From positions 41,296-105,295 of IMG/VR virus record IMGVR_UViG_3300002098_001673: 64,000 bases of DNA, one strand, 5' to 3'. This document shows, piece by piece, positions 1-64,000 of this stretch. Source of the stretch: a virus. The translations under genes were made by a program, and so were the position numbers. Numbering within the stretch: position 1 is the first letter of the stretch; every line of letters begins with the position of its first letter. The notes beneath the pieces were generated by a model. It was given only the letters and a program-made list of their open reading frames with translations, searched no databases and was not told the origin of the DNA.

Positions 1-410
1 ACCGTTTCAAAAGATGCAATAGCATTTGCTGCATCAAAAATTTGTGTCGTATCGGCATAAGCGTTTAATGGTCTCCAATTTCTTGGAGCGTCGTATCCCT
101 CATCAATTATATGCGCATCTTGAAATCCATATTCACCTTCGTTAGATTTATTATTTAATAAGGAACTTGGGTCAGGAACTTGTTTATATCCACCCTCATT
201 ACCATATTGATTTAATGGGAATAATTTATTTGCAAAGGATGGTACGTCAATAAGTTGGTCTGGACTATCTACAACAGATAAATCTGATTGAATTACTTCG
301 TAATCAATCGGAGGGTCAGTTTTACTAGGGGATTTAGCATAAGGGACTAAGTTTCTAGTTATTAATTTTTTTCTAAACCCCGCAGAATCTATTAGTAATG
401 GACTTGGCAT
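1..410 (-). CDS. Partial CDS (runs off window), probable virion/baseplate-region protein
   Basis: ATG at 410, open frame MPSPLLIDSAGFRKKLITRNL... to window edge; follows tape measure gene; TATTTAT motif upstream. Confidence 0.6.
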   Translation of the reverse strand, partial: MPSPLLIDSAGFRKKLITRNLVPYAKSPSKTDPPIDYEVIQSDLSVVDSPDQLIDVPSFANKLFPLNQYGNEGGYKQVPDPSSLLNNKSNEGEYGFQDAHIIDEGYDAPRNWRPLNAYADTTQIFDAANAIASFET

Positions 411-435
411 CTATAGTTTATTTATGATAAATAGA

Positions 436-2388
436 TTATGTATACTTTTTCTTCTCAAGTTCAATAGCTTTACTGTCAACCATTTTATAAACTTTATCTT
501 TAAATTCAGAACTATTCAGATAATCGGTTAACCATTGTAAGCTTATACCAGGAGGAGCATCAACTTTAAATGTTACCGTTCCACCAAAATCAACTTGTTG
601 ATTTATCACACTTGTCAGTGATTCATCTCCTGTTTTTCCTCTTAAATTATTATAATTATCCGATGTAATTGCCTCTACTTGAGTTGATGGTGTTGAATCA
701 ACAATCGGCATACCAACTTGTTGATTTGCTTCTTGTGGTTTTATTTTTGTTTGTTTTCTATCTGTGTTTGGATTTACAATTTGAGTCGTTTGTTTTTGTT
801 GTGTTGTTGGTTTTTCTTTATTTAAAAAATTTGATAAAGGTTCAAATATCATACTTTTAGCATAGTTTTCAATATCGCTTCTTTGTGGTTCTATTTTTTT
901 ATTAATTTCTTTTACTGCATCTTTTAATACATTTAAAGCGTCTCCCTGTACTCCTTTAAATTTAGTCTCTAAACTTTTTTCGGTTTCTTTTATTTTTAAT
1001 TGAAACTCTTTATCACTCATTTTGTCTCTGCCGCTTAACAAACTTTGTATTGATGTCATAGCCGTAGCGAGTTCTTTTGTGATTGGAGTTTTTTCTACAG
1101 TTTTATTAACAGTTCCAACAACAGCAGTAGTGAGTCTATCAACCCCTGAAATATTTTTTCTAATAACAGATAAATCAGCAACACTATATCCAATTTTATT
1201 GGAAGCTCCTTCAGCAGAATTAGCAATTTTTTCAAGAAAGTCTAATTGAGCCAAACCAATTTGTTCCATAGTTTTTGGAGCTTTTTCTTGAATTTCTTTT
1301 AATTTACCAAATTGGTCTTTTGTAACATCTCCAAGACCTTCCCATATTTCTTGTCCTTGGTTATCTAACCCAAGTTTAACTTGATATTTCCCATCTCTCA
1401 TTACTGCCATATTCGCTAATAACTTTCTATCATCTTCAGGAATATCTAATTTAACATCAGATAATCTTCTATTTAAATCGGCAGAAGCAATTGCAGCTTT
1501 TGATAATTCAGCAGCAGTTGTACCTAATGGACCAGCCATTTCTTTTAAAGTTAAAATCCCTTGTGGATTTATTTTAAATGTTTTTGTTTTTTCATCAAAT
1601 TCTGTAAATTGTTGTGTTGCCTTAATAATACTATCTTGTAATGCTCCAGGGTTTACTAAAGCATCATTCATCATAGTTAATGGGTCACCTAAATCGCCAA
1701 CAGCAACTCCTAATCTTTGGAAAGCTGAAGCAGCTTCTATTGCTCCTTCAGGACTTAATACTTTATCTGCAAAATCTGCAGTTGTTCTCATATCAAATTT
1801 TAACATAGAAGCTTGAGCAGCCATTTTTGTTAAACCTTCAACTCCATTAGTAAAACTGAATCGATTTAACATTTCTATGTTGTTTAAAACATCTTTCATT
1901 ACTGTTTTAGCATTAAGTCCAATACTTTGAACATAATGTACAGAGTCTTCAACATTTTTACCTATATTTTCAGTTTGAATTCCAACATTGATAAATGACT
2001 CGGTCAAATCTTTAAGGTCTACACCCAAAACTTTTGATGTGGCATATATTTTTGTAATAACATCTTCTGTCTCAATAACATTTCTTCTAGACGAATCGGC
2101 AATTGCCTCAATTATATTTTTAACGTCATTTATACTTCCTCCAAGTGTCCTAACAATAGGAACGGTTTTGGCAAAAGCAGATTGCATTTCATCAATCCTT
2201 TGTCCAGACGTTAAAAAACTTCTATCTAATGTTTTTGCGGCAACTATCATTTGTTCTGCAGATGTTGCCATGTTTTTCAATAAATTAGATGAAAACATAT
2301 CATTAAAAGACTTTTGTAAAGTTTCTAATTGTTTTTTATACTCTTCAGCTAATTGTTCTGGAGTTTTTATTTGTTCAGAATCCGCCAT
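436..2388 (-). CDS. Tape measure-like protein
   Basis: 650 aa helical Ala/Leu/Lys/Gln-rich protein directly downstream of tube and chaperone genes. Confidence 0.7.
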   Translation of the reverse strand: MADSEQIKTPEQLAEEYKKQLETLQKSFNDMFSSNLLKNMATSAEQMIVAAKTLDRSFLTSGQRIDEMQSAFAKTVPIVRTLGGSINDVKNIIEAIADSSRRNVIETEDVITKIYATSKVLGVDLKDLTESFINVGIQTENIGKNVEDSVHYVQSIGLNAKTVMKDVLNNIEMLNRFSFTNGVEGLTKMAAQASMLKFDMRTTADFADKVLSPEGAIEAASAFQRLGVAVGDLGDPLTMMNDALVNPGALQDSIIKATQQFTEFDEKTKTFKINPQGILTLKEMAGPLGTTAAELSKAAIASADLNRRLSDVKLDIPEDDRKLLANMAVMRDGKYQVKLGLDNQGQEIWEGLGDVTKDQFGKLKEIQEKAPKTMEQIGLAQLDFLEKIANSAEGASNKIGYSVADLSVIRKNISGVDRLTTAVVGTVNKTVEKTPITKELATAMTSIQSLLSGRDKMSDKEFQLKIKETEKSLETKFKGVQGDALNVLKDAVKEINKKIEPQRSDIENYAKSMIFEPLSNFLNKEKPTTQQKQTTQIVNPNTDRKQTKIKPQEANQQVGMPIVDSTPSTQVEAITSDNYNNLRGKTGDESLTSVINQQVDFGGTVTFKVDAPPGISLQWLTDYLNSSEFKDKVYKMVDSKAIELEKKKYT

Positions 2389-2416
2389 AATATTTTTTTT
2401 ATTATACTATAAATAG

Positions 2417-2444
2417 AAGAAGGACTGATTTTTCAGTCCTTCTT
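2417..2444. terminator. Perfect 12-bp hairpin (terminator-like)
   Basis: AAGAAGGACTGA-tttt-TCAGTCCTTCTT; overlaps the stop of the 2433..2612 ORF, just upstream of the tape measure gene. Confidence 0.6.
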
Positions 2445-2612
2445 ATTCTCTTCAATCCATTTATCAAGAAGATATTTTCTAACGAAAATTGGCATCTTTT
2501 CAAAATCTTGGTATGTTATTTTTAATAATGTATTCAAATAGTAAAACTCATCTATTTGACCTTTCCTATAATCAGAAGAAAGGACGAAAGAAATCAACCC
2601 CAAACCCAACAT
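2433..2612 (-). CDS. Tail assembly chaperone C-terminal extension (gpT-like), possibly reached by frameshift
   Basis: 59-codon frame (below ORF-track cutoff) ...SDYRKGQIDEFYYLNTLLKITYQDFEKMPIFVRKYLLDKWIEENKKD*, overlapping the 3' end of 2572..3315 in the +1 frame; lies between chaperone and tape measure. Confidence 0.65.
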   Translation of the reverse strand: MLGLGLISFVLSSDYRKGQIDEFYYLNTLLKITYQDFEKMPIFVRKYLLDKWIEENKKD

Positions 2613-3315
2613 TAAACGTTAGTTTTTCTCCTGATGGGGTTGTTACTGTTCTATTCATATCTAATTTTGGTTCGTTTGAATCCATAAATTTTCTAATGTA
2701 TTTTGAATCCGCAATAGGCATTTGTTCTACAAACTTCGCAATTTCGGCTCTATCAGTACTTCCGTCAACTTCAATAATTTCTTTTTGTAGTCTCCATGTT
2801 ACTTTCGGAGCAACTCTTCCTTGAGGGTACGATTCTGTCATTTTTTGTATTTCCATAACCTCACCATAACTTAATGGTTTTATCTTAACCGTTGATTGTG
2901 ATTTAGGTAATGGTGTTACAAACGTACCATCTTCTAATGGGGGTTGTCCATTAATTATTGGTAGTTCATCCAATCTAACAGTTGTTTGGAATGGTTTCCT
3001 TGTTTGGGGGTCAGTTAAAGTCATATTTATTTCAGGACCAAAAGCTGTATTTCTTAAGAAAATTAGAATTGATTCAACATCACCTTCTAATAAATCTTCA
3101 ACTCTAATATCTGGTTCATATATCTTCGCTCTAAGAAGATTTAATGTGAGGTCAGAACCTCCAGCCATTAATATATTTTCATCAGAAGCGGTTAAATATC
3201 CAACTTTAATTGACTTTTTTTTATTTTTATAAAAAACTCCTTGCGATGGTAAAGGAACCACATCATGTGGTAATGTGAAATTTTGTTGAGCGTAATCTCT
3301 TGTTTGATTATCCAT
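2572..3315 (-). CDS. Tail assembly chaperone / baseplate hub assembly protein (T4 gp26-like)
   Basis: LPSQG..Y, LTASDENIL, GDVESILIFLR motifs, C-terminal FFRPFF; position between tube and tape measure. Confidence 0.65.
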   Translation of the reverse strand: MDNQTRDYAQQNFTLPHDVVPLPSQGVFYKNKKKSIKVGYLTASDENILMAGGSDLTLNLLRAKIYEPDIRVEDLLEGDVESILIFLRNTAFGPEINMTLTDPQTRKPFQTTVRLDELPIINGQPPLEDGTFVTPLPKSQSTVKIKPLSYGEVMEIQKMTESYPQGRVAPKVTWRLQKEIIEVDGSTDRAEIAKFVEQMPIADSKYIRKFMDSNEPKLDMNRTVTTPSGEKLTFNVGFGVDFFRPFF

Positions 3316-3317
3316 AT

Positions 3318-3356
3318 AAAAAAATTAACCGTAAAGTTTATGTGCTTTACGGTTAA
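3318..3356 (-). terminator. Rho-independent terminator after tail tube gene
   Basis: 12-bp stem TTAACCGTAAAG (3325-3336) / CTTTACGGTTAA (3345-3356) followed on the minus strand by a T run. Confidence 0.7.
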
Positions 3357-3399
3357 ATATAATTGTTATTATTTTTAAATAAATCTTTTCTTTAAAAAA

Positions 3400-3888
3400 T
3401 TAGTAAACTAATACACATCTGTCCATTCTTAGTGTTGCTGCGATTGTTGCCAAAGCATCTGCATTGTAAGCTAATGTATTAAAGTTAACATCTGTTAAGA
3501 ATGTACCATATAATATCCATTTTTCAACAACAACTCCAGTTGGGTCCAACATTTCCAAGTCAATGTCTTTCTTATACCCTGCAGCGTATCCCATTCTACC
3601 TGTAACAGACTCAGCGTGTAGACGAACCCATTCCATTAGGGCTTGAGCCGCAGAAGGTCCTATTGGGTCTCTAAATGTAACATTAAGAGTTTGCCATGTA
3701 AATCTACCAGCAACATATGTTGACGTATTTAAAAAGGGTATTTCTACCGGATTAATCATAATGTGAGGTCTTTGGGCTGTTTCTACAAACCACTCATTTA
3801 TTCCCAAACTTGATGGAAATCTTAAAATGAATCGATTCTGACGTTTCGGTTCATACGGTATCGGCATTTTCATTAGTAAATCAGCCAT
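3400..3888 (-). CDS. Tail tube protein (T4 gp19-like)
   Basis: 162 aa; YEPKRQNRF, YVAGRFTW, YKKDIDLEMLDPTGVVVEKW motifs; near sheath gene. Confidence 0.85.
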   Translation of the reverse strand: MADLLMKMPIPYEPKRQNRFILRFPSSLGINEWFVETAQRPHIMINPVEIPFLNTSTYVAGRFTWQTLNVTFRDPIGPSAAQALMEWVRLHAESVTGRMGYAAGYKKDIDLEMLDPTGVVVEKWILYGTFLTDVNFNTLAYNADALATIAATLRMDRCVLVY

Positions 3889-3978
3889 ATTATTATAATT
3901 TTGTTTTTTTGTTTATTTATATAAATATATCTTAGTTAAAAATTTTTCTATTTACTTTATTTTTAAATAAATTATTTC

Positions 3979-4806
3979 TTATTTAACTTCCTTTTTAATT
4001 CCTCCAGCAGTAGAATAAGTCCTAACTAGATTATCTGGTTTATCTTTAAAATGTTTCTTCATTACTTCAACATTTCTAATATCATCATCTGAAAATCCAA
4101 TTAATGGTTTTTCTGGTTTAAATTTATTAGCAATATCTTTTTTTAGATATGCTTTTTTATTTAATAGTGCCGCCATTCCTTTAATGTAAGAAACGAAATC
4201 ATCCATTGCCATAACTTTTAATTCTTCAGGATTTGCACTAGAACCACCCCCAAATGTTACAGGGTGATATTTGTTGAGTTCTAAATAAGATTTTATTAAT
4301 TCATTATCTGACATATCATCTTCATCCACAAAAGACCTATATTTTTTTAAGTTTTTAACTAATTGATTTTTATCAATACCATTAAATCCTGTAATAATAT
4401 AATTATAAATCGCTTGTTTTAATGTGTTTGGATTATGTCCCCTAGCAGTAATTATGGAAAAAATTGACCCATTATTTATTGACTCTTTAAAATCATCAAA
4501 TGCTGGACCTGGTTTTGCTTTCATTGCATCAATCAAGAAAGTTTTATCACCTTCAGTTCTAAAATTTCTAAAAGGATTTTCCGCAAATCCGACTATTTTT
4601 TCTCCATGATAATTAAAAGGTTTTGAACCAATCATTGTTCTATATTCGGCAAAATCTTCAGTACTCATTCCAATCTCATCACCATTATCATTTTTTAAAA
4701 TAATTTTTGTTGGCATATGAACAATATTATCATCCCAATCGAATGCATAATATTTCATGTCAGGGGTACCTTCTTCTTTGAAACCTTCTTTAAATTCTTT
4801 TCTCAT
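3979..4806 (-). CDS. HAD-superfamily phosphatase-like protein
   Basis: N-terminal FDWDDN (DxD), ITARG, FSDDD motifs. Confidence 0.6.
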   Translation of the reverse strand: MRKEFKEGFKEEGTPDMKYYAFDWDDNIVHMPTKIILKNDNGDEIGMSTEDFAEYRTMIGSKPFNYHGEKIVGFAENPFRNFRTEGDKTFLIDAMKAKPGPAFDDFKESINNGSIFSIITARGHNPNTLKQAIYNYIITGFNGIDKNQLVKNLKKYRSFVDEDDMSDNELIKSYLELNKYHPVTFGGGSSANPEELKVMAMDDFVSYIKGMAALLNKKAYLKKDIANKFKPEKPLIGFSDDDIRNVEVMKKHFKDKPDNLVRTYSTAGGIKKEVK

Positions 4807-4816
4807 GTTAAATTAA

Positions 4817-4843
4817 AACTGGGATACAATATGTACCCCAGTT
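4817..4843 (-). terminator. Hairpin downstream of tail sheath gene
   Basis: AACTGGGATACA...TGTACCCCAGTT stem with one wobble pair. Confidence 0.5.
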
Positions 4844-4853
4844 ATTTTTTTTA

Positions 4854-7800
4854 TTATATGTTTTCAAATGAAGCTCCTGTTGGTGTGATAAAGAATTCAA
4901 TATCAATAAATTCAAGAGCTTTAGTTGGTTTAAGATAAATTTTACCTGTTAAAGTATTTCTATCTAAATCTTCAGGTGATGAAGAAACTGTTACACGGAA
5001 ATCATAAAGACCTCTATCTCTTCTGATAGAATCCAAAATAGGATTAACGCTATCCAAGAATTGTTGTCTAACGATTTGGTCGTTTTGTTCGAACAATAAT
5101 CTTACTGCTACAGCTGATATTAATTTACGAGCTTGTAATAATAATCTTCTTACATTTAACCTGTTCAATGCTGATTCAGTTACTTGTAAAGTTTTATTAC
5201 CCCAAATTACAGTTCCTACATCGGAGAAAGTTGCGATTGGGTTAATTCTACCTTGATAAAGTGTATCTCTATCTTCTTGAGTTAACTTACGTCTAGCTTT
5301 AATTGAATTTACAAGACCTCTTGTGTAACCCGCTGATGCGAACCAAGGGAATGCAATGTTATCTGTTAATGCTAAGTTTCTACAAACTTCACCTGTTGGC
5401 GGAAGATATATTTGTGTATTATTCACAGTATCTCTCACAAGTATCCAAGGATAGTAAGTTGCTGTATAGTTTGAATCAATTCCTGTATTATCAAGATTAT
5501 CAACAGCTTCTTGTGGATAAATCACATCATATTGACTTGTTCCATCAGGAGTATACATGTTATAATCTGGTGTTGTTGCAATATAAACAGAATCCGCTCT
5601 TTGATATTGAACCATATTAATAGTCTCTTCCACTAAATTGGAGTTATTAACATAATCGATACCTGCAGTAGCAAAAACATTAATGTTTGTTGCTTCAGGA
5701 TTTGCAAAAGTTAAAATACCAAGTAAATAAGCGTAGTAATCAGAATTAGCAAAATCTTGAGTATTGTTTTGAACAACAATCCTTTTGAATAAACCATCTC
5801 CTGTAGCTGTTGGATACCTTGTTGAAGGTGCTGCTCCCGCTAAATAACCTGACGCTCCTAATTGGAATCTATCTTGGTTTGTTCTATATTCTCTATAAAT
5901 GTCCCATCCATCAAATCCACCCGCAAAACATACTGTATATTTTCTTGAGTAAATAAAATAATAAGGATTTTCTTGAGTTTCTGGGTCAAATCTAAAATCC
6001 GCAACTCCACATTCAAAAGCAGTTTCACCACTTGTTAATAAAGCCGAATTTGAAATTGAAACTACAGTAGCTCCTGAGTCCATGTGAAATCCTTTACTTA
6101 AGTAATTCCAAGGTGCAGAATCTGTAGCATCTGCCCATCCAACTATTGGATTTTGTTTTCCCTTATATTCTAAGAAAGATTCGTCAATTCCAAATTGACT
6201 TGAAAATCCTAAATAAGTTCTTCTAACAATATCACCTCCAGATTCAACAGCATTTGAACCTCCTGAACTTGTTCCAAATGGAGGGTCAAATACTACTTCA
6301 CCAGGATAATAGTATTTTGTTTTATATACAGGATATGGTGATGGATTATTAACACTTTCATATTGTCTCTGTGTGTAACCATAGAATCCACAAGGAAGTG
6401 CATCTATAGGATAATCATTAGCCATTTCCAACATGATGTATTTTGAAATCAGTGCAAATTCACCATTTGAAGAGCCTATTTTTTTAGCAACAAAACTATT
6501 TGAACCAGGGTCCATAGTACAGTTTGTGAACTTTTCAATAACAACAGGATTTGCGTCTGTATCGTAGAAGTTTCTAACTAATACATCAAATGTCATATTG
6601 TTAAATGATAAGTTTGCAATTGAAACTTTAATTTCTGTATTTGCAGATGCTCCGTCAGATATCGAAATAAATTTAAATAATCTATAAACTTTATTACCTC
6701 TTAATTCTGAAACTAAAAAAGGTGTTTCAGGAGATTGATATTTTTCCAAATTCCAAGCTATAGATGAAGGGCTTTCACTTCTTGCGTCTGGAAGAGCAAT
6801 TAAATCACATTTTAAACCACGGATATAACCTTTATTGTATGCGTAATTTAATGTCGCTTGATAATACTCCTCAACAAAAATAGGAACTTGAGTTCTATTT
6901 TTTCCAAAGTTATCAATACCAAGAACTTTTGTAATATATTTTGAAGAAGATGCTAACATCGAAACTTCAAATGAGAAAGTGTTACTATCTTTAGTTATAC
7001 CTGAAAGTAAAAATGTTGCGTATGGATTTTGAGTTATACCCGAATACTGACCACTACAAACTAATTGTAAATCAGTTAATCCACTAACTTCATAAACGGG
7101 ACCATGGTCAACACTATCACTACTATTAGAATATAATGATATACCTCTAGAACGAAGAGTTGAAACAACCATATTATTAAAATTAGTATATGCTGTTCCT
7201 GTAAAAGAATATGTTTTACCAGTTATAGTACCTGTAAAAGTGTTTGATGGTCCTGAAACTAAAGATGTAATAACATAATCAAAAGAATATCCTGTATAAT
7301 TATTACCACTTGTAATATCAAAATTCGCATAAAACCAAGGGTCGTTGGAAGATGCTGTTAAATCATTTGTAGCTAAATTATTTGTATCACATCCATATAC
7401 ATTAGTAACTGCTGAATATTGACCTGTTATTGTATTATAATTTTGTTCAGGTATCGCTCCATACATAACAACAGTTGTTGCCGATGTTTGAGGACTATCA
7501 TAAATAGAATTAATTATATTAGTAAAATCGGATGATAATGTTGATACACTGCCATCAGATAATCTATATTGTTTGTTAAAGTTTACCAAAACATTAGCAG
7601 GTAAAGAACCACTAACAAATGTTAATGTATTAGCTGAAGAAATTCCTGTGAAACTTGCCGTAAAAGTAGTTGCAGATATTCCTGAATTAATACCAATTGT
7701 TGTTGGGTCAACATTAGCAATTAAACTAAGGCTCCATGAAGGACCAGCATCATAACCAGATAATCCTAAAATTCTAGTTACAAATAATTGATTAGATTGT

Positions 7801-8066
7801 TGTAAATAAGATTTTGCAATATATGCTGCTTCATATTTAGGAATTTGAGTATTCACAAATTTAACGGGTTCTGTTCCCCCAAAATAAGCTTGGAATTCAT
7901 CATAATTAGTGATAAAGATTGGTTCGAATGCAGGACCTTTTATAGTTTCTCCTACTAAACCTAACGTAGTAACACCGACACTTTGAGCTACAAATGATAA
8001 ATCTGTCTCAGAAGTGTATACGCCGGGTGATACATATACTTTTTGATTTGCTTGTGCTGTTGCCAT
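4854..8066 (-). CDS. Contractile tail sheath protein
   Basis: VSPGVYTSETD N-terminus, PWFASAGYTRG, RDTLYQGRINPI, IWGNKTLQ, LNRLNVRRLL, KPTKALEFIDIEF. Confidence 0.95.
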   Translation of the reverse strand: MATAQANQKVYVSPGVYTSETDLSFVAQSVGVTTLGLVGETIKGPAFEPIFITNYDEFQAYFGGTEPVKFVNTQIPKYEAAYIAKSYLQQSNQLFVTRILGLSGYDAGPSWSLSLIANVDPTTIGINSGISATTFTASFTGISSANTLTFVSGSLPANVLVNFNKQYRLSDGSVSTLSSDFTNIINSIYDSPQTSATTVVMYGAIPEQNYNTITGQYSAVTNVYGCDTNNLATNDLTASSNDPWFYANFDITSGNNYTGYSFDYVITSLVSGPSNTFTGTITGKTYSFTGTAYTNFNNMVVSTLRSRGISLYSNSSDSVDHGPVYEVSGLTDLQLVCSGQYSGITQNPYATFLLSGITKDSNTFSFEVSMLASSSKYITKVLGIDNFGKNRTQVPIFVEEYYQATLNYAYNKGYIRGLKCDLIALPDARSESPSSIAWNLEKYQSPETPFLVSELRGNKVYRLFKFISISDGASANTEIKVSIANLSFNNMTFDVLVRNFYDTDANPVVIEKFTNCTMDPGSNSFVAKKIGSSNGEFALISKYIMLEMANDYPIDALPCGFYGYTQRQYESVNNPSPYPVYKTKYYYPGEVVFDPPFGTSSGGSNAVESGGDIVRRTYLGFSSQFGIDESFLEYKGKQNPIVGWADATDSAPWNYLSKGFHMDSGATVVSISNSALLTSGETAFECGVADFRFDPETQENPYYFIYSRKYTVCFAGGFDGWDIYREYRTNQDRFQLGASGYLAGAAPSTRYPTATGDGLFKRIVVQNNTQDFANSDYYAYLLGILTFANPEATNINVFATAGIDYVNNSNLVEETINMVQYQRADSVYIATTPDYNMYTPDGTSQYDVIYPQEAVDNLDNTGIDSNYTATYYPWILVRDTVNNTQIYLPPTGEVCRNLALTDNIAFPWFASAGYTRGLVNSIKARRKLTQEDRDTLYQGRINPIATFSDVGTVIWGNKTLQVTESALNRLNVRRLLLQARKLISAVAVRLLFEQNDQIVRQQFLDSVNPILDSIRRDRGLYDFRVTVSSSPEDLDRNTLTGKIYLKPTKALEFIDIEFFITPTGASFENI

Positions 8067-8142
8067 TATTTAATAATTCTATTGTGGATTTATTTTAATG
8101 ATAAATATTAGTTAGAATGTGAAAAAACTTGACTTTTAAATA

Positions 8143-8150
8143 TATATTTG
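8143..8150 (+). promoter_or_regulatory. Bacteroidota-type -7 promoter element TAnnTTTG
   Basis: TATATTTG upstream of the small RHH gene, TTG further upstream. Confidence 0.4.
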
Positions 8151-8186
8151 TAAATGGTGAGAATAAATTCTACCTTTTTTCTACCT

Positions 8187-8348
8187 ATGAAAATAAAGAA
8201 AGAAATAAAAAATATTAAAATATCGCCAGAATCACACGATGTCTTAAAAAAATACTGTGATAAGAGGGGAATTAAAATTTATAAATTTTTAGAAAATTTA
8301 ATTTTTGAAAAGTGTAAAGAAAAAAAAGATATTTATGGGGAGAATTAA
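8187..8348 (+). CDS. Small ribbon-helix-helix-like DNA-binding protein
   Basis: KNIKISPESHDVLKKYCDKRGIKIYKFLENLI pattern; probable start 8187 rather than 8154. Confidence 0.55.
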   Translation: MKIKKEIKNIKISPESHDVLKKYCDKRGIKIYKFLENLIFEKCKEKKDIYGEN

Positions 8349-9385
8349 ACTAATTTACAATTATAAATAATTGTTGAATCTTTTGTATCATCATTTTTGA
8401 TTACTTCTATTCTTAGAATATCGTTTGTTGTGATTTGAATTATTTCTACATTACTACCATAATAATTGTTGTTTATATAAACATCAAACGAATCAATATT
8501 GTCGGTCGACACTAAATTCATATTTGCGGTAAAATCCATAACATCACTTAATGTATTATTATCAACAACAAATAAAAAATCTAATTTAAATTCATCAGGA
8601 TTTTCAGGGAATCTTAAAGGTTTCTTTTTTAATGTACTTGTATCAATTTCAAACAATTGAACAACTCTTGAAATTGCTGGTTTAACTTGAAATTCTTCTT
8701 CGTCAATAAGATATCCCAACATTGTAAAATCATAATTCTGTATATAATATTTTCTTTTATCTAAATCCATAACAGATTCATCAGAAATATTATTCATTAT
8801 TATTGGAACATATTGTCCTTTAATAAAAGTATATGCTTGTCTTGAAGAAAATTTTTGTAAAACAACTTTATTAAGTTGATTTAATTCTCTCATTCTATTA
8901 CAAATAATTTTCACACTATAATTAATATCAACAGGTACAGGTTGTGGTATTGTGTATATATCCATACCTTGTCTGTTTCCATCCCATGTTGGGACCGATG
9001 CATAATAAAATTGTTTTCTGTTTGGTATTGTATATTGAAGTGACGGATTTGTTCCGTATTTGACTTCGGGACTTCTAACAACAGTTATAAATGGAAGTTT
9101 AACATTTAAATCGTTATCTTGAAAAGTCCCTGTTTCTGCAAACTGAGACCAATTCTGTGTTGTAATCATAATATCAATCATAGGTACAACAGCACCTTCA
9201 CTAACAACTTTCAATTCTTCTTTAACAAAATCTAACATACCTCTATCCAAATCTGCATGCAATACTGATTTAGGTAGATACGTCCCATCAGAGTTGATGT
9301 ACTCCAATAATTGCTCTCTTCTTGCTGAAAGAATTTTTTTTGGAACTAAAGGTAATGTTTTTTTTATTTGTTTTGGAAATCCCAT
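8345..9385 (-). CDS. Putative tail completion/terminator-type virion protein
   Basis: 346 aa; LPFITVVR and PVPVDINYSVKI motifs reminiscent of T4 gp15-like proteins; structural context. Confidence 0.5.
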   Translation of the reverse strand: MGFPKQIKKTLPLVPKKILSARREQLLEYINSDGTYLPKSVLHADLDRGMLDFVKEELKVVSEGAVVPMIDIMITTQNWSQFAETGTFQDNDLNVKLPFITVVRSPEVKYGTNPSLQYTIPNRKQFYYASVPTWDGNRQGMDIYTIPQPVPVDINYSVKIICNRMRELNQLNKVVLQKFSSRQAYTFIKGQYVPIIMNNISDESVMDLDKRKYYIQNYDFTMLGYLIDEEEFQVKPAISRVVQLFEIDTSTLKKKPLRFPENPDEFKLDFLFVVDNNTLSDVMDFTANMNLVSTDNIDSFDVYINNNYYGSNVEIIQITTNDILRIEVIKNDDTKDSTIIYNCKLV

Positions 9386-9387
9386 AA

Positions 9388-9801
9388 TTATTTTTTTGTT
9401 ACAAATATTTTATCTTTAGAATTTATCATATTAACTTTATTGGCATGATAAACTGGTTCTTGATTATCTTTATATACAAAAGTATCAAACATATAAGGAT
9501 TATATGTTACAATTTTTCCAAATGTTTTTACAGGTAAATCATCACAAGGAAATTCACAATAATCCAATAATTTACCTATTACAAAGGCATGAACATTTTT
9601 ACTTTTTTCAGTTCTAACTTTTTCTTTACCACCTTGTCTAACTCTAAATTCAACATCACCAAGTTTAACATAATCGGCGTGCATAATAACTTTACCATCA
9701 TATGTTACCGAAAAAGTGTGTTTATGTAAATTATAATAAACCATAACTTTTTTACCTACAAATAAAGAATCAAATTGAGATTCGTTAATAATAGTTTTCA
9801 T
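9388..9801 (-). CDS. Conserved phage hypothetical protein
   Basis: VYYNLHK..FSV, KNVHAFVIG, VTYNPY motifs; clean ORF in operon. Confidence 0.6.
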   Translation of the reverse strand: MKTIINESQFDSLFVGKKVMVYYNLHKHTFSVTYDGKVIMHADYVKLGDVEFRVRQGGKEKVRTEKSKNVHAFVIGKLLDYCEFPCDDLPVKTFGKIVTYNPYMFDTFVYKDNQEPVYHANKVNMINSKDKIFVTKK

Positions 9802-9807
9802 AATATT

Positions 9808-10320
9808 TTATATACCTTTAAATTCATTTTCATTTACAGGAGTTGCGATAATCGTTCTATAAAAAGGACGAACACCTCCATAAGTGTGGCGGTTGTCTGA
9901 AACCACCCTACCATCATCAGACACACTATAGTATCTTACTTTTTTCTCCGTTTCATAATATCCAATATAATCTCCAAATTGAATATCAACTTCCATTTCA
10001 CTAAGGGTTTGTTGATAAATAGAGAATCTTAAATTTCCTGGCTCATCTTGTTGAACTTTTGAAGTTCCAAGTTTTTGATTTGTTGGTGCCATAATTTGAA
10101 CATAACCCTTAAGTTCAATAGGAGATAAGAATTGAATTCCATCTTTTAAAGACTCCCCATACACATCGTCCGTTTTTGTTTTATATCTATCAATACGATA
10201 TAAAATTATTGTGAAATTCATATCCCCCAATAACCATTCTTCACCCATATTAATATCTAAAGTATAATCTTCATCACCAAAAAACTTACCAAGACGTGTT
10301 ACCGGAACTAATTTTTGCAT
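9808..10320 (-). CDS. Putative head closure/neck protein (gp14-like)
   Basis: TDDVYGES, GDYIGY motifs; size and context. Confidence 0.5.
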   Translation of the reverse strand: MQKLVPVTRLGKFFGDEDYTLDINMGEEWLLGDMNFTIILYRIDRYKTKTDDVYGESLKDGIQFLSPIELKGYVQIMAPTNQKLGTSKVQQDEPGNLRFSIYQQTLSEMEVDIQFGDYIGYYETEKKVRYYSVSDDGRVVSDNRHTYGGVRPFYRTIIATPVNENEFKGI

Positions 10321-10380
10321 AATATGTTTATTTTTCCTTATTGATAAATACTCAAAATTTTATTATAATTAATTAACTTA

Positions 10381-13300
10381 ATGAACAAAGAAATAAGTTT
10401 AGAATCGAAAGCTATGTCCATCCTTGAGACATATGATGGAGGTAATAATTATATATTTGAATTAAAAAGAAAATCTCAAATTAATAAAAAGTTTTATCCG
10501 ACAAGAAGTCAATCAGAATATATTATTAATTTTCATGATAAACCACCGAAAATTGCAAAGAAGTGGGTAATATTAGATTCGTATTTTGCACAAAAATTAG
10601 CTGACGATAAATTATATACAGAAATTCCACAAAAAATTTGGGTTGAAAAACTTTTAGCAGATAAAGAAAAATCTTATCATATTTGGGGAAAAGTATTTGA
10701 AACAGAACAACTTCATGATTTTTGGTTACCAAAGGCATCAATCATTAAAGATAACAGAGTAAAAGATGTTGTTATTAATTATGACAAATATTCAAATCGT
10801 CCACCACTACCGCATCAAAAAGAAGCGATTCAAAAGCTGGTTGAAAATAAAAAATTTATACTTGCTGACGATATGGGTTTGGGTAAAGGGATTACCAATA
10901 ACACACTGATTTACAATGAATTGGGAGTAAAAAAAATGGGTGAAATTGTGGTTGGAGATAGGGTTATTGGTTCCGATGGTAAAGCATATAATGTGAATGG
11001 TGTGTATCCTCAAGGAAAAAAAGAAACGTACAAAATCACGTTTAATGATGGATATTCCATAATAACGGATGACGTACATTTATGGTCGGTATCTTCACCC
11101 AATTATGGTGAAAATAGAAAAAACGAAAGACGAAAAAAATCTTTAACTCTATCTACTAAACAAATGTACGAAGGAGGTAAGATTATAATAAAAGGTGATG
11201 GTTATAATTCGGAAAAAAAATATGAAGTTGAAACTTTTTATAAATCACCAAACGGAAATAATAAATGGCAAATACCTATTGTTCAACCTATCCATTTCAA
11301 AAATAAATATGATTTACCAATTGACCCCTATTTGTTGGGACTATCGTTGGGTGACGGTTATTTTGATAAGTACAAGAATTGTCGCTTTACCGTTCACAAA
11401 AATGATTATGATGAATTATTTCAAAATTTTGATTTGAAAAAAATCAAAACAAGAGTCAATCAAAAAGGTGGATATATAAATTTTCAAAATAAATTAAATG
11501 ACTTAAAATTAAACAATACTAAAGCCCATAATAAATTTATACCTGATATATACAAATACACATCAATTGAAAATCGTCTTGCGATTTTACAAGGTTTAAT
11601 GGACACTGATGGTCACTGTATGATATCAAAAAACGGTAGTTTTAACGGAACCGAATTTTCAACAATTTCAGAAAAACTTTGTGATGATGTTTGTGAAATT
11701 GTACAAACATTGGGTGGAATAGCACGTAAAAAATCAAGACGTAGTTTCTACAAAAAAGATGGTAAACGAATTGAATGTAACATATCTTATCGAGTTAACA
11801 TTAAATTACCAAAGGGTATGAACCCATTTAAGTTAAAAAGAAAAGCAGATAGATATGTCGAACCAAAAAAATATCCAATCGGAAGATATATAACAAATAT
11901 TGAAAAATATGGGGAAGATGAATGTACTTGTATATCTGTGGATTCTCCAGATAAATTATATGTAGCCCAACATTGTATAGTAACACATAATACTACGTCA
12001 ACCATAATTGCCACTTTAGAAACAGGAGCAAAAAAAGTTCTGATTATATGTCCTGCAACACTTAAGATAAATTGGAAAAGAGAAATTGAAAACTATACAG
12101 ACAGAAGTATATTCATTGCGGAAGGTAAAAACTTTTCAACCGTTCACGATTTTGTTATAATAAATTATGATATCATAAAAAATTTTCACGAAACCAAAAA
12201 GAATGGTAAATCTTTAATTAACGATACAAATTTTGATTTAGTAATTTTAGATGAATGTTTTACATACGACACTAAAATTATGACCGAATCTGGTGAAAAA
12301 AATATTGGAGATATTGTAGAGAATGGATTAGATATTAAAATTTTAACATATAACCATAGAAATAAAATTTTGGAATATAAAAAAATAAATAGATGGATTA
12401 GAAAAAATAAAGACACTATTTACAAAATAAAACTCAACAACGGACTATTTTTAGAGTGTACTGATAATCATAAATTCTATGTAAATAATAAAGGATATGT
12501 TAGGGCAAACGAACTCACAACAACCGATGACTTGTATATGTTGTCAGAAATTACTAACGAAGAAACAGATTTGGAAAAAAACAAAATGTTGCTCAAAAAG
12601 TTGTGCATCTATAATAAGGAACAAAACTTCACCACAAAAAACAAAAGAATTGAAGTTTCACAAAAATTGTCCGGAATGTGGAATCCTAATGAGTTTTACA
12701 ACGGACATAAAAATGAAAAAGAAAACATATTGCTCTGTAAAATGTTCAAACAAAGTAAAATCAAAAAATCCAGAGGTAAGAGAAAAACGGAGAAAAACAA
12801 TAGAAAAAAATGGGGGGTGGTCAAAAATAATGAAAAATACTCATATGAAAAATCCTCATACGGCAAAATTTTCTTCTCAAAGGATGAAAAAAAACAACCC
12901 AATGAAAAATTTGGAGAGTTTAGAAAAAATGAGAGAAAAATTAAAAGGAAGAACCTTCTTATCAAGAGGAGGGAATGGGAAAATAACACCACAACAAGAA
13001 ATATTATTTCAAATGTTAGGGGAAGGATGGATAATGGAATTACCAATTCTAACAGAAAATGCAAAAATGTTATTCAAAAGTTTGCCACCATCATACAAAG
13101 TAGATATTGGAAACCCAAAACTAAAAATATCCATAGAAATAGATGGGAGAACGCACAAACAAAAAAAGTGGAAATTTTTGGACAAGAGAAAAACCAAAAT
13201 ATTAAATATGTTAGGGTGGAAAGTATTGAGATTTTGGAACGAGGAAGTTATGACAAATCCACAAAAATGCATTCAACAAATACAAGAGTGTATGATTTAG

Positions 13301-14337
13301 AAATTGAGGATAATCATAACTATTTTGCAAATAATATTTTAGTTAGTAATTGTCACTATATCAAAAATGTTACAGCGCAAAGAACAAAACTAATTAATGA
13401 TTTTGTAAAAAATATTGACAGGTTATGGTTATTGTCTGGTACACCAATGACATCAAGACCAATTGATTATTTTAATTTATTAAGTTTAGTTGATTCTCCT
13501 ACAGCAAAAAATTGGATGGCTTATGCAATTAGATATTGCCAAGGATATCAATTTAATGTTGGAGGTAGAAAAGTTTGGAATGTTGTCGGAGCCTCAAATT
13601 TAGAAGAATTGAGGGATAGAACCTCCCCAACAATCTTAAGAAGATTAAAAGAAGATGTTCTTGATTTGCCTGAAAAAATAATAACACCAATCTACCTTAG
13701 ATTAAAATCTAAAGAATATGAAGAAGTTATGGGTGAATATTATAATTGGTATGATAAAAATCCTGAAGAGTCAAAATCATTAACAGTTCAGTTTACCAAA
13801 TTAACAAAAATACGACAAATCATTGCCAATGAAAAAATAGAACATACAATTGAGCTTGCTGAAAATATTATTGAACAAGGAAAAAAAGTAATCATATTTT
13901 GTAACTTTACAGAATCTTTAGAAAAGATAACACAACACTTTGGTAAGAGTGCTGTTAAGTTAAATGGAACAATGTCAAAGGTAGAGAAACAAAACAGCGT
14001 TGACCAATTTCAAGAAAATGAAAAAATAAAAGTATTTGTTGGTAACATTAAAGCGGCAGGTGTTGGTATTACATTAACTGCTGCTGAAGCTGTTATAATG
14101 AATGATTTATCTTTTTTACCTTCAGACCATTCACAAGCAGAAGACCGTAGTTATAGGTATGGTCAAAAAAATAATGTTTTAGTATATTATCCAATATTTG
14201 AAAATACAATTGAAGGGATAATATATGATATATTGAATAATAAAAAACAAGTGATTGCAACAGTAATGGGGGATAATCAAAATTCTGCAAATGCTGCTGA
14301 AGAAATACTACAAAGAATTAATGAATTAAGGCAATAA
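10381..14337 (+). CDS. SNF2-family helicase/ATPase interrupted by two inteins (about 585 aa after splicing)
   Basis: Motif I LADDMGLGK|T, Ia LIICPATL, II ILDE|CH, III LSGTP, V AAGVGITL, VI QAEDRSYRYGQ. Confidence 0.95.
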   Translation: MNKEISLESKAMSILETYDGGNNYIFELKRKSQINKKFYPTRSQSEYIINFHDKPPKIAKKWVILDSYFAQKLADDKLYTEIPQKIWVEKLLADKEKSYHIWGKVFETEQLHDFWLPKASIIKDNRVKDVVINYDKYSNRPPLPHQKEAIQKLVENKKFILADDMGLGKGITNNTLIYNELGVKKMGEIVVGDRVIGSDGKAYNVNGVYPQGKKETYKITFNDGYSIITDDVHLWSVSSPNYGENRKNERRKKSLTLSTKQMYEGGKIIIKGDGYNSEKKYEVETFYKSPNGNNKWQIPIVQPIHFKNKYDLPIDPYLLGLSLGDGYFDKYKNCRFTVHKNDYDELFQNFDLKKIKTRVNQKGGYINFQNKLNDLKLNNTKAHNKFIPDIYKYTSIENRLAILQGLMDTDGHCMISKNGSFNGTEFSTISEKLCDDVCEIVQTLGGIARKKSRRSFYKKDGKRIECNISYRVNIKLPKGMNPFKLKRKADRYVEPKKYPIGRYITNIEKYGEDECTCISVDSPDKLYVAQHCIVTHNTTSTIIATLETGAKKVLIICPATLKINWKREIENYTDRSIFIAEGKNFSTVHDFVIINYDIIKNFHETKKNGKSLINDTNFDLVILDECFTYDTKIMTESGEKNIGDIVENGLDIKILTYNHRNKILEYKKINRWIRKNKDTIYKIKLNNGLFLECTDNHKFYVNNKGYVRANELTTTDDLYMLSEITNEETDLEKNKMLLKKLCIYNKEQNFTTKNKRIEVSQKLSGMWNPNEFYNGHKNEKENILLCKMFKQSKIKKSRGKRKTEKNNRKKWGVVKNNEKYSYEKSSYGKIFFSKDEKKQPNEKFGEFRKNERKIKRKNLLIKRREWENNTTTRNIISNVRGRMDNGITNSNRKCKNVIQKFATIIQSRYWKPKTKNIHRNRWENAQTKKVEIFGQEKNQNIKYVRVESIEILERGSYDKSTKMHSTNTRVYDLEIEDNHNYFANNILVSNCHYIKNVTAQRTKLINDFVKNIDRLWLLSGTPMTSRPIDYFNLLSLVDSPTAKNWMAYAIRYCQGYQFNVGGRKVWNVVGASNLEELRDRTSPTILRRLKEDVLDLPEKIITPIYLRLKSKEYEEVMGEYYNWYDKNPEESKSLTVQFTKLTKIRQIIANEKIEHTIELAENIIEQGKKVIIFCNFTESLEKITQHFGKSAVKLNGTMSKVEKQNSVDQFQENEKIKVFVGNIKAAGVGITLTAAEAVIMNDLSFLPSDHSQAEDRSYRYGQKNNVLVYYPIFENTIEGIIYDILNNKKQVIATVMGDNQNSANAAEEILQRINELRQ
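10888..11991 (+). mobile_element. Intein 1 (368 aa), class 3-type with LAGLIDADG homing endonuclease
   Basis: Inserted in Walker A GK|T; starts with Gly, ends VTHN before Thr; block B HLW, block F CTCISV; LAGLIDADG motifs LLGLSLGDG and LQGLMDTDG. Confidence 0.9.
12256..13350 (+). mobile_element. Intein 2 (365 aa) with out-of-frame nested endonuclease gene
   Basis: Inserted in DE|CH; starts CFTYDTKI, block B CTDNHKF, block F VYDLEIEDNHNYFAN, ends LVSN before Cys. Confidence 0.9.
12497..13300 (+). CDS. Zn-finger + DUF559/Vsr-like endonuclease nested in the +1 frame of intein 2 (start may be 12527)
   Basis: Two CxxC...CSxxC modules, basic NP-containing repeats, then YKVDI...IEIDGRTH...D.RKTKIL..LGWKVLRFWNEEV; own ATG and TAG. 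Confidence 0.85.
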   Translation: MLGQTNSQQPMTCICCQKLLTKKQIWKKTKCCSKSCASIIRNKTSPQKTKELKFHKNCPECGILMSFTTDIKMKKKTYCSVKCSNKVKSKNPEVREKRRKTIEKNGGWSKIMKNTHMKNPHTAKFSSQRMKKNNPMKNLESLEKMREKLKGRTFLSRGGNGKITPQQEILFQMLGEGWIMELPILTENAKMLFKSLPPSYKVDIGNPKLKISIEIDGRTHKQKKWKFLDKRKTKILNMLGWKVLRFWNEEVMTNPQKCIQQIQECMI

Positions 14338-14401
14338 TATTTATGTTATTATCAATATGTGAAATAGAATATGATTGATGATATTTATTATAAAAAAGGA
14401 T

Positions 14402-15520
14402 ATGCCTGTAATACCAGAACCAGAAAGGTCGAAAATATATACAAGAGTCAAACATTTATTAGGTGCTCCATTAAGAAGTGTTGAAATTGAAGATGAGATG
14501 ATGGATTCTTTAATGGAACTTTCTATTCAAGATTATGAACAATATACTTTAGATTGGCTTATTGAAAGTCAATGGGTTAACTTAGTTAACTTAAATATGT
14601 CAGAAAAATCTGTGGCAAAAGCTTTAATAACAAGAACTATGGATTTTGAACAACAATTTGCTTATTCATATTCAAAAATTGTTGGATTACAAACTATGGG
14701 TCCTTGGGTTTTGAAAAAAGATTATTTTATATTAAGTGCCAATACACAAAATTACGAAATTCCTGCTGGTAGAGAAATAAATGAACTTCTTTGGTTTAGT
14801 AACCAAGCATTTAGTGCTTTTGGATTAGGAGGAATTGGTGGATTTGGTTTTGGTGGTATCGGATTAGGTGCAAGTGAAGCTGGATATGCTCAAATGGGAT
14901 ATCAAGGTTCTTATTTTATGATGTCAGGTTTTGATTACTTAATAAGAATGCAAGAAGCAAATATTTTGAATAGAATTTTAGGTGGTTCATTAACATATAG
15001 AATAACAGGATTACCTGATGGTAAGAAAAACATTATGTTATATAATACACCAGGTGGAAAATTCAATTGGGGCAATTATAGTTTATATGAAGGAAAAGTA
15101 GTTTGGTATTGGTATTATGATGTAGGTCCTGATGATAGAGCGGCGTGTTTAAAAGAAAATAAAGATGTAATAAAATTACCTTCAGATGTACCTCTTGAAG
15201 AATTAAATTGGATTGATTTAAATGTTCCGGCACAACAATGGGTAAGAAGATGGTTTACTGCATACGTTAAAGAAACATTGGGTAGAGTACGAGGAAAATA
15301 TAGCGGTAATTTAAAAACACCTGATTCTGAAATCACAATGGATTATACAAGTCTTTTAACCGAAGGTAAAGATGAAAAATCAAAATTAGAAGAAGAATTA
15401 AAACTACGATTAGAAAGATTAAGACCTGAAAAACAAATGGAAAAAGAAGCATCGATTGCTGAAAACTTAAATAAACAAATGAAGTTTAGAGCCTTTCCAA
15501 GACAAATATATGTAATATAA
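14402..15520 (+). CDS. Neck/head-tail adaptor protein (gp13-like)
   Basis: LLGAPLRSVEI N-terminal motif; WVRRW...KETLGRVRGKY; probable start 14402. Confidence 0.7.
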   Translation: MPVIPEPERSKIYTRVKHLLGAPLRSVEIEDEMMDSLMELSIQDYEQYTLDWLIESQWVNLVNLNMSEKSVAKALITRTMDFEQQFAYSYSKIVGLQTMGPWVLKKDYFILSANTQNYEIPAGREINELLWFSNQAFSAFGLGGIGGFGFGGIGLGASEAGYAQMGYQGSYFMMSGFDYLIRMQEANILNRILGGSLTYRITGLPDGKKNIMLYNTPGGKFNWGNYSLYEGKVVWYWYYDVGPDDRAACLKENKDVIKLPSDVPLEELNWIDLNVPAQQWVRRWFTAYVKETLGRVRGKYSGNLKTPDSEITMDYTSLLTEGKDEKSKLEEELKLRLERLRPEKQMEKEASIAENLNKQMKFRAFPRQIYVI

Positions 15521-15527
15521 TTATATT

Positions 15528-15863
15528 ATGGCAATAATAAGAACAATACCCTCTCAAAAAATTATTAATGGAGATATTATTAATACTTCAGAAGTATCTT
15601 TAATATCTGAATTAGAATATAGTACAAATGGTGAAGATTGTATTATAATTATGGGAGTATCAGAATCAATCATTACTTTAAATTCAAAAACAACAGACCA
15701 TATTGTTGTTAAATCAATGATTAAAACAACAATAAAACCTGATTTTGGTAAAATTGATGAAGATTATGATGAAATACTATTAGATAGATATGCTTGTGTT
15801 GAATTTAGATTCTGTGGTGGTAATTGGTATATTTTAAGTTCCGACGGGTTGAAGCAATCTTAA
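15528..15863 (+). CDS. Hypothetical (beta-rich, probable virion) protein
   Basis: Clean ORF ending GGNWYILS, typical of fibre-associated small domains. Confidence 0.5.
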   Translation: MAIIRTIPSQKIINGDIINTSEVSLISELEYSTNGEDCIIIMGVSESIITLNSKTTDHIVVKSMIKTTIKPDFGKIDEDYDEILLDRYACVEFRFCGGNWYILSSDGLKQS

Positions 15864-18626
15864 TTTATCTTCCCACCCTTCTTCGGCTAATTTATACATA
15901 TAATCCGATTCGATACCTCTTTTTTCCCAATAAGATACTTCTCCCTCAGATAACATCATAACATCTTCTAATTTATCCTGAGAACCTTCATCTAATGGAT
16001 GTCCATTAATAAGTTCACATTGTGATGTTGTAAATAATCCTCTTTCTGCTGGGTCAGTAACAATTAAACCGTTTCTAACCTCATCTTTAAATACAACCAT
16101 TAATGGTTCAATTCTTTTATTGAATGTTGCAACAGCTCTCGGTACATTATAATCCCCTGTTAAATTAGGGTCATTTTCTAAGATATCTTTATCCAACATA
16201 TAACAATTAATCATAACTCCATCAGATATTGGTTTGGATTTAGGATTATTAATTAAATTTACTGAATTTGTATCTTTTATTTGTTTTACGGTCATCTTCT
16301 GAACATCTCCTTGAGATGCCTTATTTCCATTATTAACATACATAATAACGTCTCCCAAATTAACATTTATATTATTTTGTATTGCAAGTTCCATATGAGC
16401 CATTCTACTCATACTATTACCAGATTTAGTTTTGGTATTCAATCGTTTTTTATAATCTTCAAGAGTTAATTTAACCTTAGCTCTCTGAGCAATTTTACTT
16501 AATGGTATTTTCTTATCAAATATTATTTGTAGATATTCATAATAATATTCCACAAAAGATTTGCCATCGCCTTGTAATAAAAACTTAATTCCAATATCCA
16601 AAAATTCTTCAATATATAATGGAAGTTTTTTTGATTTAATACTATTACCGGTTAGTTTAATCTTACCCTTAGCATCCATAACTGCATAATTCTTACGAGC
16701 TAAATTTATACATGATGGCCAAACTCCATCAGTATCAAGAGCCATCTCACCTCTCATAAAAATATCATTATATTCTGCTACATCAGCCTCAGGACCAGTG
16801 TATTCTAAACCCTCTTTAACCTTCCAATTTAGACCTCTACCAATATATTTATGTGTATCTACGTCATCAGGAGATGAGAAGTTTACACCATCCGTATCCA
16901 TTACCAGAGGGGTATATCCACGAGACATAAAGAACTTAATCATTTGACGAAGATATTGTCGACCTGTACATGTTATTTGTTCACCCATAAACATATCACC
17001 CCAAGCATAAACTTGTGGGGCTGATAAAGCTCCGAACATTGAGTTAATGAATATTTTAATCGGTAATTGTTTATTTCCGTATGACGCAGATTTTTCAGGG
17101 TCAGTAGTATAATACTTTTCGGCAAGTTCTTTATACTTAATACGAGTATCACGAAAATATTTTAACATTCCTTTCATTGCGCCTGTCACATCACATTCTG
17201 GAAATACATCATGAACCAATTGAATTGATGGGTACAGGGAACTAAAGTCAAGTTTTAAAACATTCTTTGAATATCCTACTTTTAATAGTCGAGATAAACC
17301 ACCGACAAAATCAGTTTTACCTTGTTTGGCAGGAATTGCCAAATTATGTTTATATGACCAAGCCAACATTAACATTTTCCATAATGTTGCGGTTCCCATT
17401 GTCGATACTCTTTCATATGTTGTTGGAATCATTGATGCCAATAAGAATGATGCTTGATTAAATTCATGGTCAACTTTTAGAGTTTCATCCAAGTCATCCT
17501 CAAGGTACATCTCAACCAATTTATCGCCTGTTATTTTTTTATAGATACCAGGAAATCGTATATCCAAATCAGCATATTCTGTAGCCTTTTTATAATTACC
17601 ATTTTTTACGTTTAACCAATATTCATCTTTATTCTTATACATTTTACCAATGTTCTCATGTTCAATATAAACTCGGTCAGTAGATTCCGCCTTAATATAT
17701 TTTGTAATATATTTTAATCCGGCGCTTTTAATACTTGAATTAATTGCTTGAGCTCTACGAACAGCGTGAATAATATCAATACTATTATAACCCCATATTG
17801 ATGTTTGAACAAAACTTTCGACCTCATTTGCAAGTTTTAACATACTATCCTTCCTTGTGAACGAATGTTGGGGGTGCAAGGACTTACAAATCTTTTTAGC
17901 GTCAATCTTTAAAATTCTACACCTTTCAAATATCCAATGCCAATCAAAATTTGCGGAATTATAACCTGCAATAATACTTGGCTTTAACTCATCAATAACT
18001 TTAAAGAATTCTATAATTGCATTTTTTTCTTGGTCCTCATCAATACACTCAATAACTCTATGATATCCTTTATTAGTTTTTATTCCAATCATGAATATAT
18101 TACCATTTTCAGGTTCTAATGACGTTGTCTCCAAGTCAAATACAAGTCTGGTTATTTGATTGTAATCTTCAAATCCTTTAAATAATCTTTTTTCTCGCGC
18201 AATTAAATATTGTTCTACAGGAGGTAGAATTATAATCTTATCTTTTGACTTATCACCCCAAGGGTCACATCCACCGTCTCTAAAAAATTGAATTAATTCT
18301 CTATAACCTTTTAATGATTTAACCATAAAAGTCATACCGTTATTAAGCCTTTCATTATTATGGGTATCTAATTTCTCAATCATAATACCATACTTAGTCA
18401 TGGCTTCTTTCTGAACTGATTTAGAGTCGTTATAGAATTTTAATCCACGTAAATCACCAACCCAAGCAAATGGGATAAATGTATCTTTTCTAATTTCTTT
18501 TCCTTTACCAGGGATTTCTTTGATTTTGTAAATTGAATTAGATAAGTAGTCAAATTCGATTGCTACTATAAATTCTTCGGGGTCATTACCTAATAGGAAT
18601 GATTCAATCTCTTCGTTAGATATCAT
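15834..18626 (-). CDS. polB: DNA polymerase, family B
   Basis: ExoI FDLETT, ExoII YNSANFDW, LDFSSLYPSI, KIFINSMFG, MDTDG. Confidence 0.93.
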   Translation of the reverse strand: MISNEEIESFLLGNDPEEFIVAIEFDYLSNSIYKIKEIPGKGKEIRKDTFIPFAWVGDLRGLKFYNDSKSVQKEAMTKYGIMIEKLDTHNNERLNNGMTFMVKSLKGYRELIQFFRDGGCDPWGDKSKDKIIILPPVEQYLIAREKRLFKGFEDYNQITRLVFDLETTSLEPENGNIFMIGIKTNKGYHRVIECIDEDQEKNAIIEFFKVIDELKPSIIAGYNSANFDWHWIFERCRILKIDAKKICKSLHPQHSFTRKDSMLKLANEVESFVQTSIWGYNSIDIIHAVRRAQAINSSIKSAGLKYITKYIKAESTDRVYIEHENIGKMYKNKDEYWLNVKNGNYKKATEYADLDIRFPGIYKKITGDKLVEMYLEDDLDETLKVDHEFNQASFLLASMIPTTYERVSTMGTATLWKMLMLAWSYKHNLAIPAKQGKTDFVGGLSRLLKVGYSKNVLKLDFSSLYPSIQLVHDVFPECDVTGAMKGMLKYFRDTRIKYKELAEKYYTTDPEKSASYGNKQLPIKIFINSMFGALSAPQVYAWGDMFMGEQITCTGRQYLRQMIKFFMSRGYTPLVMDTDGVNFSSPDDVDTHKYIGRGLNWKVKEGLEYTGPEADVAEYNDIFMRGEMALDTDGVWPSCINLARKNYAVMDAKGKIKLTGNSIKSKKLPLYIEEFLDIGIKFLLQGDGKSFVEYYYEYLQIIFDKKIPLSKIAQRAKVKLTLEDYKKRLNTKTKSGNSMSRMAHMELAIQNNINVNLGDVIMYVNNGNKASQGDVQKMTVKQIKDTNSVNLINNPKSKPISDGVMINCYMLDKDILENDPNLTGDYNVPRAVATFNKRIEPLMVVFKDEVRNGLIVTDPAERGLFTTSQCELINGHPLDEGSQDKLEDVMMLSEGEVSYWEKRGIESDYMYKLAEEGWEDKLRLLQPVGT

Positions 18627-18717
18627 AATATTTTATTTAAAATGGTTCATTAGCTTTCATATTATAATGAAGTTAACCTTATTAAATAAATATAAAAAAT
18701 GATTTTGATTAATCAAA

Positions 18718-19095
18718 TTAACAACAAGCCGTTTCAGAAATAAATGAATCTTGAATGTTAATATATAATTCTTCTCTTAATGGTAAAATAAGATTACCCT
18801 CATCATTTTTAATTAAAAATTGACCTTGATATCTGCCAGGAGTATTTGTATCTCTACTTGTAAATTTAAAATATATATAATATTCGGTCGTTGAGCCTTC
18901 GGGTAAAATTAATCCAACAATATCTGCAGGGGCTGAAACAATTTTAGGTATTCCGGTTTGAACATCAATCATTGAAAAATAAATTGATGATATTATCAAA
19001 TCATTCATAAATTGGTCATATCCACTTCTACCGTCACGAACTATTTGCATCTTAAGAACTGGAAGTGTCGCTCCCTTTTTTATAAAAAATTCCAT
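18718..19095 (-). CDS. BppU N-terminal-like Ig-fold virion protein
   Basis: FFIKKGATLPVL...DTNTPGRYQGQF...LILP pattern. Confidence 0.5.
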   Translation of the reverse strand: MEFFIKKGATLPVLKMQIVRDGRSGYDQFMNDLIISSIYFSMIDVQTGIPKIVSAPADIVGLILPEGSTTEYYIYFKFTSRDTNTPGRYQGQFLIKNDEGNLILPLREELYINIQDSFISETACC

Positions 19096-19174
19096 ATTTT
19101 GTTTATTAATAAATATGTTGTATATTTATTTAGATAAAGTGAAACTTTAATTAATTATTAGATATTTATATTAT

Positions 19175-19330
19175 ATGGCAAGACCAAAAAAATTAGAAAA
19201 AGACCGAAAAGTAAAATTTGGTATTAGTTTAGATAGAGAACTATTTGATAGGATGGTTAAAGAAAAAACTAAAAAATCAACATTATTAAACAAACTATTA
19301 AAATCGTATTATGAAAAAAAAGATTTGTAG
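19175..19330 (+). CDS. Small RHH-like DNA-binding protein (not in ORF track)
   Basis: MARPKKLEKDRKVKFGISLDRELFDRMVKEKTKKSTLLNKLLKSYYEKKDL*; overlaps the start of the HNH gene. Confidence 0.6.
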   Translation: MARPKKLEKDRKVKFGISLDRELFDRMVKEKTKKSTLLNKLLKSYYEKKDL

Positions 19331-19925
19331 TAAGTGTAAGGTAGAGAAAGATGTTTGTGAGTTTTATAAACACAGTAAAAAACCAAACATTTATAGATGT
19401 CAATGTAAGAAATGTATGAATGAATTTTCTTTTGATTATAAGAAAAAAAATGCAAAAATAATTTCTAAAAAGGGAAAACAATTTAGGTTAGAAAATCCTG
19501 AGATTAACAAAGAAAAATGTCGGATTTATAAAAAAAATAATCCTGACCATTTTAAAAAATGGGTAGATAAAAATAAAGAACGCAGAAAAAAATATATAAA
19601 TGAGTACAATTCAGACCCAAAAAATAAAATTAAAAATTCTTTGAGGTCTAGAATAAATCAATTACTTAATAAAAAATATAAAAATCCGAGAACACTTGAA
19701 CTTGTTGGTTGTGATTACGAATTTTTAATAAAATATATTGAAAATAAATTTACCGAAGGTATGTCTTGGGATAATTATGGTTATTATGGATGGCATATTG
19801 ACCACATAATACCCGTCTCATCTGTTAAAACAGAAGAAGATATTTACAAACTTTACCATTATACAAATCTTCAACCACTATGGGCCAAAGATAATCTTAT
19901 AAAAAGTGATAAGATTTTAGTTTAA
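19311..19925 (+). CDS. Free-standing HNH homing endonuclease
   Basis: N-terminal CSKC...CKKC; WHIDHIIP...HYTNLQPLWAKDNLIKSDK; opposite strand to flanking genes. Confidence 0.85.
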   Translation: MKKKICSKCKVEKDVCEFYKHSKKPNIYRCQCKKCMNEFSFDYKKKNAKIISKKGKQFRLENPEINKEKCRIYKKNNPDHFKKWVDKNKERRKKYINEYNSDPKNKIKNSLRSRINQLLNKKYKNPRTLELVGCDYEFLIKYIENKFTEGMSWDNYGYYGWHIDHIIPVSSVKTEEDIYKLYHYTNLQPLWAKDNLIKSDKILV

Positions 19926-21607
19926 CATTCTTTTCTTAGAGAGTGGTCATAATGTTCAAATCTATGGTGTTCAGTTGGTGTTAACAATAACAAACCAGGA
20001 TTAATATTTCCTTTAACTGTTTCTTGATAACAATGAGACATCAAAGTGTTTTCAAAAGGATGAGCCCACTTAGTTTCTAAATAACATTTATAATTACCTT
20101 TTTTGGTTAAAAGAATTGGCCAATTACACAAAAAGATTTCACCATCAACATATGACAAACCTTGATGTGTCTTTATTGATTTAAATTTAGTTCTTGGTGC
20201 ATTTGGGTCTAATCCTTGCACAGGTAATGATTGTTTTTCGGGAAATAACTCTCTTCTTTTGTCTTGCGGTAAGTTGTACCAACTCCACTGCGTACCATTA
20301 TCACCGTAAAATTCAGTAAAATTCAATTTTAAAAAGTCAAAATTTTCTTGTTTAATTATTGATAGTGTTTTTTGATATAAGTTTGGAACGAATCTATTAA
20401 AACCATTTCTACATACTTCACCTTTTTTAGGATAAAATGCCATGTCATCTTCAAACCAATAATAAAAATCCAATCCTGTTTCATCAAAATGTTCTGCAAC
20501 AAATACTCTCCCCCCAACAATTCCAATATTATCTTTCTTAATATGTTCAAATCCGTATTCATCACAAAGTTGTTTATATCTTGTAGTTGTTGATAAATCG
20601 GTTGAATTGTCTAATAAAAATTTTTTAGGTTTAAGAATAAAATCTTTATCATATTCTAACATTGATTGGATTAATCTTTCAAATTGTTTTGGACTATTGA
20701 ATGTTATAACATATAACCCACATTTATTAATATCTAAATTATTTGTTATTTCACTAACGGGATTAGTTTTATTTTCGCTTTTAACTAATAAAGTATCGTT
20801 TTTTAAATCTTCAAAAAACCTACCAATTAACCCATTAGATTCTATTTCGAAATAGTTTATCAAATCAGAGTGTCTATATACCATGATGGAAAATATGCTT
20901 TCTTCGGTCCCCATATAACCCTCATCTAATGTAGATTTTAATATACTATAATATAATCCATTAATATCAGATATCGTATGTTTTGGTCCACCAAAGAATC
21001 CTCCACGACCAACTTTATTTACTTTATCACCAGCGATTGAATTTAATTTATTATATTCAAATCCATGAATTTCTGTTTCAGCATCATATGGAAAACATAT
21101 AAAAGAAAATTTTGAAATATATTTAGATAATTTTTCTAAAACTTTATCATGTGTAAAATAACCTGGATGTACTGTATTTGTTAAACCCCCATCAATCCAA
21201 AACATATATTCTGAATTAAATTTATCCATAATTTTGGCATCATTTAATAAGAATACTTTGGACATTACAAGTGGATTGTAATTTTCTAATTTTGCTTGAG
21301 TAGATTCTCTTAACCAACTTGACCTATTTAACCAATCTTCTTGAGTTCTGATTTTTTGAATTTTATCATAAAATTCATTCTCTTTAAACCAAGATAATGG
21401 TCTTACAATAAATTGGGTATTTGAATCATTTCTTCTGTCTGAAACAAATTTTTTAAGTTCTTCATCTCCAAAAATTATAAGATTGTTATCAATTTCTAAA
21501 AGTTTTTCAAATTTATCTAAATAATGTTGATAAGTTCTTGACCATCCTTCGGTGAGGTTTCCTCTACCAATATCCCAAATACCTGTTACCAATGTTATAT
21601 TACTCAT
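19922..21607 (-). CDS. HtrL/YibB-like glycosyltransferase fused to a GT-A domain
   Basis: TLVTGIWDIGR, FWIDGG, GGFFGG, GTEESI; second domain with WFEDD. Confidence 0.7.
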   Translation of the reverse strand: MSNITLVTGIWDIGRGNLTEGWSRTYQHYLDKFEKLLEIDNNLIIFGDEELKKFVSDRRNDSNTQFIVRPLSWFKENEFYDKIQKIRTQEDWLNRSSWLRESTQAKLENYNPLVMSKVFLLNDAKIMDKFNSEYMFWIDGGLTNTVHPGYFTHDKVLEKLSKYISKFSFICFPYDAETEIHGFEYNKLNSIAGDKVNKVGRGGFFGGPKHTISDINGLYYSILKSTLDEGYMGTEESIFSIMVYRHSDLINYFEIESNGLIGRFFEDLKNDTLLVKSENKTNPVSEITNNLDINKCGLYVITFNSPKQFERLIQSMLEYDKDFILKPKKFLLDNSTDLSTTTRYKQLCDEYGFEHIKKDNIGIVGGRVFVAEHFDETGLDFYYWFEDDMAFYPKKGEVCRNGFNRFVPNLYQKTLSIIKQENFDFLKLNFTEFYGDNGTQWSWYNLPQDKRRELFPEKQSLPVQGLDPNAPRTKFKSIKTHQGLSYVDGEIFLCNWPILLTKKGNYKCYLETKWAHPFENTLMSHCYQETVKGNINPGLLLLTPTEHHRFEHYDHSLRKEC

Positions 21608-22481
21608 ATATTCTATTAAATTCTTCTAAAATTTTATAAAAACTTTTATTCTTTTCAAGAGTTTCATCTGAAACTCCTTGAGGAGCATTTCCTTTATACC
21701 ACCAAATATCAAAATCTTTTCTTTCAAATAATTCTTTATGATTTACGTTCATTAAACTCATAATAACCTCCTCATGTAAAATTACTTTATCTTCGATTAT
21801 AATCTTTTGAAGATAATCTTCAAATATATTTACAACTTCATCCCACTTATCTTTATGACCACCAAATAACCCACCAATAATGTGAATACTTCTATCATAT
21901 TCTTTATACCATTTAGGGTCAACAGTACCTGACCAATAATTTCTGTCATTTTCTTTTCCAAGTAATAAAAATTTATCATTAGTATCTTTTATAAGATTTT
22001 TTAAAAAATTATTATTAAATAAAATACTTTCATAATATCTTGCTTGAGAATGGTTGTTAACCAAATATTTTTCAGGAATTAATCCGCAATGTGATAATCC
22101 AGCGTCAATCCAATAATAATAATCATAAGATTTATCTTCATTCCACCACCAATGAAATTTACTATATTGTATTTCAATACATCTGTCAGATTTTTTTGTT
22201 TCATCAATATTTTTATATTGATTAATTAATTCTTTAAACTTTGTTTCTGATATATCAAATATTTTAAATATTAATTTATCTGAAGAAATATTATTTTCTT
22301 TATAAAAAAAATTAATTAAGTCATCTATTTCCCTATCTGATGTGTAACATAAAAAATCTGCATCAGTCATTTTTAGTAGTGACAATAAACTATATTTATA
22401 ATGGCCACCTCTACTTGGTCTTCCACCAAATTTGGTTCCATGTAAATCGCTATAAATTGATGTTATAAATTTAATTTTCAT
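21600..22481 (-). CDS. HtrL/YibB-like glycosyltransferase
   Basis: YYWIDAG, IIGGLFGG, HEEVIMS; probable start 22481 (MKIKFITS). Confidence 0.65.
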   Translation of the reverse strand: MKIKFITSIYSDLHGTKFGGRPSRGGHYKYSLLSLLKMTDADFLCYTSDREIDDLINFFYKENNISSDKLIFKIFDISETKFKELINQYKNIDETKKSDRCIEIQYSKFHWWWNEDKSYDYYYWIDAGLSHCGLIPEKYLVNNHSQARYYESILFNNNFLKNLIKDTNDKFLLLGKENDRNYWSGTVDPKWYKEYDRSIHIIGGLFGGHKDKWDEVVNIFEDYLQKIIIEDKVILHEEVIMSLMNVNHKELFERKDFDIWWYKGNAPQGVSDETLEKNKSFYKILEEFNRIYE

Positions 22482-22485
22482 AAAA

Positions 22486-23205
22486 TTAATTATTAAATCT
22501 TTGTGAATAATGTTTATTACCCCAATCAGAAAAATGAGGCAAATGAAATGGTGCAAAATTATTTGTTGGTTTGATTGAATGTGTTATATGTGTATAATAA
22601 ATTCTACCCATCATATCTCCATCTTCTCCACCCCATCCTTCATATTTTTCATCAAATCCACCTAACGATAATAATAATTCGGTATCACATAAATAAACAC
22701 CACCAAGTCCACCTGTATGGTGTCTTAATGGTCCATTTTCTCTCGCCCCTGAATAAGCGTAAGACCAATTAGCTTTATCAATAATAAAATTACCATCGAT
22801 AATATAATCAGATATATTGTCTTCTAATTTTGCTAAATCAAAAGTACAAACATCTCCTTTATTCAATCCTTTAATTAAATTAAATAAAACTTCATAATCT
22901 TTTTCATAAAAAAAAGCGTCACAATCTATCATCATAAAAAAATCATAATTTTTTTTATCTTTTAAAATAATATTAGTTTTTTCCGCTTTTTTATAAACAC
23001 CTAAAGGATATGATATATGAATCGAATCAGGCATAATTTGTTCAGGAGAAAAATCGTATAGAGTTGATGATACATTAATTCCATTATTTTGAAGATACTT
23101 TGTTAATTTTTTTAATTCATTCCATGAAAAATTAACATTTCTAATTCTTGTTGAATTTTCATGACCATCATCCCAAAATTTCATATTTAAAGAAATACTA
23201 TTCAT
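22486..23205 (-). CDS. Glycosyltransferase with GT7-like C-terminal motif
   Basis: DCD motif; GGFDEKYEGWGGEDGD. Confidence 0.75.
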   Translation of the reverse strand: MNSISLNMKFWDDGHENSTRIRNVNFSWNELKKLTKYLQNNGINVSSTLYDFSPEQIMPDSIHISYPLGVYKKAEKTNIILKDKKNYDFFMMIDCDAFFYEKDYEVLFNLIKGLNKGDVCTFDLAKLEDNISDYIIDGNFIIDKANWSYAYSGARENGPLRHHTGGLGGVYLCDTELLLSLGGFDEKYEGWGGEDGDMMGRIYYTHITHSIKPTNNFAPFHLPHFSDWGNKHYSQRFNN

Positions 23206-24133
23206 TAATTAAAGTTTTAATTTTTTCCCAAACGCTATAATTTGAATTTGTAAAATATTCTTGTTTTAATTTTTTTACATTGTTAATGTGAAAATTATAT
23301 AATTCAGTTTCGTTATTAATTATATCTTTAATTTTATGTACCATTTCATCCATTGTCATGGCATTTAAAGAAATGTAACATTCTTTAGGTAACAAATCAT
23401 TAATGTTTGAACATCCTAAATAAATCGGTACAGTATCTGTTAAAATAACATCCCAAAATTTTTCACTGATATAATTTTTTTGAATTGTATTTTCACAAGC
23501 TATTGAAAATTTATATTGGTCAAGACCAATATGTTTATTCCATACTTCACCTTTAATATTTTTACCGTTATTTTCCCAATAAGTTCCAAATATATCAATT
23601 CGTTCATCTGTAGATAAATTAATACCCAAATTGGTTCTTTCTTCGTAATTTATTTTATTAGTATTTGGATTCTGTAAATGATTATAATGACTATAATGGT
23701 CTTTTCTAACAATAATTGATATTATTTTGTCTTTTGAATAATTTTTATTTTTCAGTTTTAAAGACCAATCAAATTCTTCTCTACTATCATTCTCTCCTCT
23801 TCCGGCATAAAACATAGGTAATAGTGTTTCAATATATTCTTCTCTATCAGGATATTCTCTTTTATCTGATATTAAAATTTTTGAACAATAATTATGTATA
23901 TCATCTTTTGGTTGGTTTGGAGACCATAATGGTTCTTGTGAAATATAAAAAGTTTTATCTTTTGAAGTTTCAATTTTAGTCCAATCAGTTTTACCAAAAA
24001 CTATGGTAAAATCAGGATTTTCATTAACAAATGAATAATTAATCAAATCATCATTTGGTACAAATTGTTTTATCATTCTTGTATTCAATGAATATGTATC
24101 TGTCCACCAACACTCTAATTTTATTTTAATCAT
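23198..24133 (-). CDS. GT10 fucosyltransferase-like protein
   Basis: YKFSIACEN...NYISEKFWD...VPIYLG alpha-1,3-fucosyltransferase motif. Confidence 0.8.
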   Translation of the reverse strand: MIKIKLECWWTDTYSLNTRMIKQFVPNDDLINYSFVNENPDFTIVFGKTDWTKIETSKDKTFYISQEPLWSPNQPKDDIHNYCSKILISDKREYPDREEYIETLLPMFYAGRGENDSREEFDWSLKLKNKNYSKDKIISIIVRKDHYSHYNHLQNPNTNKINYEERTNLGINLSTDERIDIFGTYWENNGKNIKGEVWNKHIGLDQYKFSIACENTIQKNYISEKFWDVILTDTVPIYLGCSNINDLLPKECYISLNAMTMDEMVHKIKDIINNETELYNFHINNVKKLKQEYFTNSNYSVWEKIKTLINE

Positions 24134-24729
24134 ATAATTTCTAAAGATAAACTATTGTATCTTACAAATTTATCAGGACAATATCTAAAAGTATGTTCAT
24201 TTTTTAACTTTCTAATATCTAAAGCATAATGTCCATCAGCATTCCTATAATTAACATCACGTATATATGTTTTTTTTAACATACGATATCTAATCATACA
24301 AGACGCAATATCAAAAAGACCCAAATCAAATCTATGTTCACCATCACCATACAATCTAATTTTTTCTGTTAACCCCGCTTTTTGTGAAAATAAAACTAAA
24401 TCAATATTTGAATTTATTTCTTCATTATATGTAGAAATTAAATCCCATGTAACAACATTATCATCATCTAAAAAATAACACCAATCATTATCGTCAACAT
24501 GAATATCGGTTATAAAATAATTTCTTTGTTCATGTCCCCAAATATGTGAAGTATATATTTTATAAAATTTAACTCTTTTATCTTCTTTTAAAAAAGAAAA
24601 ATTATCTTCTCCAATAGTATTATTACCCTCAATTAAATGCCAATTAAAATCGTCTATTTGATGTTTAATTGTTGAATATATTATCTTTATATTGTTATAA
24701 CGATAAAGTGGTGTTATAAAATGAATCAT
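24130..24729 (-). CDS. GT-A fold glycosyltransferase
   Basis: FITPLYR, GHEQRN, YFLDDDN, ADG motifs. Confidence 0.7.
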   Translation of the reverse strand: MIHFITPLYRYNNIKIIYSTIKHQIDDFNWHLIEGNNTIGEDNFSFLKEDKRVKFYKIYTSHIWGHEQRNYFITDIHVDDNDWCYFLDDDNVVTWDLISTYNEEINSNIDLVLFSQKAGLTEKIRLYGDGEHRFDLGLFDIASCMIRYRMLKKTYIRDVNYRNADGHYALDIRKLKNEHTFRYCPDKFVRYNSLSLEII

Positions 24730-25481
24730 AATTTATCTTTATTTTCTTTAAAAAATTTTTCATATGGATATAAATTAACGTCTTCTAATAATGGGTCACA
24801 ATCAATTCCAAACATACCACTTATCCCACTTTTAGAATTACCACATTTATATTTTTCATTAAACGTAAAATTTCTATTAAAAAAAGAATATTTTCCAACT
24901 CCAGGTTTTACGTGTTCATGTCTTACATCTGAAATTATATTATGAATTCCTTGAGCGTATAATCGATAAACATCTTTATTTTTTTTATTTAACATTCGAT
25001 AAGTTATATCCCCATCTTCTTCACCAAAACCTAATAATCGTTCATCAAAATACCCTAATTCATCCATTAAATCTTTATTGGTAACAAAAAATGAAAAAGT
25101 ATCGTTTATCTTTGATAGACCGTAATACATTTCAGAATCAATATGTGACGAAACAACTTCAAATAAATTATCGTTATATATTTGAATATCATCATTTAAA
25201 ATTAAAATATCTTTTTTAGTTGAATGAACTATTAATGTATTCCACATTTTAGATAAACCTCTCATTTCCACAAAAAATATTGGAAACACATTTTCATATG
25301 ATAAACAAATGTTTAATATATTTTTCCTATATTCCTCATTAAATTCCCCATTTTTTTCACCATTTATACATAAGATAATATTATTATTAACTCCGATGTC
25401 TCTAATACTTTTAACCAATGAACTTATAAAATCAAATCTTAGTGAAAAAGTTGTAATTCCAATATCAAAATTATTTTTCAT
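24726..25481 (-). CDS. GT2-like glycosyltransferase
   Basis: ILNDD; GYFDERLLGFGEEDGD. Confidence 0.75.
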   Translation of the reverse strand: MKNNFDIGITTFSLRFDFISSLVKSIRDIGVNNNIILCINGEKNGEFNEEYRKNILNICLSYENVFPIFFVEMRGLSKMWNTLIVHSTKKDILILNDDIQIYNDNLFEVVSSHIDSEMYYGLSKINDTFSFFVTNKDLMDELGYFDERLLGFGEEDGDITYRMLNKKNKDVYRLYAQGIHNIISDVRHEHVKPGVGKYSFFNRNFTFNEKYKCGNSKSGISGMFGIDCDPLLEDVNLYPYEKFFKENKDKL

Positions 25482-26025
25482 ATATCCAACAAGCCCCCAT
25501 TTGTTTTATATTTTTTTTATCTTTAAAAAATTCATTGACTGCAGAATAAACACCACAATCATAATGATAATCATGTCCCGCAATAATACCATTCTCTTTT
25601 ATTTTTGGATACCATGAATTAATGTCTTTAGTAACACTTTCATGGTCATGTCCTGCATCAATAAAAACAAAATCTAAACTATTATCCACATAATTTATAG
25701 ATGTTTCCCATGAAACACCTTTAACAATATTTATATTATTTTTTACAGGTTCAATATTTTTTTTGAAAATATCAAATAAATTATAAAACATATCTTTTTC
25801 AATCTCATTTGAAGTTTCAACATATTCCCAAGTATCGACACAATCAAATTGTATATTTTTTTTAGAATTAATAATTTCAACAGCCATAAAACAAGCACTA
25901 GTTCCTTTCCACACACCGACTTCTACAAAGTGAGAACCATCACCAAATTTAGAAACCATTGAAGAATATAAATCTTCATAACCAAACCAATTTTCGCTAT
26001 TAATATTTTTATAAAAATGTTCCAT
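25471..26025 (-). CDS. Class I SAM methyltransferase (Methyltransf_24-like)
   Basis: VEVGVWKGTS, VDTW, FVFIDAGH, GIIAGHDY. Confidence 0.85.
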   Translation of the reverse strand: MEHFYKNINSENWFGYEDLYSSMVSKFGDGSHFVEVGVWKGTSACFMAVEIINSKKNIQFDCVDTWEYVETSNEIEKDMFYNLFDIFKKNIEPVKNNINIVKGVSWETSINYVDNSLDFVFIDAGHDHESVTKDINSWYPKIKENGIIAGHDYHYDCGVYSAVNEFFKDKKNIKQMGACWIYEK

Positions 26026-26899
26026 TAGTTATTATATTATATATATTATTTGATAATTTTAATTTAAAATCAAAATACCATTTTATTAATTCATTTTGTA
26101 AATGATAATATTTTTCATTATCCATCATGTAATATTTTTTAATTTCATCCCATGAACTAACAATAGGTAATGGAGAATTACCCCAAACTTTAATAAAATA
26201 GTTTAAATTATTATAATTTTTTAAAATTGGAATAGACCCTGATTCTAGACATTCCATTATCCTAAATGAATCAGGATGAACCCAACCCATGGGACAAGGA
26301 ACAAATTTTGTTTTATTATAAATTGAAATACATTCATTTTGAGTTAACGATGTTGAACAATTCCAAGAATTTGTTTTATGAATAAAAACATTTTCCATTT
26401 GTTCCATAATTGATAATAGTTCTTGTCTATCTGACTTTGATTGACCAATGAATGAAAACTCATATTCTTTTATTATCGAAGTAATATTATTATTTTTATT
26501 AATAAATCCTGATTTAACACCTAAAGGAATAAATGTAACATTATTATTAACAATATTAGAATCATAATAATTTCTAAAAACATGTTTAGCTTTTGAGTAA
26601 TATTTACAATTATGTTCTAAGCTTTCATTAGAAAAATGTAATAAATAAAACGTATATCCAAGTTCGACAAATTTATTTAAATAATTATTAAATTCTTCAG
26701 ATATATTATTTAAATTGTTAGAATAAATTATCACAGAATTATCTAAAACTGTTAATAATTTACCATCATCAAAAATTCTTTTTTGTTTAAAGTTTTTAAA
26801 TAAAATTTCCGTAGTATATTCAAATTCAAAAGTTGTTTGGTCTCCATTAAATGTTTGCCAAATTAAATTAATTTTATCCTCAATTTTTGTTGATACCAT
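26009..26899 (-). CDS. Exostosin/GT47-like glycosyltransferase
   Basis: FSFIGQ, KFVPCPMG...DSFRIMECLESGSIPI. Confidence 0.7.
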   Translation of the reverse strand: MVSTKIEDKINLIWQTFNGDQTTFEFEYTTEILFKNFKQKRIFDDGKLLTVLDNSVIIYSNNLNNISEEFNNYLNKFVELGYTFYLLHFSNESLEHNCKYYSKAKHVFRNYYDSNIVNNNVTFIPLGVKSGFINKNNNITSIIKEYEFSFIGQSKSDRQELLSIMEQMENVFIHKTNSWNCSTSLTQNECISIYNKTKFVPCPMGWVHPDSFRIMECLESGSIPILKNYNNLNYFIKVWGNSPLPIVSSWDEIKKYYMMDNEKYYHLQNELIKWYFDFKLKLSNNIYNIITNGTFL

Positions 26900-26907
26900 A
26901 TAAAAAA

Positions 26908-28173
26908 TTAACTAACAACATTATTTAATTGTCCTGTAATTCTATCACACCATCCTTTTGATTCTGAGTGTGGCCAAACAACCCAATATGTTGGCATAGT
27001 CGCCGTTTGAAATTCTCTCCAAACTTTACAATATTTATCTGGGTCTCTAAAATACCCATCAATTTCATTCTTATCAGAATCTTTTCTGAATAATGTTTCG
27101 TCATTTGGTCCATGAAATGCAACAACCCAAAAATCATAATCTTTCTCTGGAACACTAGAATATCCTATATCAATACAATGTTTGAATACGGATGCGAAAT
27201 CTTGTTTCCAAGCTTCTTCTGAATCATAATTGTATGGATTTGGAGGATAATTTTTATCAATAGTATATTGTTGAATAGCTCTTCTTTCAAATAATAAACC
27301 AGAATACTTCTCATAATCTCTTAAAGTTCTTAAAGGTCCGAAACCAAATAAACCATCATGACCTTCTTGTATTTCCCCATCCATACCGAATAATTTCCTA
27401 TTTGTTAAATGAGATATTCTATTTCTTTCTCCCCATCCTTTATCATCATCCCATTGTTTTGTTCTACCTTTACGAGTGTATTCATGATATACGACAGGAA
27501 TGTGTGGATGGAACAAATCATAACCCCATGTATACGCTCTTGCAGCAATAGAAATTTCTTCACCATGAAAATAGTATTCAGGGTTATGTTGAACTTCTGT
27601 TGAGAATTGCCCTAAAGTAAAACAAAAGTGTGCGGAATAAAATCTTGCAGTTACTGGTTTTTTCATTTCTCTCCATCCTGGAATTGTTTCAGGTAAAAAG
27701 AATACCGCTCCTTCAGGAATAAATCTATCAAATACCATTCTCCAAGCGTCTGGAGCTCTTCCTGCTGGGTCATTTTCAGGGTCAAAAGATGGTACGTATC
27801 CCGTAAGTAGAGGTTTTTGATATCCATCTTTTTGAAGCCCTTTTATCATTTTAATTAGGATATCATCCCAATCTTTAACAAATCTCATATGTGAATCTAT
27901 TTGAAGAGTATATTCTTCACCATCATAAAGTTGTTGTGTTAAATTTCTTGCCCAACATACTCCTTTAGCATCTTGATATGGAATATCAATTATTTTAAAT
28001 CTTTTATCTTTTCTATATTCGTCAAGATTATCAAATTCATCTGTTTCACTAAATTGTCTAGCGATTGATAATACTAAATTTTTTGGACGCTTGGCATTTG
28101 CCAACATATCTTTAATTGTTGGAACAAGTTGAGGGTCGCGGTATGATGCGATTTGAATGAAAATTTTACTCAT
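26908..28173 (-). CDS. GT60-like polypeptide GlcNAc transferase
   Basis: IFIQIASYRDP, GVCWAR, LQIDSHMRF..DWD, FHGEEI, GYDLFHP, YHEY. Confidence 0.8.
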   Translation of the reverse strand: MSKIFIQIASYRDPQLVPTIKDMLANAKRPKNLVLSIARQFSETDEFDNLDEYRKDKRFKIIDIPYQDAKGVCWARNLTQQLYDGEEYTLQIDSHMRFVKDWDDILIKMIKGLQKDGYQKPLLTGYVPSFDPENDPAGRAPDAWRMVFDRFIPEGAVFFLPETIPGWREMKKPVTARFYSAHFCFTLGQFSTEVQHNPEYYFHGEEISIAARAYTWGYDLFHPHIPVVYHEYTRKGRTKQWDDDKGWGERNRISHLTNRKLFGMDGEIQEGHDGLFGFGPLRTLRDYEKYSGLLFERRAIQQYTIDKNYPPNPYNYDSEEAWKQDFASVFKHCIDIGYSSVPEKDYDFWVVAFHGPNDETLFRKDSDKNEIDGYFRDPDKYCKVWREFQTATMPTYWVVWPHSESKGWCDRITGQLNNVVS

Positions 28174-28203
28174 TAAAATATAATTTGTATTAAAAATAGA
28201 AAA

Positions 28204-28223
28204 CCCTATCTAAAAAGATAGGG
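28204..28223. terminator. Hairpin between structural genes and glycosylation island
   Basis: CCCTATCT-aaaa-AGATAGGG. Confidence 0.5.
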
Positions 28224-28245
28224 CTTAAATTATTTTTTTTTAAAA

Positions 28246-28455
28246 TTAAGATGTTGGAGGAAATGCTCCATCATCAATAAATTCTATCGATGATTTAAAT
28301 GCTGTTGAATATGTATTATCAATTAACCATATATTTTTAATTTGATTTGGTTCTAATTCTACTTGATATTCCCACATTGAATCATCACATCTTCTATAAT
28401 TAAAATTGACTATTGTTGAGCCAGTATTTATTAAAGTATATTTGCTACATGCCAT
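28246..28455 (-). CDS. Small hypothetical (probable virion) protein
   Basis: 69 aa ORF with TATTTAT upstream motif. Confidence 0.6.
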   Translation of the reverse strand: MACSKYTLINTGSTIVNFNYRRCDDSMWEYQVELEPNQIKNIWLIDNTYSTAFKSSIEFIDDGAFPPTS

Positions 28456-28509
28456 AATGTTATATTTAATATATAAATATCAATAATTTATAAAAAAACA
28501 AAATATAAA

Positions 28510-30126
28510 TTATAAATGAACAATTTTTAAAAAATCTCCAGTTCTATATACATCTCCAATTGTTAGTCCACTTAGAATCGCATCAGAATTATCTGAAGCT
28601 TCAATAACTTCTCCAAAATTAATGGTACCGCCTGTAACAGAAAAATTTCCAACATTTGTCGTATTACCTGATATAGTTGTATTTCCATTTAAATCATGTT
28701 CATTATTTGCTCTAAGTATTATTTTTCCATTTCCGTATCCGTCAAAGTTTGGACCTGTAAATATTACAATGTCTCCATTGGTTGGACTTCCGATATAGTG
28801 ATTATTTGCAACAGATAATAAATATGTATCATTAGCTCCTCCAACACTATATGTAAAATCAGGAGTGTGAGTACTACTATTTATACCCATATCAACATAA
28901 TAACTTGTTTCTGTACCTATATCATTTGTTGCAACAATATCTGCAGAGGCTGTAGTTCCTGAATTTAAATTCTTCATCACAATCTGACTATAATAATCAA
29001 TATCTCCAAGTATTGTTACCATATTATATGTAGCATTTGTTGGCGGATAAATTCTTAAAGCATCTGGATTAGATTCATCGTATCCATCTCCATTAATTGT
29101 AATTGTTCCTTGTTGATGAACAAAAATTTTAGAATATAAACTACTATCATAACCCCCATTAAATAAAATTAATTTTTTTCCTGGAGTTGCGTTTCCAACA
29201 TATAAATCGTTACCAGTACTATATAAGTAAGCATCATTTTGAAAACCAACACCTCCAGGTATTACATGATTACTACTATTAATACCCATATCAATATAAA
29301 ACTCTTCTTCTGTTCCATTATCCGCAGTTGCAACAATATCAGTACTAGCCTGAGGTCCTATATTTACATTTTGCAAATTAATTTGAGTATAGTTATCAAC
29401 ATTACCAAATGCGGTCATTAAATTATATGTAGAATTTTGTGGTGGATAAATCCTTAAAGTATCTGGATTTCCGGGGTCATAGTTTGCTCCATTGATTGTT
29501 ATTGTCCCTTGTTCATGCATATAAAGTTTGGAATAAAGATTTGTTTCAAATCCTCCATTAAAAAATACCAACCTTTTTTCTTTACTTGCATTACCAATAT
29601 ATAAATCATTTGCTGTACTAAAAAGATATGCATCAGAAGCCCCACCCAAAGCAGTAACTCCTGTAAATCCTGTATATGTTGATGAGTTAACACCCATATC
29701 AATATATCCAGTATCAAAATTTCCAACATCTCCAATAATAACAATATCTGAAGACGCGGAATGTCCTGTATTTGTATTTTGATTTGTAATTCCTAAAGCA
29801 AAATCAATACTTCCTGTTCCATTTATAAGTAGAAATGAATTAGTATCACCAGCATGAACACCAAATGTTTCTGGAACATCTGGCTCAACCGTAGGGTTAT
29901 TTGCAACTCTAACACTTTCTAAAGGTGTTTGAAATATTTTTGATGAAACATATGTTGTATTTGAACTTAAAATAGGTAAATAATTTTCATCTACATTATT
30001 AATTAATGTGGAGGTTAACGCACTGAAAGGTATTTTATAAGTTGTTCCTGAAGTTACTATGACCAAAAGAGCGTTTGGGTCCGTAACATTTATTTCAGGT
30101 AACTGGGATATAGGAATTGAGCTCAT
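28510..30126 (-). CDS. Tail fibre-like protein with three internal ~135 aa repeats
   Basis: N-terminal IPISQLP; three copies of DIV...Y(I/V)DMG(V/I)NSS...D(A/T)YL. Confidence 0.6.
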   Translation of the reverse strand: MSSIPISQLPEINVTDPNALLVIVTSGTTYKIPFSALTSTLINNVDENYLPILSSNTTYVSSKIFQTPLESVRVANNPTVEPDVPETFGVHAGDTNSFLLINGTGSIDFALGITNQNTNTGHSASSDIVIIGDVGNFDTGYIDMGVNSSTYTGFTGVTALGGASDAYLFSTANDLYIGNASKEKRLVFFNGGFETNLYSKLYMHEQGTITINGANYDPGNPDTLRIYPPQNSTYNLMTAFGNVDNYTQINLQNVNIGPQASTDIVATADNGTEEEFYIDMGINSSNHVIPGGVGFQNDAYLYSTGNDLYVGNATPGKKLILFNGGYDSSLYSKIFVHQQGTITINGDGYDESNPDALRIYPPTNATYNMVTILGDIDYYSQIVMKNLNSGTTASADIVATNDIGTETSYYVDMGINSSTHTPDFTYSVGGANDTYLLSVANNHYIGSPTNGDIVIFTGPNFDGYGNGKIILRANNEHDLNGNTTISGNTTNVGNFSVTGGTINFGEVIEASDNSDAILSGLTIGDVYRTGDFLKIVHL

Positions 30127-30256
30127 TTTTTTTATTTATAAATATCTTTTATTTTTTTATTATCTTAAAACCCAAAAGACAATAGTTAGACATAAGTTGG
30201 TTTAAATAAATTGTCCTTGTGTAAAATCTGTTATATACATTTTAATTTAAATTATA

Positions 30257-31111
30257 TTAATATATTGTTCCATAACTTACATTCCAAGCACCTTGAGTAA
30301 AGACGGCTGTTACTAATACAGGCACTGAATTCGCAGGTAGGTCTGGTTGAAATGGTTGCCAATTTGCATTAGTAATAACTGAAGCATTGCTTTTTCTTAA
30401 ATGTGTTACTCTAACCGTAATATCCGCAGGAGAACCTCCAGTGTTTAACACAAAATAACAAATCTGACATTCAGCACCGTCAGGTAAAATCCATAACCCA
30501 TCACCAAATGTAAAAACTTGTTTAGTTAAATCTAATATTTCAGGAGGATTTTGATTACCATCTTGAGTCCCAAGAGATAATACATACGGACTACTCCACC
30601 CCCATTCGTAATTTGTATTTCCTGTTTGAGTTAATACTTGATTAATGGTTCCACCTGTTAGTACTAATTGGTCGGTAATACTATAGATTGTACCTCCACT
30701 ATTGTTTTGCACTAATAATTCATTATTTATAACTGAAAATGTATAACCACTTGTACTTACAACACCACCCGAACTTGTAATATTTCCTACTTGGAATGTT
30801 GGTGCGGCAAACACATTTGTTGAATATAAAACACCACTATCATCAATCGCCAATGAATTATTTGGTCCAATAAATACTGAACCTGTTGACACATATATTG
30901 ACTTTAATGGGTAGGCAATTGACCCTATGGTGTGAGCACTTGGTGCATCAGGAATTAAATCCTGATACATAACACCAAATGGTTGCTCACTTTTCCAAAA
31001 ATCTTGGGCGTTTATGTTAGATGTAACTCCATCAACTTCAACCACGAGTAAAGTGTTGTTAGTTGATGCACTAATGTTAGTTAATTGACCTATAGTTTTT
31101 CCTGTTAACAT
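30257..31111 (-). CDS. Tail fibre-like/virion protein
   Basis: N-terminal KTIGQLT, LIP....IGS..YPLKSIYVS..SVFIG, Gly/Thr/Ser-rich. Confidence 0.55.
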   Translation of the reverse strand: MLTGKTIGQLTNISASTNNTLLVVEVDGVTSNINAQDFWKSEQPFGVMYQDLIPDAPSAHTIGSIAYPLKSIYVSTGSVFIGPNNSLAIDDSGVLYSTNVFAAPTFQVGNITSSGGVVSTSGYTFSVINNELLVQNNSGGTIYSITDQLVLTGGTINQVLTQTGNTNYEWGWSSPYVLSLGTQDGNQNPPEILDLTKQVFTFGDGLWILPDGAECQICYFVLNTGGSPADITVRVTHLRKSNASVITNANWQPFQPDLPANSVPVLVTAVFTQGAWNVSYGTIY

Positions 31112-31122
31112 GATGTTTTTTT

Positions 31123-34100
31123 TTAATATTCTAAATATTGATTATCCCCAACTATTAAATATTCGTCGACACTTATTAATAATGGGTTAATAAGTACAAT
31201 AGAAGTTGAAGTCGGTGTTGGCGTTGGTGTTTCAGTATAAGTTGGTGTAGGTGTTGGTGAAGATGGGTAGCAAGCCATAACACAATCCACATATCCTGGT
31301 TCACCTGTTAAATCATAAGCCCCTCCCACTGCAGGTATTAATGATAAAATTTCAAAAGTATAACCTCTATTTTCAGGATTATTATAGAAATATCCAATGG
31401 TTAAAGGTGTTGGTGACATAACAGTATATGTACCTACCAAACTACAAGGAGTTCCACAACTATAACCATTAACATCATAATAATACATTGTAGGAGTTTG
31501 AGTTGGAGTTTCTGCAGGAGTTTCGGTTATAGTTGGAGTTGGAGTCGGAGTTTCAGATTCAGTAATTGTTGGAGTTGGAGTTTCCGTATTTGTGATGGTT
31601 GGCGTTGGAGTTGGTTGAACCCCAATAGCACAAACATTTGTAACACCAAAACCATTTGTTAAAATTGAGAAGAATATATGTAATGGTTGAATTACCGAGT
31701 TTAAAGATGTATACAATAATATATTATTTTTGTAATATTTAACATCCATACCATTATAGTCCACTTTCCATACATCACTATCCGTATTAACCATAGAACC
31801 AGGAACTGTAACTTGATTGCCATTTTCATATATTTCTAAAAATGCGGGTTGTATGTAAAATCCGTATGAAATATTTTGATAAGTTTCAGAATAATTTGTT
31901 GGATTATATGAAAAACCTCCCATAAGGTAACCGCTACCTGAAATTTGGAATGTTAGTGAAACTGCATTTGAATATGTCTCTAATGAATATGCCGACGCAT
32001 TCCAACCTCCTTCTGATGTTTTTACTACAGAATTGGTTGTTGTTGTAACATTATCTCCTGATAATGTAATTGAATCACAAGTAAGGGGTATTGTTGATGT
32101 TGGAGTATTAGTTGGGGTTTCGGTAGGAGTTTCTGTTACAGTTGTGGTTGGTGTAAGAGTTTCGGTAATAGTAGGCGTTAGTGTATTTGTTGGCGTAGGT
32201 GTTGGAGTTATTGAAGTTGGTGTAGGTGTTGGAGTTATTGAAGTTGGTGTAGGTGTTGGAGTTGGAGTTGGGGGTATTGGTTCTAATATCTCATAATACA
32301 AGTCGTTATTTGGTATTATTTTATACGTAAAATCATTTGTAGGTGGAATTAATGAAATTGTTGAAGTTGGTGTAGGTGTTGGAGTTGGAGTTGGAGTTGT
32401 GGAACAATTATCTTGTTCTGCAAGTATAAATTCAGTATTTTGAGTAAGAATATCTTCATCATTTTCAGTTGTTAAATATAGTTTACAACTATCAAATGAA
32501 GAAGGTACTAAATCACATTTTAAACAGAATGGGTCTAATAAATTATATTTTTCTTTTAATAATTTAAAATTATGTCTTATTTGAGAAGCGTTTAATGGTT
32601 CTGTATACATTCTAAATGCACTGATATCACCAATAAAACTACCACCAAAATATTCTTCTAAATGAATTTCAGTTGAAAGACCTTCATAAGATGTTTTATT
32701 TAAAACTTCTGTTGGTAAACATTCAGGGTCTTGCTGATATGTTATTCCAGATATGGAATCTGCGCATCCACTCACTGTTAAATTATCATGTAATCCTTGT
32801 GTACCACCACCCAATGAAATATTATATGCAACACCTATTTGTGTTTCTTTTGATGTATTGAGAGGTCTTGGAATTATTTCTTCAAAATTTTCAATAACCA
32901 TGAAAATCTTTCCATTAACAAAAAATTTTAATTTTCCTAATCTAAAATTCTTTTCTTCAATCCAAGTTTCGTTCATGTTAACAATCTCAACTTTAGGAGG
33001 ATTGTATGGATTTTCATGTGTTGTTGGAGGTTCAATTAAACTAACACTATTATTTTGAAGTGTTGCTTCATACACGTCAAAAATAATTTGACCTGTACCT
33101 CCTTTAAATTCTAAATCACATTTATCGAGATATGTATTCCTTTCAAAAACAGCGTCTATTTGTACCCAACGTTCATAATCAGAATAATCTGTTAATAAAC
33201 AATCATCAAAAATTCCTCTTGTTGAGCACCATTCAGTAACTGAAGTACCTGTAGTATAAGTTATACCTGTTGAACAATATCCAGTTGTTTCACATCCACC
33301 AGTTATTGTAAAAGTTTTGGCACATAATTTAGGATTTCCAGTATCCCCACTTAATCTTAAAGACAATGCGTTTGAAACTTCATCATAAAGTGGATTAATT
33401 TCAGGAATAGATGAACTTACCGGACAATCACATCCGCAAGAACAATTACAATTTGTTACTGTAATTCCTGATTGTTGATATACATGATGACAAGATGATA
33501 ACCCTGAAAGAGTTTCATCCAAACATTCGCAGGTTTTTAAACAATTTAAACCATGTGTTACTCTTATGTTTGAATAAATTGTAAATTCGCTCAAGTTTTC
33601 GGTAATATTACCTTCCACAAATTGATATGGACATGGTGACGCAAATGGCATGTCACCGTATGCTTCTGTATTATTTAAAAATACTCCTTCAGAATATCCA
33701 TCCCATATTGTTGTTGATGAACTTGTTAATGTAATATTAATTGATTCAATACTATTACTTGACCCATTCCTACCTGTTATTATTGAATAATCTCCATTTG
33801 GAGCAACTAATAGCATTCCAACATTTCCAGGGTAAGTATGACTATACCCTGATAATGTTAAATTTACTATTTCAATTTTAGAATCATAGTTTAAAACTTC
33901 AAAAGTGATTGGATATATCGAAGCGATTGAATCATCATTAATTAAAATATTTTTTTCTTTTGAATGATGGTCTACACATATGTTTGAAGAACATAAAGAT
34001 AATGTTGCAGAACTTAATGAACCAATATTATTACCTTCAAAATCTTGTATATATAATTTCCAAATACCATTTGCATCAGAATCAGTAAAAGGTTCTCCAT

Positions 34101-34869
34101 TCGCATAATGATAAAATTTATTTTCAGCTCTTGCTCCATAATAAAAGAAAGTTCCTTTATTATCAGGATATCTAGCATTCAATCCTACATTAGTATCTCC
34201 TGTCCATCTATATCTTAAAAGAAATTCTGTTGTCCAACCTAAACTATACCTTTCAGGTAAAACTTGATAGTCGTATCCAAATAATTGATAAAATCCTTGA
34301 TAGAATCCCCCTTTTAATGTTGCAAATCTTCCAACATCACCTACAGGGTCAACAGAATAAAATAAATTATAGTCATACGAATCGTCTTGAAAAATTCTAT
34401 TAGAAGGAGTTGTAAACCCTTGAATAGGGTGCATCTTAAATCTTCTATCGTATTTGTATCTACTAAATTTATCGCTTTCATTTGTGTATAAGCCAGTATT
34501 GACTTGAATTGTTTGTCCCGAAAAACTTCTAACAAGACCATTATCAATTCCAGTTAATCCAACATTACAAATGTTAGTTATTTTGCCACAATTTAAAAGG
34601 TCCAAATTTTTTGGGTTCCAATAATTTTCAGAAACAATAACATCTTTGTTAAAATCCATACAATTAACACACCCAACAGTATCATTACTGTTGATGTCAA
34701 ATTTTAACGGCATTCTATTTCCATCATCAATAGCAATAATAAATGGGGAAAAAACAACCTCTTGGTCGTAATCTTTTTCATCTGATGCTAATGAAATGTC
34801 GTATATCTCTCTTAGTGGCTGGAGATACCATTTGCGAAAATTATATTGATTTATATTTTGATATGACAT
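31123..34869 (-). CDS. Large virion surface protein: LamG-like, P-domain insert, Pro-Thr mucin-like linkers
   Basis: 1248 aa; FIGDISAFRMYTEPLNASQIRHNF LamG-like end; SHTYPG..MLLVAPNG; three TPTPTPT tracts; Cys-rich. Confidence 0.7.
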   Translation of the reverse strand: MSYQNINQYNFRKWYLQPLREIYDISLASDEKDYDQEVVFSPFIIAIDDGNRMPLKFDINSNDTVGCVNCMDFNKDVIVSENYWNPKNLDLLNCGKITNICNVGLTGIDNGLVRSFSGQTIQVNTGLYTNESDKFSRYKYDRRFKMHPIQGFTTPSNRIFQDDSYDYNLFYSVDPVGDVGRFATLKGGFYQGFYQLFGYDYQVLPERYSLGWTTEFLLRYRWTGDTNVGLNARYPDNKGTFFYYGARAENKFYHYANGEPFTDSDANGIWKLYIQDFEGNNIGSLSSATLSLCSSNICVDHHSKEKNILINDDSIASIYPITFEVLNYDSKIEIVNLTLSGYSHTYPGNVGMLLVAPNGDYSIITGRNGSSNSIESINITLTSSSTTIWDGYSEGVFLNNTEAYGDMPFASPCPYQFVEGNITENLSEFTIYSNIRVTHGLNCLKTCECLDETLSGLSSCHHVYQQSGITVTNCNCSCGCDCPVSSSIPEINPLYDEVSNALSLRLSGDTGNPKLCAKTFTITGGCETTGYCSTGITYTTGTSVTEWCSTRGIFDDCLLTDYSDYERWVQIDAVFERNTYLDKCDLEFKGGTGQIIFDVYEATLQNNSVSLIEPPTTHENPYNPPKVEIVNMNETWIEEKNFRLGKLKFFVNGKIFMVIENFEEIIPRPLNTSKETQIGVAYNISLGGGTQGLHDNLTVSGCADSISGITYQQDPECLPTEVLNKTSYEGLSTEIHLEEYFGGSFIGDISAFRMYTEPLNASQIRHNFKLLKEKYNLLDPFCLKCDLVPSSFDSCKLYLTTENDEDILTQNTEFILAEQDNCSTTPTPTPTPTPTSTISLIPPTNDFTYKIIPNNDLYYEILEPIPPTPTPTPTPTSITPTPTPTSITPTPTPTNTLTPTITETLTPTTTVTETPTETPTNTPTSTIPLTCDSITLSGDNVTTTTNSVVKTSEGGWNASAYSLETYSNAVSLTFQISGSGYLMGGFSYNPTNYSETYQNISYGFYIQPAFLEIYENGNQVTVPGSMVNTDSDVWKVDYNGMDVKYYKNNILLYTSLNSVIQPLHIFFSILTNGFGVTNVCAIGVQPTPTPTITNTETPTPTITESETPTPTPTITETPAETPTQTPTMYYYDVNGYSCGTPCSLVGTYTVMSPTPLTIGYFYNNPENRGYTFEILSLIPAVGGAYDLTGEPGYVDCVMACYPSSPTPTPTYTETPTPTPTSTSIVLINPLLISVDEYLIVGDNQYLEY
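31205..32400 (-). repeat. Pro-Thr coding repeat tracts
   Basis: GTTGGA/GTTGGT hexamer runs at about 31205-31260, 31490-31615, 32100-32275 and 32360-32400; unit TTGAAGTTGGTGTAGGTGTTGGAGTT recurs at 32211, 32238 and 32361. Confidence 0.9.
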
Positions 34870-34920
34870 AAACTTATGATAAATACTTTATTAACGAGTA
34901 TTTATAGTAAAAAAGAACTA

Positions 34921-35754
34921 ATGATTACAATTGATAAAGAATTTTTTTCATCTCCATACTATTTTTACCTTAGAGATAAAGGAAAAGAGTATTCATTATA
35001 TTTTTCTTCAGAAAAAACATTAACTGAGGCAAGAAAAAAAGACGAAGTAATTAAAATACCAAAAAGAAAAATTAAGGATATTAAAAATTATCTTGAAAAG
35101 ATTCTTAAAGAAAAAAATAAAAAATCTACAAAAGATATTAAAGGTGAAATAGAAGAATTGGTAAATGCTGATGGAGCAATGTCAAATTCAAAAATACCAA
35201 TTTTAGACCCAAGATTACACCCTAAAAAAACTATGGACCAAACGGTTTCTGCTGCAAGAATTACAAACGACCCCATTACTCGTGGATATAGAACTTATTA
35301 TGGCGAATCTGTTGAGGAAGATGTGAATGAAATAGATATGTCGGGAGCTTTTGGATATGAAGAAACAAAAGATTTAGATGGAAAAGAAACGTACAAATAT
35401 TTTAAAGATAAATTAGATATGGATGATTCTGAGGCTGAAGAAAGAACAAAACAACAAGGAAAAGACCCATCAGGGAATAAAGATAAAAAATCAAAATATT
35501 ATGATGACCCAAATTTTATCTCAAGAGAAACTTTATCAGAAATTCAAAAACAAAAAATGATAAAAGTAGTTGAAGATATTTTAAAAGATAAAAAAAATTC
35601 AGACAATTCTGAAATTAGAAAAAAAGAACTTCCTAAAAATATTGATGAATTACCATTATTAATTAGAAAAAATTTAAAAAGTCTTTTGAATCATGTTGAA
35701 AAAAATGGATATTCAAAAGAAGATTTAATCAAACTTATAAAAAAAGATGAATAA
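34921..35754 (+). CDS. Hypothetical charged protein
   Basis: Long ORF; probable start 34921 after a TATTTAT motif. Confidence 0.65.
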   Translation: MITIDKEFFSSPYYFYLRDKGKEYSLYFSSEKTLTEARKKDEVIKIPKRKIKDIKNYLEKILKEKNKKSTKDIKGEIEELVNADGAMSNSKIPILDPRLHPKKTMDQTVSAARITNDPITRGYRTYYGESVEEDVNEIDMSGAFGYEETKDLDGKETYKYFKDKLDMDDSEAEERTKQQGKDPSGNKDKKSKYYDDPNFISRETLSEIQKQKMIKVVEDILKDKKNSDNSEIRKKELPKNIDELPLLIRKNLKSLLNHVEKNGYSKEDLIKLIKKDE

Positions 35755-36214
35755 ACATTTATACGATAAAAAAATTGAATTACCGAAAGAAAAAAGAGAA
35801 CATTTTAAAAAATGTTTTTTAATGGTAAAAAATGCGAATTCTAACATTGAAGGGTTTAATAGAAATAAAGAATTACAAAATAAAGAATTTATTACATATC
35901 AGCAGCTTAAAAGAATAAAAAACTTTTTTGATAATTTCAAGGGAAATCAAAATGAACCATCATTTATTCTTAATGGCGGTTTTGAAATAAAAAATTGGGT
36001 AAATAACGAATTAAGAAAAATGAGAGATTTTATTGATAATACAAAGAAAAATAAAATGGAAACTGGTATGCAAAATCAATATATTGACCCACACGAAAAA
36101 AAGGATTTTACTAATGTAAGACCTTCTCAAACTCACAAAAATACTGTTCAAAAATATGATACTGCAGTTACAGAATCTTTAAAAAGAATAAACGAATTAA
36201 TAATAAAATTATAA
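35747..36214 (+). CDS. Hypothetical protein
   Basis: ITYQQLKRIKNFFD...LNGG..IKNWV; overlapping operon structure. Confidence 0.65.
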   Translation: MNKHLYDKKIELPKEKREHFKKCFLMVKNANSNIEGFNRNKELQNKEFITYQQLKRIKNFFDNFKGNQNEPSFILNGGFEIKNWVNNELRKMRDFIDNTKKNKMETGMQNQYIDPHEKKDFTNVRPSQTHKNTVQKYDTAVTESLKRINELIIKL

Positions 36215-36218
36215 CAAT

Positions 36219-36518
36219 ATGGCAAATGAATTATCAATTGATTTAAGTCAAAATGTTGCAAATCAATTAACCGCTGTTGCAGACCAAGAAAGAGCTAGAT
36301 TAATACCTAAAAATGATTACTTTGAAAAAGGAAATCAATATTCATCAACAAGTCCTGATGCAGTTGCGGATGGTGATTCAAAGGGAAGAGGAACCGGTGT
36401 TTTTCTTGACGTTTACAATACAGCAGCTGGAACTATAGATGATGTGGTTGAAAGAAAAAACGAGGTAAAAATTAATAAATTTAACTCATCAAAACCTTAT
36501 CCGAATTTTCAAATATGA
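36219..36518 (+). CDS. Hypothetical protein
   Basis: Clean ORF, ATGA overlap with next gene. Confidence 0.65.
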   Translation: MANELSIDLSQNVANQLTAVADQERARLIPKNDYFEKGNQYSSTSPDAVADGDSKGRGTGVFLDVYNTAAGTIDDVVERKNEVKINKFNSSKPYPNFQI

Positions 36519-36895
36519 AACTTCAAGAATCATTAAAAAAATTAATATATGAAATTGCGTCTCTTGATAGCGTAATTGATTCTATAAAACAGAAGCAAAA
36601 AGTAATCATATATTATGATGGTGATGAACCTGGTGGTAGAGGTCTTAGAGAGATTGAACCAGTATGTTTAGGCGTAAGTAAATCAGGTAATAAAGTTGTG
36701 AGGGCTTGGGACAATGAAGGAGCTTCTCACACCAGTTATAAAGGAGAACAACCTTTACCAGGTTGGAGGCTTTTTAGATTGGATAAAATACTTTCTTTAA
36801 AGCCAACTGGAGAAAATTTTACAGAAATGAGACCAAATTTTAATCCTAATGGTGACAAAAGTATGGAAAGTGTTATTATTAATAGTAAATTTTAA
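36515..36895 (+). CDS. Stand-alone WYL-domain protein
   Basis: IYY...REIEPVCLG...VRAWD...WRLFRLDKI. Confidence 0.8.
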   Translation: MKLQESLKKLIYEIASLDSVIDSIKQKQKVIIYYDGDEPGGRGLREIEPVCLGVSKSGNKVVRAWDNEGASHTSYKGEQPLPGWRLFRLDKILSLKPTGENFTEMRPNFNPNGDKSMESVIINSKF

Positions 36896-36898
36896 TTT

Positions 36899-37516
36899 AT
36901 GGACAAACTAACGGAAAAATTAATAATGGCAAAGGCCATTATGGATAGAGCTGATACTATAAAAAATAGTAATGTGATTAATGGAGGACTACCTCCAACA
37001 TCTCTTCAGCAATTTGATGTTCCAAATGTAAAGTATAATATCCCTTCGGAATTTTTACAAGAAGAACCATCGCAAGAGACTAAACCATACTTATCTCAAA
37101 TACCAAAAGAAAATACAAAACCTGTTGGTGTTCCAAGTGTAGATGCAATAAAAAATTCTAAATTACCTGATGAAATTAAAAGATTAATGATTGAAAATCC
37201 GATAGCACAACCACAAATGCAATCAACAACTATATCAGATGAACTTGTTGAAAAAGCATCTAGATTAATGAAAGGAATAAATAATAACTATATTCCTGAA
37301 TCGGCAAAATCAAAAACTGTACAAGAACAACCTTCAAACAATTTAATTATTGATTATAAGTTAATTAAAAAAATGATTGATTCTTCAATTAATGAAGCAT
37401 TAAAAGAAAATGGATTACTTATAGAAAGTTCTGAAAAATCTAATGAAGTTTTTAGTTTTAAAGTTGGTAAACATATATTTGAAGGTAAAGTTACAAAAAT
37501 TAAAAAAATCTCATAA
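36899..37516 (+). CDS. Hypothetical protein
   Basis: NSKLPDEIKRLMIENPI; C-terminal KVGKHIFEGKVTK. Confidence 0.65.
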   Translation: MDKLTEKLIMAKAIMDRADTIKNSNVINGGLPPTSLQQFDVPNVKYNIPSEFLQEEPSQETKPYLSQIPKENTKPVGVPSVDAIKNSKLPDEIKRLMIENPIAQPQMQSTTISDELVEKASRLMKGINNNYIPESAKSKTVQEQPSNNLIIDYKLIKKMIDSSINEALKENGLLIESSEKSNEVFSFKVGKHIFEGKVTKIKKIS

Positions 37517-37574
37517 TAGCATCTTTCTTTCTCTAATTTAAATTACTATATTTTATAAAATATATTAATTTATT

Positions 37575-38786
37575 ATGTCAAAAATTAAAGTTTTAGTAGT
37601 ACCTTCAGATAGAACAGGTGTTGGTAAATTTAGGTCAGTTGACCCTCATATTTTCTTACAAAACCTATATCCTAATGAATTTCATGTAGACATCATTTAC
37701 GATGTACCATTAGACGACCTTTCTTTTTGGAAAGAATATCAAATTGTTGCTTTTCATAGAAGTCTTCATCCTGACTTTGAAAAGTCTAATATTTTAATTC
37801 AAAAATTAAATAAATTAGGAATTGCAACTGTTGGTGATATTGATGATTATTGGATGCCAGGTAAAGAACATCCTATTCATGATATAATTGTTGAAAACAA
37901 AATTCATGAGAAAATTGTCGCTAATTTAAAAGTTGCAAAATATGTTACTACAACAACAACTTTATTTGCGGATGAAATTAAGAAGTTAAATAAAAATGTT
38001 TTTATTTTTCCAAACGCAATTAACCCCAAAGAATCACAATTCTGTGAACCAACTTTAGAATCTGATAGATTAAGAATCGGATGGTTAGGAGGTTCTTCGC
38101 ATTTACATGATTTAGAATTATTGAATCAATCCTTTAGTAAATTATCTCACTTAAAAAATGATTTACAATATGTATTGTGCGGATTTGATACAAGAGGAAG
38201 TGTTACTGAAATAAATAAAGAAACGGGTGAACATAAAAAAAGAAATATTCTTCCTGAAGAAACTGTATGGTCGACATATGAAAAAATATTCACACAAAAT
38301 TATTCTATTGTATCTCCTGAATATCAAAAATATCTCTTAAATTATAAAGAAGAAGTTTTTGATAATGAAATAAATGAATCATATATTAGAGTTTGGACAA
38401 GGCCTGTTAATTCATATGCTAAAAATTATTCTAAATTTGATGTATCTTTATCCCCTATTAAAAATCATATGTTTAATAGGATGAAATCACAATTAAAGGT
38501 TATTGAAGCAGGATTTTATAAAAAGGCATTAATCGCATCTAACTTAGGACCATATACAATAGATTTGAAACATTGCTTACAAAATGGTAATTTTGTTGAC
38601 GGAAACGCTTTATTGGTTGATGAAAATAGAAATCATTCTGATTGGGCTAAGAACATAGAAAAATTACTTAAGAATAGAAATATGGTTAAAGATATGGGTG
38701 AAAGATTATATGAAACAGTAAAAGACACATATGACCTTAATGTTGTAACAAAAAATAGAGCAGAATTTTATAAATCAATTATATGA
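37575..38786 (+). CDS. GT-B (GT4-like) glycosyltransferase
   Basis: DIDDYW, IGWLGGSSH..DL, FNRMKSQLKVIEAG, LIASNLGPY. Confidence 0.85.
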   Translation: MSKIKVLVVPSDRTGVGKFRSVDPHIFLQNLYPNEFHVDIIYDVPLDDLSFWKEYQIVAFHRSLHPDFEKSNILIQKLNKLGIATVGDIDDYWMPGKEHPIHDIIVENKIHEKIVANLKVAKYVTTTTTLFADEIKKLNKNVFIFPNAINPKESQFCEPTLESDRLRIGWLGGSSHLHDLELLNQSFSKLSHLKNDLQYVLCGFDTRGSVTEINKETGEHKKRNILPEETVWSTYEKIFTQNYSIVSPEYQKYLLNYKEEVFDNEINESYIRVWTRPVNSYAKNYSKFDVSLSPIKNHMFNRMKSQLKVIEAGFYKKALIASNLGPYTIDLKHCLQNGNFVDGNALLVDENRNHSDWAKNIEKLLKNRNMVKDMGERLYETVKDTYDLNVVTKNRAEFYKSII

Positions 38787-39484
38787 TAAATGTACCAATT
38801 ACAAAATTATTATTTTTAGACATTGAAACTGTTGGTGTTGAACCCGATTGGGATTCATTGGTCAAAAATAAAAAAGAATTATCTTTTCAGTTTGAAAACT
38901 ATTTTGATTGGTTTCAAAAAAGATTTCCTGAAGATGCAAATAAACCTGTGGGTGAAATGTTTGTTAACAGAGCGGCATTAGTTCCAGAATTTGCAAGAAT
39001 TGCATGTGTTAGTGTTTCTTTTGTAACCGAAAAAGATGAAATAAAAACACAATCTTTTAGTGATTTTGATGAAAAAAAATTACTTACAGATGTTCAAAAA
39101 TTATTATATAGAATAGGTGAGCTTGGATTTTTCTTATGTGGACATAATGTTAAAGGATTTGATATTCCAATGTTAGCTAAAAGAATGATAATGAATGGAT
39201 TAATGCCTCCAAAAATTTTGCCAGGCCATGATACTAAACCATGGGAAATTAAAGCTCTTGATACTAAAGACCTTTGGCAATACGGTGGATATGGTTCAAT
39301 TGCTTCTCTAGAACTTATGTGTGTATGTTTAGGTGTTGAGTCATCTAAAAATATGGAAGTTACAGGTAATAAAGTCCATGAAGCTTTTTGGGTAAAAAAA
39401 GATATTGATGGGATTGTTAAATATTGCGAAAAAGATGTTGCTGTTTTAATCGATGTTATAAAAAAACTTATAAAACTTAAATAA
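38783..39484 (+). CDS. PolB-related 3'-5' exonuclease (DnaQ-like)
   Basis: FLDIETV, GHNVKGFDIP, YCEKDV. Confidence 0.85.
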   Translation: MINVPITKLLFLDIETVGVEPDWDSLVKNKKELSFQFENYFDWFQKRFPEDANKPVGEMFVNRAALVPEFARIACVSVSFVTEKDEIKTQSFSDFDEKKLLTDVQKLLYRIGELGFFLCGHNVKGFDIPMLAKRMIMNGLMPPKILPGHDTKPWEIKALDTKDLWQYGGYGSIASLELMCVCLGVESSKNMEVTGNKVHEAFWVKKDIDGIVKYCEKDVAVLIDVIKKLIKLK

Positions 39485-40098
39485 TGGAAAAAAATTTAGA
39501 TTCTAAATTATTAGAAGAAATTCAAAAACAATTTGAAAAAATTAAGTCTGATGCGGAAATTGAACCTGATGAGTTAACTCAAAATAGTATAGATGAGTTA
39601 TTCAATCTTTCATTTGATGAAATGACCGATGAAATGAATAATATTTTAAAACTTAAAAAAATAAAAGTTAAACGATTACATCCGGATGCTGTTTTACCTA
39701 AATACAATTATGGTAGTGACTCCGGATTTGATTTATACTCTATTGAGGGAATAACAATACCTCCGTTTGGAAGAGCATTAGTTCCTACAGGAATATCTGT
39801 ACAGTTTGATGAGAATCTTGAAATTCAAGTCAGACCAAAAAGTGGGTTAGCTTTAAATATGGGATTAACCGTATTAAATACTCCTGGTACTGTCGACCAA
39901 GGATATACAGGAGAGATTAAAGTAATTGTATTCAATACAAATAACAATTCAGTTATGATTGAAAAAGGTATGAAAATTGCTCAGGGTGTTTTGTGTCCAG
40001 TAATGAATGGAAAATATGTTGAAATTGAGGATGTTGATAACATAGAAGATTCGGATAGGGGAGATAATGGATTTGGTAGTACTGGTATAAAACTTTAA
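39484..40098 (+). CDS. dut: dUTPase with acidic N-terminal extension
   Basis: SGFDL, RPKSGLA, GTVDQGYTGE, IAQ, RGDNGFGSTG. Confidence 0.95.
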   Translation: MEKNLDSKLLEEIQKQFEKIKSDAEIEPDELTQNSIDELFNLSFDEMTDEMNNILKLKKIKVKRLHPDAVLPKYNYGSDSGFDLYSIEGITIPPFGRALVPTGISVQFDENLEIQVRPKSGLALNMGLTVLNTPGTVDQGYTGEIKVIVFNTNNNSVMIEKGMKIAQGVLCPVMNGKYVEIEDVDNIEDSDRGDNGFGSTGIKL

Positions 40099-40108
40099 AT
40101 AAATCTGT

Positions 40109-40279
40109 ATGGGTAAATATTATGAAAATTTAGGAGATTTAAACAAATTGGTTAAAAAATTAGATAAAAAAAATAATTTATCTGAATTTATTTTATCTTG
40201 TTTAATTTTTGCAAAAGAACATCCTGAAATGAGTATTCACGAAATTATAAAAAAATCTAAAGAAAAATGGGACAAATGA
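40109..40279 (+). CDS. Small hypothetical protein (not in ORF track)
   Basis: 56 aa MGKYYENLGD...KEKWDK*, fills the gap with an ATGA overlap to the next gene. Confidence 0.55.
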   Translation: MGKYYENLGDLNKLVKKLDKKNNLSEFILSCLIFAKEHPEMSIHEIIKKSKEKWDK

Positions 40280-41916
40280 TAACTGTAGGTTATTCAACAA
40301 GAAAATCAAATCCTGAATTTACAGAATATTTGAAAAAAAGTTCTGGATTTAAAAAAATTAATGTTATTGAAAAAATAAATAATGGTGAGAAATCATTGTC
40401 TCAAGTTTATAATGAAATATTATCTGAATCTACAACTGACATAATTGTTTTTTGTCATGACGACATTTATTTTGATACTCCTGGTTGGTATTATAAATTA
40501 CTAAAACATTTTCAAAAAACTGATTATGGTATTTTAGGAGTTGCAGGAACAACAGATATGTCAGAAACTGGTAGATGGTGGGAGACAAATAAAAGAAAAA
40601 ACATGATTGGAATTGTTAATCATGAAAGTGGTGGTAAAAAATGGACATCAAAATATTCTGAAGATTTTAATAACGGTATTAAACAATCTGTAATTGTTGA
40701 TGGACTTTTTATTGCAGTTAATAAACAAAGAATTAAAAGTAATTTTATTGAATCTTTTAAAGGGTTTCACTTTTATGACATTTCTTTTTGTTTTGAAAAT
40801 CATATACAAGGGGTTAAAGTTGGGGTTATCACAAATGTTAGAATTACACATAAATCTATCGGAGAAACTAATGAACAATGGGAAGAAAATAGAATTCAAT
40901 TTGCCGAAAAATATAAAAATAACTTCCCTGCAAAAGTACCTTTTGACCCAAATAAAAGGATAAAAGTTTTATTATCTTGTTTATTTTTCGGAGGATTTAC
41001 TGGTTCTGAATTATATGTATTTGAACTCGCTAAAAGTTTAATGAAACTTAATTGCAGTGTTACTGTATTGTCTCAAATAGGAGGTCCATTAACAGATATG
41101 GCAAAAAAAATAGGAATTAAATGTTTATCCTATGAGAACGCTCCAGGGTTTAAATTAGGTGATGGGGTTTGGTCATTTAATGGACCAAACGGAAAAGAAG
41201 TTTCAAAATTAAATACATTATATAAAATATCAGATGTTGATTTTGATATAATACATGTCCAACATAAACCAGTCGCTGAAAGAATTCTTGGTATGTATCC
41301 TGACATAAATATGATTTGTACAATACACTCTGAAGTAATGTCTAAAAATCTTGAGGACCCAATTATCAATAATTCAATAAAAAAATACATCGCAATTAGA
41401 CCTGAAATTAAAGAACATCTTATCAATAATTTTGATATTCCTGAGAATATGATTGAAATCATTTACAATCCTATTGATAATGAAAAATTTAAACATAAAG
41501 ATATTAAAGAAGAAAATTGTTTAGTTTTTGTTGGAACAATTGATTATTTGAGAGAAAAGGCGATTAAAGATTTGATTGAAAAAACAAAAAATGATGGATT
41601 GGAATTATGGCTAATTGGTGAGAATAAATCAAATTATTTGGAAGATATTTTACAAAATTCGCATGTGAAACATTTTCCTCCAACATGGAATGTAGAGCAG
41701 TATGTTACCAAATGTAAAGAAACTGCAGGAATACAATTAGGAAGAACCACAATTGAGGGATGGATGTGTAATAAACCTGGATGGATATATAAAGTAGATT
41801 CTAATGGTGATATTTTAGAAATAACTAAAAATGAGCCACCCTCCGACATTGAAAAGTATTATTCATTAAATGTTGCCAATCAAATAAAAGAAGAATATAT
41901 TAAAATATTATCATGA
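40276..41916 (+). CDS. Bifunctional GT-A + GT-B glycosyltransferase
   Basis: VFCHDD, VDGLF, FHFYD in N half; TGSELYVFELA, GRTTIEGW in C half. Confidence 0.8.
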   Translation: MITVGYSTRKSNPEFTEYLKKSSGFKKINVIEKINNGEKSLSQVYNEILSESTTDIIVFCHDDIYFDTPGWYYKLLKHFQKTDYGILGVAGTTDMSETGRWWETNKRKNMIGIVNHESGGKKWTSKYSEDFNNGIKQSVIVDGLFIAVNKQRIKSNFIESFKGFHFYDISFCFENHIQGVKVGVITNVRITHKSIGETNEQWEENRIQFAEKYKNNFPAKVPFDPNKRIKVLLSCLFFGGFTGSELYVFELAKSLMKLNCSVTVLSQIGGPLTDMAKKIGIKCLSYENAPGFKLGDGVWSFNGPNGKEVSKLNTLYKISDVDFDIIHVQHKPVAERILGMYPDINMICTIHSEVMSKNLEDPIINNSIKKYIAIRPEIKEHLINNFDIPENMIEIIYNPIDNEKFKHKDIKEENCLVFVGTIDYLREKAIKDLIEKTKNDGLELWLIGENKSNYLEDILQNSHVKHFPPTWNVEQYVTKCKETAGIQLGRTTIEGWMCNKPGWIYKVDSNGDILEITKNEPPSDIEKYYSLNVANQIKEEYIKILS

Positions 41917-43073
41917 AAATTGGTGTTATTGGTGCCGAAAAAGAAGGACTTGCGTTTTCACTCATATGTAAAAAAAACGGATACAATGTGATGATTTCAG
42001 ATGAAGATGAAAATTTAATTTTGAATCTAAATCAAGGAATTTATTTACCAAATGATAATAGTATTAAAAAACTTTTATTTGAAATCGGTACTTCACCAAC
42101 AACAACATCAGTTATAGATATAATAAAACATAGTGATATTATTTTTGTATTTGTTCAAACCCCTTTAAATATTGATGGATATTATGATACGAAAAATATT
42201 TTTGATGTATTAAAATATTTTTACGATTGTTCTTCTTTAGATATTCCATTGTATGATAAAAAGTTTGTTATTTGTTCTTCAACAAATATTGGTGAAGTAG
42301 AAGAAATACAAAAAAGATTATCTATGTTCAGTATTCAAGTGGCATATAATCCGTTCTTTGTATATGAAGATAATACTGTGAATCAAATTGAGGAATCGGA
42401 CATCGTTTTAATTGGAACTGAATTTGAAACATTATCAAATGATTTAATCAATTTATATCGTAAAATTCAAACAAAATCAGTTAACGCATTTGTAATGTCT
42501 ACAAAAGCGTCTGAGATGACCAAATTATCAATAAACTCTATGGTTGCTTATAAACTATCGTATTCTAATATGATAGGTGATATTGCAACTAAAATGGGGT
42601 TTAAAGACGAAATAAATTTAATATTCAAAGCTATAGGTAATGATAAAAGAATCGGTGAAAAATCTTTAAATTATAATTTTGGATTTGATGGACCACATTT
42701 ACATGGGGATAATAAATCATTAAATTATTTTATAAAAAAAATAGAAATAGATAACGGCTTAATTCAAGGTGTTGAAAATTTTAATGAGTCACATTTAATT
42801 TTTTTAAAAAATTATTATCTAAATTTAAATCCAGATAAAACTATACCATTTATTATTGATGGGATAGGTTTTAAAAAAACAAATAATACAATTGAGAATT
42901 CTAAAAAATATCAACTTTGTATTTCTTTATTAGAAGAGGGATATACTTTATATGTTATTAACAACGAAAAAATAACAAAAGATTTAAATGATTTGAGTGA
43001 ATCTTATAACAATAGAATTAAGTTTTTTAAAATAAACTCAAATTTAAAAGGATGTAAAATTAAAATAAATTAA
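41913..43073 (+). CDS. UDP-glucose/GDP-mannose dehydrogenase-like protein, degenerate active site
   Basis: IFVFVQTP, YNP, SEMTKL..N, DKRIG, GIGFK match the family; Rossmann GxGxxG reads GAEKEG and catalytic GGxC reads DGPH. Confidence 0.75.
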   Translation: MKIGVIGAEKEGLAFSLICKKNGYNVMISDEDENLILNLNQGIYLPNDNSIKKLLFEIGTSPTTTSVIDIIKHSDIIFVFVQTPLNIDGYYDTKNIFDVLKYFYDCSSLDIPLYDKKFVICSSTNIGEVEEIQKRLSMFSIQVAYNPFFVYEDNTVNQIEESDIVLIGTEFETLSNDLINLYRKIQTKSVNAFVMSTKASEMTKLSINSMVAYKLSYSNMIGDIATKMGFKDEINLIFKAIGNDKRIGEKSLNYNFGFDGPHLHGDNKSLNYFIKKIEIDNGLIQGVENFNESHLIFLKNYYLNLNPDKTIPFIIDGIGFKKTNNTIENSKKYQLCISLLEEGYTLYVINNEKITKDLNDLSESYNNRIKFFKINSNLKGCKIKIN

Positions 43074-43078
43074 ATAAT

Positions 43079-43795
43079 ATGAAATTAAGAGTATTAATCA
43101 TAAATTTAAATAATAAAAATTATACAACTAATTGTATTAACTCATTATTTAATCAAAAATTTAATGAATTCAAAATAACATTATTTGACCAAAATTCTAA
43201 TGAAGAAGGGACTAATGAAATGTTGGATTATTTTGAAAGTAAAAATGTTGATGTTATTAGAAATAAAACAAACGACCCTGTAAATTCTGTTTGGAATTGG
43301 TTTTATAAAAATCATACGGAGGACATTTTATGTTTTTTAAATAATGATGTTTTAATTCATAATAATTTTATATCAGATGTTATTCATGTTTTTGAAAACG
43401 AATTAAATGTCGGTATTGTTGTACATTCTACAAATCATGATGACTTTACAACAAAAAAGGATATTGTTGAGTATAAAATTGTTGAACCAAAAAAATACAT
43501 GCAAGGATGGGATTTTAGTATTAGAAGAGAATTATTTACTTTAATACCTGAGATATTAAAAACTTATTGTGGCGATGATTTTATTTTTTATAATTTATAT
43601 AATAAAGGTTTTGATTTAGCATATATCACCAGTTCGCCTATGATTCATTTCGAGGGTCAGAGTAAACCTTTTATGATTCACGGTGGATATATTGATACGA
43701 TAAATTATTTAAAATTAGGATTACCTCATAATTTAATGATTAATCCAAACTATTCAAAAATAAAACCCAATAAAATTTTTATCACTAATGGATAA
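43079..43795 (+). CDS. GT2 glycosyltransferase
   Basis: DQNS, FLNNDV, YCGDD. Confidence 0.8.
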   Translation: MKLRVLIINLNNKNYTTNCINSLFNQKFNEFKITLFDQNSNEEGTNEMLDYFESKNVDVIRNKTNDPVNSVWNWFYKNHTEDILCFLNNDVLIHNNFISDVIHVFENELNVGIVVHSTNHDDFTTKKDIVEYKIVEPKKYMQGWDFSIRRELFTLIPEILKTYCGDDFIFYNLYNKGFDLAYITSSPMIHFEGQSKPFMIHGGYIDTINYLKLGLPHNLMINPNYSKIKPNKIFITNG

Positions 43796-44381
43796 CGATA
43801 TTATAGATATTGTTGCGGTAACATACGGACAGAATGAAATATTAAAATGTTTTATCAATTCAATAAAAGCGCAAACCAATAATAACTGGAGACTTTTTTT
43901 GATTCATGATGGTAAAAATAATGAATTACATAATGATTTGAGAGAAAATGGTTACCTAAATGAAAATGTTATTTTTATAGAATATCCTGAAAGAACTATG
44001 AATTATGGTCATTCTTTAAGAAAATGGGCTTTGGAAAATTTAGTGACCAATGAATATGTTCTTTTAACTAATGGGGATAATTACTATACACCAAATATGG
44101 TTAGTGAAGTATTAAATAAAAAAGAGGATTTAATATATTTTGATTGCGTTCACTCACACAATAACATAATGAATCATAATAAATCTTCATATGGTTACAT
44201 GAATAGTATTTTATCTATTTCTAATATCGATATGGGATGTGTTGTTGTTAGAACTAGTATTGCTAAATCTGTAGGATTTAATTCGATTGGATTTGCAGCA
44301 GATTGGAATTATTTTAGTGATGTAATTAAAAAAAATCCCTCAATAATAAAAATAAACAAAATCTTGTTTGTTCATAACTAA
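43788..44381 (+). CDS. GT2 glycosyltransferase
   Basis: IHDG, GHSLR, NGDNYY, AADW. Confidence 0.8.
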   Translation: MDNDIIDIVAVTYGQNEILKCFINSIKAQTNNNWRLFLIHDGKNNELHNDLRENGYLNENVIFIEYPERTMNYGHSLRKWALENLVTNEYVLLTNGDNYYTPNMVSEVLNKKEDLIYFDCVHSHNNIMNHNKSSYGYMNSILSISNIDMGCVVVRTSIAKSVGFNSIGFAADWNYFSDVIKKNPSIIKINKILFVHN

Positions 44382-44395
44382 AAAAAATAAAACTG

Positions 44396-44884
44396 ATGGA
44401 TTTAATAAATTTTAAAAATAAAGACTATCCATATTTTCAGTCTATAGGATACGCCTCTCAATTTGCAATACCATACGCAAAATTTTTTTGTAAAGGAATT
44501 GGTTATGATATTGGATGTAAGAGAATTGAATGGTCTTTTCCTGGTTCAATACCAATTGACCCTGTAATTAATGAAAAATATGACGCAACCAACTTACCAA
44601 ACAATAATGTTGATTACATTTTCTCAAGTCATTGTTTAGAACATTTAACTGATTGGGTTTCCGTTTTAGATTATTGGTACGATTCTATAAAAGAAGAAGG
44701 AGTAATTTTTCTTTATCTTCCCAGTTATTCGCAAGAATATTGGAGACCTTGGAATAATAAAAAACATGTTAACATTTTTACACCTCAAATAATTTCAGAT
44801 TATTTCAATCATAAGAATATGAAAAATATTTTTTATAGTGGGATTGATTTGAATAACTCCTTTATGATTGTTGCGGAAAAATGA
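44396..44884 (+). CDS. Class I SAM methyltransferase
   Basis: YDIGC, DYIFSSHCLEH, LYLP. Confidence 0.8.
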   Translation: MDLINFKNKDYPYFQSIGYASQFAIPYAKFFCKGIGYDIGCKRIEWSFPGSIPIDPVINEKYDATNLPNNNVDYIFSSHCLEHLTDWVSVLDYWYDSIKEEGVIFLYLPSYSQEYWRPWNNKKHVNIFTPQIISDYFNHKNMKNIFYSGIDLNNSFMIVAEK

Positions 44885-45585
44885 AATACATATTTAATCA
44901 ATATCAAGGATTGGGGGATATTTTATTTTGTGAACCTATTGCCAAATATTTTTATGAAGATGGGAATAATGAAATTTTATGGCCAGTAAATGATGAGTTT
45001 ATGTGGTTAACTGACTACATAAAATATATTAATTTTGTTCCTAAATCAAGTTGTAATATTAATTACGAATCATTACATTTGGGGTTACTTGATTCAAATA
45101 CATATTTTGTACCATTACGATTTGCAAATCCAATTGTTAGGAAATTAAGACCTCACGATTATTCTGACCAATATCACACAATGTTAGATAAATATAGGAT
45201 GTTAAATCTTCCTGAAGATATGTGGAGAACATTTAAATGGGAAAGAAATTTAACTAAAGAAAATGAACTTTATGATTTACTAATAAAAGATGAAAACTAT
45301 ATATTAGTTAACGGTAAATGGAGTGATGGTAATGTTGAAATTAAAACTGAATCTAATTTTAAAAGAATTGAAATGAGTATTTTAAACGGATTCTCATTAT
45401 TTGATTGGTCTAAAATTATTGAAAATGCTTTGGAAATTCATACTGTATCCACATCAAATTTATTTTTATTAGAAACTTTAAAATTAAAAACTGATAAAAT
45501 TAATATCTACCTAAGAAAACCAAGAGAAAATAATTTTGACGGTATATCTGAATTTGTTAATAAAAATTTTAAATTGATTTTATAA
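44881..45585 (+). CDS. Putative glycosyltransferase (GT-B-like)
   Basis: QGLGDILF N-terminal motif; IIENALEIHTVSTS. Confidence 0.55.
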   Translation: MKYIFNQYQGLGDILFCEPIAKYFYEDGNNEILWPVNDEFMWLTDYIKYINFVPKSSCNINYESLHLGLLDSNTYFVPLRFANPIVRKLRPHDYSDQYHTMLDKYRMLNLPEDMWRTFKWERNLTKENELYDLLIKDENYILVNGKWSDGNVEIKTESNFKRIEMSILNGFSLFDWSKIIENALEIHTVSTSNLFLLETLKLKTDKINIYLRKPRENNFDGISEFVNKNFKLIL

Positions 45586-45586
45586 A

Positions 45587-46330
45587 ATGAAAATTAACTC
45601 TTATGGAATAAATTTTATTTTTAATAATCAAAAAAATAAAAAAATACCTAATTTTGATTGGTTTATCGATGTGTTAAAAAAACAAATATGGGAACCTGAA
45701 ACTTTTAAAATTTTTAATAAATTTAAAGATAAAGATAAAATTGCCATTGATATTGGAGGATGGATTGGTCCTACAACAATTTTTTTATCTAAAATCTTTA
45801 AAGAAGTAATAACAATTGAAGCAGATATTATCGCTTTTGAGTCATTATCCGAAAATATTAAAGATAATTTTTGTGAAAATGTTACTTTGCATAATAAAGC
45901 GTTCCATAACAGTAAAACTAATAATATTTTTTTTGGTGTTAATAATTTTGAATTTGACTCTATTTTAGGTTCATCAACAAGTCAGACTAAAACTGAAAAA
46001 AAAATAGATAATGATTATTTAATCGATACAATTAATATTATTAATTTAATAGAAAATATTGACCCATATAACATAGGTTTAATAAAAGTTGATATTGAGG
46101 GTGGTGATGAAGATGTTTTTGAAGAATTAATTTTATTTGGTTCTAAATATGGGTGGAAAATATGGATTTCATTTCATTATGAATGGTGGAAAGATAAAAA
46201 TATTAAAAAATTTGAACACTTAATACCTTTGATAAAAAAAGTTAGTATAAATAGTGATGAAATATTAAAAAATGATTTGTTATCATTAATAAAAAAAAAT
46301 GTACCAGAATCATTTCTAATTGAACTATAA
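45587..46330 (+). CDS. FkbM-family methyltransferase
   Basis: WEPET, IDIGGWIG, IKVDIEGG. Confidence 0.85.
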   Translation: MKINSYGINFIFNNQKNKKIPNFDWFIDVLKKQIWEPETFKIFNKFKDKDKIAIDIGGWIGPTTIFLSKIFKEVITIEADIIAFESLSENIKDNFCENVTLHNKAFHNSKTNNIFFGVNNFEFDSILGSSTSQTKTEKKIDNDYLIDTINIINLIENIDPYNIGLIKVDIEGGDEDVFEELILFGSKYGWKIWISFHYEWWKDKNIKKFEHLIPLIKKVSINSDEILKNDLLSLIKKNVPESFLIEL

Positions 46331-46339
46331 ATTTATAAA

Positions 46340-47077
46340 ATGAAAATACACTCATACATCGTTGCATATAATGAAGAAAAATTATTACCATTCACTTTAG
46401 ATTATTATTCTATTTTCTGTGAAAAAATATTTATTTACGATAATTTTTCAACAGACTCTTCTGATGAGATTTATAAAAAATATAATAAAGTTATTGTAAA
46501 TAAATTTGATACTCAAAATACACAAGATGAAATTATTACAAGAAATATTAAATCAAATGAGTATAAAAAATATAGTAGAAATTGCGATGTTGATTGGGTA
46601 ATTATTGCCGATTGTGACGAATTTATATACCATCCTAATTTAATTGAAAAGCTTAAAGAATATAAAAAAAATGGTATCACAGTGGCTCAAACAAGTGGAC
46701 ATGAAATGGCTAGTGTAACATTTCCCGAATATGATGGACAATTATTGCCAAACATAATTAAAATAGGTTCTGAAAAAATGAAAATGTTATCTAAAAATAC
46801 TATTTTTAATCCAAATATTGATATTAATTTTGGTATAGGAACACATAATTTTACTTCCAATAATACAGTTTTATCCCCTAACGATGATATTAAAATTTTG
46901 CATTACAAGTGTTTAGGTAAAGAATATGTTACTAACATATATAAAGAACGATTTAAAAGATTAAGCCATTCAAGTAAAATGAACGCATGGAATACTCATT
47001 ATTCTAAAATAGATGAATTTATAAAACTGATGGATGATATCTTAGAAAAAAATAAAAATGTTGTAGATAATTTATAA
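46340..47077 (+). CDS. GT2-like glycosyltransferase
   Basis: YNEEKLLP, YDNFSTD, DWVIIADCDEF, LHYK. Confidence 0.8.
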   Translation: MKIHSYIVAYNEEKLLPFTLDYYSIFCEKIFIYDNFSTDSSDEIYKKYNKVIVNKFDTQNTQDEIITRNIKSNEYKKYSRNCDVDWVIIADCDEFIYHPNLIEKLKEYKKNGITVAQTSGHEMASVTFPEYDGQLLPNIIKIGSEKMKMLSKNTIFNPNIDINFGIGTHNFTSNNTVLSPNDDIKILHYKCLGKEYVTNIYKERFKRLSHSSKMNAWNTHYSKIDEFIKLMDDILEKNKNVVDNL

Positions 47078-47742
47078 TGATACCAGTAACATTTACTATT
47101 ACTTCCTGTAATAGAATTGATTTATTAAAAAAAACAATAGATAGTTTTACATCAATTAACAATTATATAATTGATGAATTTATATTATCTGATGATTCTG
47201 ATAATACAGAAATTTCAAATCATATAAAAATTAATTACGGAGATAAATTTAAAATAATTTCAAACTCACCAAGAATAGGACTCTCAAAAAGTTTGGATAA
47301 TTTATTTAAAACTTCAAAAAATGAATTTATTTTTCATTGCGAGGATGATTGGATGTTTGATAGTAATCCTAATTTAATTAATAATTCTTTAGATATATTA
47401 AATGAAAATCCAGATATACATCAAGTAAGTGTTAGGCACGCTTATAATAGTCCTCATAAACCTATTGGAGATAAACTATATACTAGTACATCGGTAGAAT
47501 ATTGGATTTTAAGTCAAGAATTCAGAAGTATGCCAACACAAGTATGGAATGGGTATAGTTGGAACCCTGGATTAAGGCGTAAATCAGATTATTTAAAAAT
47601 GTTTCCTAACGGTTTATCCGAATTTGGTGATGAATATAATTGCGCCGATTATGTAAGAAAATTTAACTATAAATCCGCAGCATTGGTTAATACTTCTTGT
47701 TATCATTTAGGAATAGAAAGGACTAAAAATTTTATATTATAA
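47077..47742 (+). CDS. GT2-like glycosyltransferase
   Basis: TSCNR.DLL, FHCEDDW, SWNPGLRR. Confidence 0.8.
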   Translation: MIPVTFTITSCNRIDLLKKTIDSFTSINNYIIDEFILSDDSDNTEISNHIKINYGDKFKIISNSPRIGLSKSLDNLFKTSKNEFIFHCEDDWMFDSNPNLINNSLDILNENPDIHQVSVRHAYNSPHKPIGDKLYTSTSVEYWILSQEFRSMPTQVWNGYSWNPGLRRKSDYLKMFPNGLSEFGDEYNCADYVRKFNYKSAALVNTSCYHLGIERTKNFIL

Positions 47743-47753
47743 AATATTATAAC

Positions 47754-49043
47754 ATGGATTTATTAATAAATGGAAAATTTGTTAAAGTCATAGAATATGA
47801 AACAGATATTAATGGATTAAAATTCAGGCCTCAATTTGATATAAATTACAATAATGATGCTGATTGGGAATCATTTACTTTGTCTCACACACAAGAAGTA
47901 TCCCAAAGAAATTATAATCTTGTAAAAGAAATAACATCAAATTATATGACTCATGGTATCATGGAAATTGGTATTTCCAGAAATGGTGATGGGTCTTTTA
48001 CAAATGCAATTTTAAATAACAAACCAAATAACATACCTTATTTAGGTGTTGATATAGAAGATAAAACATATTTAAATAATGAATTTAAAAAAATTTTCAC
48101 AATTAAAGAAAATTCATTTAATCAAAGAACTGTTAGAAATTATGCAAAAAAAATAGGATTAGAAAAAATATCAATACTTTTTATTGACGGTTGGCATTCT
48201 TTAAATGCTGCGATAAATGATTGGATGTATTCTGATATGTTATCAGATAATGGTATTGTAATAATTCACGACACAAATGGGCATCCGGGTCCATATGTTC
48301 TTATGGAATCAATAGATGAAACAAAATATAGAATAGAAAAACATTTCCAAAATGAAGATGATTATGGTATTGGAATTGCATATAAATTAAATAATAATTT
48401 ACGACAAATTTTTAGAAATTATGGTTCATACGGTAGAATTGAATTAAATGAAGACCATTGTGGACCAGGGTCAACTTTATGGTATACTCAACCAATTCGT
48501 AATCAATTACTTCCTTTATTAAAAAAATATAATATTAATAGTATATTAGATGCTCCTTGTGGAGATTTCCAATGGATGAGTAAAATTAATTTCCCTCAAG
48601 AATTCGATTATTTAGGTGGGGATTTACATGAATCTTTAATAGAAAGAAATAGAAAATTATATAAAAAAAATTTTATGGTAATTGATATTACAGAAGATAT
48701 ATTACCATCAAAAGATTTACTCTTTGTGAGAGATTGTCTATTTCATTTAACCGATGAATTTAAATTAAAATTTTTTAAAAATTTTTTATCATCTAATTTC
48801 AAATACATATTAACAAGTAATCATCCTAAACACAATTATAATAAAGATGTTAGTATTTCGATGGATGGTCATTTTCATGAAAACATTAATTGGGAATTAC
48901 CTCCTTGGAATTTTCCAAAATCAATAGACACTATTATAGATTATGATGAAAAAAATTCTAATTTTTTATATTACCCATATAGAACAATGGAATTATGGTC
49001 ATTTGAACAAATAAAGTCGGTGTTTAAAGATTATTTTATATGA
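47754..49043 (+). CDS. Two-domain SAM methyltransferase fusion
   Basis: Domain 1: MEIG, LFIDGWH, IIHD; domain 2: GPGST, ILDAPCGDFQW, RDCLFHL. Confidence 0.75.
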   Translation: MDLLINGKFVKVIEYETDINGLKFRPQFDINYNNDADWESFTLSHTQEVSQRNYNLVKEITSNYMTHGIMEIGISRNGDGSFTNAILNNKPNNIPYLGVDIEDKTYLNNEFKKIFTIKENSFNQRTVRNYAKKIGLEKISILFIDGWHSLNAAINDWMYSDMLSDNGIVIIHDTNGHPGPYVLMESIDETKYRIEKHFQNEDDYGIGIAYKLNNNLRQIFRNYGSYGRIELNEDHCGPGSTLWYTQPIRNQLLPLLKKYNINSILDAPCGDFQWMSKINFPQEFDYLGGDLHESLIERNRKLYKKNFMVIDITEDILPSKDLLFVRDCLFHLTDEFKLKFFKNFLSSNFKYILTSNHPKHNYNKDVSISMDGHFHENINWELPPWNFPKSIDTIIDYDEKNSNFLYYPYRTMELWSFEQIKSVFKDYFI

Positions 49044-49471
49044 TACTAATATCTCATAGAGGAAATATTAATGGAAAAAATTCTGATAGAGAAAACTCAA
49101 TAGAATATATCGAAGAAGCTCTTGATATGGGTTATAATGTTGAAATTGATGTTTGGGTTATTGATAATAAATTTTATTTGGGTCATGATAATCCACTTTA
49201 TGAAGTGGATTTTTTATTTTTAATTAATAATAAATTATGGTGCCATGCAAAAAATTTAGAAGCGTTATTAAAAATGAAAAATTATGATATAAATTGTTTT
49301 TGGCATGAAAATGACGAATTTACTCTTACTTCAAAAAATTACATATGGAGTTATCCAAGAAAAGAAAGTTGTGAAAATACTATTGTGGTTATGCCAGAAA
49401 TATTTAACACTAATATCGATAATTGTTTAGGAATTTGTTCTGATTTTATTGCAAATTATAAAGAACATTAA
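49040..49471 (+). CDS. Short GDPD-like phosphodiesterase
   Basis: ISHRGN, EN, VEIDVW, LGHD, WCHAKN, GICSD. Confidence 0.7.
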   Translation: MILISHRGNINGKNSDRENSIEYIEEALDMGYNVEIDVWVIDNKFYLGHDNPLYEVDFLFLINNKLWCHAKNLEALLKMKNYDINCFWHENDEFTLTSKNYIWSYPRKESCENTIVVMPEIFNTNIDNCLGICSDFIANYKEH

Positions 49472-49522
49472 AATCGTATACTTTTTAATAATCATGATTA
49501 ATTTTATACAAAATATATTATT

Positions 49523-50242
49523 GTGGTTAATGTAATAATACCAATGGCAGGTGCAGGAAGAAGATTTTATGACGCAGGGTATACAATACCAAAACCATTT
49601 ATCCCCGTTTTCAAAAAACCAATGGTACAATCAGTTGTTGAAAATTTAAATATTAATGGAAATTATATTTTTATAATTCAAAAACAACATTCAATTGGTA
49701 ATAATTTAGAAATTTTTTTAAACAGTATTAGTCCAGGATGTGTGATAATTTCAATAGATGAATTAACCGATGGACCCGCATGTACCGCCTTATTAGCTGA
49801 AAAATATATTGACGATAATCCATTGATTATTGTTAATTGTGACCAAATAATACACGACTTTGATGTGAATAAATTACTTGAATTTAGTGAAAAAAATAAT
49901 GCTGATGGTATTTTAGGTGCATTTATTTCTTCTTCAAAGAAAAATTCTTACATGAAATTAGACCCCCATGGTGAAGTAACCGAAGTAAAAGAAAAAATTG
50001 TTATAAGTAATATTGCAACTAATGGATTACATTTTTGGAAAAATGGTAAAGATTTTATATCTTCTGCTAAAGAAATGATTTTATCAGGTGAAAAATATAA
50101 TAATGAATTTTATATTGCACCATCTTATAATCATTTAATAAAATTAAATAAAAAAATATTACCATACTTCTATAATTTACATTTTCCAATAGGAACTCCT
50201 GAAGATTTAAAAATTTATCAAAACTTATATGGATATAATTAA
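49523..50242 (+). CDS. Sugar nucleotidyltransferase (NTP_transferase family)
   Basis: IPMAGAGRRF...PKP, GPACT, NCD, EK, NEFYIAP, GTPEDL; GTG start. Confidence 0.85.
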   Translation: MVNVIIPMAGAGRRFYDAGYTIPKPFIPVFKKPMVQSVVENLNINGNYIFIIQKQHSIGNNLEIFLNSISPGCVIISIDELTDGPACTALLAEKYIDDNPLIIVNCDQIIHDFDVNKLLEFSEKNNADGILGAFISSSKKNSYMKLDPHGEVTEVKEKIVISNIATNGLHFWKNGKDFISSAKEMILSGEKYNNEFYIAPSYNHLIKLNKKILPYFYNLHFPIGTPEDLKIYQNLYGYN

Positions 50243-50549
50243 AATGAAAACTATGTTGGGTGGGTGGTTTATAGGAAACTTTGAACCATCAGCATACAAA
50301 ACAGACCAGTTTGAAGTTTGTTATAAACATCATTATAAAGGTGAAAAATGGGATTCTCATTATCATAAAGAAAGTACTGAAATAAATTATTTGGTTAATG
50401 GAAAAATGATTATTCAAAACAAAGAATTAAACACTGGAGATATATTCATATTAAAACCTTATGAAATTGCTGACCCGGTCTTTATTGAAGATTGTACAGT
50501 TTTAATTGTTAAAACTCCATCAGTACCTAAAGATAAATATATTATATAA
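50229..50549 (+). CDS. Cupin-fold protein
   Basis: GWFIGNF, HYHK..TEINY...G, GDIFIL.P. Confidence 0.75.
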   Translation: MDIIKMKTMLGGWFIGNFEPSAYKTDQFEVCYKHHYKGEKWDSHYHKESTEINYLVNGKMIIQNKELNTGDIFILKPYEIADPVFIEDCTVLIVKTPSVPKDKYII

Positions 50550-50550
50550 T

Positions 50551-51735
50551 ATGGTAGATATTTTTAGAGAAAATGTAGATACAGAAAAATATTTTATAGT
50601 TACATATTATTTGGAATCCCAAAGTAATTTAAGAGACGCATCTTGGAATTTAGCTATAGGTCAAAGTGTTGGTAATCCAAACGTAAGAAATCAATGGGAA
50701 ACCGATGAATTATTTGAAAATCACTCCTGCATTATATTAGATTATGAATTAAGATTAGAAACACTCTCTAAAGGAATTGTAAAAATCGCCTTCCCTATTA
50801 TTAATATAGATTTTAAAACTGATGGTATTTCACATCTGTTAGTTAATATAATGGGGGGACAGATGGATATTGATAATATTAATAAATGCTCTGTAATAGA
50901 TATCGAATTTCCAAAATCAGTAAAAGATTGTTTTTTAGGTCCCAAATTCGGAATTAATGGTATAAGAGAATATACAAAAGTTTTTAATAAACCATTGTTA
51001 GGTGCAATTATAAAACCAAAAACAGGTATCTCACCAAAGGTCCTTTTAGAAATGGTTAAAGAACTAGTTGATGGTGGGGTTAATTTTATTAAAGAAGATG
51101 AAATAATGAGTAATCCTTCTTTTTGTAAAATAGAAGAAAGAGTTCCATTAATAATGGATTATCTAAAAGATAAAAATGTAATTTACTGTGTTTCAATTCA
51201 TTCTGATTATCCATACATAATTGATAGAGTTAAACAAGTATATGAGTTAGGTGGTAATGGAGTCCACGTTAATTTTTGGTGTGGTGTTGGAGTATATAAA
51301 GCAATTAGAGAATTAGACCTTCCAATATTTGTTCATTTTCAAAAATCAGGAGATAAAATCATAACCAATAAGAATCATGATTTTCATATTGATTGGAGAG
51401 TTATCTGCAAATTGGCAGGAATGATGGGGGTCGATTTTATTCATGCAGGTATGATTGGTGGGTATTATAAATGGGATGAAATTGAAACAATTGATGCCGT
51501 AAAAATTTTAAACGAACATAATGTAATGCCAGCTTTAAGTTGTGGATTTCATCCTGGATTAACTAAATGGGTTACAGATAAAATTGGTACTGACTATATG
51601 GCAAATGTTGGTGGAGCGATTCACGGACATCCTAATGGTACTACAGATGGAGCAAAAGCCATGAGACAAAGTATTGATGGTATTTACAAAAAAGAATATG
51701 AAAGAGCAATACATAAATGGGGTAAAATATATTAA
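50551..51735 (+). CDS. RuBisCO-like protein (form IV)
   Basis: GPKFG, IIKPKTG, GGVNFIKEDE, HAG, SCG, GGAIHGHPNG...GAKAMRQ; no loop-6 Lys; probable start 50551. Confidence 0.9.
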   Translation: MVDIFRENVDTEKYFIVTYYLESQSNLRDASWNLAIGQSVGNPNVRNQWETDELFENHSCIILDYELRLETLSKGIVKIAFPIINIDFKTDGISHLLVNIMGGQMDIDNINKCSVIDIEFPKSVKDCFLGPKFGINGIREYTKVFNKPLLGAIIKPKTGISPKVLLEMVKELVDGGVNFIKEDEIMSNPSFCKIEERVPLIMDYLKDKNVIYCVSIHSDYPYIIDRVKQVYELGGNGVHVNFWCGVGVYKAIRELDLPIFVHFQKSGDKIITNKNHDFHIDWRVICKLAGMMGVDFIHAGMIGGYYKWDEIETIDAVKILNEHNVMPALSCGFHPGLTKWVTDKIGTDYMANVGGAIHGHPNGTTDGAKAMRQSIDGIYKKEYERAIHKWGKIY

Positions 51736-51755
51736 TTTAAACTAAAAAACAAATA

Positions 51756-52490
51756 ATGGGTAGACAAATGAAAAAGAACACAGTACAAATACCGGCAATT
51801 GAAAGTTCAGTAAAAAAAACTAAAAAACAATTAATCAACAACATTATTAAGAAAAAAACAAAAGATAAGTTTTTAAGTGAAAGTCAAAAAGAGTATTATG
51901 ATAAGTTATCTAAAAATCAAATCACTCTTTGTTCTGGTCCCGCAGGCGTTGGTAAAAGTTATATAGCTATGAAATGCGCTGTAGACCTTTTAATTGACCC
52001 AGAAACTTCATATGAAAAAATAATCATTGTTCGTCCCGCAGTTGAAGCCGAAGAAAAATTAGGTTCATTACCAGGTAATGTAGAAGAAAAACTAGACCCG
52101 TATATTTTTCCTTCGTATTATCTTTTAAATAAAATAATTGGTAAAGAAATTAGAGAAAAATTAAAAGAAATTGAAGCGATTGAAGTTTTTGCTTTAGCAT
52201 ATATGAGAGGTATGAATATTGATAATTCAATATTAATATTTGAAGAAGCACAAAATTCGACTCCAAGTCAAATGAAATTACTTCTAACAAGAATAGGATT
52301 TAATTCTAAATTTTTTATTTCTGGAGATTTGGAACAATTTGATAGACATAAAGATAAAACACAAACGGGTTTGTGGGATGCATTACATAAATTTCAAAAT
52401 ATGAATGATGTTGCGACATTTGAATTTAAATCTGAAGATATTGTAAGGAATCCATTAATAACACAAATTTTAAAAAGATACGAAGAATGA
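51756..52490 (+). CDS. phoH: PhoH-family ATPase
   Basis: GPAGVGKS, RPAVE, LGSLPG, AYMRG, EAQN, LTRIG, GDLEQ, DIVRNPL. Confidence 0.95.
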   Translation: MGRQMKKNTVQIPAIESSVKKTKKQLINNIIKKKTKDKFLSESQKEYYDKLSKNQITLCSGPAGVGKSYIAMKCAVDLLIDPETSYEKIIIVRPAVEAEEKLGSLPGNVEEKLDPYIFPSYYLLNKIIGKEIREKLKEIEAIEVFALAYMRGMNIDNSILIFEEAQNSTPSQMKLLLTRIGFNSKFFISGDLEQFDRHKDKTQTGLWDALHKFQNMNDVATFEFKSEDIVRNPLITQILKRYEE

Positions 52491-53080
52491 GAATTGGAAT
52501 TGAGTTAAATGGTGTATTAAGAGACACTTTAAAAAAAATACAACAGGAATACGAAAAATGGTACATAGAAAATCCATTTAAAGAAGAAACTGAATTTGAG
52601 TATAAAGTTATTTCTGATTTAACATCATTAAATATAATGAATCATTTATCATTTAAAAATGATGACGAACTTTATGATTTTTTATATAAAGAACATACTA
52701 TGGAAATTTTTGGACATTCTGGTTCTGTTGAAATTTCAAGTATGATGGATTTAAATGAATTTTATTTGGATATGAGAGATTTCCATGATATTTTAATTGT
52801 TTCTGATGAAATTGGAAAATCAAAACCAGCTTCTTTATTTTTCATATCTAAATTTGGATGTTTAATAGAAACTATAAAATTTTATAGTGAATCAACAATT
52901 AATTCTATGTGGAATTCAATAGATATTTTACTTACAGCAAATCCTCAACTATTATTAAACCATCCAAAAGATAAAGAAGTGATTAAATTTAATACTTCGT
53001 ATAATAAAGATATTAATGTTACAAATTCAATATCAAATCTAAAGGAATTAACGAATAAAATTAAAGAAATATATGATTGA
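52487..53080 (+). CDS. 5'(3')-nucleotidase-like HAD-fold protein, degenerate motif I
   Basis: RIGIELNGVLRD (ExN instead of DxD), C-terminal SYN. Confidence 0.55.
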   Translation: MRIGIELNGVLRDTLKKIQQEYEKWYIENPFKEETEFEYKVISDLTSLNIMNHLSFKNDDELYDFLYKEHTMEIFGHSGSVEISSMMDLNEFYLDMRDFHDILIVSDEIGKSKPASLFFISKFGCLIETIKFYSESTINSMWNSIDILLTANPQLLLNHPKDKEVIKFNTSYNKDINVTNSISNLKELTNKIKEIYD

Positions 53081-53351
53081 AGTTTTAGGTGAAAATTATT
53101 TTATCGATTTAGACCAAATCGAAAAATATATTGATATAGGTAACATACCTGATTTTGAAATGTCAGGAGGAACAGAAATGAGAATCAATATTATAAAATA
53201 TGAAATGGTAAAAATATTATTAGAAATTATTTTAAGTGAAGATATTGAAATGGATGAAAAATTAGGAACTAAAGGGAATAGTAATATTAGTATTCCATTT
53301 AAATTAGCATTTAATAGTTTACTAAATAAAAAATTAATTAATTATTATTAA
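53073..53351 (+). CDS. Hypothetical protein
   Basis: Clean ORF in operon. Confidence 0.65.
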   Translation: MIEVLGENYFIDLDQIEKYIDIGNIPDFEMSGGTEMRINIIKYEMVKILLEIILSEDIEMDEKLGTKGNSNISIPFKLAFNSLLNKKLINYY

Positions 53352-53352
53352 T

Positions 53353-54408
53353 ATGGAAAATGAATTAAAAGAAAAAGTTAAAAACTCTATTAAAATATTA
53401 AAAGAGAAAAAAGCCAGAATTTATTTCCTTGTTCAAGACACAAAAGGAAATGCAAAGGCTTCGGTAAGATTAATTTACCAAATGGCAAAAACATTAAAAG
53501 ATAATGGATTTAATTCTATAATTCTTCATGAAAAAAATGATTACACTTCTGTATCATCTTGGTTAGGTGAAGAATATATGACAGAATTACCACACAAAGT
53601 AATTGAAGGTCAAAATCTAGAAATTTCTCCAGAAGATTTTATTATTGTTCCAGAAATTTTTGGATATATTATGGAACAAATAAAAAAATTACCTTGTGCT
53701 AAAATTGTATTAACACAATCTTACGCATATATGTTAGAAACATTACAACCAGGTCAATCTTGGAATCAATTTGGATTTTTAAAGTGTATAACAACAAGTG
53801 AGACACAAAAAGGTTATATTGAGAAAGTAATGAGACAATCTAGTTTTGATATTATTGAACCATTAATTAGTGAAGATTTTTCTCCCAAAAATTTTCCAGC
53901 AATGCCAATTATTGGCGTTCATTCTAAAGAACAAAGTGATACTATTAATTTAATAAAAACATTTTATTTGAAATTCCCACAATATAGGTGGTTTACATTT
54001 AGAGATTTAAGAGGGTTATCTCAAAAAGAATTTGCCAATTCTCTAAAAGAATGTTTTTTAAGTGTATGGATTGATAATGAAAGTGGATTTGGAACTTTCC
54101 CATTAGAATCCATGGCATCTGATGTTCCTGTTATTGGTAAAATACCTAATTTAAAACCAGAATGGATGACAGAAGATAATGGAGTTTGGATTTCAGATAG
54201 TACATTAATTACGGATTTTATTGCTGATTTTATACAAAATTGGTTAGAAGACGCTATAAATCCAGAACTATATGAACACATGAGAAATACTGTTAAAAAG
54301 TATACCAATAAACAAGAATTTGAGTCTAAAATTATTTCCACGTTTGAGGGATATATAAGTAATAGAGCAGATTCTTTTGAACAACAACTTTCTAAAACCG
54401 AAGAATAA
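53353..54408 (+). CDS. GT-B (GT4-like) glycosyltransferase
   Basis: IIVPE, SGFGTFPLESMASDVPVIG. Confidence 0.75.
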   Translation: MENELKEKVKNSIKILKEKKARIYFLVQDTKGNAKASVRLIYQMAKTLKDNGFNSIILHEKNDYTSVSSWLGEEYMTELPHKVIEGQNLEISPEDFIIVPEIFGYIMEQIKKLPCAKIVLTQSYAYMLETLQPGQSWNQFGFLKCITTSETQKGYIEKVMRQSSFDIIEPLISEDFSPKNFPAMPIIGVHSKEQSDTINLIKTFYLKFPQYRWFTFRDLRGLSQKEFANSLKECFLSVWIDNESGFGTFPLESMASDVPVIGKIPNLKPEWMTEDNGVWISDSTLITDFIADFIQNWLEDAINPELYEHMRNTVKKYTNKQEFESKIISTFEGYISNRADSFEQQLSKTEE

Positions 54409-54409
54409 T

Positions 54410-55216
54410 ATGAGTAATAAATTATCAGTTTCCGTCATATTGCCAATTAAATCATCAAAATCAAGAGATTTTTCAGAATATTTTGATAAGGCAATTAAAT
54501 CCATTCAACTACAGCAAGTTGAAGTTGAAGAAGTATTAATCATTCATACTACTGAAGAATCATTAATTAGTCATTTAGATAATTACGATTTTGGAGAATT
54601 GAATGTAAGAAAATTACTATGGGACAAAACTCCAAATTACGCCGACCAAGTTAATTTTGGTATAAAAAATTCAAATTCTACATGGGTTTCTTTATTTGAA
54701 TTTGATGATGAATATTCATCAATATGGTTTAAAAATGTTAAAAAATACATTGAATCGTATCCTGAAGTACAGATTTTTTTACCTGTTGTTGTTGAGACAG
54801 ATGATAAAAATACATTTGCCGGATTTACAAATGAGGCTACTTTTGCTGCAAATTTTGCACAAGAAATGGGATATTTAACTAATGAAACATTACAAGATTA
54901 TCAAAATTTTCAAACTGCTGGTTCTGTAATAAAAAAACAAACTATAGAAGATTTTGGAGGATTTAAACCATCCATTAAATTAACATTTATTTATGAATTT
55001 TTATTAAGATTAACATATAATTCGGTACCAATTTTAACAATACCTAAATTAGGATACAAACATGTTAATTTAAGAGAAGGTTCTATTTTCTGGAATTATA
55101 AATTTGGTGATGAAAAAATGTTAGAAGACGAAGTTAAGTTTTGGATTCAAACAGCAAAAAAAGAGTATTTTTTTGTAGATGATAGGTCCATAAAATATCA
55201 AACAGAAAACTTATAA
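54410..55216 (+). CDS. GT2-like glycosyltransferase
   Basis: VSVILPI, FEFDDEY, GGFK...EFLLR; probable start 54410. Confidence 0.75.
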   Translation: MSNKLSVSVILPIKSSKSRDFSEYFDKAIKSIQLQQVEVEEVLIIHTTEESLISHLDNYDFGELNVRKLLWDKTPNYADQVNFGIKNSNSTWVSLFEFDDEYSSIWFKNVKKYIESYPEVQIFLPVVVETDDKNTFAGFTNEATFAANFAQEMGYLTNETLQDYQNFQTAGSVIKKQTIEDFGGFKPSIKLTFIYEFLLRLTYNSVPILTIPKLGYKHVNLREGSIFWNYKFGDEKMLEDEVKFWIQTAKKEYFFVDDRSIKYQTENL

Positions 55217-55962
55217 TGCAAGAAACACTATCTTCAACAACAGAAGATGTTTCGTCAAAAAAAAGAGGTAGAAAATCAATTAAAGAAAATTATTTTGATA
55301 TTCGAGAAGAAAACGCTGTTATAAATTTTTTAATTGCTGAAACTTCTCAGGAAAAAAATAAAATATATAATGAATTTCTAAGAGGTCCTCTAGATAAGAT
55401 GATTTCATCTATTATTAGACGATATAAATTATATCGAAAAGATATGAACTTTGAAGAAATCAATATGGATACTCATTCATTTTTGATGACTAAAGTTGAT
55501 AAATTTAAACCCTCAAAAAATAAAAAAGCATATTCTTATTTTGGTACAATATGTAAGAATTATTTGATGGGTCAAATAATTAAAGACCAAAAAGAAACAA
55601 ATAGAAAAATATCATATGAAGATATATCCTCAGTAATTGAACAAAGACCTGACATGATATATAGAATTGATGATGATGTTGTAGAAAATGATTTTGTTAT
55701 TGTAGAATATTTAAAAGAATTAAAGAAATTTGTTGATACGGAAAATTTAAACGATAATGAAAAAAAATTAGGATATGCTCTTGTAGATTTATTCGACAAT
55801 TATCAAACAATATTTTCAAGCGCAGATAATAATAAATTTAATAAAAATGTTATTTTACTCTCTTTAAGAGAAATGACAAATTTAAGTACCAAAGAAATAA
55901 GAGGTTCCATTAAAAGATTTAAGAAATTGTATTCAACAATACAAATTAAAATGAAAAATTAG
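55216..55962 (+). CDS. Phage sigma factor-like protein (T4 gp55-like)
   Basis: Region-2-like KFKPSKNKKAYSYFGTICKNYL; helical C-terminus LSLREMTNLSTKEI. Confidence 0.6.
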   Translation: MQETLSSTTEDVSSKKRGRKSIKENYFDIREENAVINFLIAETSQEKNKIYNEFLRGPLDKMISSIIRRYKLYRKDMNFEEINMDTHSFLMTKVDKFKPSKNKKAYSYFGTICKNYLMGQIIKDQKETNRKISYEDISSVIEQRPDMIYRIDDDVVENDFVIVEYLKELKKFVDTENLNDNEKKLGYALVDLFDNYQTIFSSADNNKFNKNVILLSLREMTNLSTKEIRGSIKRFKKLYSTIQIKMKN

Positions 55963-55981
55963 TTAAAAACTATTTATCATT

Positions 55982-56347
55982 ATGCCAAGACCTCAAAGAA
56001 AAGAAATTAATTTTACTAAAGAGTCAATATTGTCTCTAATGCAAGAAATTTACAATGAACTTGTAGAACAAAGAAATACTGCGATAAGGATTCAAAATAA
56101 AATGTTAGCCATGTTAAAAGATGCTGAAGACATGACAACTATAGGACCTGTGATAGAAAAACAACAAAAAATTGTTAATGATTGTGTTGAAAAAAAGATA
56201 AGTTTATCAAAATTACAATCAGGTATTTGGGAAAAATCTAACAATAATACAGAGTCATTTACTATTTCTGACTTAGATGACGATTTGATTCAGAATCTAT
56301 TAGAAAAAGATATTTCTGCGGATAATGAAACATATAAAATGAAATAG
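55982..56347 (+). CDS. Hypothetical coiled-coil protein
   Basis: Clean ORF, TATTTAT upstream. Confidence 0.65.
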   Translation: MPRPQRKEINFTKESILSLMQEIYNELVEQRNTAIRIQNKMLAMLKDAEDMTTIGPVIEKQQKIVNDCVEKKISLSKLQSGIWEKSNNNTESFTISDLDDDLIQNLLEKDISADNETYKMK

Positions 56348-56348
56348 T

Positions 56349-58445
56349 ATGCAATCTACAGATTTAGCTGAAAGTTGGAAAAGTGCGAATAGTCAAATTG
56401 AATCAATTAAGACATATAATGATATTTCTAGTTCTAAGAAAAAATTAAAAAGCTCTGCAGGTGATTCAGTTTCAAAATCTATAGGAGATTTATCGTCACA
56501 ACTTAATCAAGTTTCAGAACAACAAAAAAGATATTTAAGAGATGCTCCTACTTCTATGGACCAACTTTTAAATCTATTTGGTACAACAAATGGTCAAGGA
56601 CCAGAATCTTTCACATATTTAAGAAAAAAATTATTAGAAGCTTCTGTAAAAATTGAACCTGAAATACAAACAATTCTTAGCGAAGAAACATTAAAAGTGC
56701 TTGGTTGTTCTCAAGAACAATCATATGTTGGAATATCTAAAGATAGTTTAGAATTACAACCTTTACCATTACAACCTGTATCACAAGGAATTTATATTCC
56801 AGTACAATCACTAGATATTGCAAATATGTTAAAATCTCCGGTAAGTTCAAAAATCGGAAAAATTTTTTATGAAAAACAAGAACCTTCAGTAGATATAAAA
56901 TTTAAACCATTTGGAGGAAATGAACCATTTCCAATGAATAAAACTCTTAATTTAAGATTAGATAGTTTAAATACGTCTTTTTACACCCAATATGGTAAAA
57001 ATTATAAAGGAAAATCACAACAAGATTTATTTGATATTCAATATACAACGACTAATGAATTTGGAGTTTCAGGTAATTTTTATCGTGTAATATTAATAAA
57101 TAGAGATTCTTTCACACATACAGGTAGTACATATACAGCCGTCACAGTAAATAAAGTTGGCGAATTTTTAAAAGATTATTATAGTACAATAAAATTAGTT
57201 GATTCTGTCAATTGGACTGCTCAGTTAATGAATATAATATCAGGAGTAGTTGATATAAAAGCCCAATTTGGATTTAATGATGTGTCAAATCAATCTAAAT
57301 TTTATCTATTACTTCAAAGAATTTTAGGGTTATGTTTTGATTCAAGAAAAGAAATTGATGTTAGTGGTATTTCAAAAATTGCAGAATTGGATGGTGTTGA
57401 TGAAAGTTTTTTTGAGTTTACAGACATAGATTTGAGAAAAATTAATTTAAGAACTACTAATATTCAAAATGGTGTTGTTGAATTCGAAGATTGCGATAAC
57501 GTTAAACTTCCTGTTAATTATGATACAATTATAGACGAATTAGTACTATTTAGGGATGCGTTAAGTGGGCAAACTCCTGAACAACAAGTTTCGTCAATAG
57601 AAAAAATTATAGACACTTTATCTCAAAATCCTTCATGGAAAATACCCTCAAATGTAAATATTTCTTTATCAATTAATAAAAATATATTAAAACAATTACC
57701 ATTAGCAATTGCTTCCTCTGTATTAAGTCCAAAAGTTTTATTACCAATATTCACAATGTTATCAGTTGTAGAATCTAGCGCAAAAAATACATACAATAAT
57801 GCAATAACTTCTGGAAATACTTATATTCAATCAGGGAATACTCTAAATGGTCAAGTAAATAATATTGTTGGTAATAATGTTGATTTTGTTAGAGTATTCA
57901 AACAATTTAATATTAATGTTGTTTCAAAAATAGGAGCTCTTTATTTAAAAGTACTTTTTGAAATTTTAAAAAAAGATATTATAAATTTACTTAGTGTTAT
58001 TATTAAAGATATTGGAAAATCAAAATCCGCCAAAAAATATACAATTATTTTAAGATTGGTTGGAATCGCTTTAGCAATTGCCCAACTATTAAGCGATTAT
58101 AGAAAATGTAAATCATTAGTTGAAGATATATTAGCTCTGTTAAAATTAATTAATGGTGTTGGTATTGGACAAAATACAATACCAATACCATTACTTGCAT
58201 TAACTAAATTTTTACCAGGGTTTTCACCTGAAAGAGCGACAATAAACACTTTACAAGAATTACAATCTTTAGGTGTACCAACAGGACCAATGCCTGATGG
58301 TTCTCCTAACTTTATGAACATTTTTATGGAATCAATTCATTCTGGGTCAGATAAAGAACAATCAGAAAATGGTAAGGTTGAGGCATTTGGTCTTGTACCA
58401 CCATTAACAGGAGGTTACGTTGAAATTTTTGGAAAATCCGTATAA
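56349..58445 (+). CDS. Large hypothetical (probable baseplate-region) protein
   Basis: 698 aa ORF upstream of gp5-like gene. Confidence 0.6.
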   Translation: MQSTDLAESWKSANSQIESIKTYNDISSSKKKLKSSAGDSVSKSIGDLSSQLNQVSEQQKRYLRDAPTSMDQLLNLFGTTNGQGPESFTYLRKKLLEASVKIEPEIQTILSEETLKVLGCSQEQSYVGISKDSLELQPLPLQPVSQGIYIPVQSLDIANMLKSPVSSKIGKIFYEKQEPSVDIKFKPFGGNEPFPMNKTLNLRLDSLNTSFYTQYGKNYKGKSQQDLFDIQYTTTNEFGVSGNFYRVILINRDSFTHTGSTYTAVTVNKVGEFLKDYYSTIKLVDSVNWTAQLMNIISGVVDIKAQFGFNDVSNQSKFYLLLQRILGLCFDSRKEIDVSGISKIAELDGVDESFFEFTDIDLRKINLRTTNIQNGVVEFEDCDNVKLPVNYDTIIDELVLFRDALSGQTPEQQVSSIEKIIDTLSQNPSWKIPSNVNISLSINKNILKQLPLAIASSVLSPKVLLPIFTMLSVVESSAKNTYNNAITSGNTYIQSGNTLNGQVNNIVGNNVDFVRVFKQFNINVVSKIGALYLKVLFEILKKDIINLLSVIIKDIGKSKSAKKYTIILRLVGIALAIAQLLSDYRKCKSLVEDILALLKLINGVGIGQNTIPIPLLALTKFLPGFSPERATINTLQELQSLGVPTGPMPDGSPNFMNIFMESIHSGSDKEQSENGKVEAFGLVPPLTGGYVEIFGKSV

Positions 58446-58446
58446 T

Positions 58447-58653
58447 ATGATAAAAGAAAATTTTGAAAATATTGTTAAAGAACAAAGTAATTTAAAGAAT
58501 TTACCAAATTCCAAATTAATTGAATTTATGGACGACTTATCTTCTGATTTTGAAATAACAAAACAAAATATAATAAATCTAACAATTTATTTAGATACAG
58601 TAGAAGAATTATATAATAATACACTTAAAGAATATCAAACAAGAACAAAATGA
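58447..58653 (+). CDS. Small hypothetical protein
   Basis: Probable start 58447; ATGA overlap with next gene. Confidence 0.6.
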   Translation: MIKENFENIVKEQSNLKNLPNSKLIEFMDDLSSDFEITKQNIINLTIYLDTVEELYNNTLKEYQTRTK

Positions 58654-60185
58654 GTGGACCAATACTTTTTCAATGCGAGGTTTTAGATAATGAAGACCCA
58701 TTAATGTTGGGAAGAGTTAGGGGTAAATTACTTGCACCTCCAAATAATACTTCTTATGAAGCAGTTTTAGCTGCAATTACATCTCCTCCGTGGGATGAAG
58801 AAAAAGATAAATGGACACAGAGAGACCCTTTTATTTTCACTCCATTATTACCATATTTTGTATATCAAGTCCCAAAGGTTGCAGAATTAATTCAAATTAT
58901 TTTTTTAAACAAAGATTACCCATATCAAAATCAATATTACGTACAAAGTAATTTTTATTCTCCAACATCTTCTAGTTTTCAATTTAGTCAAGGTGCTAAT
59001 AAATTTACAGGTACCGGTATGCAAATAAAAAATCCTAAACCATTAAAAAATCAAGATGGAACTTATACGGATAAAGAAATTCATAAAGGAGTGTTTCCTC
59101 AACCAGGAGATAATGCTATTTTAGGTAGAGGTGGCGCCGATTTAATTGTTAAAGAAAATGAAGTTTTATTAAGGGCAGGTAAATTTAAAGGTCAAACTCT
59201 TGAACCTAATATGGTTCCTGTTGGTAACCCACAAAGAGGATTTTTACAATTATCTAAATTTCAATCAGTAAAAATACCACAACCAACAAAAACTAGAATA
59301 GAATTAAATGAATTAGTTGTTAGTGTAAAATATTTGATAGAATGGGTTATTACTAATCCTGAAAATATGCAAGATAAGTTCACAGGAAATGTTTATTTAT
59401 ATCAATTAAAACCTGATTTATCGACAAATTCACAAAATATTACAGTTGATAGCGTTATTGATGAAAATTTAAAAAAAGTAATCGCATCTGAATATTTTTC
59501 GTCATTATCTAAAGTAGAAACAGTTGCATTTATTAATAATTTTATTAAAACTTGTAATGACAAGACTACAACTACTTCAGGTATTCAGTTGTTTTCAGAT
59601 AACAATAATAAATTTCCAATATTTTATAGACCAAATAACTTAACATATTCTTCAATAAATCCATCAAGTTTTAATAAATCAAGTTCTGAAGCAACTAACA
59701 ATGTTACAGAAATTTTTAATTCAATAAAATTATTCCCCGCATTAAATCAAGGTGGATTTGGATTAATTTATGCGAAAAATAAAGTAGGTAAACCAACAGA
59801 TATTAAAACTATAAAAGTACCACAATCAAAATATCTTAATTCCCCCACAGTATATGGCGCTTTAGGTGCAGATAAATTATTTTTATTATCGCATTTTTCT
59901 TCAATACCAGGAAAAGGAACAATAAATTTTAATGATACATTATACGGTATCTCAAGTGAAAAATTTTCAGATGAAATAATTCCAAAAACTTCAAGTATGG
60001 TTAGAGGAGAAGAATTATTAGAATTGATTAATTTGATTGTTAGATTCCTTACAACACATACTCACGCTTATCCAGGTCTTCCTCCCGTACCTGTAACTCA
60101 AGACGGAACAACAACTGTACAAATACTTACAGAGCTACAAAATGCCGTAAATAAAATACTTAATGAGAATATTCGAATTAATTGA
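58650..60185 (+). CDS. Baseplate hub/central spike (gp5/VgrG-like OB-fold)
   Basis: VLDNEDPLMLGRVR N-terminus, PKV.E, C-terminal RGEEL...HTH. Confidence 0.75.
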   Translation: MSGPILFQCEVLDNEDPLMLGRVRGKLLAPPNNTSYEAVLAAITSPPWDEEKDKWTQRDPFIFTPLLPYFVYQVPKVAELIQIIFLNKDYPYQNQYYVQSNFYSPTSSSFQFSQGANKFTGTGMQIKNPKPLKNQDGTYTDKEIHKGVFPQPGDNAILGRGGADLIVKENEVLLRAGKFKGQTLEPNMVPVGNPQRGFLQLSKFQSVKIPQPTKTRIELNELVVSVKYLIEWVITNPENMQDKFTGNVYLYQLKPDLSTNSQNITVDSVIDENLKKVIASEYFSSLSKVETVAFINNFIKTCNDKTTTTSGIQLFSDNNNKFPIFYRPNNLTYSSINPSSFNKSSSEATNNVTEIFNSIKLFPALNQGGFGLIYAKNKVGKPTDIKTIKVPQSKYLNSPTVYGALGADKLFLLSHFSSIPGKGTINFNDTLYGISSEKFSDEIIPKTSSMVRGEELLELINLIVRFLTTHTHAYPGLPPVPVTQDGTTTVQILTELQNAVNKILNENIRIN

Positions 60186-60204
60186 TATTTATTGAAAAAG
60201 ATTG

Positions 60205-61707
60205 ATGTCAATTTTAAGGTCATACATAAATAAGAATAATACAATAGTTTCTAATTCAATTGTTAATACAGGTAGAAATCCTGTTATTGAATTAAACTTT
60301 GGTGCATCAGATTTAATCGTACCAAATTACGGATACACTAGATTTATATTTGATTTAGATTTAAGTTTATTAAGAAATGATATCCAATCAGGTGTTATAT
60401 CAACAGGATGTACTTCAGCGATGACTCACACACTTCAAATGACCAATACATCATCATTTGACAATGAGTTATTAAACACATTCATGTCAAATGAAAGAAG
60501 AAGGGCAACGTCATTCGATTTAATACTTTTTAGAATTCCAAAAATATCAGGAGATACAGGAAACTCACAATATTGGGATGAGGGCGTTGGATATGACTAT
60601 AACGATTTTAATATAACAAAAAATAGTCCTTATGGTGGGTCTACACCATTAACTTATGTTGATAGTAGAGATTTCTCAACAAGACCATCCAATTGGTATC
60701 AAACAACAACAATATCAAATTGGTCTCAGCCAGGAATTTATGATAATAAGAATAGTGGAGTAGTTAATTATTCAGGTTTAACTATCATTGCAAGACAACA
60801 TTTTGAATTTGGTGACGAAGATATTGAAATGGATATGACAGATGAAATTCAAGGTGTATTAGACGGTTCCATTACAGGTGTAACTGGCTGGGGAATTGCT
60901 TATTTACCTCAAATTGAGAATATAACAGGTCTTACTGACAGTTATAGTGTTGCGTTCTTTTCAAGGCATACCCAAACATTTTATCAACCATATCTTTTAA
61001 CAAATTATAATGATTTAATTCAAGATGGTAGAAATTTATTTTTAAAAAATCAAGAAAATAAATTATTTCTTTATATATATCAAAATGGAGATTTAGTTAA
61101 TTTAGACAATTTACCTTTTGTTAGAATTGAAGATAGGAATGGTGTTGCAATTTCAGGTATGGGTTCACTAACAACTTGTTTAAGAACTAAAGGTGTTTAT
61201 GAAGTTATAGTTCCAAATGGTTTTTCTGGTAGTCCCACTCCTTGCGAATATTTTGATATATGGTCTGGATTAACAATAAATGGTCAAAGTATACCTAATG
61301 TTACAAATCAATTTATTTTACAAAATTATACCGCAGGAATAACAATAGGTTCAAAATCCAAAGACCCGGAAATTTATGGATTTGACTTTTATGGGATATT
61401 ACAAAATGAAAAAATATTAAATTCTGATATAAGAAAAGTTGGTGTAACAATCAAAAAGGCATATACAGGACAACAATTATTATTAAATGTTTCTGCATTT
61501 TATAGAGTATATGTTAAAGAAGGAACAACCGAAGTTCAAGTTCAAGATTGGACACCAATTAATAGAACACCAAATGAATATTATTTTATATTCGATATGA
61601 GAGATAAAATACCTAATGAATATTATGTTGATATTCAAGTGAATACTAGCGGAGAAAAAGATACTTATAAAAAACAATTAACCTTTCAAATAGTAAATAA
61701 AAAATGA
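60205..61707 (+). CDS. Probable virion structural protein
   Basis: NTG.NPVIEL, YTRFIFD, WDEGVGYDY, FFSRHTQTFYQPYL. Confidence 0.6.
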   Translation: MSILRSYINKNNTIVSNSIVNTGRNPVIELNFGASDLIVPNYGYTRFIFDLDLSLLRNDIQSGVISTGCTSAMTHTLQMTNTSSFDNELLNTFMSNERRRATSFDLILFRIPKISGDTGNSQYWDEGVGYDYNDFNITKNSPYGGSTPLTYVDSRDFSTRPSNWYQTTTISNWSQPGIYDNKNSGVVNYSGLTIIARQHFEFGDEDIEMDMTDEIQGVLDGSITGVTGWGIAYLPQIENITGLTDSYSVAFFSRHTQTFYQPYLLTNYNDLIQDGRNLFLKNQENKLFLYIYQNGDLVNLDNLPFVRIEDRNGVAISGMGSLTTCLRTKGVYEVIVPNGFSGSPTPCEYFDIWSGLTINGQSIPNVTNQFILQNYTAGITIGSKSKDPEIYGFDFYGILQNEKILNSDIRKVGVTIKKAYTGQQLLLNVSAFYRVYVKEGTTEVQVQDWTPINRTPNEYYFIFDMRDKIPNEYYVDIQVNTSGEKDTYKKQLTFQIVNKK

Positions 61708-62168
61708 GTAAAATAATTAAACTAACAGAAACTGATTTACAAAACTTAGTTAAAAAAGTTTTAAAAGAACAAGAATCACCAAACTACATGTTTTTTAGTA
61801 ATTTAGAACAAATTAAAAGACAGTGTGAGTTATTAATGGAATTAGACCCAAATCAAATTGATGATATTTTAATGAATGGTCACGATTGGGCTGATGACCA
61901 TGTAACAGTTGCGAAGGAAAATATTGACCAAGTGTTTGATTTTATGATGAATGAAACAAAAAGAGGTGATATGAATGATGAAGAAGATGTGATGATTGAG
62001 GGTGCAAAAAAAACTGGTACTAAATTATGTGCAAGAGGAAAAGCAGCTGCAAAGGCAAAATTTAAAATTTACCCCTCCGCTTATGGAAATGGGTTTGCCG
62101 TTCAAGTATGTCAAGGTAAAATAAAAGGATTAGACGGAAAAAAACATTGCTCAGGAGCTTATTGTTAA
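61704..62168 (+). CDS. Hypothetical protein with basic Cys-containing C-terminus
   Basis: KLTETDL N-terminus; LCARGKAAAKAKFKIYPSAYGN. Confidence 0.6.
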   Translation: MSKIIKLTETDLQNLVKKVLKEQESPNYMFFSNLEQIKRQCELLMELDPNQIDDILMNGHDWADDHVTVAKENIDQVFDFMMNETKRGDMNDEEDVMIEGAKKTGTKLCARGKAAAKAKFKIYPSAYGNGFAVQVCQGKIKGLDGKKHCSGAYC

Positions 62169-62178
62169 AAAATTTTAT

Positions 62179-62186
62179 TATCTTTG
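62179..62186 (+). promoter_or_regulatory. Bacteroidota-type -7 promoter element
   Basis: TATCTTTG 17 nt before ATG 62204. Confidence 0.5.
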
Positions 62187-62203
62187 TTTTATAATTTATA
62201 AAA

Positions 62204-62599
62204 ATGATAAAGAAATCTGGATTACTGTTTAATGTTTTTTTATATCTTAGAGACAAATTTGACCCAAAGCCTCCAGTTACTGAGGAAGTTAATACTTGTA
62301 CTCAGATAGTTTTAAAATTGATGGACTTTCCTGAAACAGAATTTATATATACTCCGATATCAAACAAAAGATTTGTTGTAAATGAGGAAAAAGAAATGTC
62401 AGTAACTATTGAAAATAGAGTTGTTCATATTATAAACCATATCTATAGTTATAGTGTTTATATAGAAGATAACAAATGTTTTCAAGATATTATAGATAAA
62501 TTCAATTATATTTCTGAAAAAAAGAAAGTTGAATTAGAAGAAAAAATTGTTAATAATATTAAACATTCTTTAAAGAAAATTTTAGAGAATCTTAATTAA
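62204..62599 (+). CDS. Hypothetical protein
   Basis: Clean 131 aa ORF. Confidence 0.6.
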   Translation: MIKKSGLLFNVFLYLRDKFDPKPPVTEEVNTCTQIVLKLMDFPETEFIYTPISNKRFVVNEEKEMSVTIENRVVHIINHIYSYSVYIEDNKCFQDIIDKFNYISEKKKVELEEKIVNNIKHSLKKILENLN

Positions 62600-63275
62600 T
62601 ACTTTCTCTAATAATCTTTTTAATTAATTCTTTTAATGACTCATTTCTAGGTTTATAGTGAGTCATTTTAGGTTTGTTTCCTGTACCTGATTTAGAATGA
62701 GTTTTTTCTGCTTTTCTTTTTTGTTGACATGCTGATTTTTTTTGAGAGTCAGTCATTTTAGACGCAACTCCAGCTGCTCTACATTTAGGATAACCTTTAT
62801 CACTTGCATCAGGTCTACCACAAGGAGGATGACCGCCACCTTCTTTTTTTCTACATATATTAACCCAAGGTCCTTTAGGTTGAGAACTTCCTTTTGGTTT
62901 TTTCTTTGTTCCAAACCAAACAGCTAAATCTTCTCTAATTAGTTGTTCTTCTATTTTTCCTCCAGGTTCATCTTCTAACTGACCAATACTACTACCATCG
63001 TCATCATTTTGGTATGTATAGAATTTTTTTAGATAAGTATCTAATGCCGATATCTTTTCAGTTTTAGCTTCAATTTTTTTTCTTTGTTCAGGAGTTTCTA
63101 TAAAATCTTCATCAGCTTCTTCGTAAGCTAATTCAGCATTTATATAACTATAAACAGGATTTGTATAAGGTTCTAATTGGTCTTTTTCCCATTTTTGAGG
63201 TGCAAGTACTATTGGAACTTTAAAATGTCCAGAGCCTCCTGAACCTGTTGCTTCACTAATTTGTTTTTTATTCAT
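62592..63275 (-). CDS. Hypothetical protein with WF...PCGR...YPKC domain
   Basis: EDLAVWF, PWVNIC, PCGR, YPKCR; probable start 63275. Confidence 0.65.
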   Translation of the reverse strand: MNKKQISEATGSGGSGHFKVPIVLAPQKWEKDQLEPYTNPVYSYINAELAYEEADEDFIETPEQRKKIEAKTEKISALDTYLKKFYTYQNDDDGSSIGQLEDEPGGKIEEQLIREDLAVWFGTKKKPKGSSQPKGPWVNICRKKEGGGHPPCGRPDASDKGYPKCRAAGVASKMTDSQKKSACQQKRKAEKTHSKSGTGNKPKMTHYKPRNESLKELIKKIIRESIN

Positions 63276-63310
63276 ATATTTCACTAATATAAATATATTA
63301 ACATTACGTT

Positions 63311-63568
63311 ATGAACGAAGAAAAACAACCTTTAGGTTATCTATTTGAAAGTATTGTATATTATTCTCCATCAGATATTGATAATTTTATTGATTCCATA
63401 AATAAACATCAATCTTATTATGTGATAAACAAAGCAATTGAAATGGCTTACACTAAAAATGTCTTTTCATTACAAGAATCAGAAATATTATCAAAATCAT
63501 TAAGAATAATAAATTCAGAATATTTAAATAACAATGACAGAACAGAACAGAAATCAAATGATATCTAG
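63311..63568 (+). CDS. Hypothetical protein
   Basis: Clean 85 aa ORF. Confidence 0.6.
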   Translation: MNEEKQPLGYLFESIVYYSPSDIDNFIDSINKHQSYYVINKAIEMAYTKNVFSLQESEILSKSLRIINSEYLNNNDRTEQKSNDI

Positions 63569-63722
63569 AATTATTGAATTAGAATATCAAAATATGAGAT
63601 TAATTTTTGATGGACATAAACCAACTAAAAACGATTTTTTTGAACCAAATAGAAAAGAAATGGACATTCTTCGTTGTATTGTTTTTGGATACGACTCAAA
63701 ATTTTGTAAAATTAAAAATTAA
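63534..63722 (+). CDS. Hypothetical protein
   Basis: 62 aa ORF overlapping previous gene. Confidence 0.45.
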   Translation: MTEQNRNQMISRIIELEYQNMRLIFDGHKPTKNDFFEPNRKEMDILRCIVFGYDSKFCKIKN

Positions 63723-63755
63723 CATAACAAAATTATTTTTTTAAATTAATTTCGT

Positions 63756-63763
63756 TATGTTTG
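63756..63763 (+). promoter_or_regulatory. Bacteroidota-type -7 promoter element
   Basis: TATGTTTG just before ATG 63769. Confidence 0.4.
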
Positions 63764-63768
63764 CAATT

Positions 63769-64000
63769 ATGAATTTAAGATTAAAGAAAATAATTTTTGA
63801 TAAATTATATGATGATTTATCAAATGTGGAAATAATTCCATATAATAATTCTATATGGTTTATTGACCGTGAAAAAGAATATTGGTATTTTGAATACAGA
63901 AAAACAGGAAAATTATACTGGAGATGGGAATTTTTTAGATATTTTTTTCAATTATTTTCATTAGATATGAAAGAATATGAACAGATTATGTCTGAATGGG
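63769..64000 (+). CDS. Partial hypothetical protein (runs off window)
   Basis: MNLRLKKIIFDKLYDDLS... open to window end. Confidence 0.55.
   Translation, partial: MNLRLKKIIFDKLYDDLSNVEIIPYNNSIWFIDREKEYWYFEYRKTGKLYWRWEFFRYFFQLFSLDMKEYEQIMSEW

Follow-up and report, generated by a model that had tools for sequence, protein, structure and literature searches.

The second intein of an SNF2-family helicase gene in a 64,000-nucleotide stretch of viral DNA (the whole stretch is referred to below as the window) is best explained, with a probability that we put at roughly 0.85, as a mobile class-1 intein whose homing endonuclease gene is overprinted in the +1 frame. Under this explanation, the nuclease would be a separate +1-frame gene placed at the usual endonuclease insertion point of the intein rather than an in-frame domain, and ribosomes translating the helicase would pass through the overlap, producing a disordered linker of ~215 residues between the two HINT halves.

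The host gene and its second intein

The host gene (10381..14337, plus strand) encodes a 1318 aa precursor with two inteins and was identified from its open reading frame and from Pfam matches to SNF2-rel_dom (E=6e-22), Helicase_C (E=4e-17), and Intein_splicing (E=6.5e-15). The carrier of the helicase is a freshwater phage. Intein 2 (12256..13350, plus strand) is contiguous and 365 aa long, and it interrupts the Walker B motif (motif II) between DE and CH (DE/CH; a slash marks the insertion point throughout). It was delimited by its splicing blocks, by Pfam, and by the empty alleles of relatives. All of the splicing blocks that the preliminary description had read as intact were recovered: CFTYDT at C1, ECTDNH with its TDNH core in block B (12454-12471), VYDLEI in block F (13288-13305), and ILVSN/CH, with the SN/C junction, at the end. 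Blocks F and G together occupy 13288..13350 (plus strand), with the terminal Asn at 13348-13350 and the +1 Cys at 13351-13353. Pfam agrees, since Intein_splicing covers residues 8-365 of intein 2 with 52-56 bits against a cut-off of 35.8. Among 59 intein homologues, C1 is invariant and H72 nearly so, and the terminal Asn (N365) is likewise invariant in the intein homologues. The penultimate residue in the window's clade is Ser, not the usual His, while most other clades end in HN.

When the helicase frame was modelled with AF2, only the ends of the intein folded. The N-terminal splicing domain (residues 1-100, including block B; 12256..12555, plus strand), delimited by AF2 and codon periodicity, reached a pLDDT of 82-94 and showed the periodicity of the host frame, and the C-domain was well predicted again from residue 316. 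The model resembled the mini-inteins 1ZD7, 1MI8, and 4KL5, and also 8UBS (E about 1e-7); the solved structures of the split inteins gp41-1 and NrdJ-1 were also among its structural matches. As judged from its sequence, intein 2 is an intact class-1 intein, and it presumably splices.

A DUF559/Vsr-like nuclease in the +1 frame

The same DNA read in the +1 frame encodes, as had been claimed, a coherent protein with its own ATG (12497) and TAG (13298-13300). This 267 aa ORF (12497..13300, plus strand) is predicted to be a zinc-finger, DUF559/Vsr-like homing endonuclease. It matched the Pfam family DUF559 (PF04480) with E=6.4e-15 and 55.4 bits (cut-off 20.6), and its AF2 model had a mean pLDDT of 91. 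A profile of the nuclease family found the PDB entries 3HRL (4e-13) and 3R3P (3e-4), and Foldseek returned the same two structures (TMt 0.71 and 0.68, respectively) as well as 1VSR and 1CW0, with probabilities of 0.92-1.0, yet E values of only 3e-3 to 6e-2. By these models, the nested product is a DUF559 protein with a Vsr-like/I-Bth0305I-like fold.

The catalytic core, defined by conservation and by alignment to 3HRL and 3R3P (13094..13240, plus strand), comprises YKVDIG, IEIDGRTH, LDKRK, and GWKVLRFWN. Residues D203, D216, H220, D229, R245, and N248 are invariant in 61 nuclease homologues and E214 is nearly invariant (≥90%); the conserved acidic and histidine residues D203, E214, D216, H220, and D229 form a putative EDxHD-type set. 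Upstream of the core lie the two CxxC...CSxxC zinc modules that had been noted earlier (12533-12604 and 12668-12745; span 12533..12745, plus strand). Their residues C58, C61, C79, and C83 are invariant in the 61 homologues, their profile matches to the FCS/MYM zinc fingers 2L8E and 2DAS are weak (E about 5e-3), and they are probably the DNA-binding part of the nuclease. A repeated MK(K)N(N)P(M) helix motif (12845..12904, plus strand), recognized by conservation, is NUMOD-like by resemblance; R129, M130, N134, and P135 are nearly invariant in the same homologues, although Pfam NUMOD gave no match in the nested nuclease despite these conserved MKxNPM helix repeats.

Two readings of the same DNA

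In the helicase frame, the overlap reads as a stop-free, K/N/R/E-rich linker of ~215 aa (12556..13200, plus strand), delimited by AF2, substitution pattern, and stop count. Residues 101-313 had an AF2 pLDDT of 35-48 and are predicted to be disordered, so that structure prediction in the two frames gave about 40 for the helicase-frame linker vs. 91 for the +1 frame. The off-frame peptide was proposed to be junk that the intein disposes of, and the models are consistent with a structureless linker that splicing would remove.

The absence of stop codons across the intein center, which we also reproduced, is not a chance property of the nuclease sequence. When the nuclease ORF was shuffled synonymously 20,000 times, the number of helicase-frame stops averaged 12 and never fell below 3, and no shuffle (0/20,000) was stop-free, as compared to 0 stops observed. 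Ordinary genes, sampled as 11 segments of the window and read in the corresponding frame, had 29-44 stops for every 267 codons. The same depletion was found in all 69 unique nested ORFs, which had 0 host-frame stops where a mean of 13.5 was expected, while free-standing or fractured relatives had 15-39 stops in the host-equivalent frame. T at the third position of nuclease codons occurred at 0 of 99 dangerous contexts and at 29% elsewhere; in ordinary genes of the window, T-ending codons made up 45% in the same dangerous contexts. Stops would appear to be excluded by barring T-ending nuclease codons ahead of AA, AG, or GA. We conclude that the stop-free helicase frame is maintained by selection and not by chance, as the preliminary description had argued from the AT-rich composition.

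Substitutions among homologues follow the nuclease frame. Outside the overlap, nucleotide diversity was highest at the third position of the host codons; inside it, the maximum shifted to nuclease position 3 and host codon position 3 was the most conserved. The host-frame synonymous fraction was 0.38 in the N-domain, 0.06 in the overlap, and 0.45 at the C-end, and the corresponding +1-frame values were 0.10, 0.33, and 0.09. Nuclease identity exceeded host-frame identity in every pair compared. These comparisons indicate that purifying selection acts on the nuclease frame within the overlap; selection on the helicase frame there may be directed almost only against stop codons. At the 3′ end of the overlap, the same bases would constrain both proteins, and the claim that the overlap reaches functional parts of each was borne out. 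The nuclease strand GWKVLRF and the intein strand RVESIEIL share a doubly constrained stretch (13207..13240, plus strand), within which GWKVLRFWN (13214-13240) is co-encoded with the intein sequence YVRVESIEIL (13207-13236), and the nested TAG (13298-13300) is formed from the Leu-Glu codons of VYDLE in block F.

The overprinted layout recurs in a phage-borne family

Two compensating indels displacing a truly in-frame endonuclease domain would produce a similar picture, and assembly or sequencing error is a priori the commonest source of apparent frameshifts in metagenome contigs. Logan contigs from four runs, each belonging to a different study, cover 12100-13500 (one of them from 12371) and showed 0 differences and 0 gaps; because three of the four runs may be source samples, their independence is incomplete. 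A nuclease nested in the +1 frame of a long open frame was also present at 83 of 88 related loci (77/80 viral, 6/8 genome), including cultured-phage GenBank genomes, and at none of the loci examined was the nuclease in frame with the intein. Nor would an in-frame nuclease account for the 250 codons of the helicase frame that lack stops. The gap-free contigs of four runs and the recurrence at 83/88 loci refute an artefact, to which we give practically no probability, and bear out the proposal that the endonuclease is an overprinted gene inside a contiguous intein.

The host genes of the related loci are phage SNF2 helicases, other SF2 helicases, and DnaX-like clamp loaders, as labelled on the tree from short motifs rather than profile searches. 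The three ATPase host families have Walker B DExH codons in common. The register of the GWKVLRF/RVESIEIL overlap was identical in all 61 motif-carrying loci that were examined (61/61), and the nested stop lay a median of 16 intein residues ahead of the C-terminal Asn (TAG in 53/65 loci). By this sequence comparison, overprinting is what is normally found in a large phage-borne family that has gone unannotated; because its register is fixed, this family probably had a single origin. More tentatively, and at somewhat less than even odds, the whole family may descend from one ancient overprinting event and have later diversified inside three DExH ATPase host families, with occasional jumps from one to another.

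Some relatives depart from this layout. One (L058) is a fractured gene: its host frame contains 15 stops, and the N-part and the C-part are separate ORFs, the latter with an ATG of its own. Another (L043) has a single host-frame stop. Such relatives, together with the structural matches to gp41-1 and NrdJ-1, would fit a fractured gene with a split intein of the type described by Dassa et al. (2009), in which the helicase halves are made separately and trans-spliced and read-through is irrelevant. The host gene of the window is, however, not broken into two ORFs, since it contains no host-frame stop, and the window and 82 other loci are free of the about 12-14 host-frame stops expected. Keeping the host frame stop-free at 83 loci makes sense only if ribosomes must read through, and we consider a split state of the window's helicase highly improbable. 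Given the single ancient origin suggested above, overprinting would represent a stable third coupling of endonuclease and intein, in addition to in-frame fusion and gene fracture, and naturally split inteins would arise from it directly, since a single nonsense mutation within the linker makes a fractured gene (compare one stop at L043 and 15 at L058).

Start of the nested gene

The nuclease was suggested to be translated independently, through either an internal start or a frameshift, and the first option is the better supported. The nested ORF starts with ATG in 57 of 69 relatives, at least 33 of the 69 have a Shine-Dalgarno site at -7 to -16 of this start, and in most loci the +1 frame is closed by a stop 0-45 nt before it. 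Within the window's clade, the ATG at 12497 is kept and the Met at 12527 is not conserved. The presence of Shine-Dalgarno sites before the nested ATG in relatives that use such sites points to independent internal initiation, and translation of the nuclease from ATG 12497 may be supposed by extension. At the window's own nested ATG, AAAGGA is only 1 nt upstream and there is no recognizable initiation signal; we found neither a promoter-like excess nor RNA structure at this start.

The lack of a normal initiation signal in the window might favor programmed +1 ribosomal frameshifting, which would yield a fusion of N-extein, N-terminal intein part, and nuclease. The window's phage, however, has a Shine-Dalgarno site at none of its 52 long ORFs, so that the lack of one at the nested ATG is normal for a phage that starts all its genes without such sites. 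The upstream +1-frame stop leaves almost no space for a shift site in most loci, a conserved slippery motif was not seen, and both the ATG in 57/69 loci and the Shine-Dalgarno sites in hosts that use them argue against a shift, which we regard as very unlikely.

Empty alleles and mobility

The 80 closest helicase relatives, with 84-98% C-extein identity, all lack intein 2. Their empty site reads DE/AHYIKN with no insert, which fixes the boundaries of intein 2, and the natural empty allele has the DNA sequence GATGAA/GCACAC (DE/AH), in place of the GATGAA/TGTCAC that had been put forward as the cleavage substrate. Some intein-free alleles come from relatives with as much as 97-98% extein identity, and the degree of intein identity between relatives is incongruent with that of the exteins. 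That the 80 closest helicases are intein-free suggests that intein 2 is still mobile.

Decayed endonucleases are common in inteins, and fitness might be lowered by a linker of such length and by the penultimate Ser, as would be expected if the nested nuclease were an inactive relic and the intein vertically inherited baggage. Little probability attaches to this view, against which stand the catalytic residues invariant in 61 homologues, the purifying selection in the nuclease frame, the intein-free alleles at 97-98% extein identity, and the incongruent intein and extein similarities. In the mobile, overprinted intein that we favor, the intein would splice out together with its linker and restore DE-CH, while the nuclease, made by internal initiation, presumably cuts the intein-less DE/AH alleles of co-infecting relatives; repair would then copy the intein and the nested gene jointly into the cut allele.

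Relation to known systems

The case had been thought possibly undescribed, but out-of-frame intein endonucleases have been published. One was proposed for dnaX by Gorbalenya (1998, as cited in later work), and two preprints, by Gosselin, Arsenault, and Gogarten (2025; bioRxiv 10.1101/2025.01.02.630785) and by Phillips, DeSimone, and Gogarten (2026; 10.64898/2026.09.14.751524), describe inteins whose endonuclease lies in a different frame or strand. The general design is thus already published, while a sense-strand, Vsr-like overprinted family appears to be unreported.

The actinobacteriophage inteins of Gosselin et al. (10.1101/2025.01.02.630785) are likewise contiguous, with an in-frame center predicted to be unstructured and another frame that folds as a nuclease, and they too were missed by annotation and are apparently still transferring. 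Whereas the window's Vsr-like/DUF559 gene is read in +1 from the sense strand, the Vsr-like endonucleases of the actinobacteriophage inteins are antisense, and the nuclease gene described there as out of frame on the sense strand is endonuclease VII-like and uses frame 3. Those inteins occupy genes for DNA polymerase, minor capsid, terminase, and thymidylate synthase, in contrast to the Walker B sites of helicases and clamp loaders here. The same authors state that Vsr-like endonucleases are otherwise known only from split inteins. The cyanobacterial dnaX intein (10.64898/2026.09.14.751524) is similar in having a sense-strand overlapping ORF in a contiguous intein and frame-dependent selection, with omega low in the endonuclease frame and high in the intein frame. 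For that intein, a Shine-Dalgarno site upstream of the nested start was reported and secondary invasion of a mini-intein was proposed. It differs in its LAGLIDADG nuclease, +2 frame, and bacterial chromosomal gene, as compared to a phage-borne DUF559/Vsr-like nuclease in +1 across three host families.

In fractured genes (Dassa et al. 2009, PMC2677866), a split intein is accompanied by a free-standing endonuclease gene of the Vsr-like or GIY-YIG type. They resemble the present family in nuclease superfamily and position in the intein, and they are found chiefly among phage genes of DNA metabolism; their endonuclease gene also runs with its 3′ end into the downstream part of the intein. There, however, the host ORF is split in two and the overlap is 6-69 bp, whereas here the host is unbroken and the 804 nt nuclease gene is fully overlapped; the model in Figure 5 of that paper does not include an overprinted state. 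The EDxHD prototype I-Bth0305I (Taylor et al. 2011, PMC3239194; PDB 3R3P) is also phage-borne, of ~266 aa, and Vsr-like in fold, with a modular N-terminal DNA-binding region, which in its case consists of two NUMOD repeats. Its gene lies within a recA group I intron and shows no overprinting, and the enzyme's sequence similarity to the window's nuclease is weak (E=3e-4), the latter being closer to the DUF559 structure 3HRL (4e-13) and having zinc modules. Finally, an insertion in a ShiLan phage methylase gene (Arsenault et al. 2025, PMC11855218) also combines an out-of-frame nuclease with an open host frame, but its nuclease is of the HNH type and the insertion has no intein splicing domains.

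A nuclease gene in the +1 frame of an intein

The window comes from a 105-kb IMG/VR virus from freshwater metagenomes, a tailed phage of 28% G+C that has a sheathed tail and a polymerase of family B. The ORF at 10381-14337 specifies an SNF2 helicase precursor of 1318 aa that contains two inteins. Intein 2 (12256-13350, plus strand) opens with C1 (CFTYDT), ends in SN followed by Cys, and has block B (ECTDNH) at 12454-12471 and block F (VYDLEI) at 13288-13305. It interrupts motif II between the Glu and the residue preceding the His (DE|CH). Wholly within it, on the same strand and in the +1 frame, lies a nested ORF of 267 residues (12497-13300). The sequence statements of a preliminary description concerning this intein and the +1 ORF were all reproduced. 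No tRNA genes were found in the window, and an alternative genetic code is unneeded, since the long ORFs are all intact under table 11.

The preliminary description had assigned an endonuclease to the +1 frame, and this assignment is borne out by both profile and structure comparisons. The product matches Pfam DUF559 (E=6.4e-15), and a profile of 61 homologues matches the DUF559 structure 3HRL at 4e-13 and 3R3P, the catalytic domain of the characterised homing endonuclease I-Bth0305I (PMC3239194), at 3e-4. An AlphaFold2 model built with the 61-homologue alignment reached a mean pLDDT of 91, and its top Foldseek ranks were 3HRL, 3R3P, TnsA, and Vsr. Residues D203, D216, H220, and D229 are invariant among the 61 homologues, and their profile shows N-terminal Cys modules similar to FCS/MYM zinc fingers.

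The model of intein 2 in the helicase (host) frame gave pLDDT values of 82-94 for residues 1-100 and 72-94 for residues 316-365, vs. 35-48 for residues 101-313. As modeled, the helicase-frame product is folded confidently at its ends only, in keeping with the earlier description of intact splicing blocks around a center that lacks a recognizable nuclease motif; these ends match solved mini-inteins and split inteins with E values of about 1e-7. At this locus, a gene of ~800 nt is fully overprinted on a coding region where the sole remaining constraint is the lack of a stop codon. The family provides natural inteins that are predicted to tolerate linkers of >200 residues, and inteins scored as "mini" or "decaying" merit screening in all frames.

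Intein 1 of the same helicase (10888-11991) sits in the P-loop (GLGK|T). Its Gly first residue, THN|T end, and in-frame LAGLIDADG domain (Pfam LAGLIDADG_3, Hom_end) fit a class 3 intein, and its boundaries were confirmed by 80 relatives without intein 1 that read GLGK|TTSTII.

Selection on the two overlapping frames

That the host frame is open by chance was rejected on three grounds. Synonymous-codon shuffles of the nuclease ORF had a mean of 12 helicase-frame stops, and none of 20,000 was stop-free; in ordinary genes of the window phage, the equivalent frame contains 29-44 stops per 267 codons; and all 69 unique nested ORFs among the relatives have zero host-frame stops, compared to a mean of 13.5 expected. 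The selection for a stop-free host frame put forward in the preliminary description is upheld by these shuffles and relatives. The cost of overprinting can be quantified: T-ending codons before AA, AG, or GA are banned from the nuclease ORF (0 of 99 third positions), vs. 45% T at such positions in ordinary genes of this phage. G substitutes for T at these positions, and T accounts for 29% of third positions in the nuclease ORF that do not precede AA, AG, or GA.

We compared nucleotide diversity at helicase-frame codon positions 1, 2, and 3 in the window's clade, using 12 unique sequences. The values were 0.215, 0.142, and 0.381 in the intein N-domain; 0.381, 0.267, and 0.244 in the overlap; and 0.172, 0.103, and 0.307 after the overlap. 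The peak leaves helicase position 3 inside the overlap, and the wobble therefore shifts to the nuclease frame there. The synonymous share of differing codons in the helicase frame was 0.38 in the N-domain, 0.06 in the overlap, and 0.45 at the C-end, and the corresponding shares in the +1 frame were 0.10, 0.33, and 0.09. In every pair compared, nuclease identity exceeded helicase-frame identity over the same DNA (e.g., 83.5% vs. 67.1%). The comparison of selection and stop depletion by frame, proposed earlier as a check on homologs, places the wobble in the nuclease frame within the overlap and finds the host frame open.

Indel errors, which the preliminary description wished to see excluded, were addressed with Logan contigs from four runs of four studies; three of the runs may be source samples. 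These contigs are identical to the window across 12100-13500 with no gap; given this agreement and the conservation of the layout across loci, sequencing error was rejected. In two runs, short contigs match the block F-G end alone (13309-13352, with 4 differences) before continuing into unrelated sequence; these are probably related inteins residing in other genes of phages that co-occur.

Recurrence of the nested layout

A tblastn search of GenBank phages with the nuclease returned 40 records, mostly Vibrio phages. Among the matches listed (25 of the 40 records), the match sits under an annotated helicase or similar CDS, the names being helicase, P-loop NTPase, or "coil containing protein" only. 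In Vibrio phage CP-T1 (gp10; NC_019457, 6842-9823) and Vibrio lentus phage 1.088.O (MG592463, 44535-47237), the match is +1 relative to the annotated CDS, and the same nested ORF occurs in an intein at DE|CH with an open host frame. Only the helicase CDS is annotated at either locus, with neither the intein nor the nested ORF marked; the nested layout is likewise unannotated in the GenBank records examined.

A scan of IMG/VR identified 154 relatives. In 77 of the best 80, the nuclease ORF is enclosed by a much longer ORF that is set one base behind it, and the third frame is always stop-rich. Prokaryote genome bins, searched with a 3-sequence alignment, yielded eight relatives, six of which have the same arrangement. 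Overall, 83 of 88 loci are nested, and departures from this layout are exceptional in what is a large phage lineage; an in-frame version of the nuclease inside the intein was found at none of the 88.

Walker B is the interrupted site in all three host groups, namely SNF2 helicases, other SF2 (ResIII/DEAD) helicases, and DnaX-like clamp loaders, and the family represents a set of predicted site-specific nucleases directed at Walker B codons. Pfam searches across 58 loci detected Intein_splicing in 54, Helicase_C in 33, and DNA_pol3_delta2 in 22. The nuclease motif GW.VLRF and the intein motif RVESIEI share the same bases in all 61 loci carrying the motif, and the block F Leu/Ile-Glu codons supply the nested stop, which is TAG in most cases. 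In a quick maximum-likelihood tree, the nucleases formed three clades tracking host type, with 6 changes of host label (derived from short motifs) compared to 30.6 in shuffles. At three loci (L046, L079, and L085), the intein lies two to three residues downstream of DE|C (DEAH|C, DEAQR|C, and DESH|C), so the family uses at least two neighboring Walker B insertion points.

The design itself proved less novel than the preliminary description had suspected. In 1998, Gorbalenya had already proposed intein endonucleases that are out of frame or antisense, according to later papers citing that work. Among actinobacteriophage inteins, LAGLIDADG and Vsr-like genes have been described in antisense and endonuclease VII-like genes in frame 3 (bioRxiv 10.1101/2025.01.02.630785), and a cyanobacterial dnaX intein harbors a LAGLIDADG gene in the +2 frame (bioRxiv 10.64898/2026.09.14.751524). 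An HNH gene hidden out of frame, with no intein present, has also been described (PMC11855218). Vsr-like endonucleases have been tied to split inteins in fractured genes (PMC2677866) and, according to the 2025 preprint, are otherwise known only from split inteins (bioRxiv 10.1101/2025.01.02.630785). Full-text searches uncovered no published contiguous intein with a Vsr-like gene overprinted on its sense strand. The out-of-frame intein endonuclease is already known as a kind, and its sense-strand Vsr-like form on a contiguous intein appears to be new; the recently described class now includes this family.

Probable expression of the nested ORF

Either an internal start or a frameshift had been envisaged for translation of the nuclease. 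The nested ORF begins with ATG in 57 of the 69 loci, and in most of the 69 a stop in the nuclease frame lies 0-45 nt upstream of the start. A Shine-Dalgarno motif lies at -7 to -16, within the sequence coding for the intein, in at least 33 of the 69, and clear sites of the AAGGAG type occur at L026, L036, L051, L053, and L057. Since ATG starts, upstream stops, and Shine-Dalgarno sites recur in relatives, internal initiation is favored over frameshifting, and we infer that the nested nuclease would be made by independent internal initiation.

A Shine-Dalgarno motif at -7 to -16 is absent from all 52 window ORFs that are at least 150 aa long, and upstream regions are A/T-rich, which suggests that the phage's host, in its freshwater setting, initiates without Shine-Dalgarno sequences (Bacteroidota-like). 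The absence of such a motif before ATG 12497 is therefore expected. The alternative start, ATG 12527, was not favored because its Met is unconserved in the clade, whereas ATG 12497 is conserved. Sigma-70-type promoters were not in excess inside the intein (9 sites vs. 8.8 expected in shuffles), and the host probably uses other promoter types. No RNA structure was found at the nested start (z-score 0.02).

Probable mobility and exceptional loci

The 80 closest C-extein relatives (84-98% identity) all lack intein 2 and read DE|AHYIKN. The junction shows a single coding difference, with GCA (Ala) in these empty alleles vs. TGT (Cys) in the window; the empty allele presumed earlier, GATGAA|TGTCAC, is thus not the natural one. 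Intein and extein similarities are incongruent, as the extein of L005 is 76% identical vs. 90% for the intein N-domain, and L006 has 84% extein identity vs. 76% for the nuclease. Judged from these alleles and identities, intein 2 appears to be mobile.

The five exceptions to the nested layout serve as controls for its stop-free host frame. L058 (2226-4163) is a fractured helicase of the Dassa type, with separate ORFs for the N-part, nuclease, and C-part and 15 host-frame stops. L043 (2292-4433), with a DnaX-like host, is nested, and its host frame contains one stop, at 3249. These two loci are possibly stages from an overprinted to a split intein. L056, L084, and L087 are free-standing nucleases with 21-39 stops in the host frame equivalent. 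One nuclease lineage connects contiguous inteins, fractured genes, and free-standing endonucleases, which bears on the origin of split inteins. At L056 (2950-5081), an SF2 helicase follows immediately downstream of the free-standing homologue (2950-3588), and the helicase frame is interrupted precisely at the DE|H motif, giving two ORFs (3557-3928 and 3891-5081). The break coincides with the predicted target site of the nuclease family; it may mark a scar left by repair or a mutation conferring resistance, or may be a frameshift or an error.

What the first reader, a model, noticed from the sequence alone, without database searches (positions are those of the whole stretch)
49040..51735. Phage-encoded RuBisCO-like protein in a GDPD / nucleotidyltransferase / cupin operon
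Seen: a full-length RuBisCO-fold protein follows a sugar nucleotidyltransferase and a cupin with tight spacing, at the end of a glycosyltransferase island. It keeps the K175/K177 equivalents (KPKTG), has KEDE in place of KDDE, keeps the H294 and H327 equivalents, and lacks the loop-6 Lys and R295. Established: form IV RLPs do not fix CO2; characterised ones catalyse enolase, isomerase or transcarboxylase-type reactions on sugar-phosphate-like substrates (methionine salvage, apiose and hamamelose catabolism). Inference: here the RLP is biosynthetic, making an unusual, possibly branched-chain sugar phosphate that is nucleotide-activated for the neighbouring GTs. That would be an uncharacterised pathway carried by a virus.
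Basis: partly seen in the sequence, partly recalled or inferred. Interest (0 to 1): 0.8.

Follow-up and report, generated by a model that had tools for sequence, protein, structure and literature searches.

The report
Phage RuBisCO-like sugar-activation gene cassette
A large freshwater phage carries an intact RuBisCO relative that cannot fix CO2 and is locked to, and elsewhere fused with, a sugar-activating enzyme and a small cupin, so it probably helps build an unusual activated sugar, a role never tested for this enzyme family.

Summary
Window 50551-51735 encodes an intact 394-aa RuBisCO-fold protein in a tight same-strand block: methyltransferase, mini-phosphodiesterase, sugar nucleotidyltransferase, cupin, RLP. 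The block lies in a glycosyltransferase island of a fragmentary (about 36% complete) freshwater phage record.

Two residue calls were wrong. Profile alignment puts invariant Gln264 at H294, Lys265 at R295 and invariant Tyr305 at K334. The Mg/carbamate core (K175, K177, K201, D203, E204) is kept. E60, N123, H294, H298 and K334 are lost, so it is not a carboxylase.

Linkage is conserved. Of 89 related loci, 87 hold the nucleotidyltransferase, 75 the phosphodiesterase and 61 the cupin. Natural fusions exist: RLP-transferase-cupin, RLP-transferase, HAD-transferase and transferase-cupin. The RLP falls in a well-supported clade apart from methionine-salvage enolases.

Best reading (0.55): a donor-synthesis module in which the RLP reshapes a keto-sugar phosphate that is then nucleotide-activated. 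The substrate is unknown and the branched-chain idea is untested.

The phage RLP clade itself was published by Jaffe et al. 2019 (function unknown). This scan has already flagged the same cassette on at least ten other genomes. I found no paper describing the cassette.

The parts
50551..51735 (+). RuBisCO-like protein (RLP), 394 aa, 'Form IV-like' phage clade. The Mg/carbamate core is kept and the carboxylase residues are lost.
   Evidence: Pfam PF00016 1.3e-34. All NCBIfam equivalogs fall far under their cut-offs. Profile alignment to 8dht, 2cwx, 3a13, 1geh and 3nwr and family conservation. 99% SH-aLRT clade. dN/dS 0.056 against L001.
50229..50549 (+). Small metal-site cupin, 106 aa, with a G-x5-H-x-H-x4-E motif. 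Most like minimal cupin-type phosphomannose isomerases.
   Evidence: Invariant H44 and E51, with H46 conserved in at least 90% of members. Cupin_7 or Cupin_2 in 36 and 22 of 44 members. AF2 pLDDT 97. Foldseek top hits 7zvm and 7zvy, TM 0.68-0.71. Present in 61 of 89 loci. dN/dS 0.061.
49523..50242 (+). Sugar-phosphate nucleotidyltransferase, 239 aa, with an N-terminal G-x-G-x-R signature.
   Evidence: Pfam NTP_transferase 2.7e-12. NCBIfam RmlA, GlmU, GalU, MurU and HddC all under their cut-offs. PDB 4evw 2.2e-10 and RmlA about 1e-9. Present in 87 of 89 loci. Fused to the RLP in P0122, P0272 and P0273. dN/dS 0.068.
49040..49471 (+). Miniature GDPD-superfamily phosphodiesterase-like protein, 143 aa, with an HRG..EN..E.D..GHD motif.
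   Evidence: Invariant H6, R7, E18, N19, E35, D37, H49, H69, K71 and H89. Profile against PDB GDPDs 7.8e-5. AF2 pLDDT 96.6. In VIA-wide the top 22 rows are GDPD or PLD-type phosphodiesterases or GDPD-like domains, Z 10.5-7.8, against at most 6.3 for other TIM barrels. Present in 75 of 89 loci. Fused to a DUF7796/WavE-like protein in L005.
47754..49043 (+). Two-domain methyltransferase-like protein. Residues 1-216 are the conserved Methyltransf_24-like partner of the cassette. The C-terminal half is a second SAM-MT-like domain.
   Evidence: Pfam Methyltransf_24 3e-4. Residues 1-216 match 196-230-aa proteins in 26 loci. About 616 bp (48418-49033) are absent from the closest relative L001. The family occurs only in cupin-bearing loci, 22 of 54 against 0 of 21.
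40267..47742 (+). Variable glycosyltransferase and methyltransferase island upstream of the cassette: GT2/GT4 fusion, UDP-glucose-dehydrogenase-like gene, four GT2 genes, Methyltransf_23 and FkbM methyltransferases.
   Evidence: Pfam hits. There is no DNA similarity to L001 upstream of 47729, while 47729-59725 is collinear at 85-88%.

Best explanation
The five genes at 47754-51735 form a conserved donor-synthesis module inside a phage glycan island.

Shown: the RLP keeps the carbamylated-Lys/Asp/Glu metal site and both flanking lysines, but lacks every residue specific to CO2 addition.

Inferred steps:
1. The RLP binds a keto-sugar phosphate and enolises it, giving an epimer or a carbonyl-shifted isomer rather than a carboxylation product.
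2. The small cupin acts as an aldose-ketose type isomerase on the same sugar phosphate.
3. The nucleotidyltransferase couples the product to an NMP, giving an activated donor.
4. The Methyltransf_24-like enzyme methylates it in about a third of cassettes.
5. The neighbouring, strain-variable glycosyltransferases use the donor.
6. The miniature GDPD-like enzyme works at the transfer or processing stage on a phosphodiester. This would fit a donor transferred as a sugar phosphate, as with CDP-ribitol or CDP-glycerol.

The substrate, the nucleotide and the final acceptor are unknown.
For: Linkage: 87, 75 and 61 of 89 related loci carry the transferase, the GDPD-like protein and the cupin within a few kb, in varying order.

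Fusions: RLP-transferase-cupin (P0272, P0273), RLP-transferase (P0122), HAD-transferase (L004, and L012 by its length), transferase-HAD (L024) and transferase-cupin (L031, L032, L035, L036). The GDPD-like protein is fused instead to a DUF7796/WavE-like putative transferase (L005).

Active site: K155, K157, K181, D183, E184, S330, G332 and G354 are invariant. G355 (35 of 37) and H298 (33 of 37) are nearly so. E60 is Gly, N123 is Gly, H294 is Gln, H298 is Asp and K334 is Tyr.

Cupin: the closest solved folds are minimal cupin phosphomannose isomerases. The transferase-plus-cupin arrangement mirrors bifunctional GDP-mannose pyrophosphorylase/PMI enzymes (established knowledge).

Context: neighbours across 75 distinct loci are an SDR epimerase/dehydratase (25 loci), methyltransferases (23 and 20), radical SAM/SPASM (7), a DegT aminotransferase (6) and GT2 genes. 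In the window, six glycosyltransferase genes lie upstream of the cassette and one more lies downstream.

Selection: all four genes are under purifying selection, dN/dS 0.06-0.13.

Position: the cassette sits on the conserved side of a junction with a swapped glycosyltransferase region.
Against: No biochemical data exist for any member. The core set contains no mutase or kinase, so how a nucleotidyltransferase substrate arises is unexplained, although a HAD domain appears in a few loci. About a quarter of loci lack the cupin and carry a different 242-aa protein instead, so the cupin step is not universal. In one Verrucomicrobiae chromosome (L087) the RLP-transferase-cupin trio is flanked by a fatty-acid desaturase and a flavoprotein, not by glycan genes. 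Cupin and GDPD folds are too versatile for fold matches to fix a reaction. No expression data were available.
Confidence: 0.55

Rival explanations
1. The module makes the same kind of activated sugar, but the acceptor is phage DNA (base hypermodification, as with glucosyl- or arabinosyl-hydroxymethylcytosine) rather than a surface or virion glycan.
For: The element is a phage. The cassette abuts PhoH (51756-52490). An earlier first-reader note on this window (e1-6050808, not checked here) places nucleotide-metabolism genes beside the island. Sugar-modified DNA is established in T4-like phages (own knowledge).
Against: The cassette also occurs in MAGs assigned to cellular organisms, namely a Verrucomicrobiae chromosome and CPR genomes. 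Seven glycosyltransferase genes and several methyltransferases fit a polysaccharide better than a DNA mark. No thymidylate-synthase or dCMP-hydroxymethylase homologue is in the 105-kb record, but that record is only 36% complete, so this is weak.
Confidence: 0.12
2. The module is a salvage or catabolic auxiliary pathway. The RLP plus cupin (plus HAD) would act as in methionine salvage (MtnW, MtnX, MtnD) or the Rhodospirillum MTA-isoprenoid shunt (RLP isomerase plus cupin methylsulfurylase), recycling methylthio- or deoxy-pentose phosphates during infection.
For: RLP, cupin and occasional HAD are the same three folds used in those pathways (own knowledge of Bacillus and R. rubrum biochemistry). 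MtnW is among the best solved matches (2oek, 1.1e-35). The phage encodes many SAM-dependent methyltransferases.
Against: The clade is separated from MtnW-like representatives with 99-100% SH-aLRT. Scores are 153 and 134 bits against MtnW cut-offs of 409 and 514. MtnW Lys98 aligns to Gln104. No MtnA-, MtnB- or MtnK-type genes appear among recurrent neighbours. The near-universal, sometimes fused partner is a nucleotidyltransferase, which has no place in those pathways.
Confidence: 0.1
3. The module makes a nucleotide-linked small molecule that is not a glycan building block, such as a cofactor-like or signalling metabolite, or one used against host defence.
For: Nucleotidyltransferases of this fold also activate non-sugar phosphates (own knowledge). 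A distant RLP is fused to a TIR domain (P0175). The L087 context lacks glycan genes.
Against: Glycosyltransferases and sugar-tailoring enzymes dominate the neighbourhoods. The transferase's closest relatives are sugar-1-phosphate enzymes.
Confidence: 0.1
4. It is a working CO2-fixing RuBisCO (form III-like) that boosts host carbon or nucleotide metabolism.
For: The best NCBIfam and PDB matches by score are form III enzymes. The metal site and K175/K177 are intact.
Against: E60, N123, H294, H298 and K334 are all replaced, invariantly so for G37, Q264 and Y305. The score is 185 bits against a form III cut-off of 497. No AMP phosphorylase or ribose-1,5-bisphosphate isomerase is among the neighbours.
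Confidence: 0.01

Closest known systems
'Form IV-like' RuBisCO-related proteins of phages and Beckwithbacteria (Jaffe, Castelle, Dupont & Banfield 2019, Mol Biol Evol; PMC6389311)
   Same: Both are phage-borne RLPs from large phages in diverse environments, divergent from all RLP clades, and group with Beckwithbacteria sequences. Here L084 (Candidatus Beckwithbacteria MAG) falls in the same 99%-supported clade.
   Different: That paper left the function open. In the passages read here it mentions no nucleotidyltransferase, cupin or phosphodiesterase partners, no fusions and no glycan-island context. Those are what this analysis adds.
MtnW/YkrW 2,3-diketo-5-methylthiopentyl-1-phosphate enolase (Bacillus and Geobacillus; PDB 2oek, 2zvi)
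   Same: Both share the RuBisCO fold, the carbamylated-Lys/Asp/Glu metal site and enolisation chemistry without carboxylation. The match is 1.1e-35.
   Different: The window protein lies in a separate clade and far under the equivalog cut-offs. The catalytic Lys98 position is Gln. The gene partners are different.
Form III RuBisCO of archaea (T. kodakarensis 1geh/3a13; 8dht, 2cwx)
   Same: These give the highest profile scores (1.6e-62 to 4e-58). K175, K177, K201, D203, E204, H327, S379, G381 and G403/404 are shared.
   Different: E60, T65, W66, N123, H294, H298 and K334 are replaced. There is no AMP-pathway context.
Bifunctional mannose-1-phosphate guanylyltransferase / type II phosphomannose isomerase (ManC, AlgA, XanB) and minimal cupin PMIs of Thermococcus (7zvm, 7zvy)
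   Same: The architecture is the same: NTP_transferase followed by a cupin, found as separate genes here and fused in L031, L032, L035, L036, P0272 and P0273. The cupin's best fold matches are cupin PMIs.
   Different: No match to the PMI-specific Pfam family was listed. Identity to the PMIs is only about 20%. An RLP is added, which no ManC system has.
Glycerophosphodiester phosphodiesterases (GDPD; 1o1z, 7e0v; phage K gp155 C-terminal domain)
   Same: The catalytic HRG / E.D / HD motif and the barrel topology are shared: Z 10.5, with 135 of 143 residues aligned across the whole barrel.
   Different: It has about 60% of the length of solved GDPDs, lacks most helices and is not recognised by Pfam. 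Nearly all its relatives are viral hypothetical proteins.

Membership tests
RuBisCO large-subunit superfamily | N-terminal alpha+beta domain plus C-terminal TIM-barrel catalytic domain (PF02788 and PF00016) | tested here: met
   PF00016 scores 120 bits against a cut-off of 30. PF02788 scores 20.1 against 20.7. The profile covers residues 11-392 of 8dht-type chains.
RuBisCO superfamily, shared enolisation core | Carbamylatable Lys201 with Asp203 and Glu204 metal ligands, plus Lys175 and Lys177 | tested here: met
   K181, D183, E184, K155 and K157 are invariant in 37 family members and align to these positions.
Bona fide carboxylase (forms I-III) | Glu60, Asn123, His294, His298 and loop-6 Lys334, which are needed for CO2 addition and hydration | tested here: not met
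   The aligned residues are G37, G103, Q264, D268 and Y305. rubisco_III scores 185 bits against a cut-off of 497.
MtnW / YkrW DK-MTP-1-P enolase | Score above the NCBIfam equivalog cut-off, and grouping with MtnW in a tree | tested here: not met
   Scores are 153 against 409 (NF007095) and 134 against 514 (TIGR03332). MtnW-like representatives P0158 and P0171 lie in a separate 100%-supported clade.
MtnW / YkrW DK-MTP-1-P enolase | N-domain catalytic Lys98 (G. kaustophilus numbering; its role is from my own knowledge of Imker et al. 2007) | tested here: not met
   In the phmmer alignment to 2oek, Lys98 pairs with Gln104. The position is Gln in 30 of 37 members and His in 4.
OiaX 3-oxo-isoapionate-4-phosphate decarboxylase | Score above the NCBIfam equivalog cut-off | tested here: not met
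   143 bits against a cut-off of 700.
Form IV-like phage/Beckwithbacteria clade (Jaffe 2019) | Phage-borne, groups with Beckwithbacteria RLPs, lies outside the classical RLP clades | tested here: met
   The clade of 29 rows (99% SH-aLRT) includes L084 (Beckwithbacteria) and L082 (Patescibacteria). 193 IMG/VR contigs carry relatives.
Sugar-1-phosphate nucleotidyltransferase (PF00483) | Pfam domain over its cut-off, with the N-terminal G-x-G-x-R loop | tested here: met
   47 bits against a cut-off of 21. The motif is visible in the alignment to 4evw. No NCBIfam equivalog cut-off is reached, so the specificity is unknown.
GDPD family (PF03009) | Catalytic His-Arg, Glu/Asp metal ligands and a second His | tested here: met
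   H6, R7, E35, D37 and H49 are invariant and align to the GDPD motif in 7e0v and 3i10. GDPD-type chains fill nearly all the top VIA rows, Z 10.5-7.8.
GDPD family (PF03009) | Recognition by the Pfam model; a full-length (beta/alpha)8 barrel of about 220 aa or more | tested here: not met
   1 of 47 members matches, at E 0.033. The protein has 143 aa against 217-330 in the solved GDPDs.
Type II phosphomannose isomerase (cupin PMI) | Cupin with a metal site and PMI-specific sequence family | tested here: inconclusive
   Invariant H44 and E51 with H46 at 90% or more. The best fold matches are Thermococcus PMIs, TM about 0.7 at about 21% identity. Only generic cupin Pfam families match.

The most novel reading that the evidence does not exclude
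The RLP is the committed enzyme of an undescribed nucleotide-sugar (or sugar-phosphate donor) pathway. That would be the first anabolic, glycan-building role for the RuBisCO superfamily. It would use carbamate/Mg enolisation to make a rare epimeric, keto or branched sugar phosphate that is then nucleotide-activated. The pathway would be widespread in aquatic phages, with copies in CPR bacteria and other cellular genomes.
Probability: 0.45. Interest if true: 0.8.

Novelty: new variant of a known kind. Interest (0 to 1): 0.62.

Why it matters
All characterised members of the RuBisCO superfamily either fix CO2 or act in salvage and catabolism of sugar phosphates. A branch wired to a nucleotidyltransferase, and in some proteins fused to it, inside glycan loci would give the fold a new biosynthetic job. 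It would probably also define a new activated sugar.

The family is abundant. More than 2,500 database clusters match, and 193 IMG/VR contigs carry it, so the product could be a common feature of phage or infected-cell surfaces in lakes and oceans.

The question is directly testable with four or five small soluble proteins and a panel of sugar phosphates.

Tried and rejected
Neighbourhoods came from the search for related loci instead.
- tblastn of the RLP against 50,697 deposited phage genomes found nothing, so no cultured phage carrier is at hand.
- Complex prediction of RLP with the nucleotidyltransferase gave no support (score 0.00). This is not evidence either way.
- The look-up of sequencing runs listed only freshwater DNA metagenomes and no RNA holder.
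- Pfam and NCBIfam gave nothing for the GDPD-like protein. The 242-aa protein that replaces the cupin had no PDB sequence match and only language-model leads to WavE/DUF7796. HMMs of that family and of the family fused to the GDPD-like gene find no member in the window.
- Thymidylate-synthase/dCMP-hydroxymethylase and T4 gp23 families were not found in the 105-kb record. The record is 36% complete, and the gp23 control rang nowhere, so this is uninformative.
- The promoter and terminator scan found no more sites than shuffled sequence.
- Literature searches for RLP with nucleotidyltransferase and cupin, or with polysaccharide and nucleotide sugar, found no paper on the cassette.
- The single-sequence alignments gave three different registers for the HFQK segment. 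I rejected them in favour of the consistent profile register.

Full report
**What is there**

The window is phage DNA. It encodes a tail sheath, a family-B DNA polymerase and a large helicase. It lies in an IMG/VR virus record of 105,295 b that CheckV rates 36% complete, so the genome is probably much larger than the record. G+C is 23-33%.

The polymerase has only relatives at 26% identity or less among deposited phages, so there is no close cultured relative. Near-identical DNA occurs in freshwater metagenomes.

From 40267 to 58445 the long ORFs all lie on the + strand. The block of interest, with overlaps or gaps of 51 nt or less, is:
- 47754-49043, methyltransferase-like
- 49040-49471, 143 aa
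- 49523-50242, NTP_transferase
- 50229-50549, cupin
- 50551-51735, RLP

PhoH follows 20 nt after the RLP. It accompanies the RLP in only 5 of 89 related loci, so I do not count it as part of the module.

**The RLP**

Pfam RuBisCO_large matches at 1.3e-34. Every NCBIfam equivalog falls far below its cut-off: form III 185 against 497, MtnW 153 against 409 and 134 against 514, OiaX 143 against 700.

A profile of 37 family members aligns in one consistent register to four form III RuBisCOs and one RLP. Combined with family conservation, the map in spinach numbering is as follows.

Kept:
- K175 = K155
- K177 = K157
- K201 = K181
- D203 = D183
- E204 = E184
- H327 = H298 (33 of 37)
- S379 = S330
- G381 = G332
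- G403/404 = G354/355

Changed:
- E60 to G37
- T65 to N42
- W66 to P43
- N123 to G103
- T173 to A (Gly in most members)
- H294 to Q264 (invariant)
- R295 to K265 (Lys or Arg in 34 of 37)
- H298 to D268
- K334 to Y305 (invariant)
- G380 to C331

'H294 kept, R295 lost' is a register error. The His in HFQK pairs with H292 and is Phe in 10 of 37 members.

The enolisation core is intact and the carboxylation apparatus is gone. MtnW's Lys98 pairs with Gln104.

**Where it belongs**

A search of 1.8 billion representatives shows a step in score. Full-length clade members score about 250 bits or more. The nearest other full-length RuBisCO or RLP representatives score 178 bits or less, at 31-35% identity. 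Those others are a mix of near-form-III and MtnW-like proteins.

A quick maximum-likelihood tree of 110 rows puts the window protein in a 29-row clade with 99% SH-aLRT support. The clade also holds:
- metagenomic representatives of the same score class
- Beckwithbacteria and Patescibacteria MAGs
- a Verrucomicrobiae chromosome
- a Pelagibacteraceae single-cell assembly
- Sphingobacteriales and Balneola MAGs

MtnW-like rows form a separate 100%-supported clade. This matches the 'Form IV-like' phage and Beckwithbacteria clade that Jaffe et al. described in 2019 with unknown function.

The tree is a quick search without bootstraps and without curated references, so the deeper placement stays open.

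**Conserved linkage**

193 IMG/VR contigs, up to 294 kb long, and 9 MAG or genome contigs encode a relative. Among the 89 fetched loci, counts of the window's partner genes near the RLP are:
- nucleotidyltransferase: 87
- 143-aa protein: 75
- cupin: 61
- Methyltransf_24-like protein: 26

Gene order varies between loci, which argues for selection on the linkage rather than simple inheritance.

Natural fusions tie the enzymes together:
- RLP-transferase-cupin: P0272 and P0273, about 815 aa
- RLP-transferase: P0122
- HAD-transferase: L004, confirmed by Pfam; L012 has a 457-aa homologue and is inferred from length only
- transferase-HAD: L024
- transferase-cupin: L031, L032, L035 and L036

The 143-aa protein is fused to a different partner, a DUF7796/WavE-like putative transferase (L005). 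This suggests two stages: donor synthesis (RLP, transferase, cupin, sometimes HAD) and transfer or processing (GDPD-like protein plus transferase).

Against the closest relative L001, dN/dS is 0.056 for the RLP, 0.068 for the transferase, 0.061 for the cupin and 0.13 for the GDPD-like gene.

**The partners**

- **Nucleotidyltransferase.** It has the G-x-G-x-R loop. It is closest to a Vibrio NDP-sugar pyrophosphorylase (4evw) and to RmlA.
- **Cupin.** It has an H-x-H...E metal motif. The model is confident (pLDDT 97). It resembles the minimal cupin phosphomannose isomerases of Thermococcus most closely (TM about 0.7), then KdgF and other small cupins.
- **143-aa protein.** It carries the GDPD catalytic motif. 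The model has pLDDT 96.6. In an exhaustive structural comparison the top 22 rows are almost all GDPD or PLD-type phosphodiesterases (Z 10.5-7.8, about 136 of 143 residues aligned across the whole barrel). Unrelated TIM barrels reach at most 6.3. It is a stripped-down GDPD barrel, and nearly all its relatives are viral.
- **Methyltransferase ORF.** Residues 1-216 are the conserved partner. The second SAM-MT-like half corresponds to about 616 bp that are absent from L001.

**Context and variants**

Upstream in the window lie a GT2/GT4 fusion, a UDP-glucose-dehydrogenase-like gene, four GT2 genes and two more methyltransferases. Another GT2 lies downstream.

Window and L001 are collinear at 85-88% identity from 47729 onward and unrelated before that point. 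The cassette therefore sits on the conserved side of a junction with a swappable glycosyltransferase region.

Across 75 distinct loci the recurrent neighbours are:
- an SDR epimerase/dehydratase: 25 loci
- Methyltransf_24-like: 23
- FkbM methyltransferase: 20
- radical SAM/SPASM: 7
- DegT aminotransferase: 6
- GT2 genes

Two cassette variants appear:

| Feature | Cupin-bearing loci (54) | Cupin-less loci (21) |
|---|---|---|
| Methyltransf_24-like | 22 | 0 |
| 242-aa WavE/DUF7796-like protein | 1 | 12 |
| FkbM methyltransferase | 7 | 13 |

In the Sphingobacteriales MAG the RLP sits with radical SAM, GT8-like and Methyltransf_24 genes. In the Verrucomicrobiae chromosome the flanks are ordinary cellular genes.

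**Interpretation**

The best-supported reading is a donor-synthesis module. The RLP enolises a keto-sugar phosphate and releases an epimer or carbonyl-shifted isomer. This chemistry is known as RuBisCO side reactions and as the reactions of characterised RLPs. The cupin then performs an aldose-ketose type isomerisation, the transferase adds the nucleotide, a methyltransferase often tailors the product, and the variable glycosyltransferases use it.

The GDPD-like enzyme and its fusion to a putative transferase would be explained if the unit is transferred as a sugar phosphate. Every one of these steps is inference. Only the residue pattern, the linkage, the fusions and the context are shown.

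I put this reading at 0.55. The rivals are a DNA acceptor (0.12), salvage or catabolism (0.10), a non-glycan nucleotide-linked metabolite (0.10) and true carboxylation (0.01).

**Novelty**

Phage RLPs of this clade are published. The cassette, its fusions and its glycan context were not found in the searchable literature.

This scan has already noted and followed up the same cassette on at least ten other genomes, with the same conclusion. The window adds another member, from a large freshwater phage lineage with no cultured relative. It also adds the two-variant pattern and the junction position.

Noticed in passing
P0175 (583 aa; domains): A distant RuBisCO/RLP homologue (31% identity to the window RLP) is fused to an N-terminal TIR_2 domain. 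This architecture suggests a defence or signalling role for another RLP branch.
   Followed up: no
P0160 and P0186 (726 and 742 aa): These are IF-2B-family (ribose-1,5-bisphosphate or MTR-1-P isomerase type) domains fused to a full RuBisCO. That would join two consecutive steps of the archaeal AMP pathway in one protein.
   Followed up: no
window 48418-49033: A segment of about 616 bp is present in the window but absent from the closest relative L001. It adds a second SAM-methyltransferase-like domain in frame to the conserved Methyltransf_24-like gene.
   Followed up: partly
window 47729 (junction); L001:5790: Window and L001 are collinear (85-88% identity) downstream of this point and unrelated upstream. 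The upstream glycosyltransferase and methyltransferase island therefore behaves as a swappable cassette. L001 carries an SDR epimerase/dehydratase there instead.
   Followed up: partly
L038, L040, L048-L054 and similar loci, gene directly after the RLP (e.g. L054:8285-9013): A 242-aa protein with no Pfam or PDB sequence match (WavE/DUF7796-like by language-model lead only) replaces the cupin in 12 of 21 cupin-less cassettes. It travels with an FkbM methyltransferase.
   Followed up: partly
window 10381-14337 (+): A 1318-aa ORF matches PHROG families annotated as terminase large subunit or primase over its N-terminal part (about residues 130-540) and a DNA helicase family over its C-terminal part. 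This is an unusually large composite protein.
   Followed up: no
window 4854-8066 (-): A 1070-aa ORF matches tail-sheath families only over its last 220-260 residues. The long N-terminal part is unassigned.
   Followed up: no
window 26908-28173 (-): A glycosyltransferase matches phrog_24687 at 2.8e-163. It sits in a separate minus-strand block of ORFs at 19922-30126, which may be a second glycan-related region.
   Followed up: no
L087:8001-10227 (Verrucomicrobiae chromosome, 2.28 Mb): An RLP-transferase-cupin trio sits in a cellular chromosome. It is flanked by a fatty-acid desaturase, an HI0933-like flavoprotein and an outer-membrane beta-barrel protein, with no phage or glycan genes among those checked.
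   Followed up: partly
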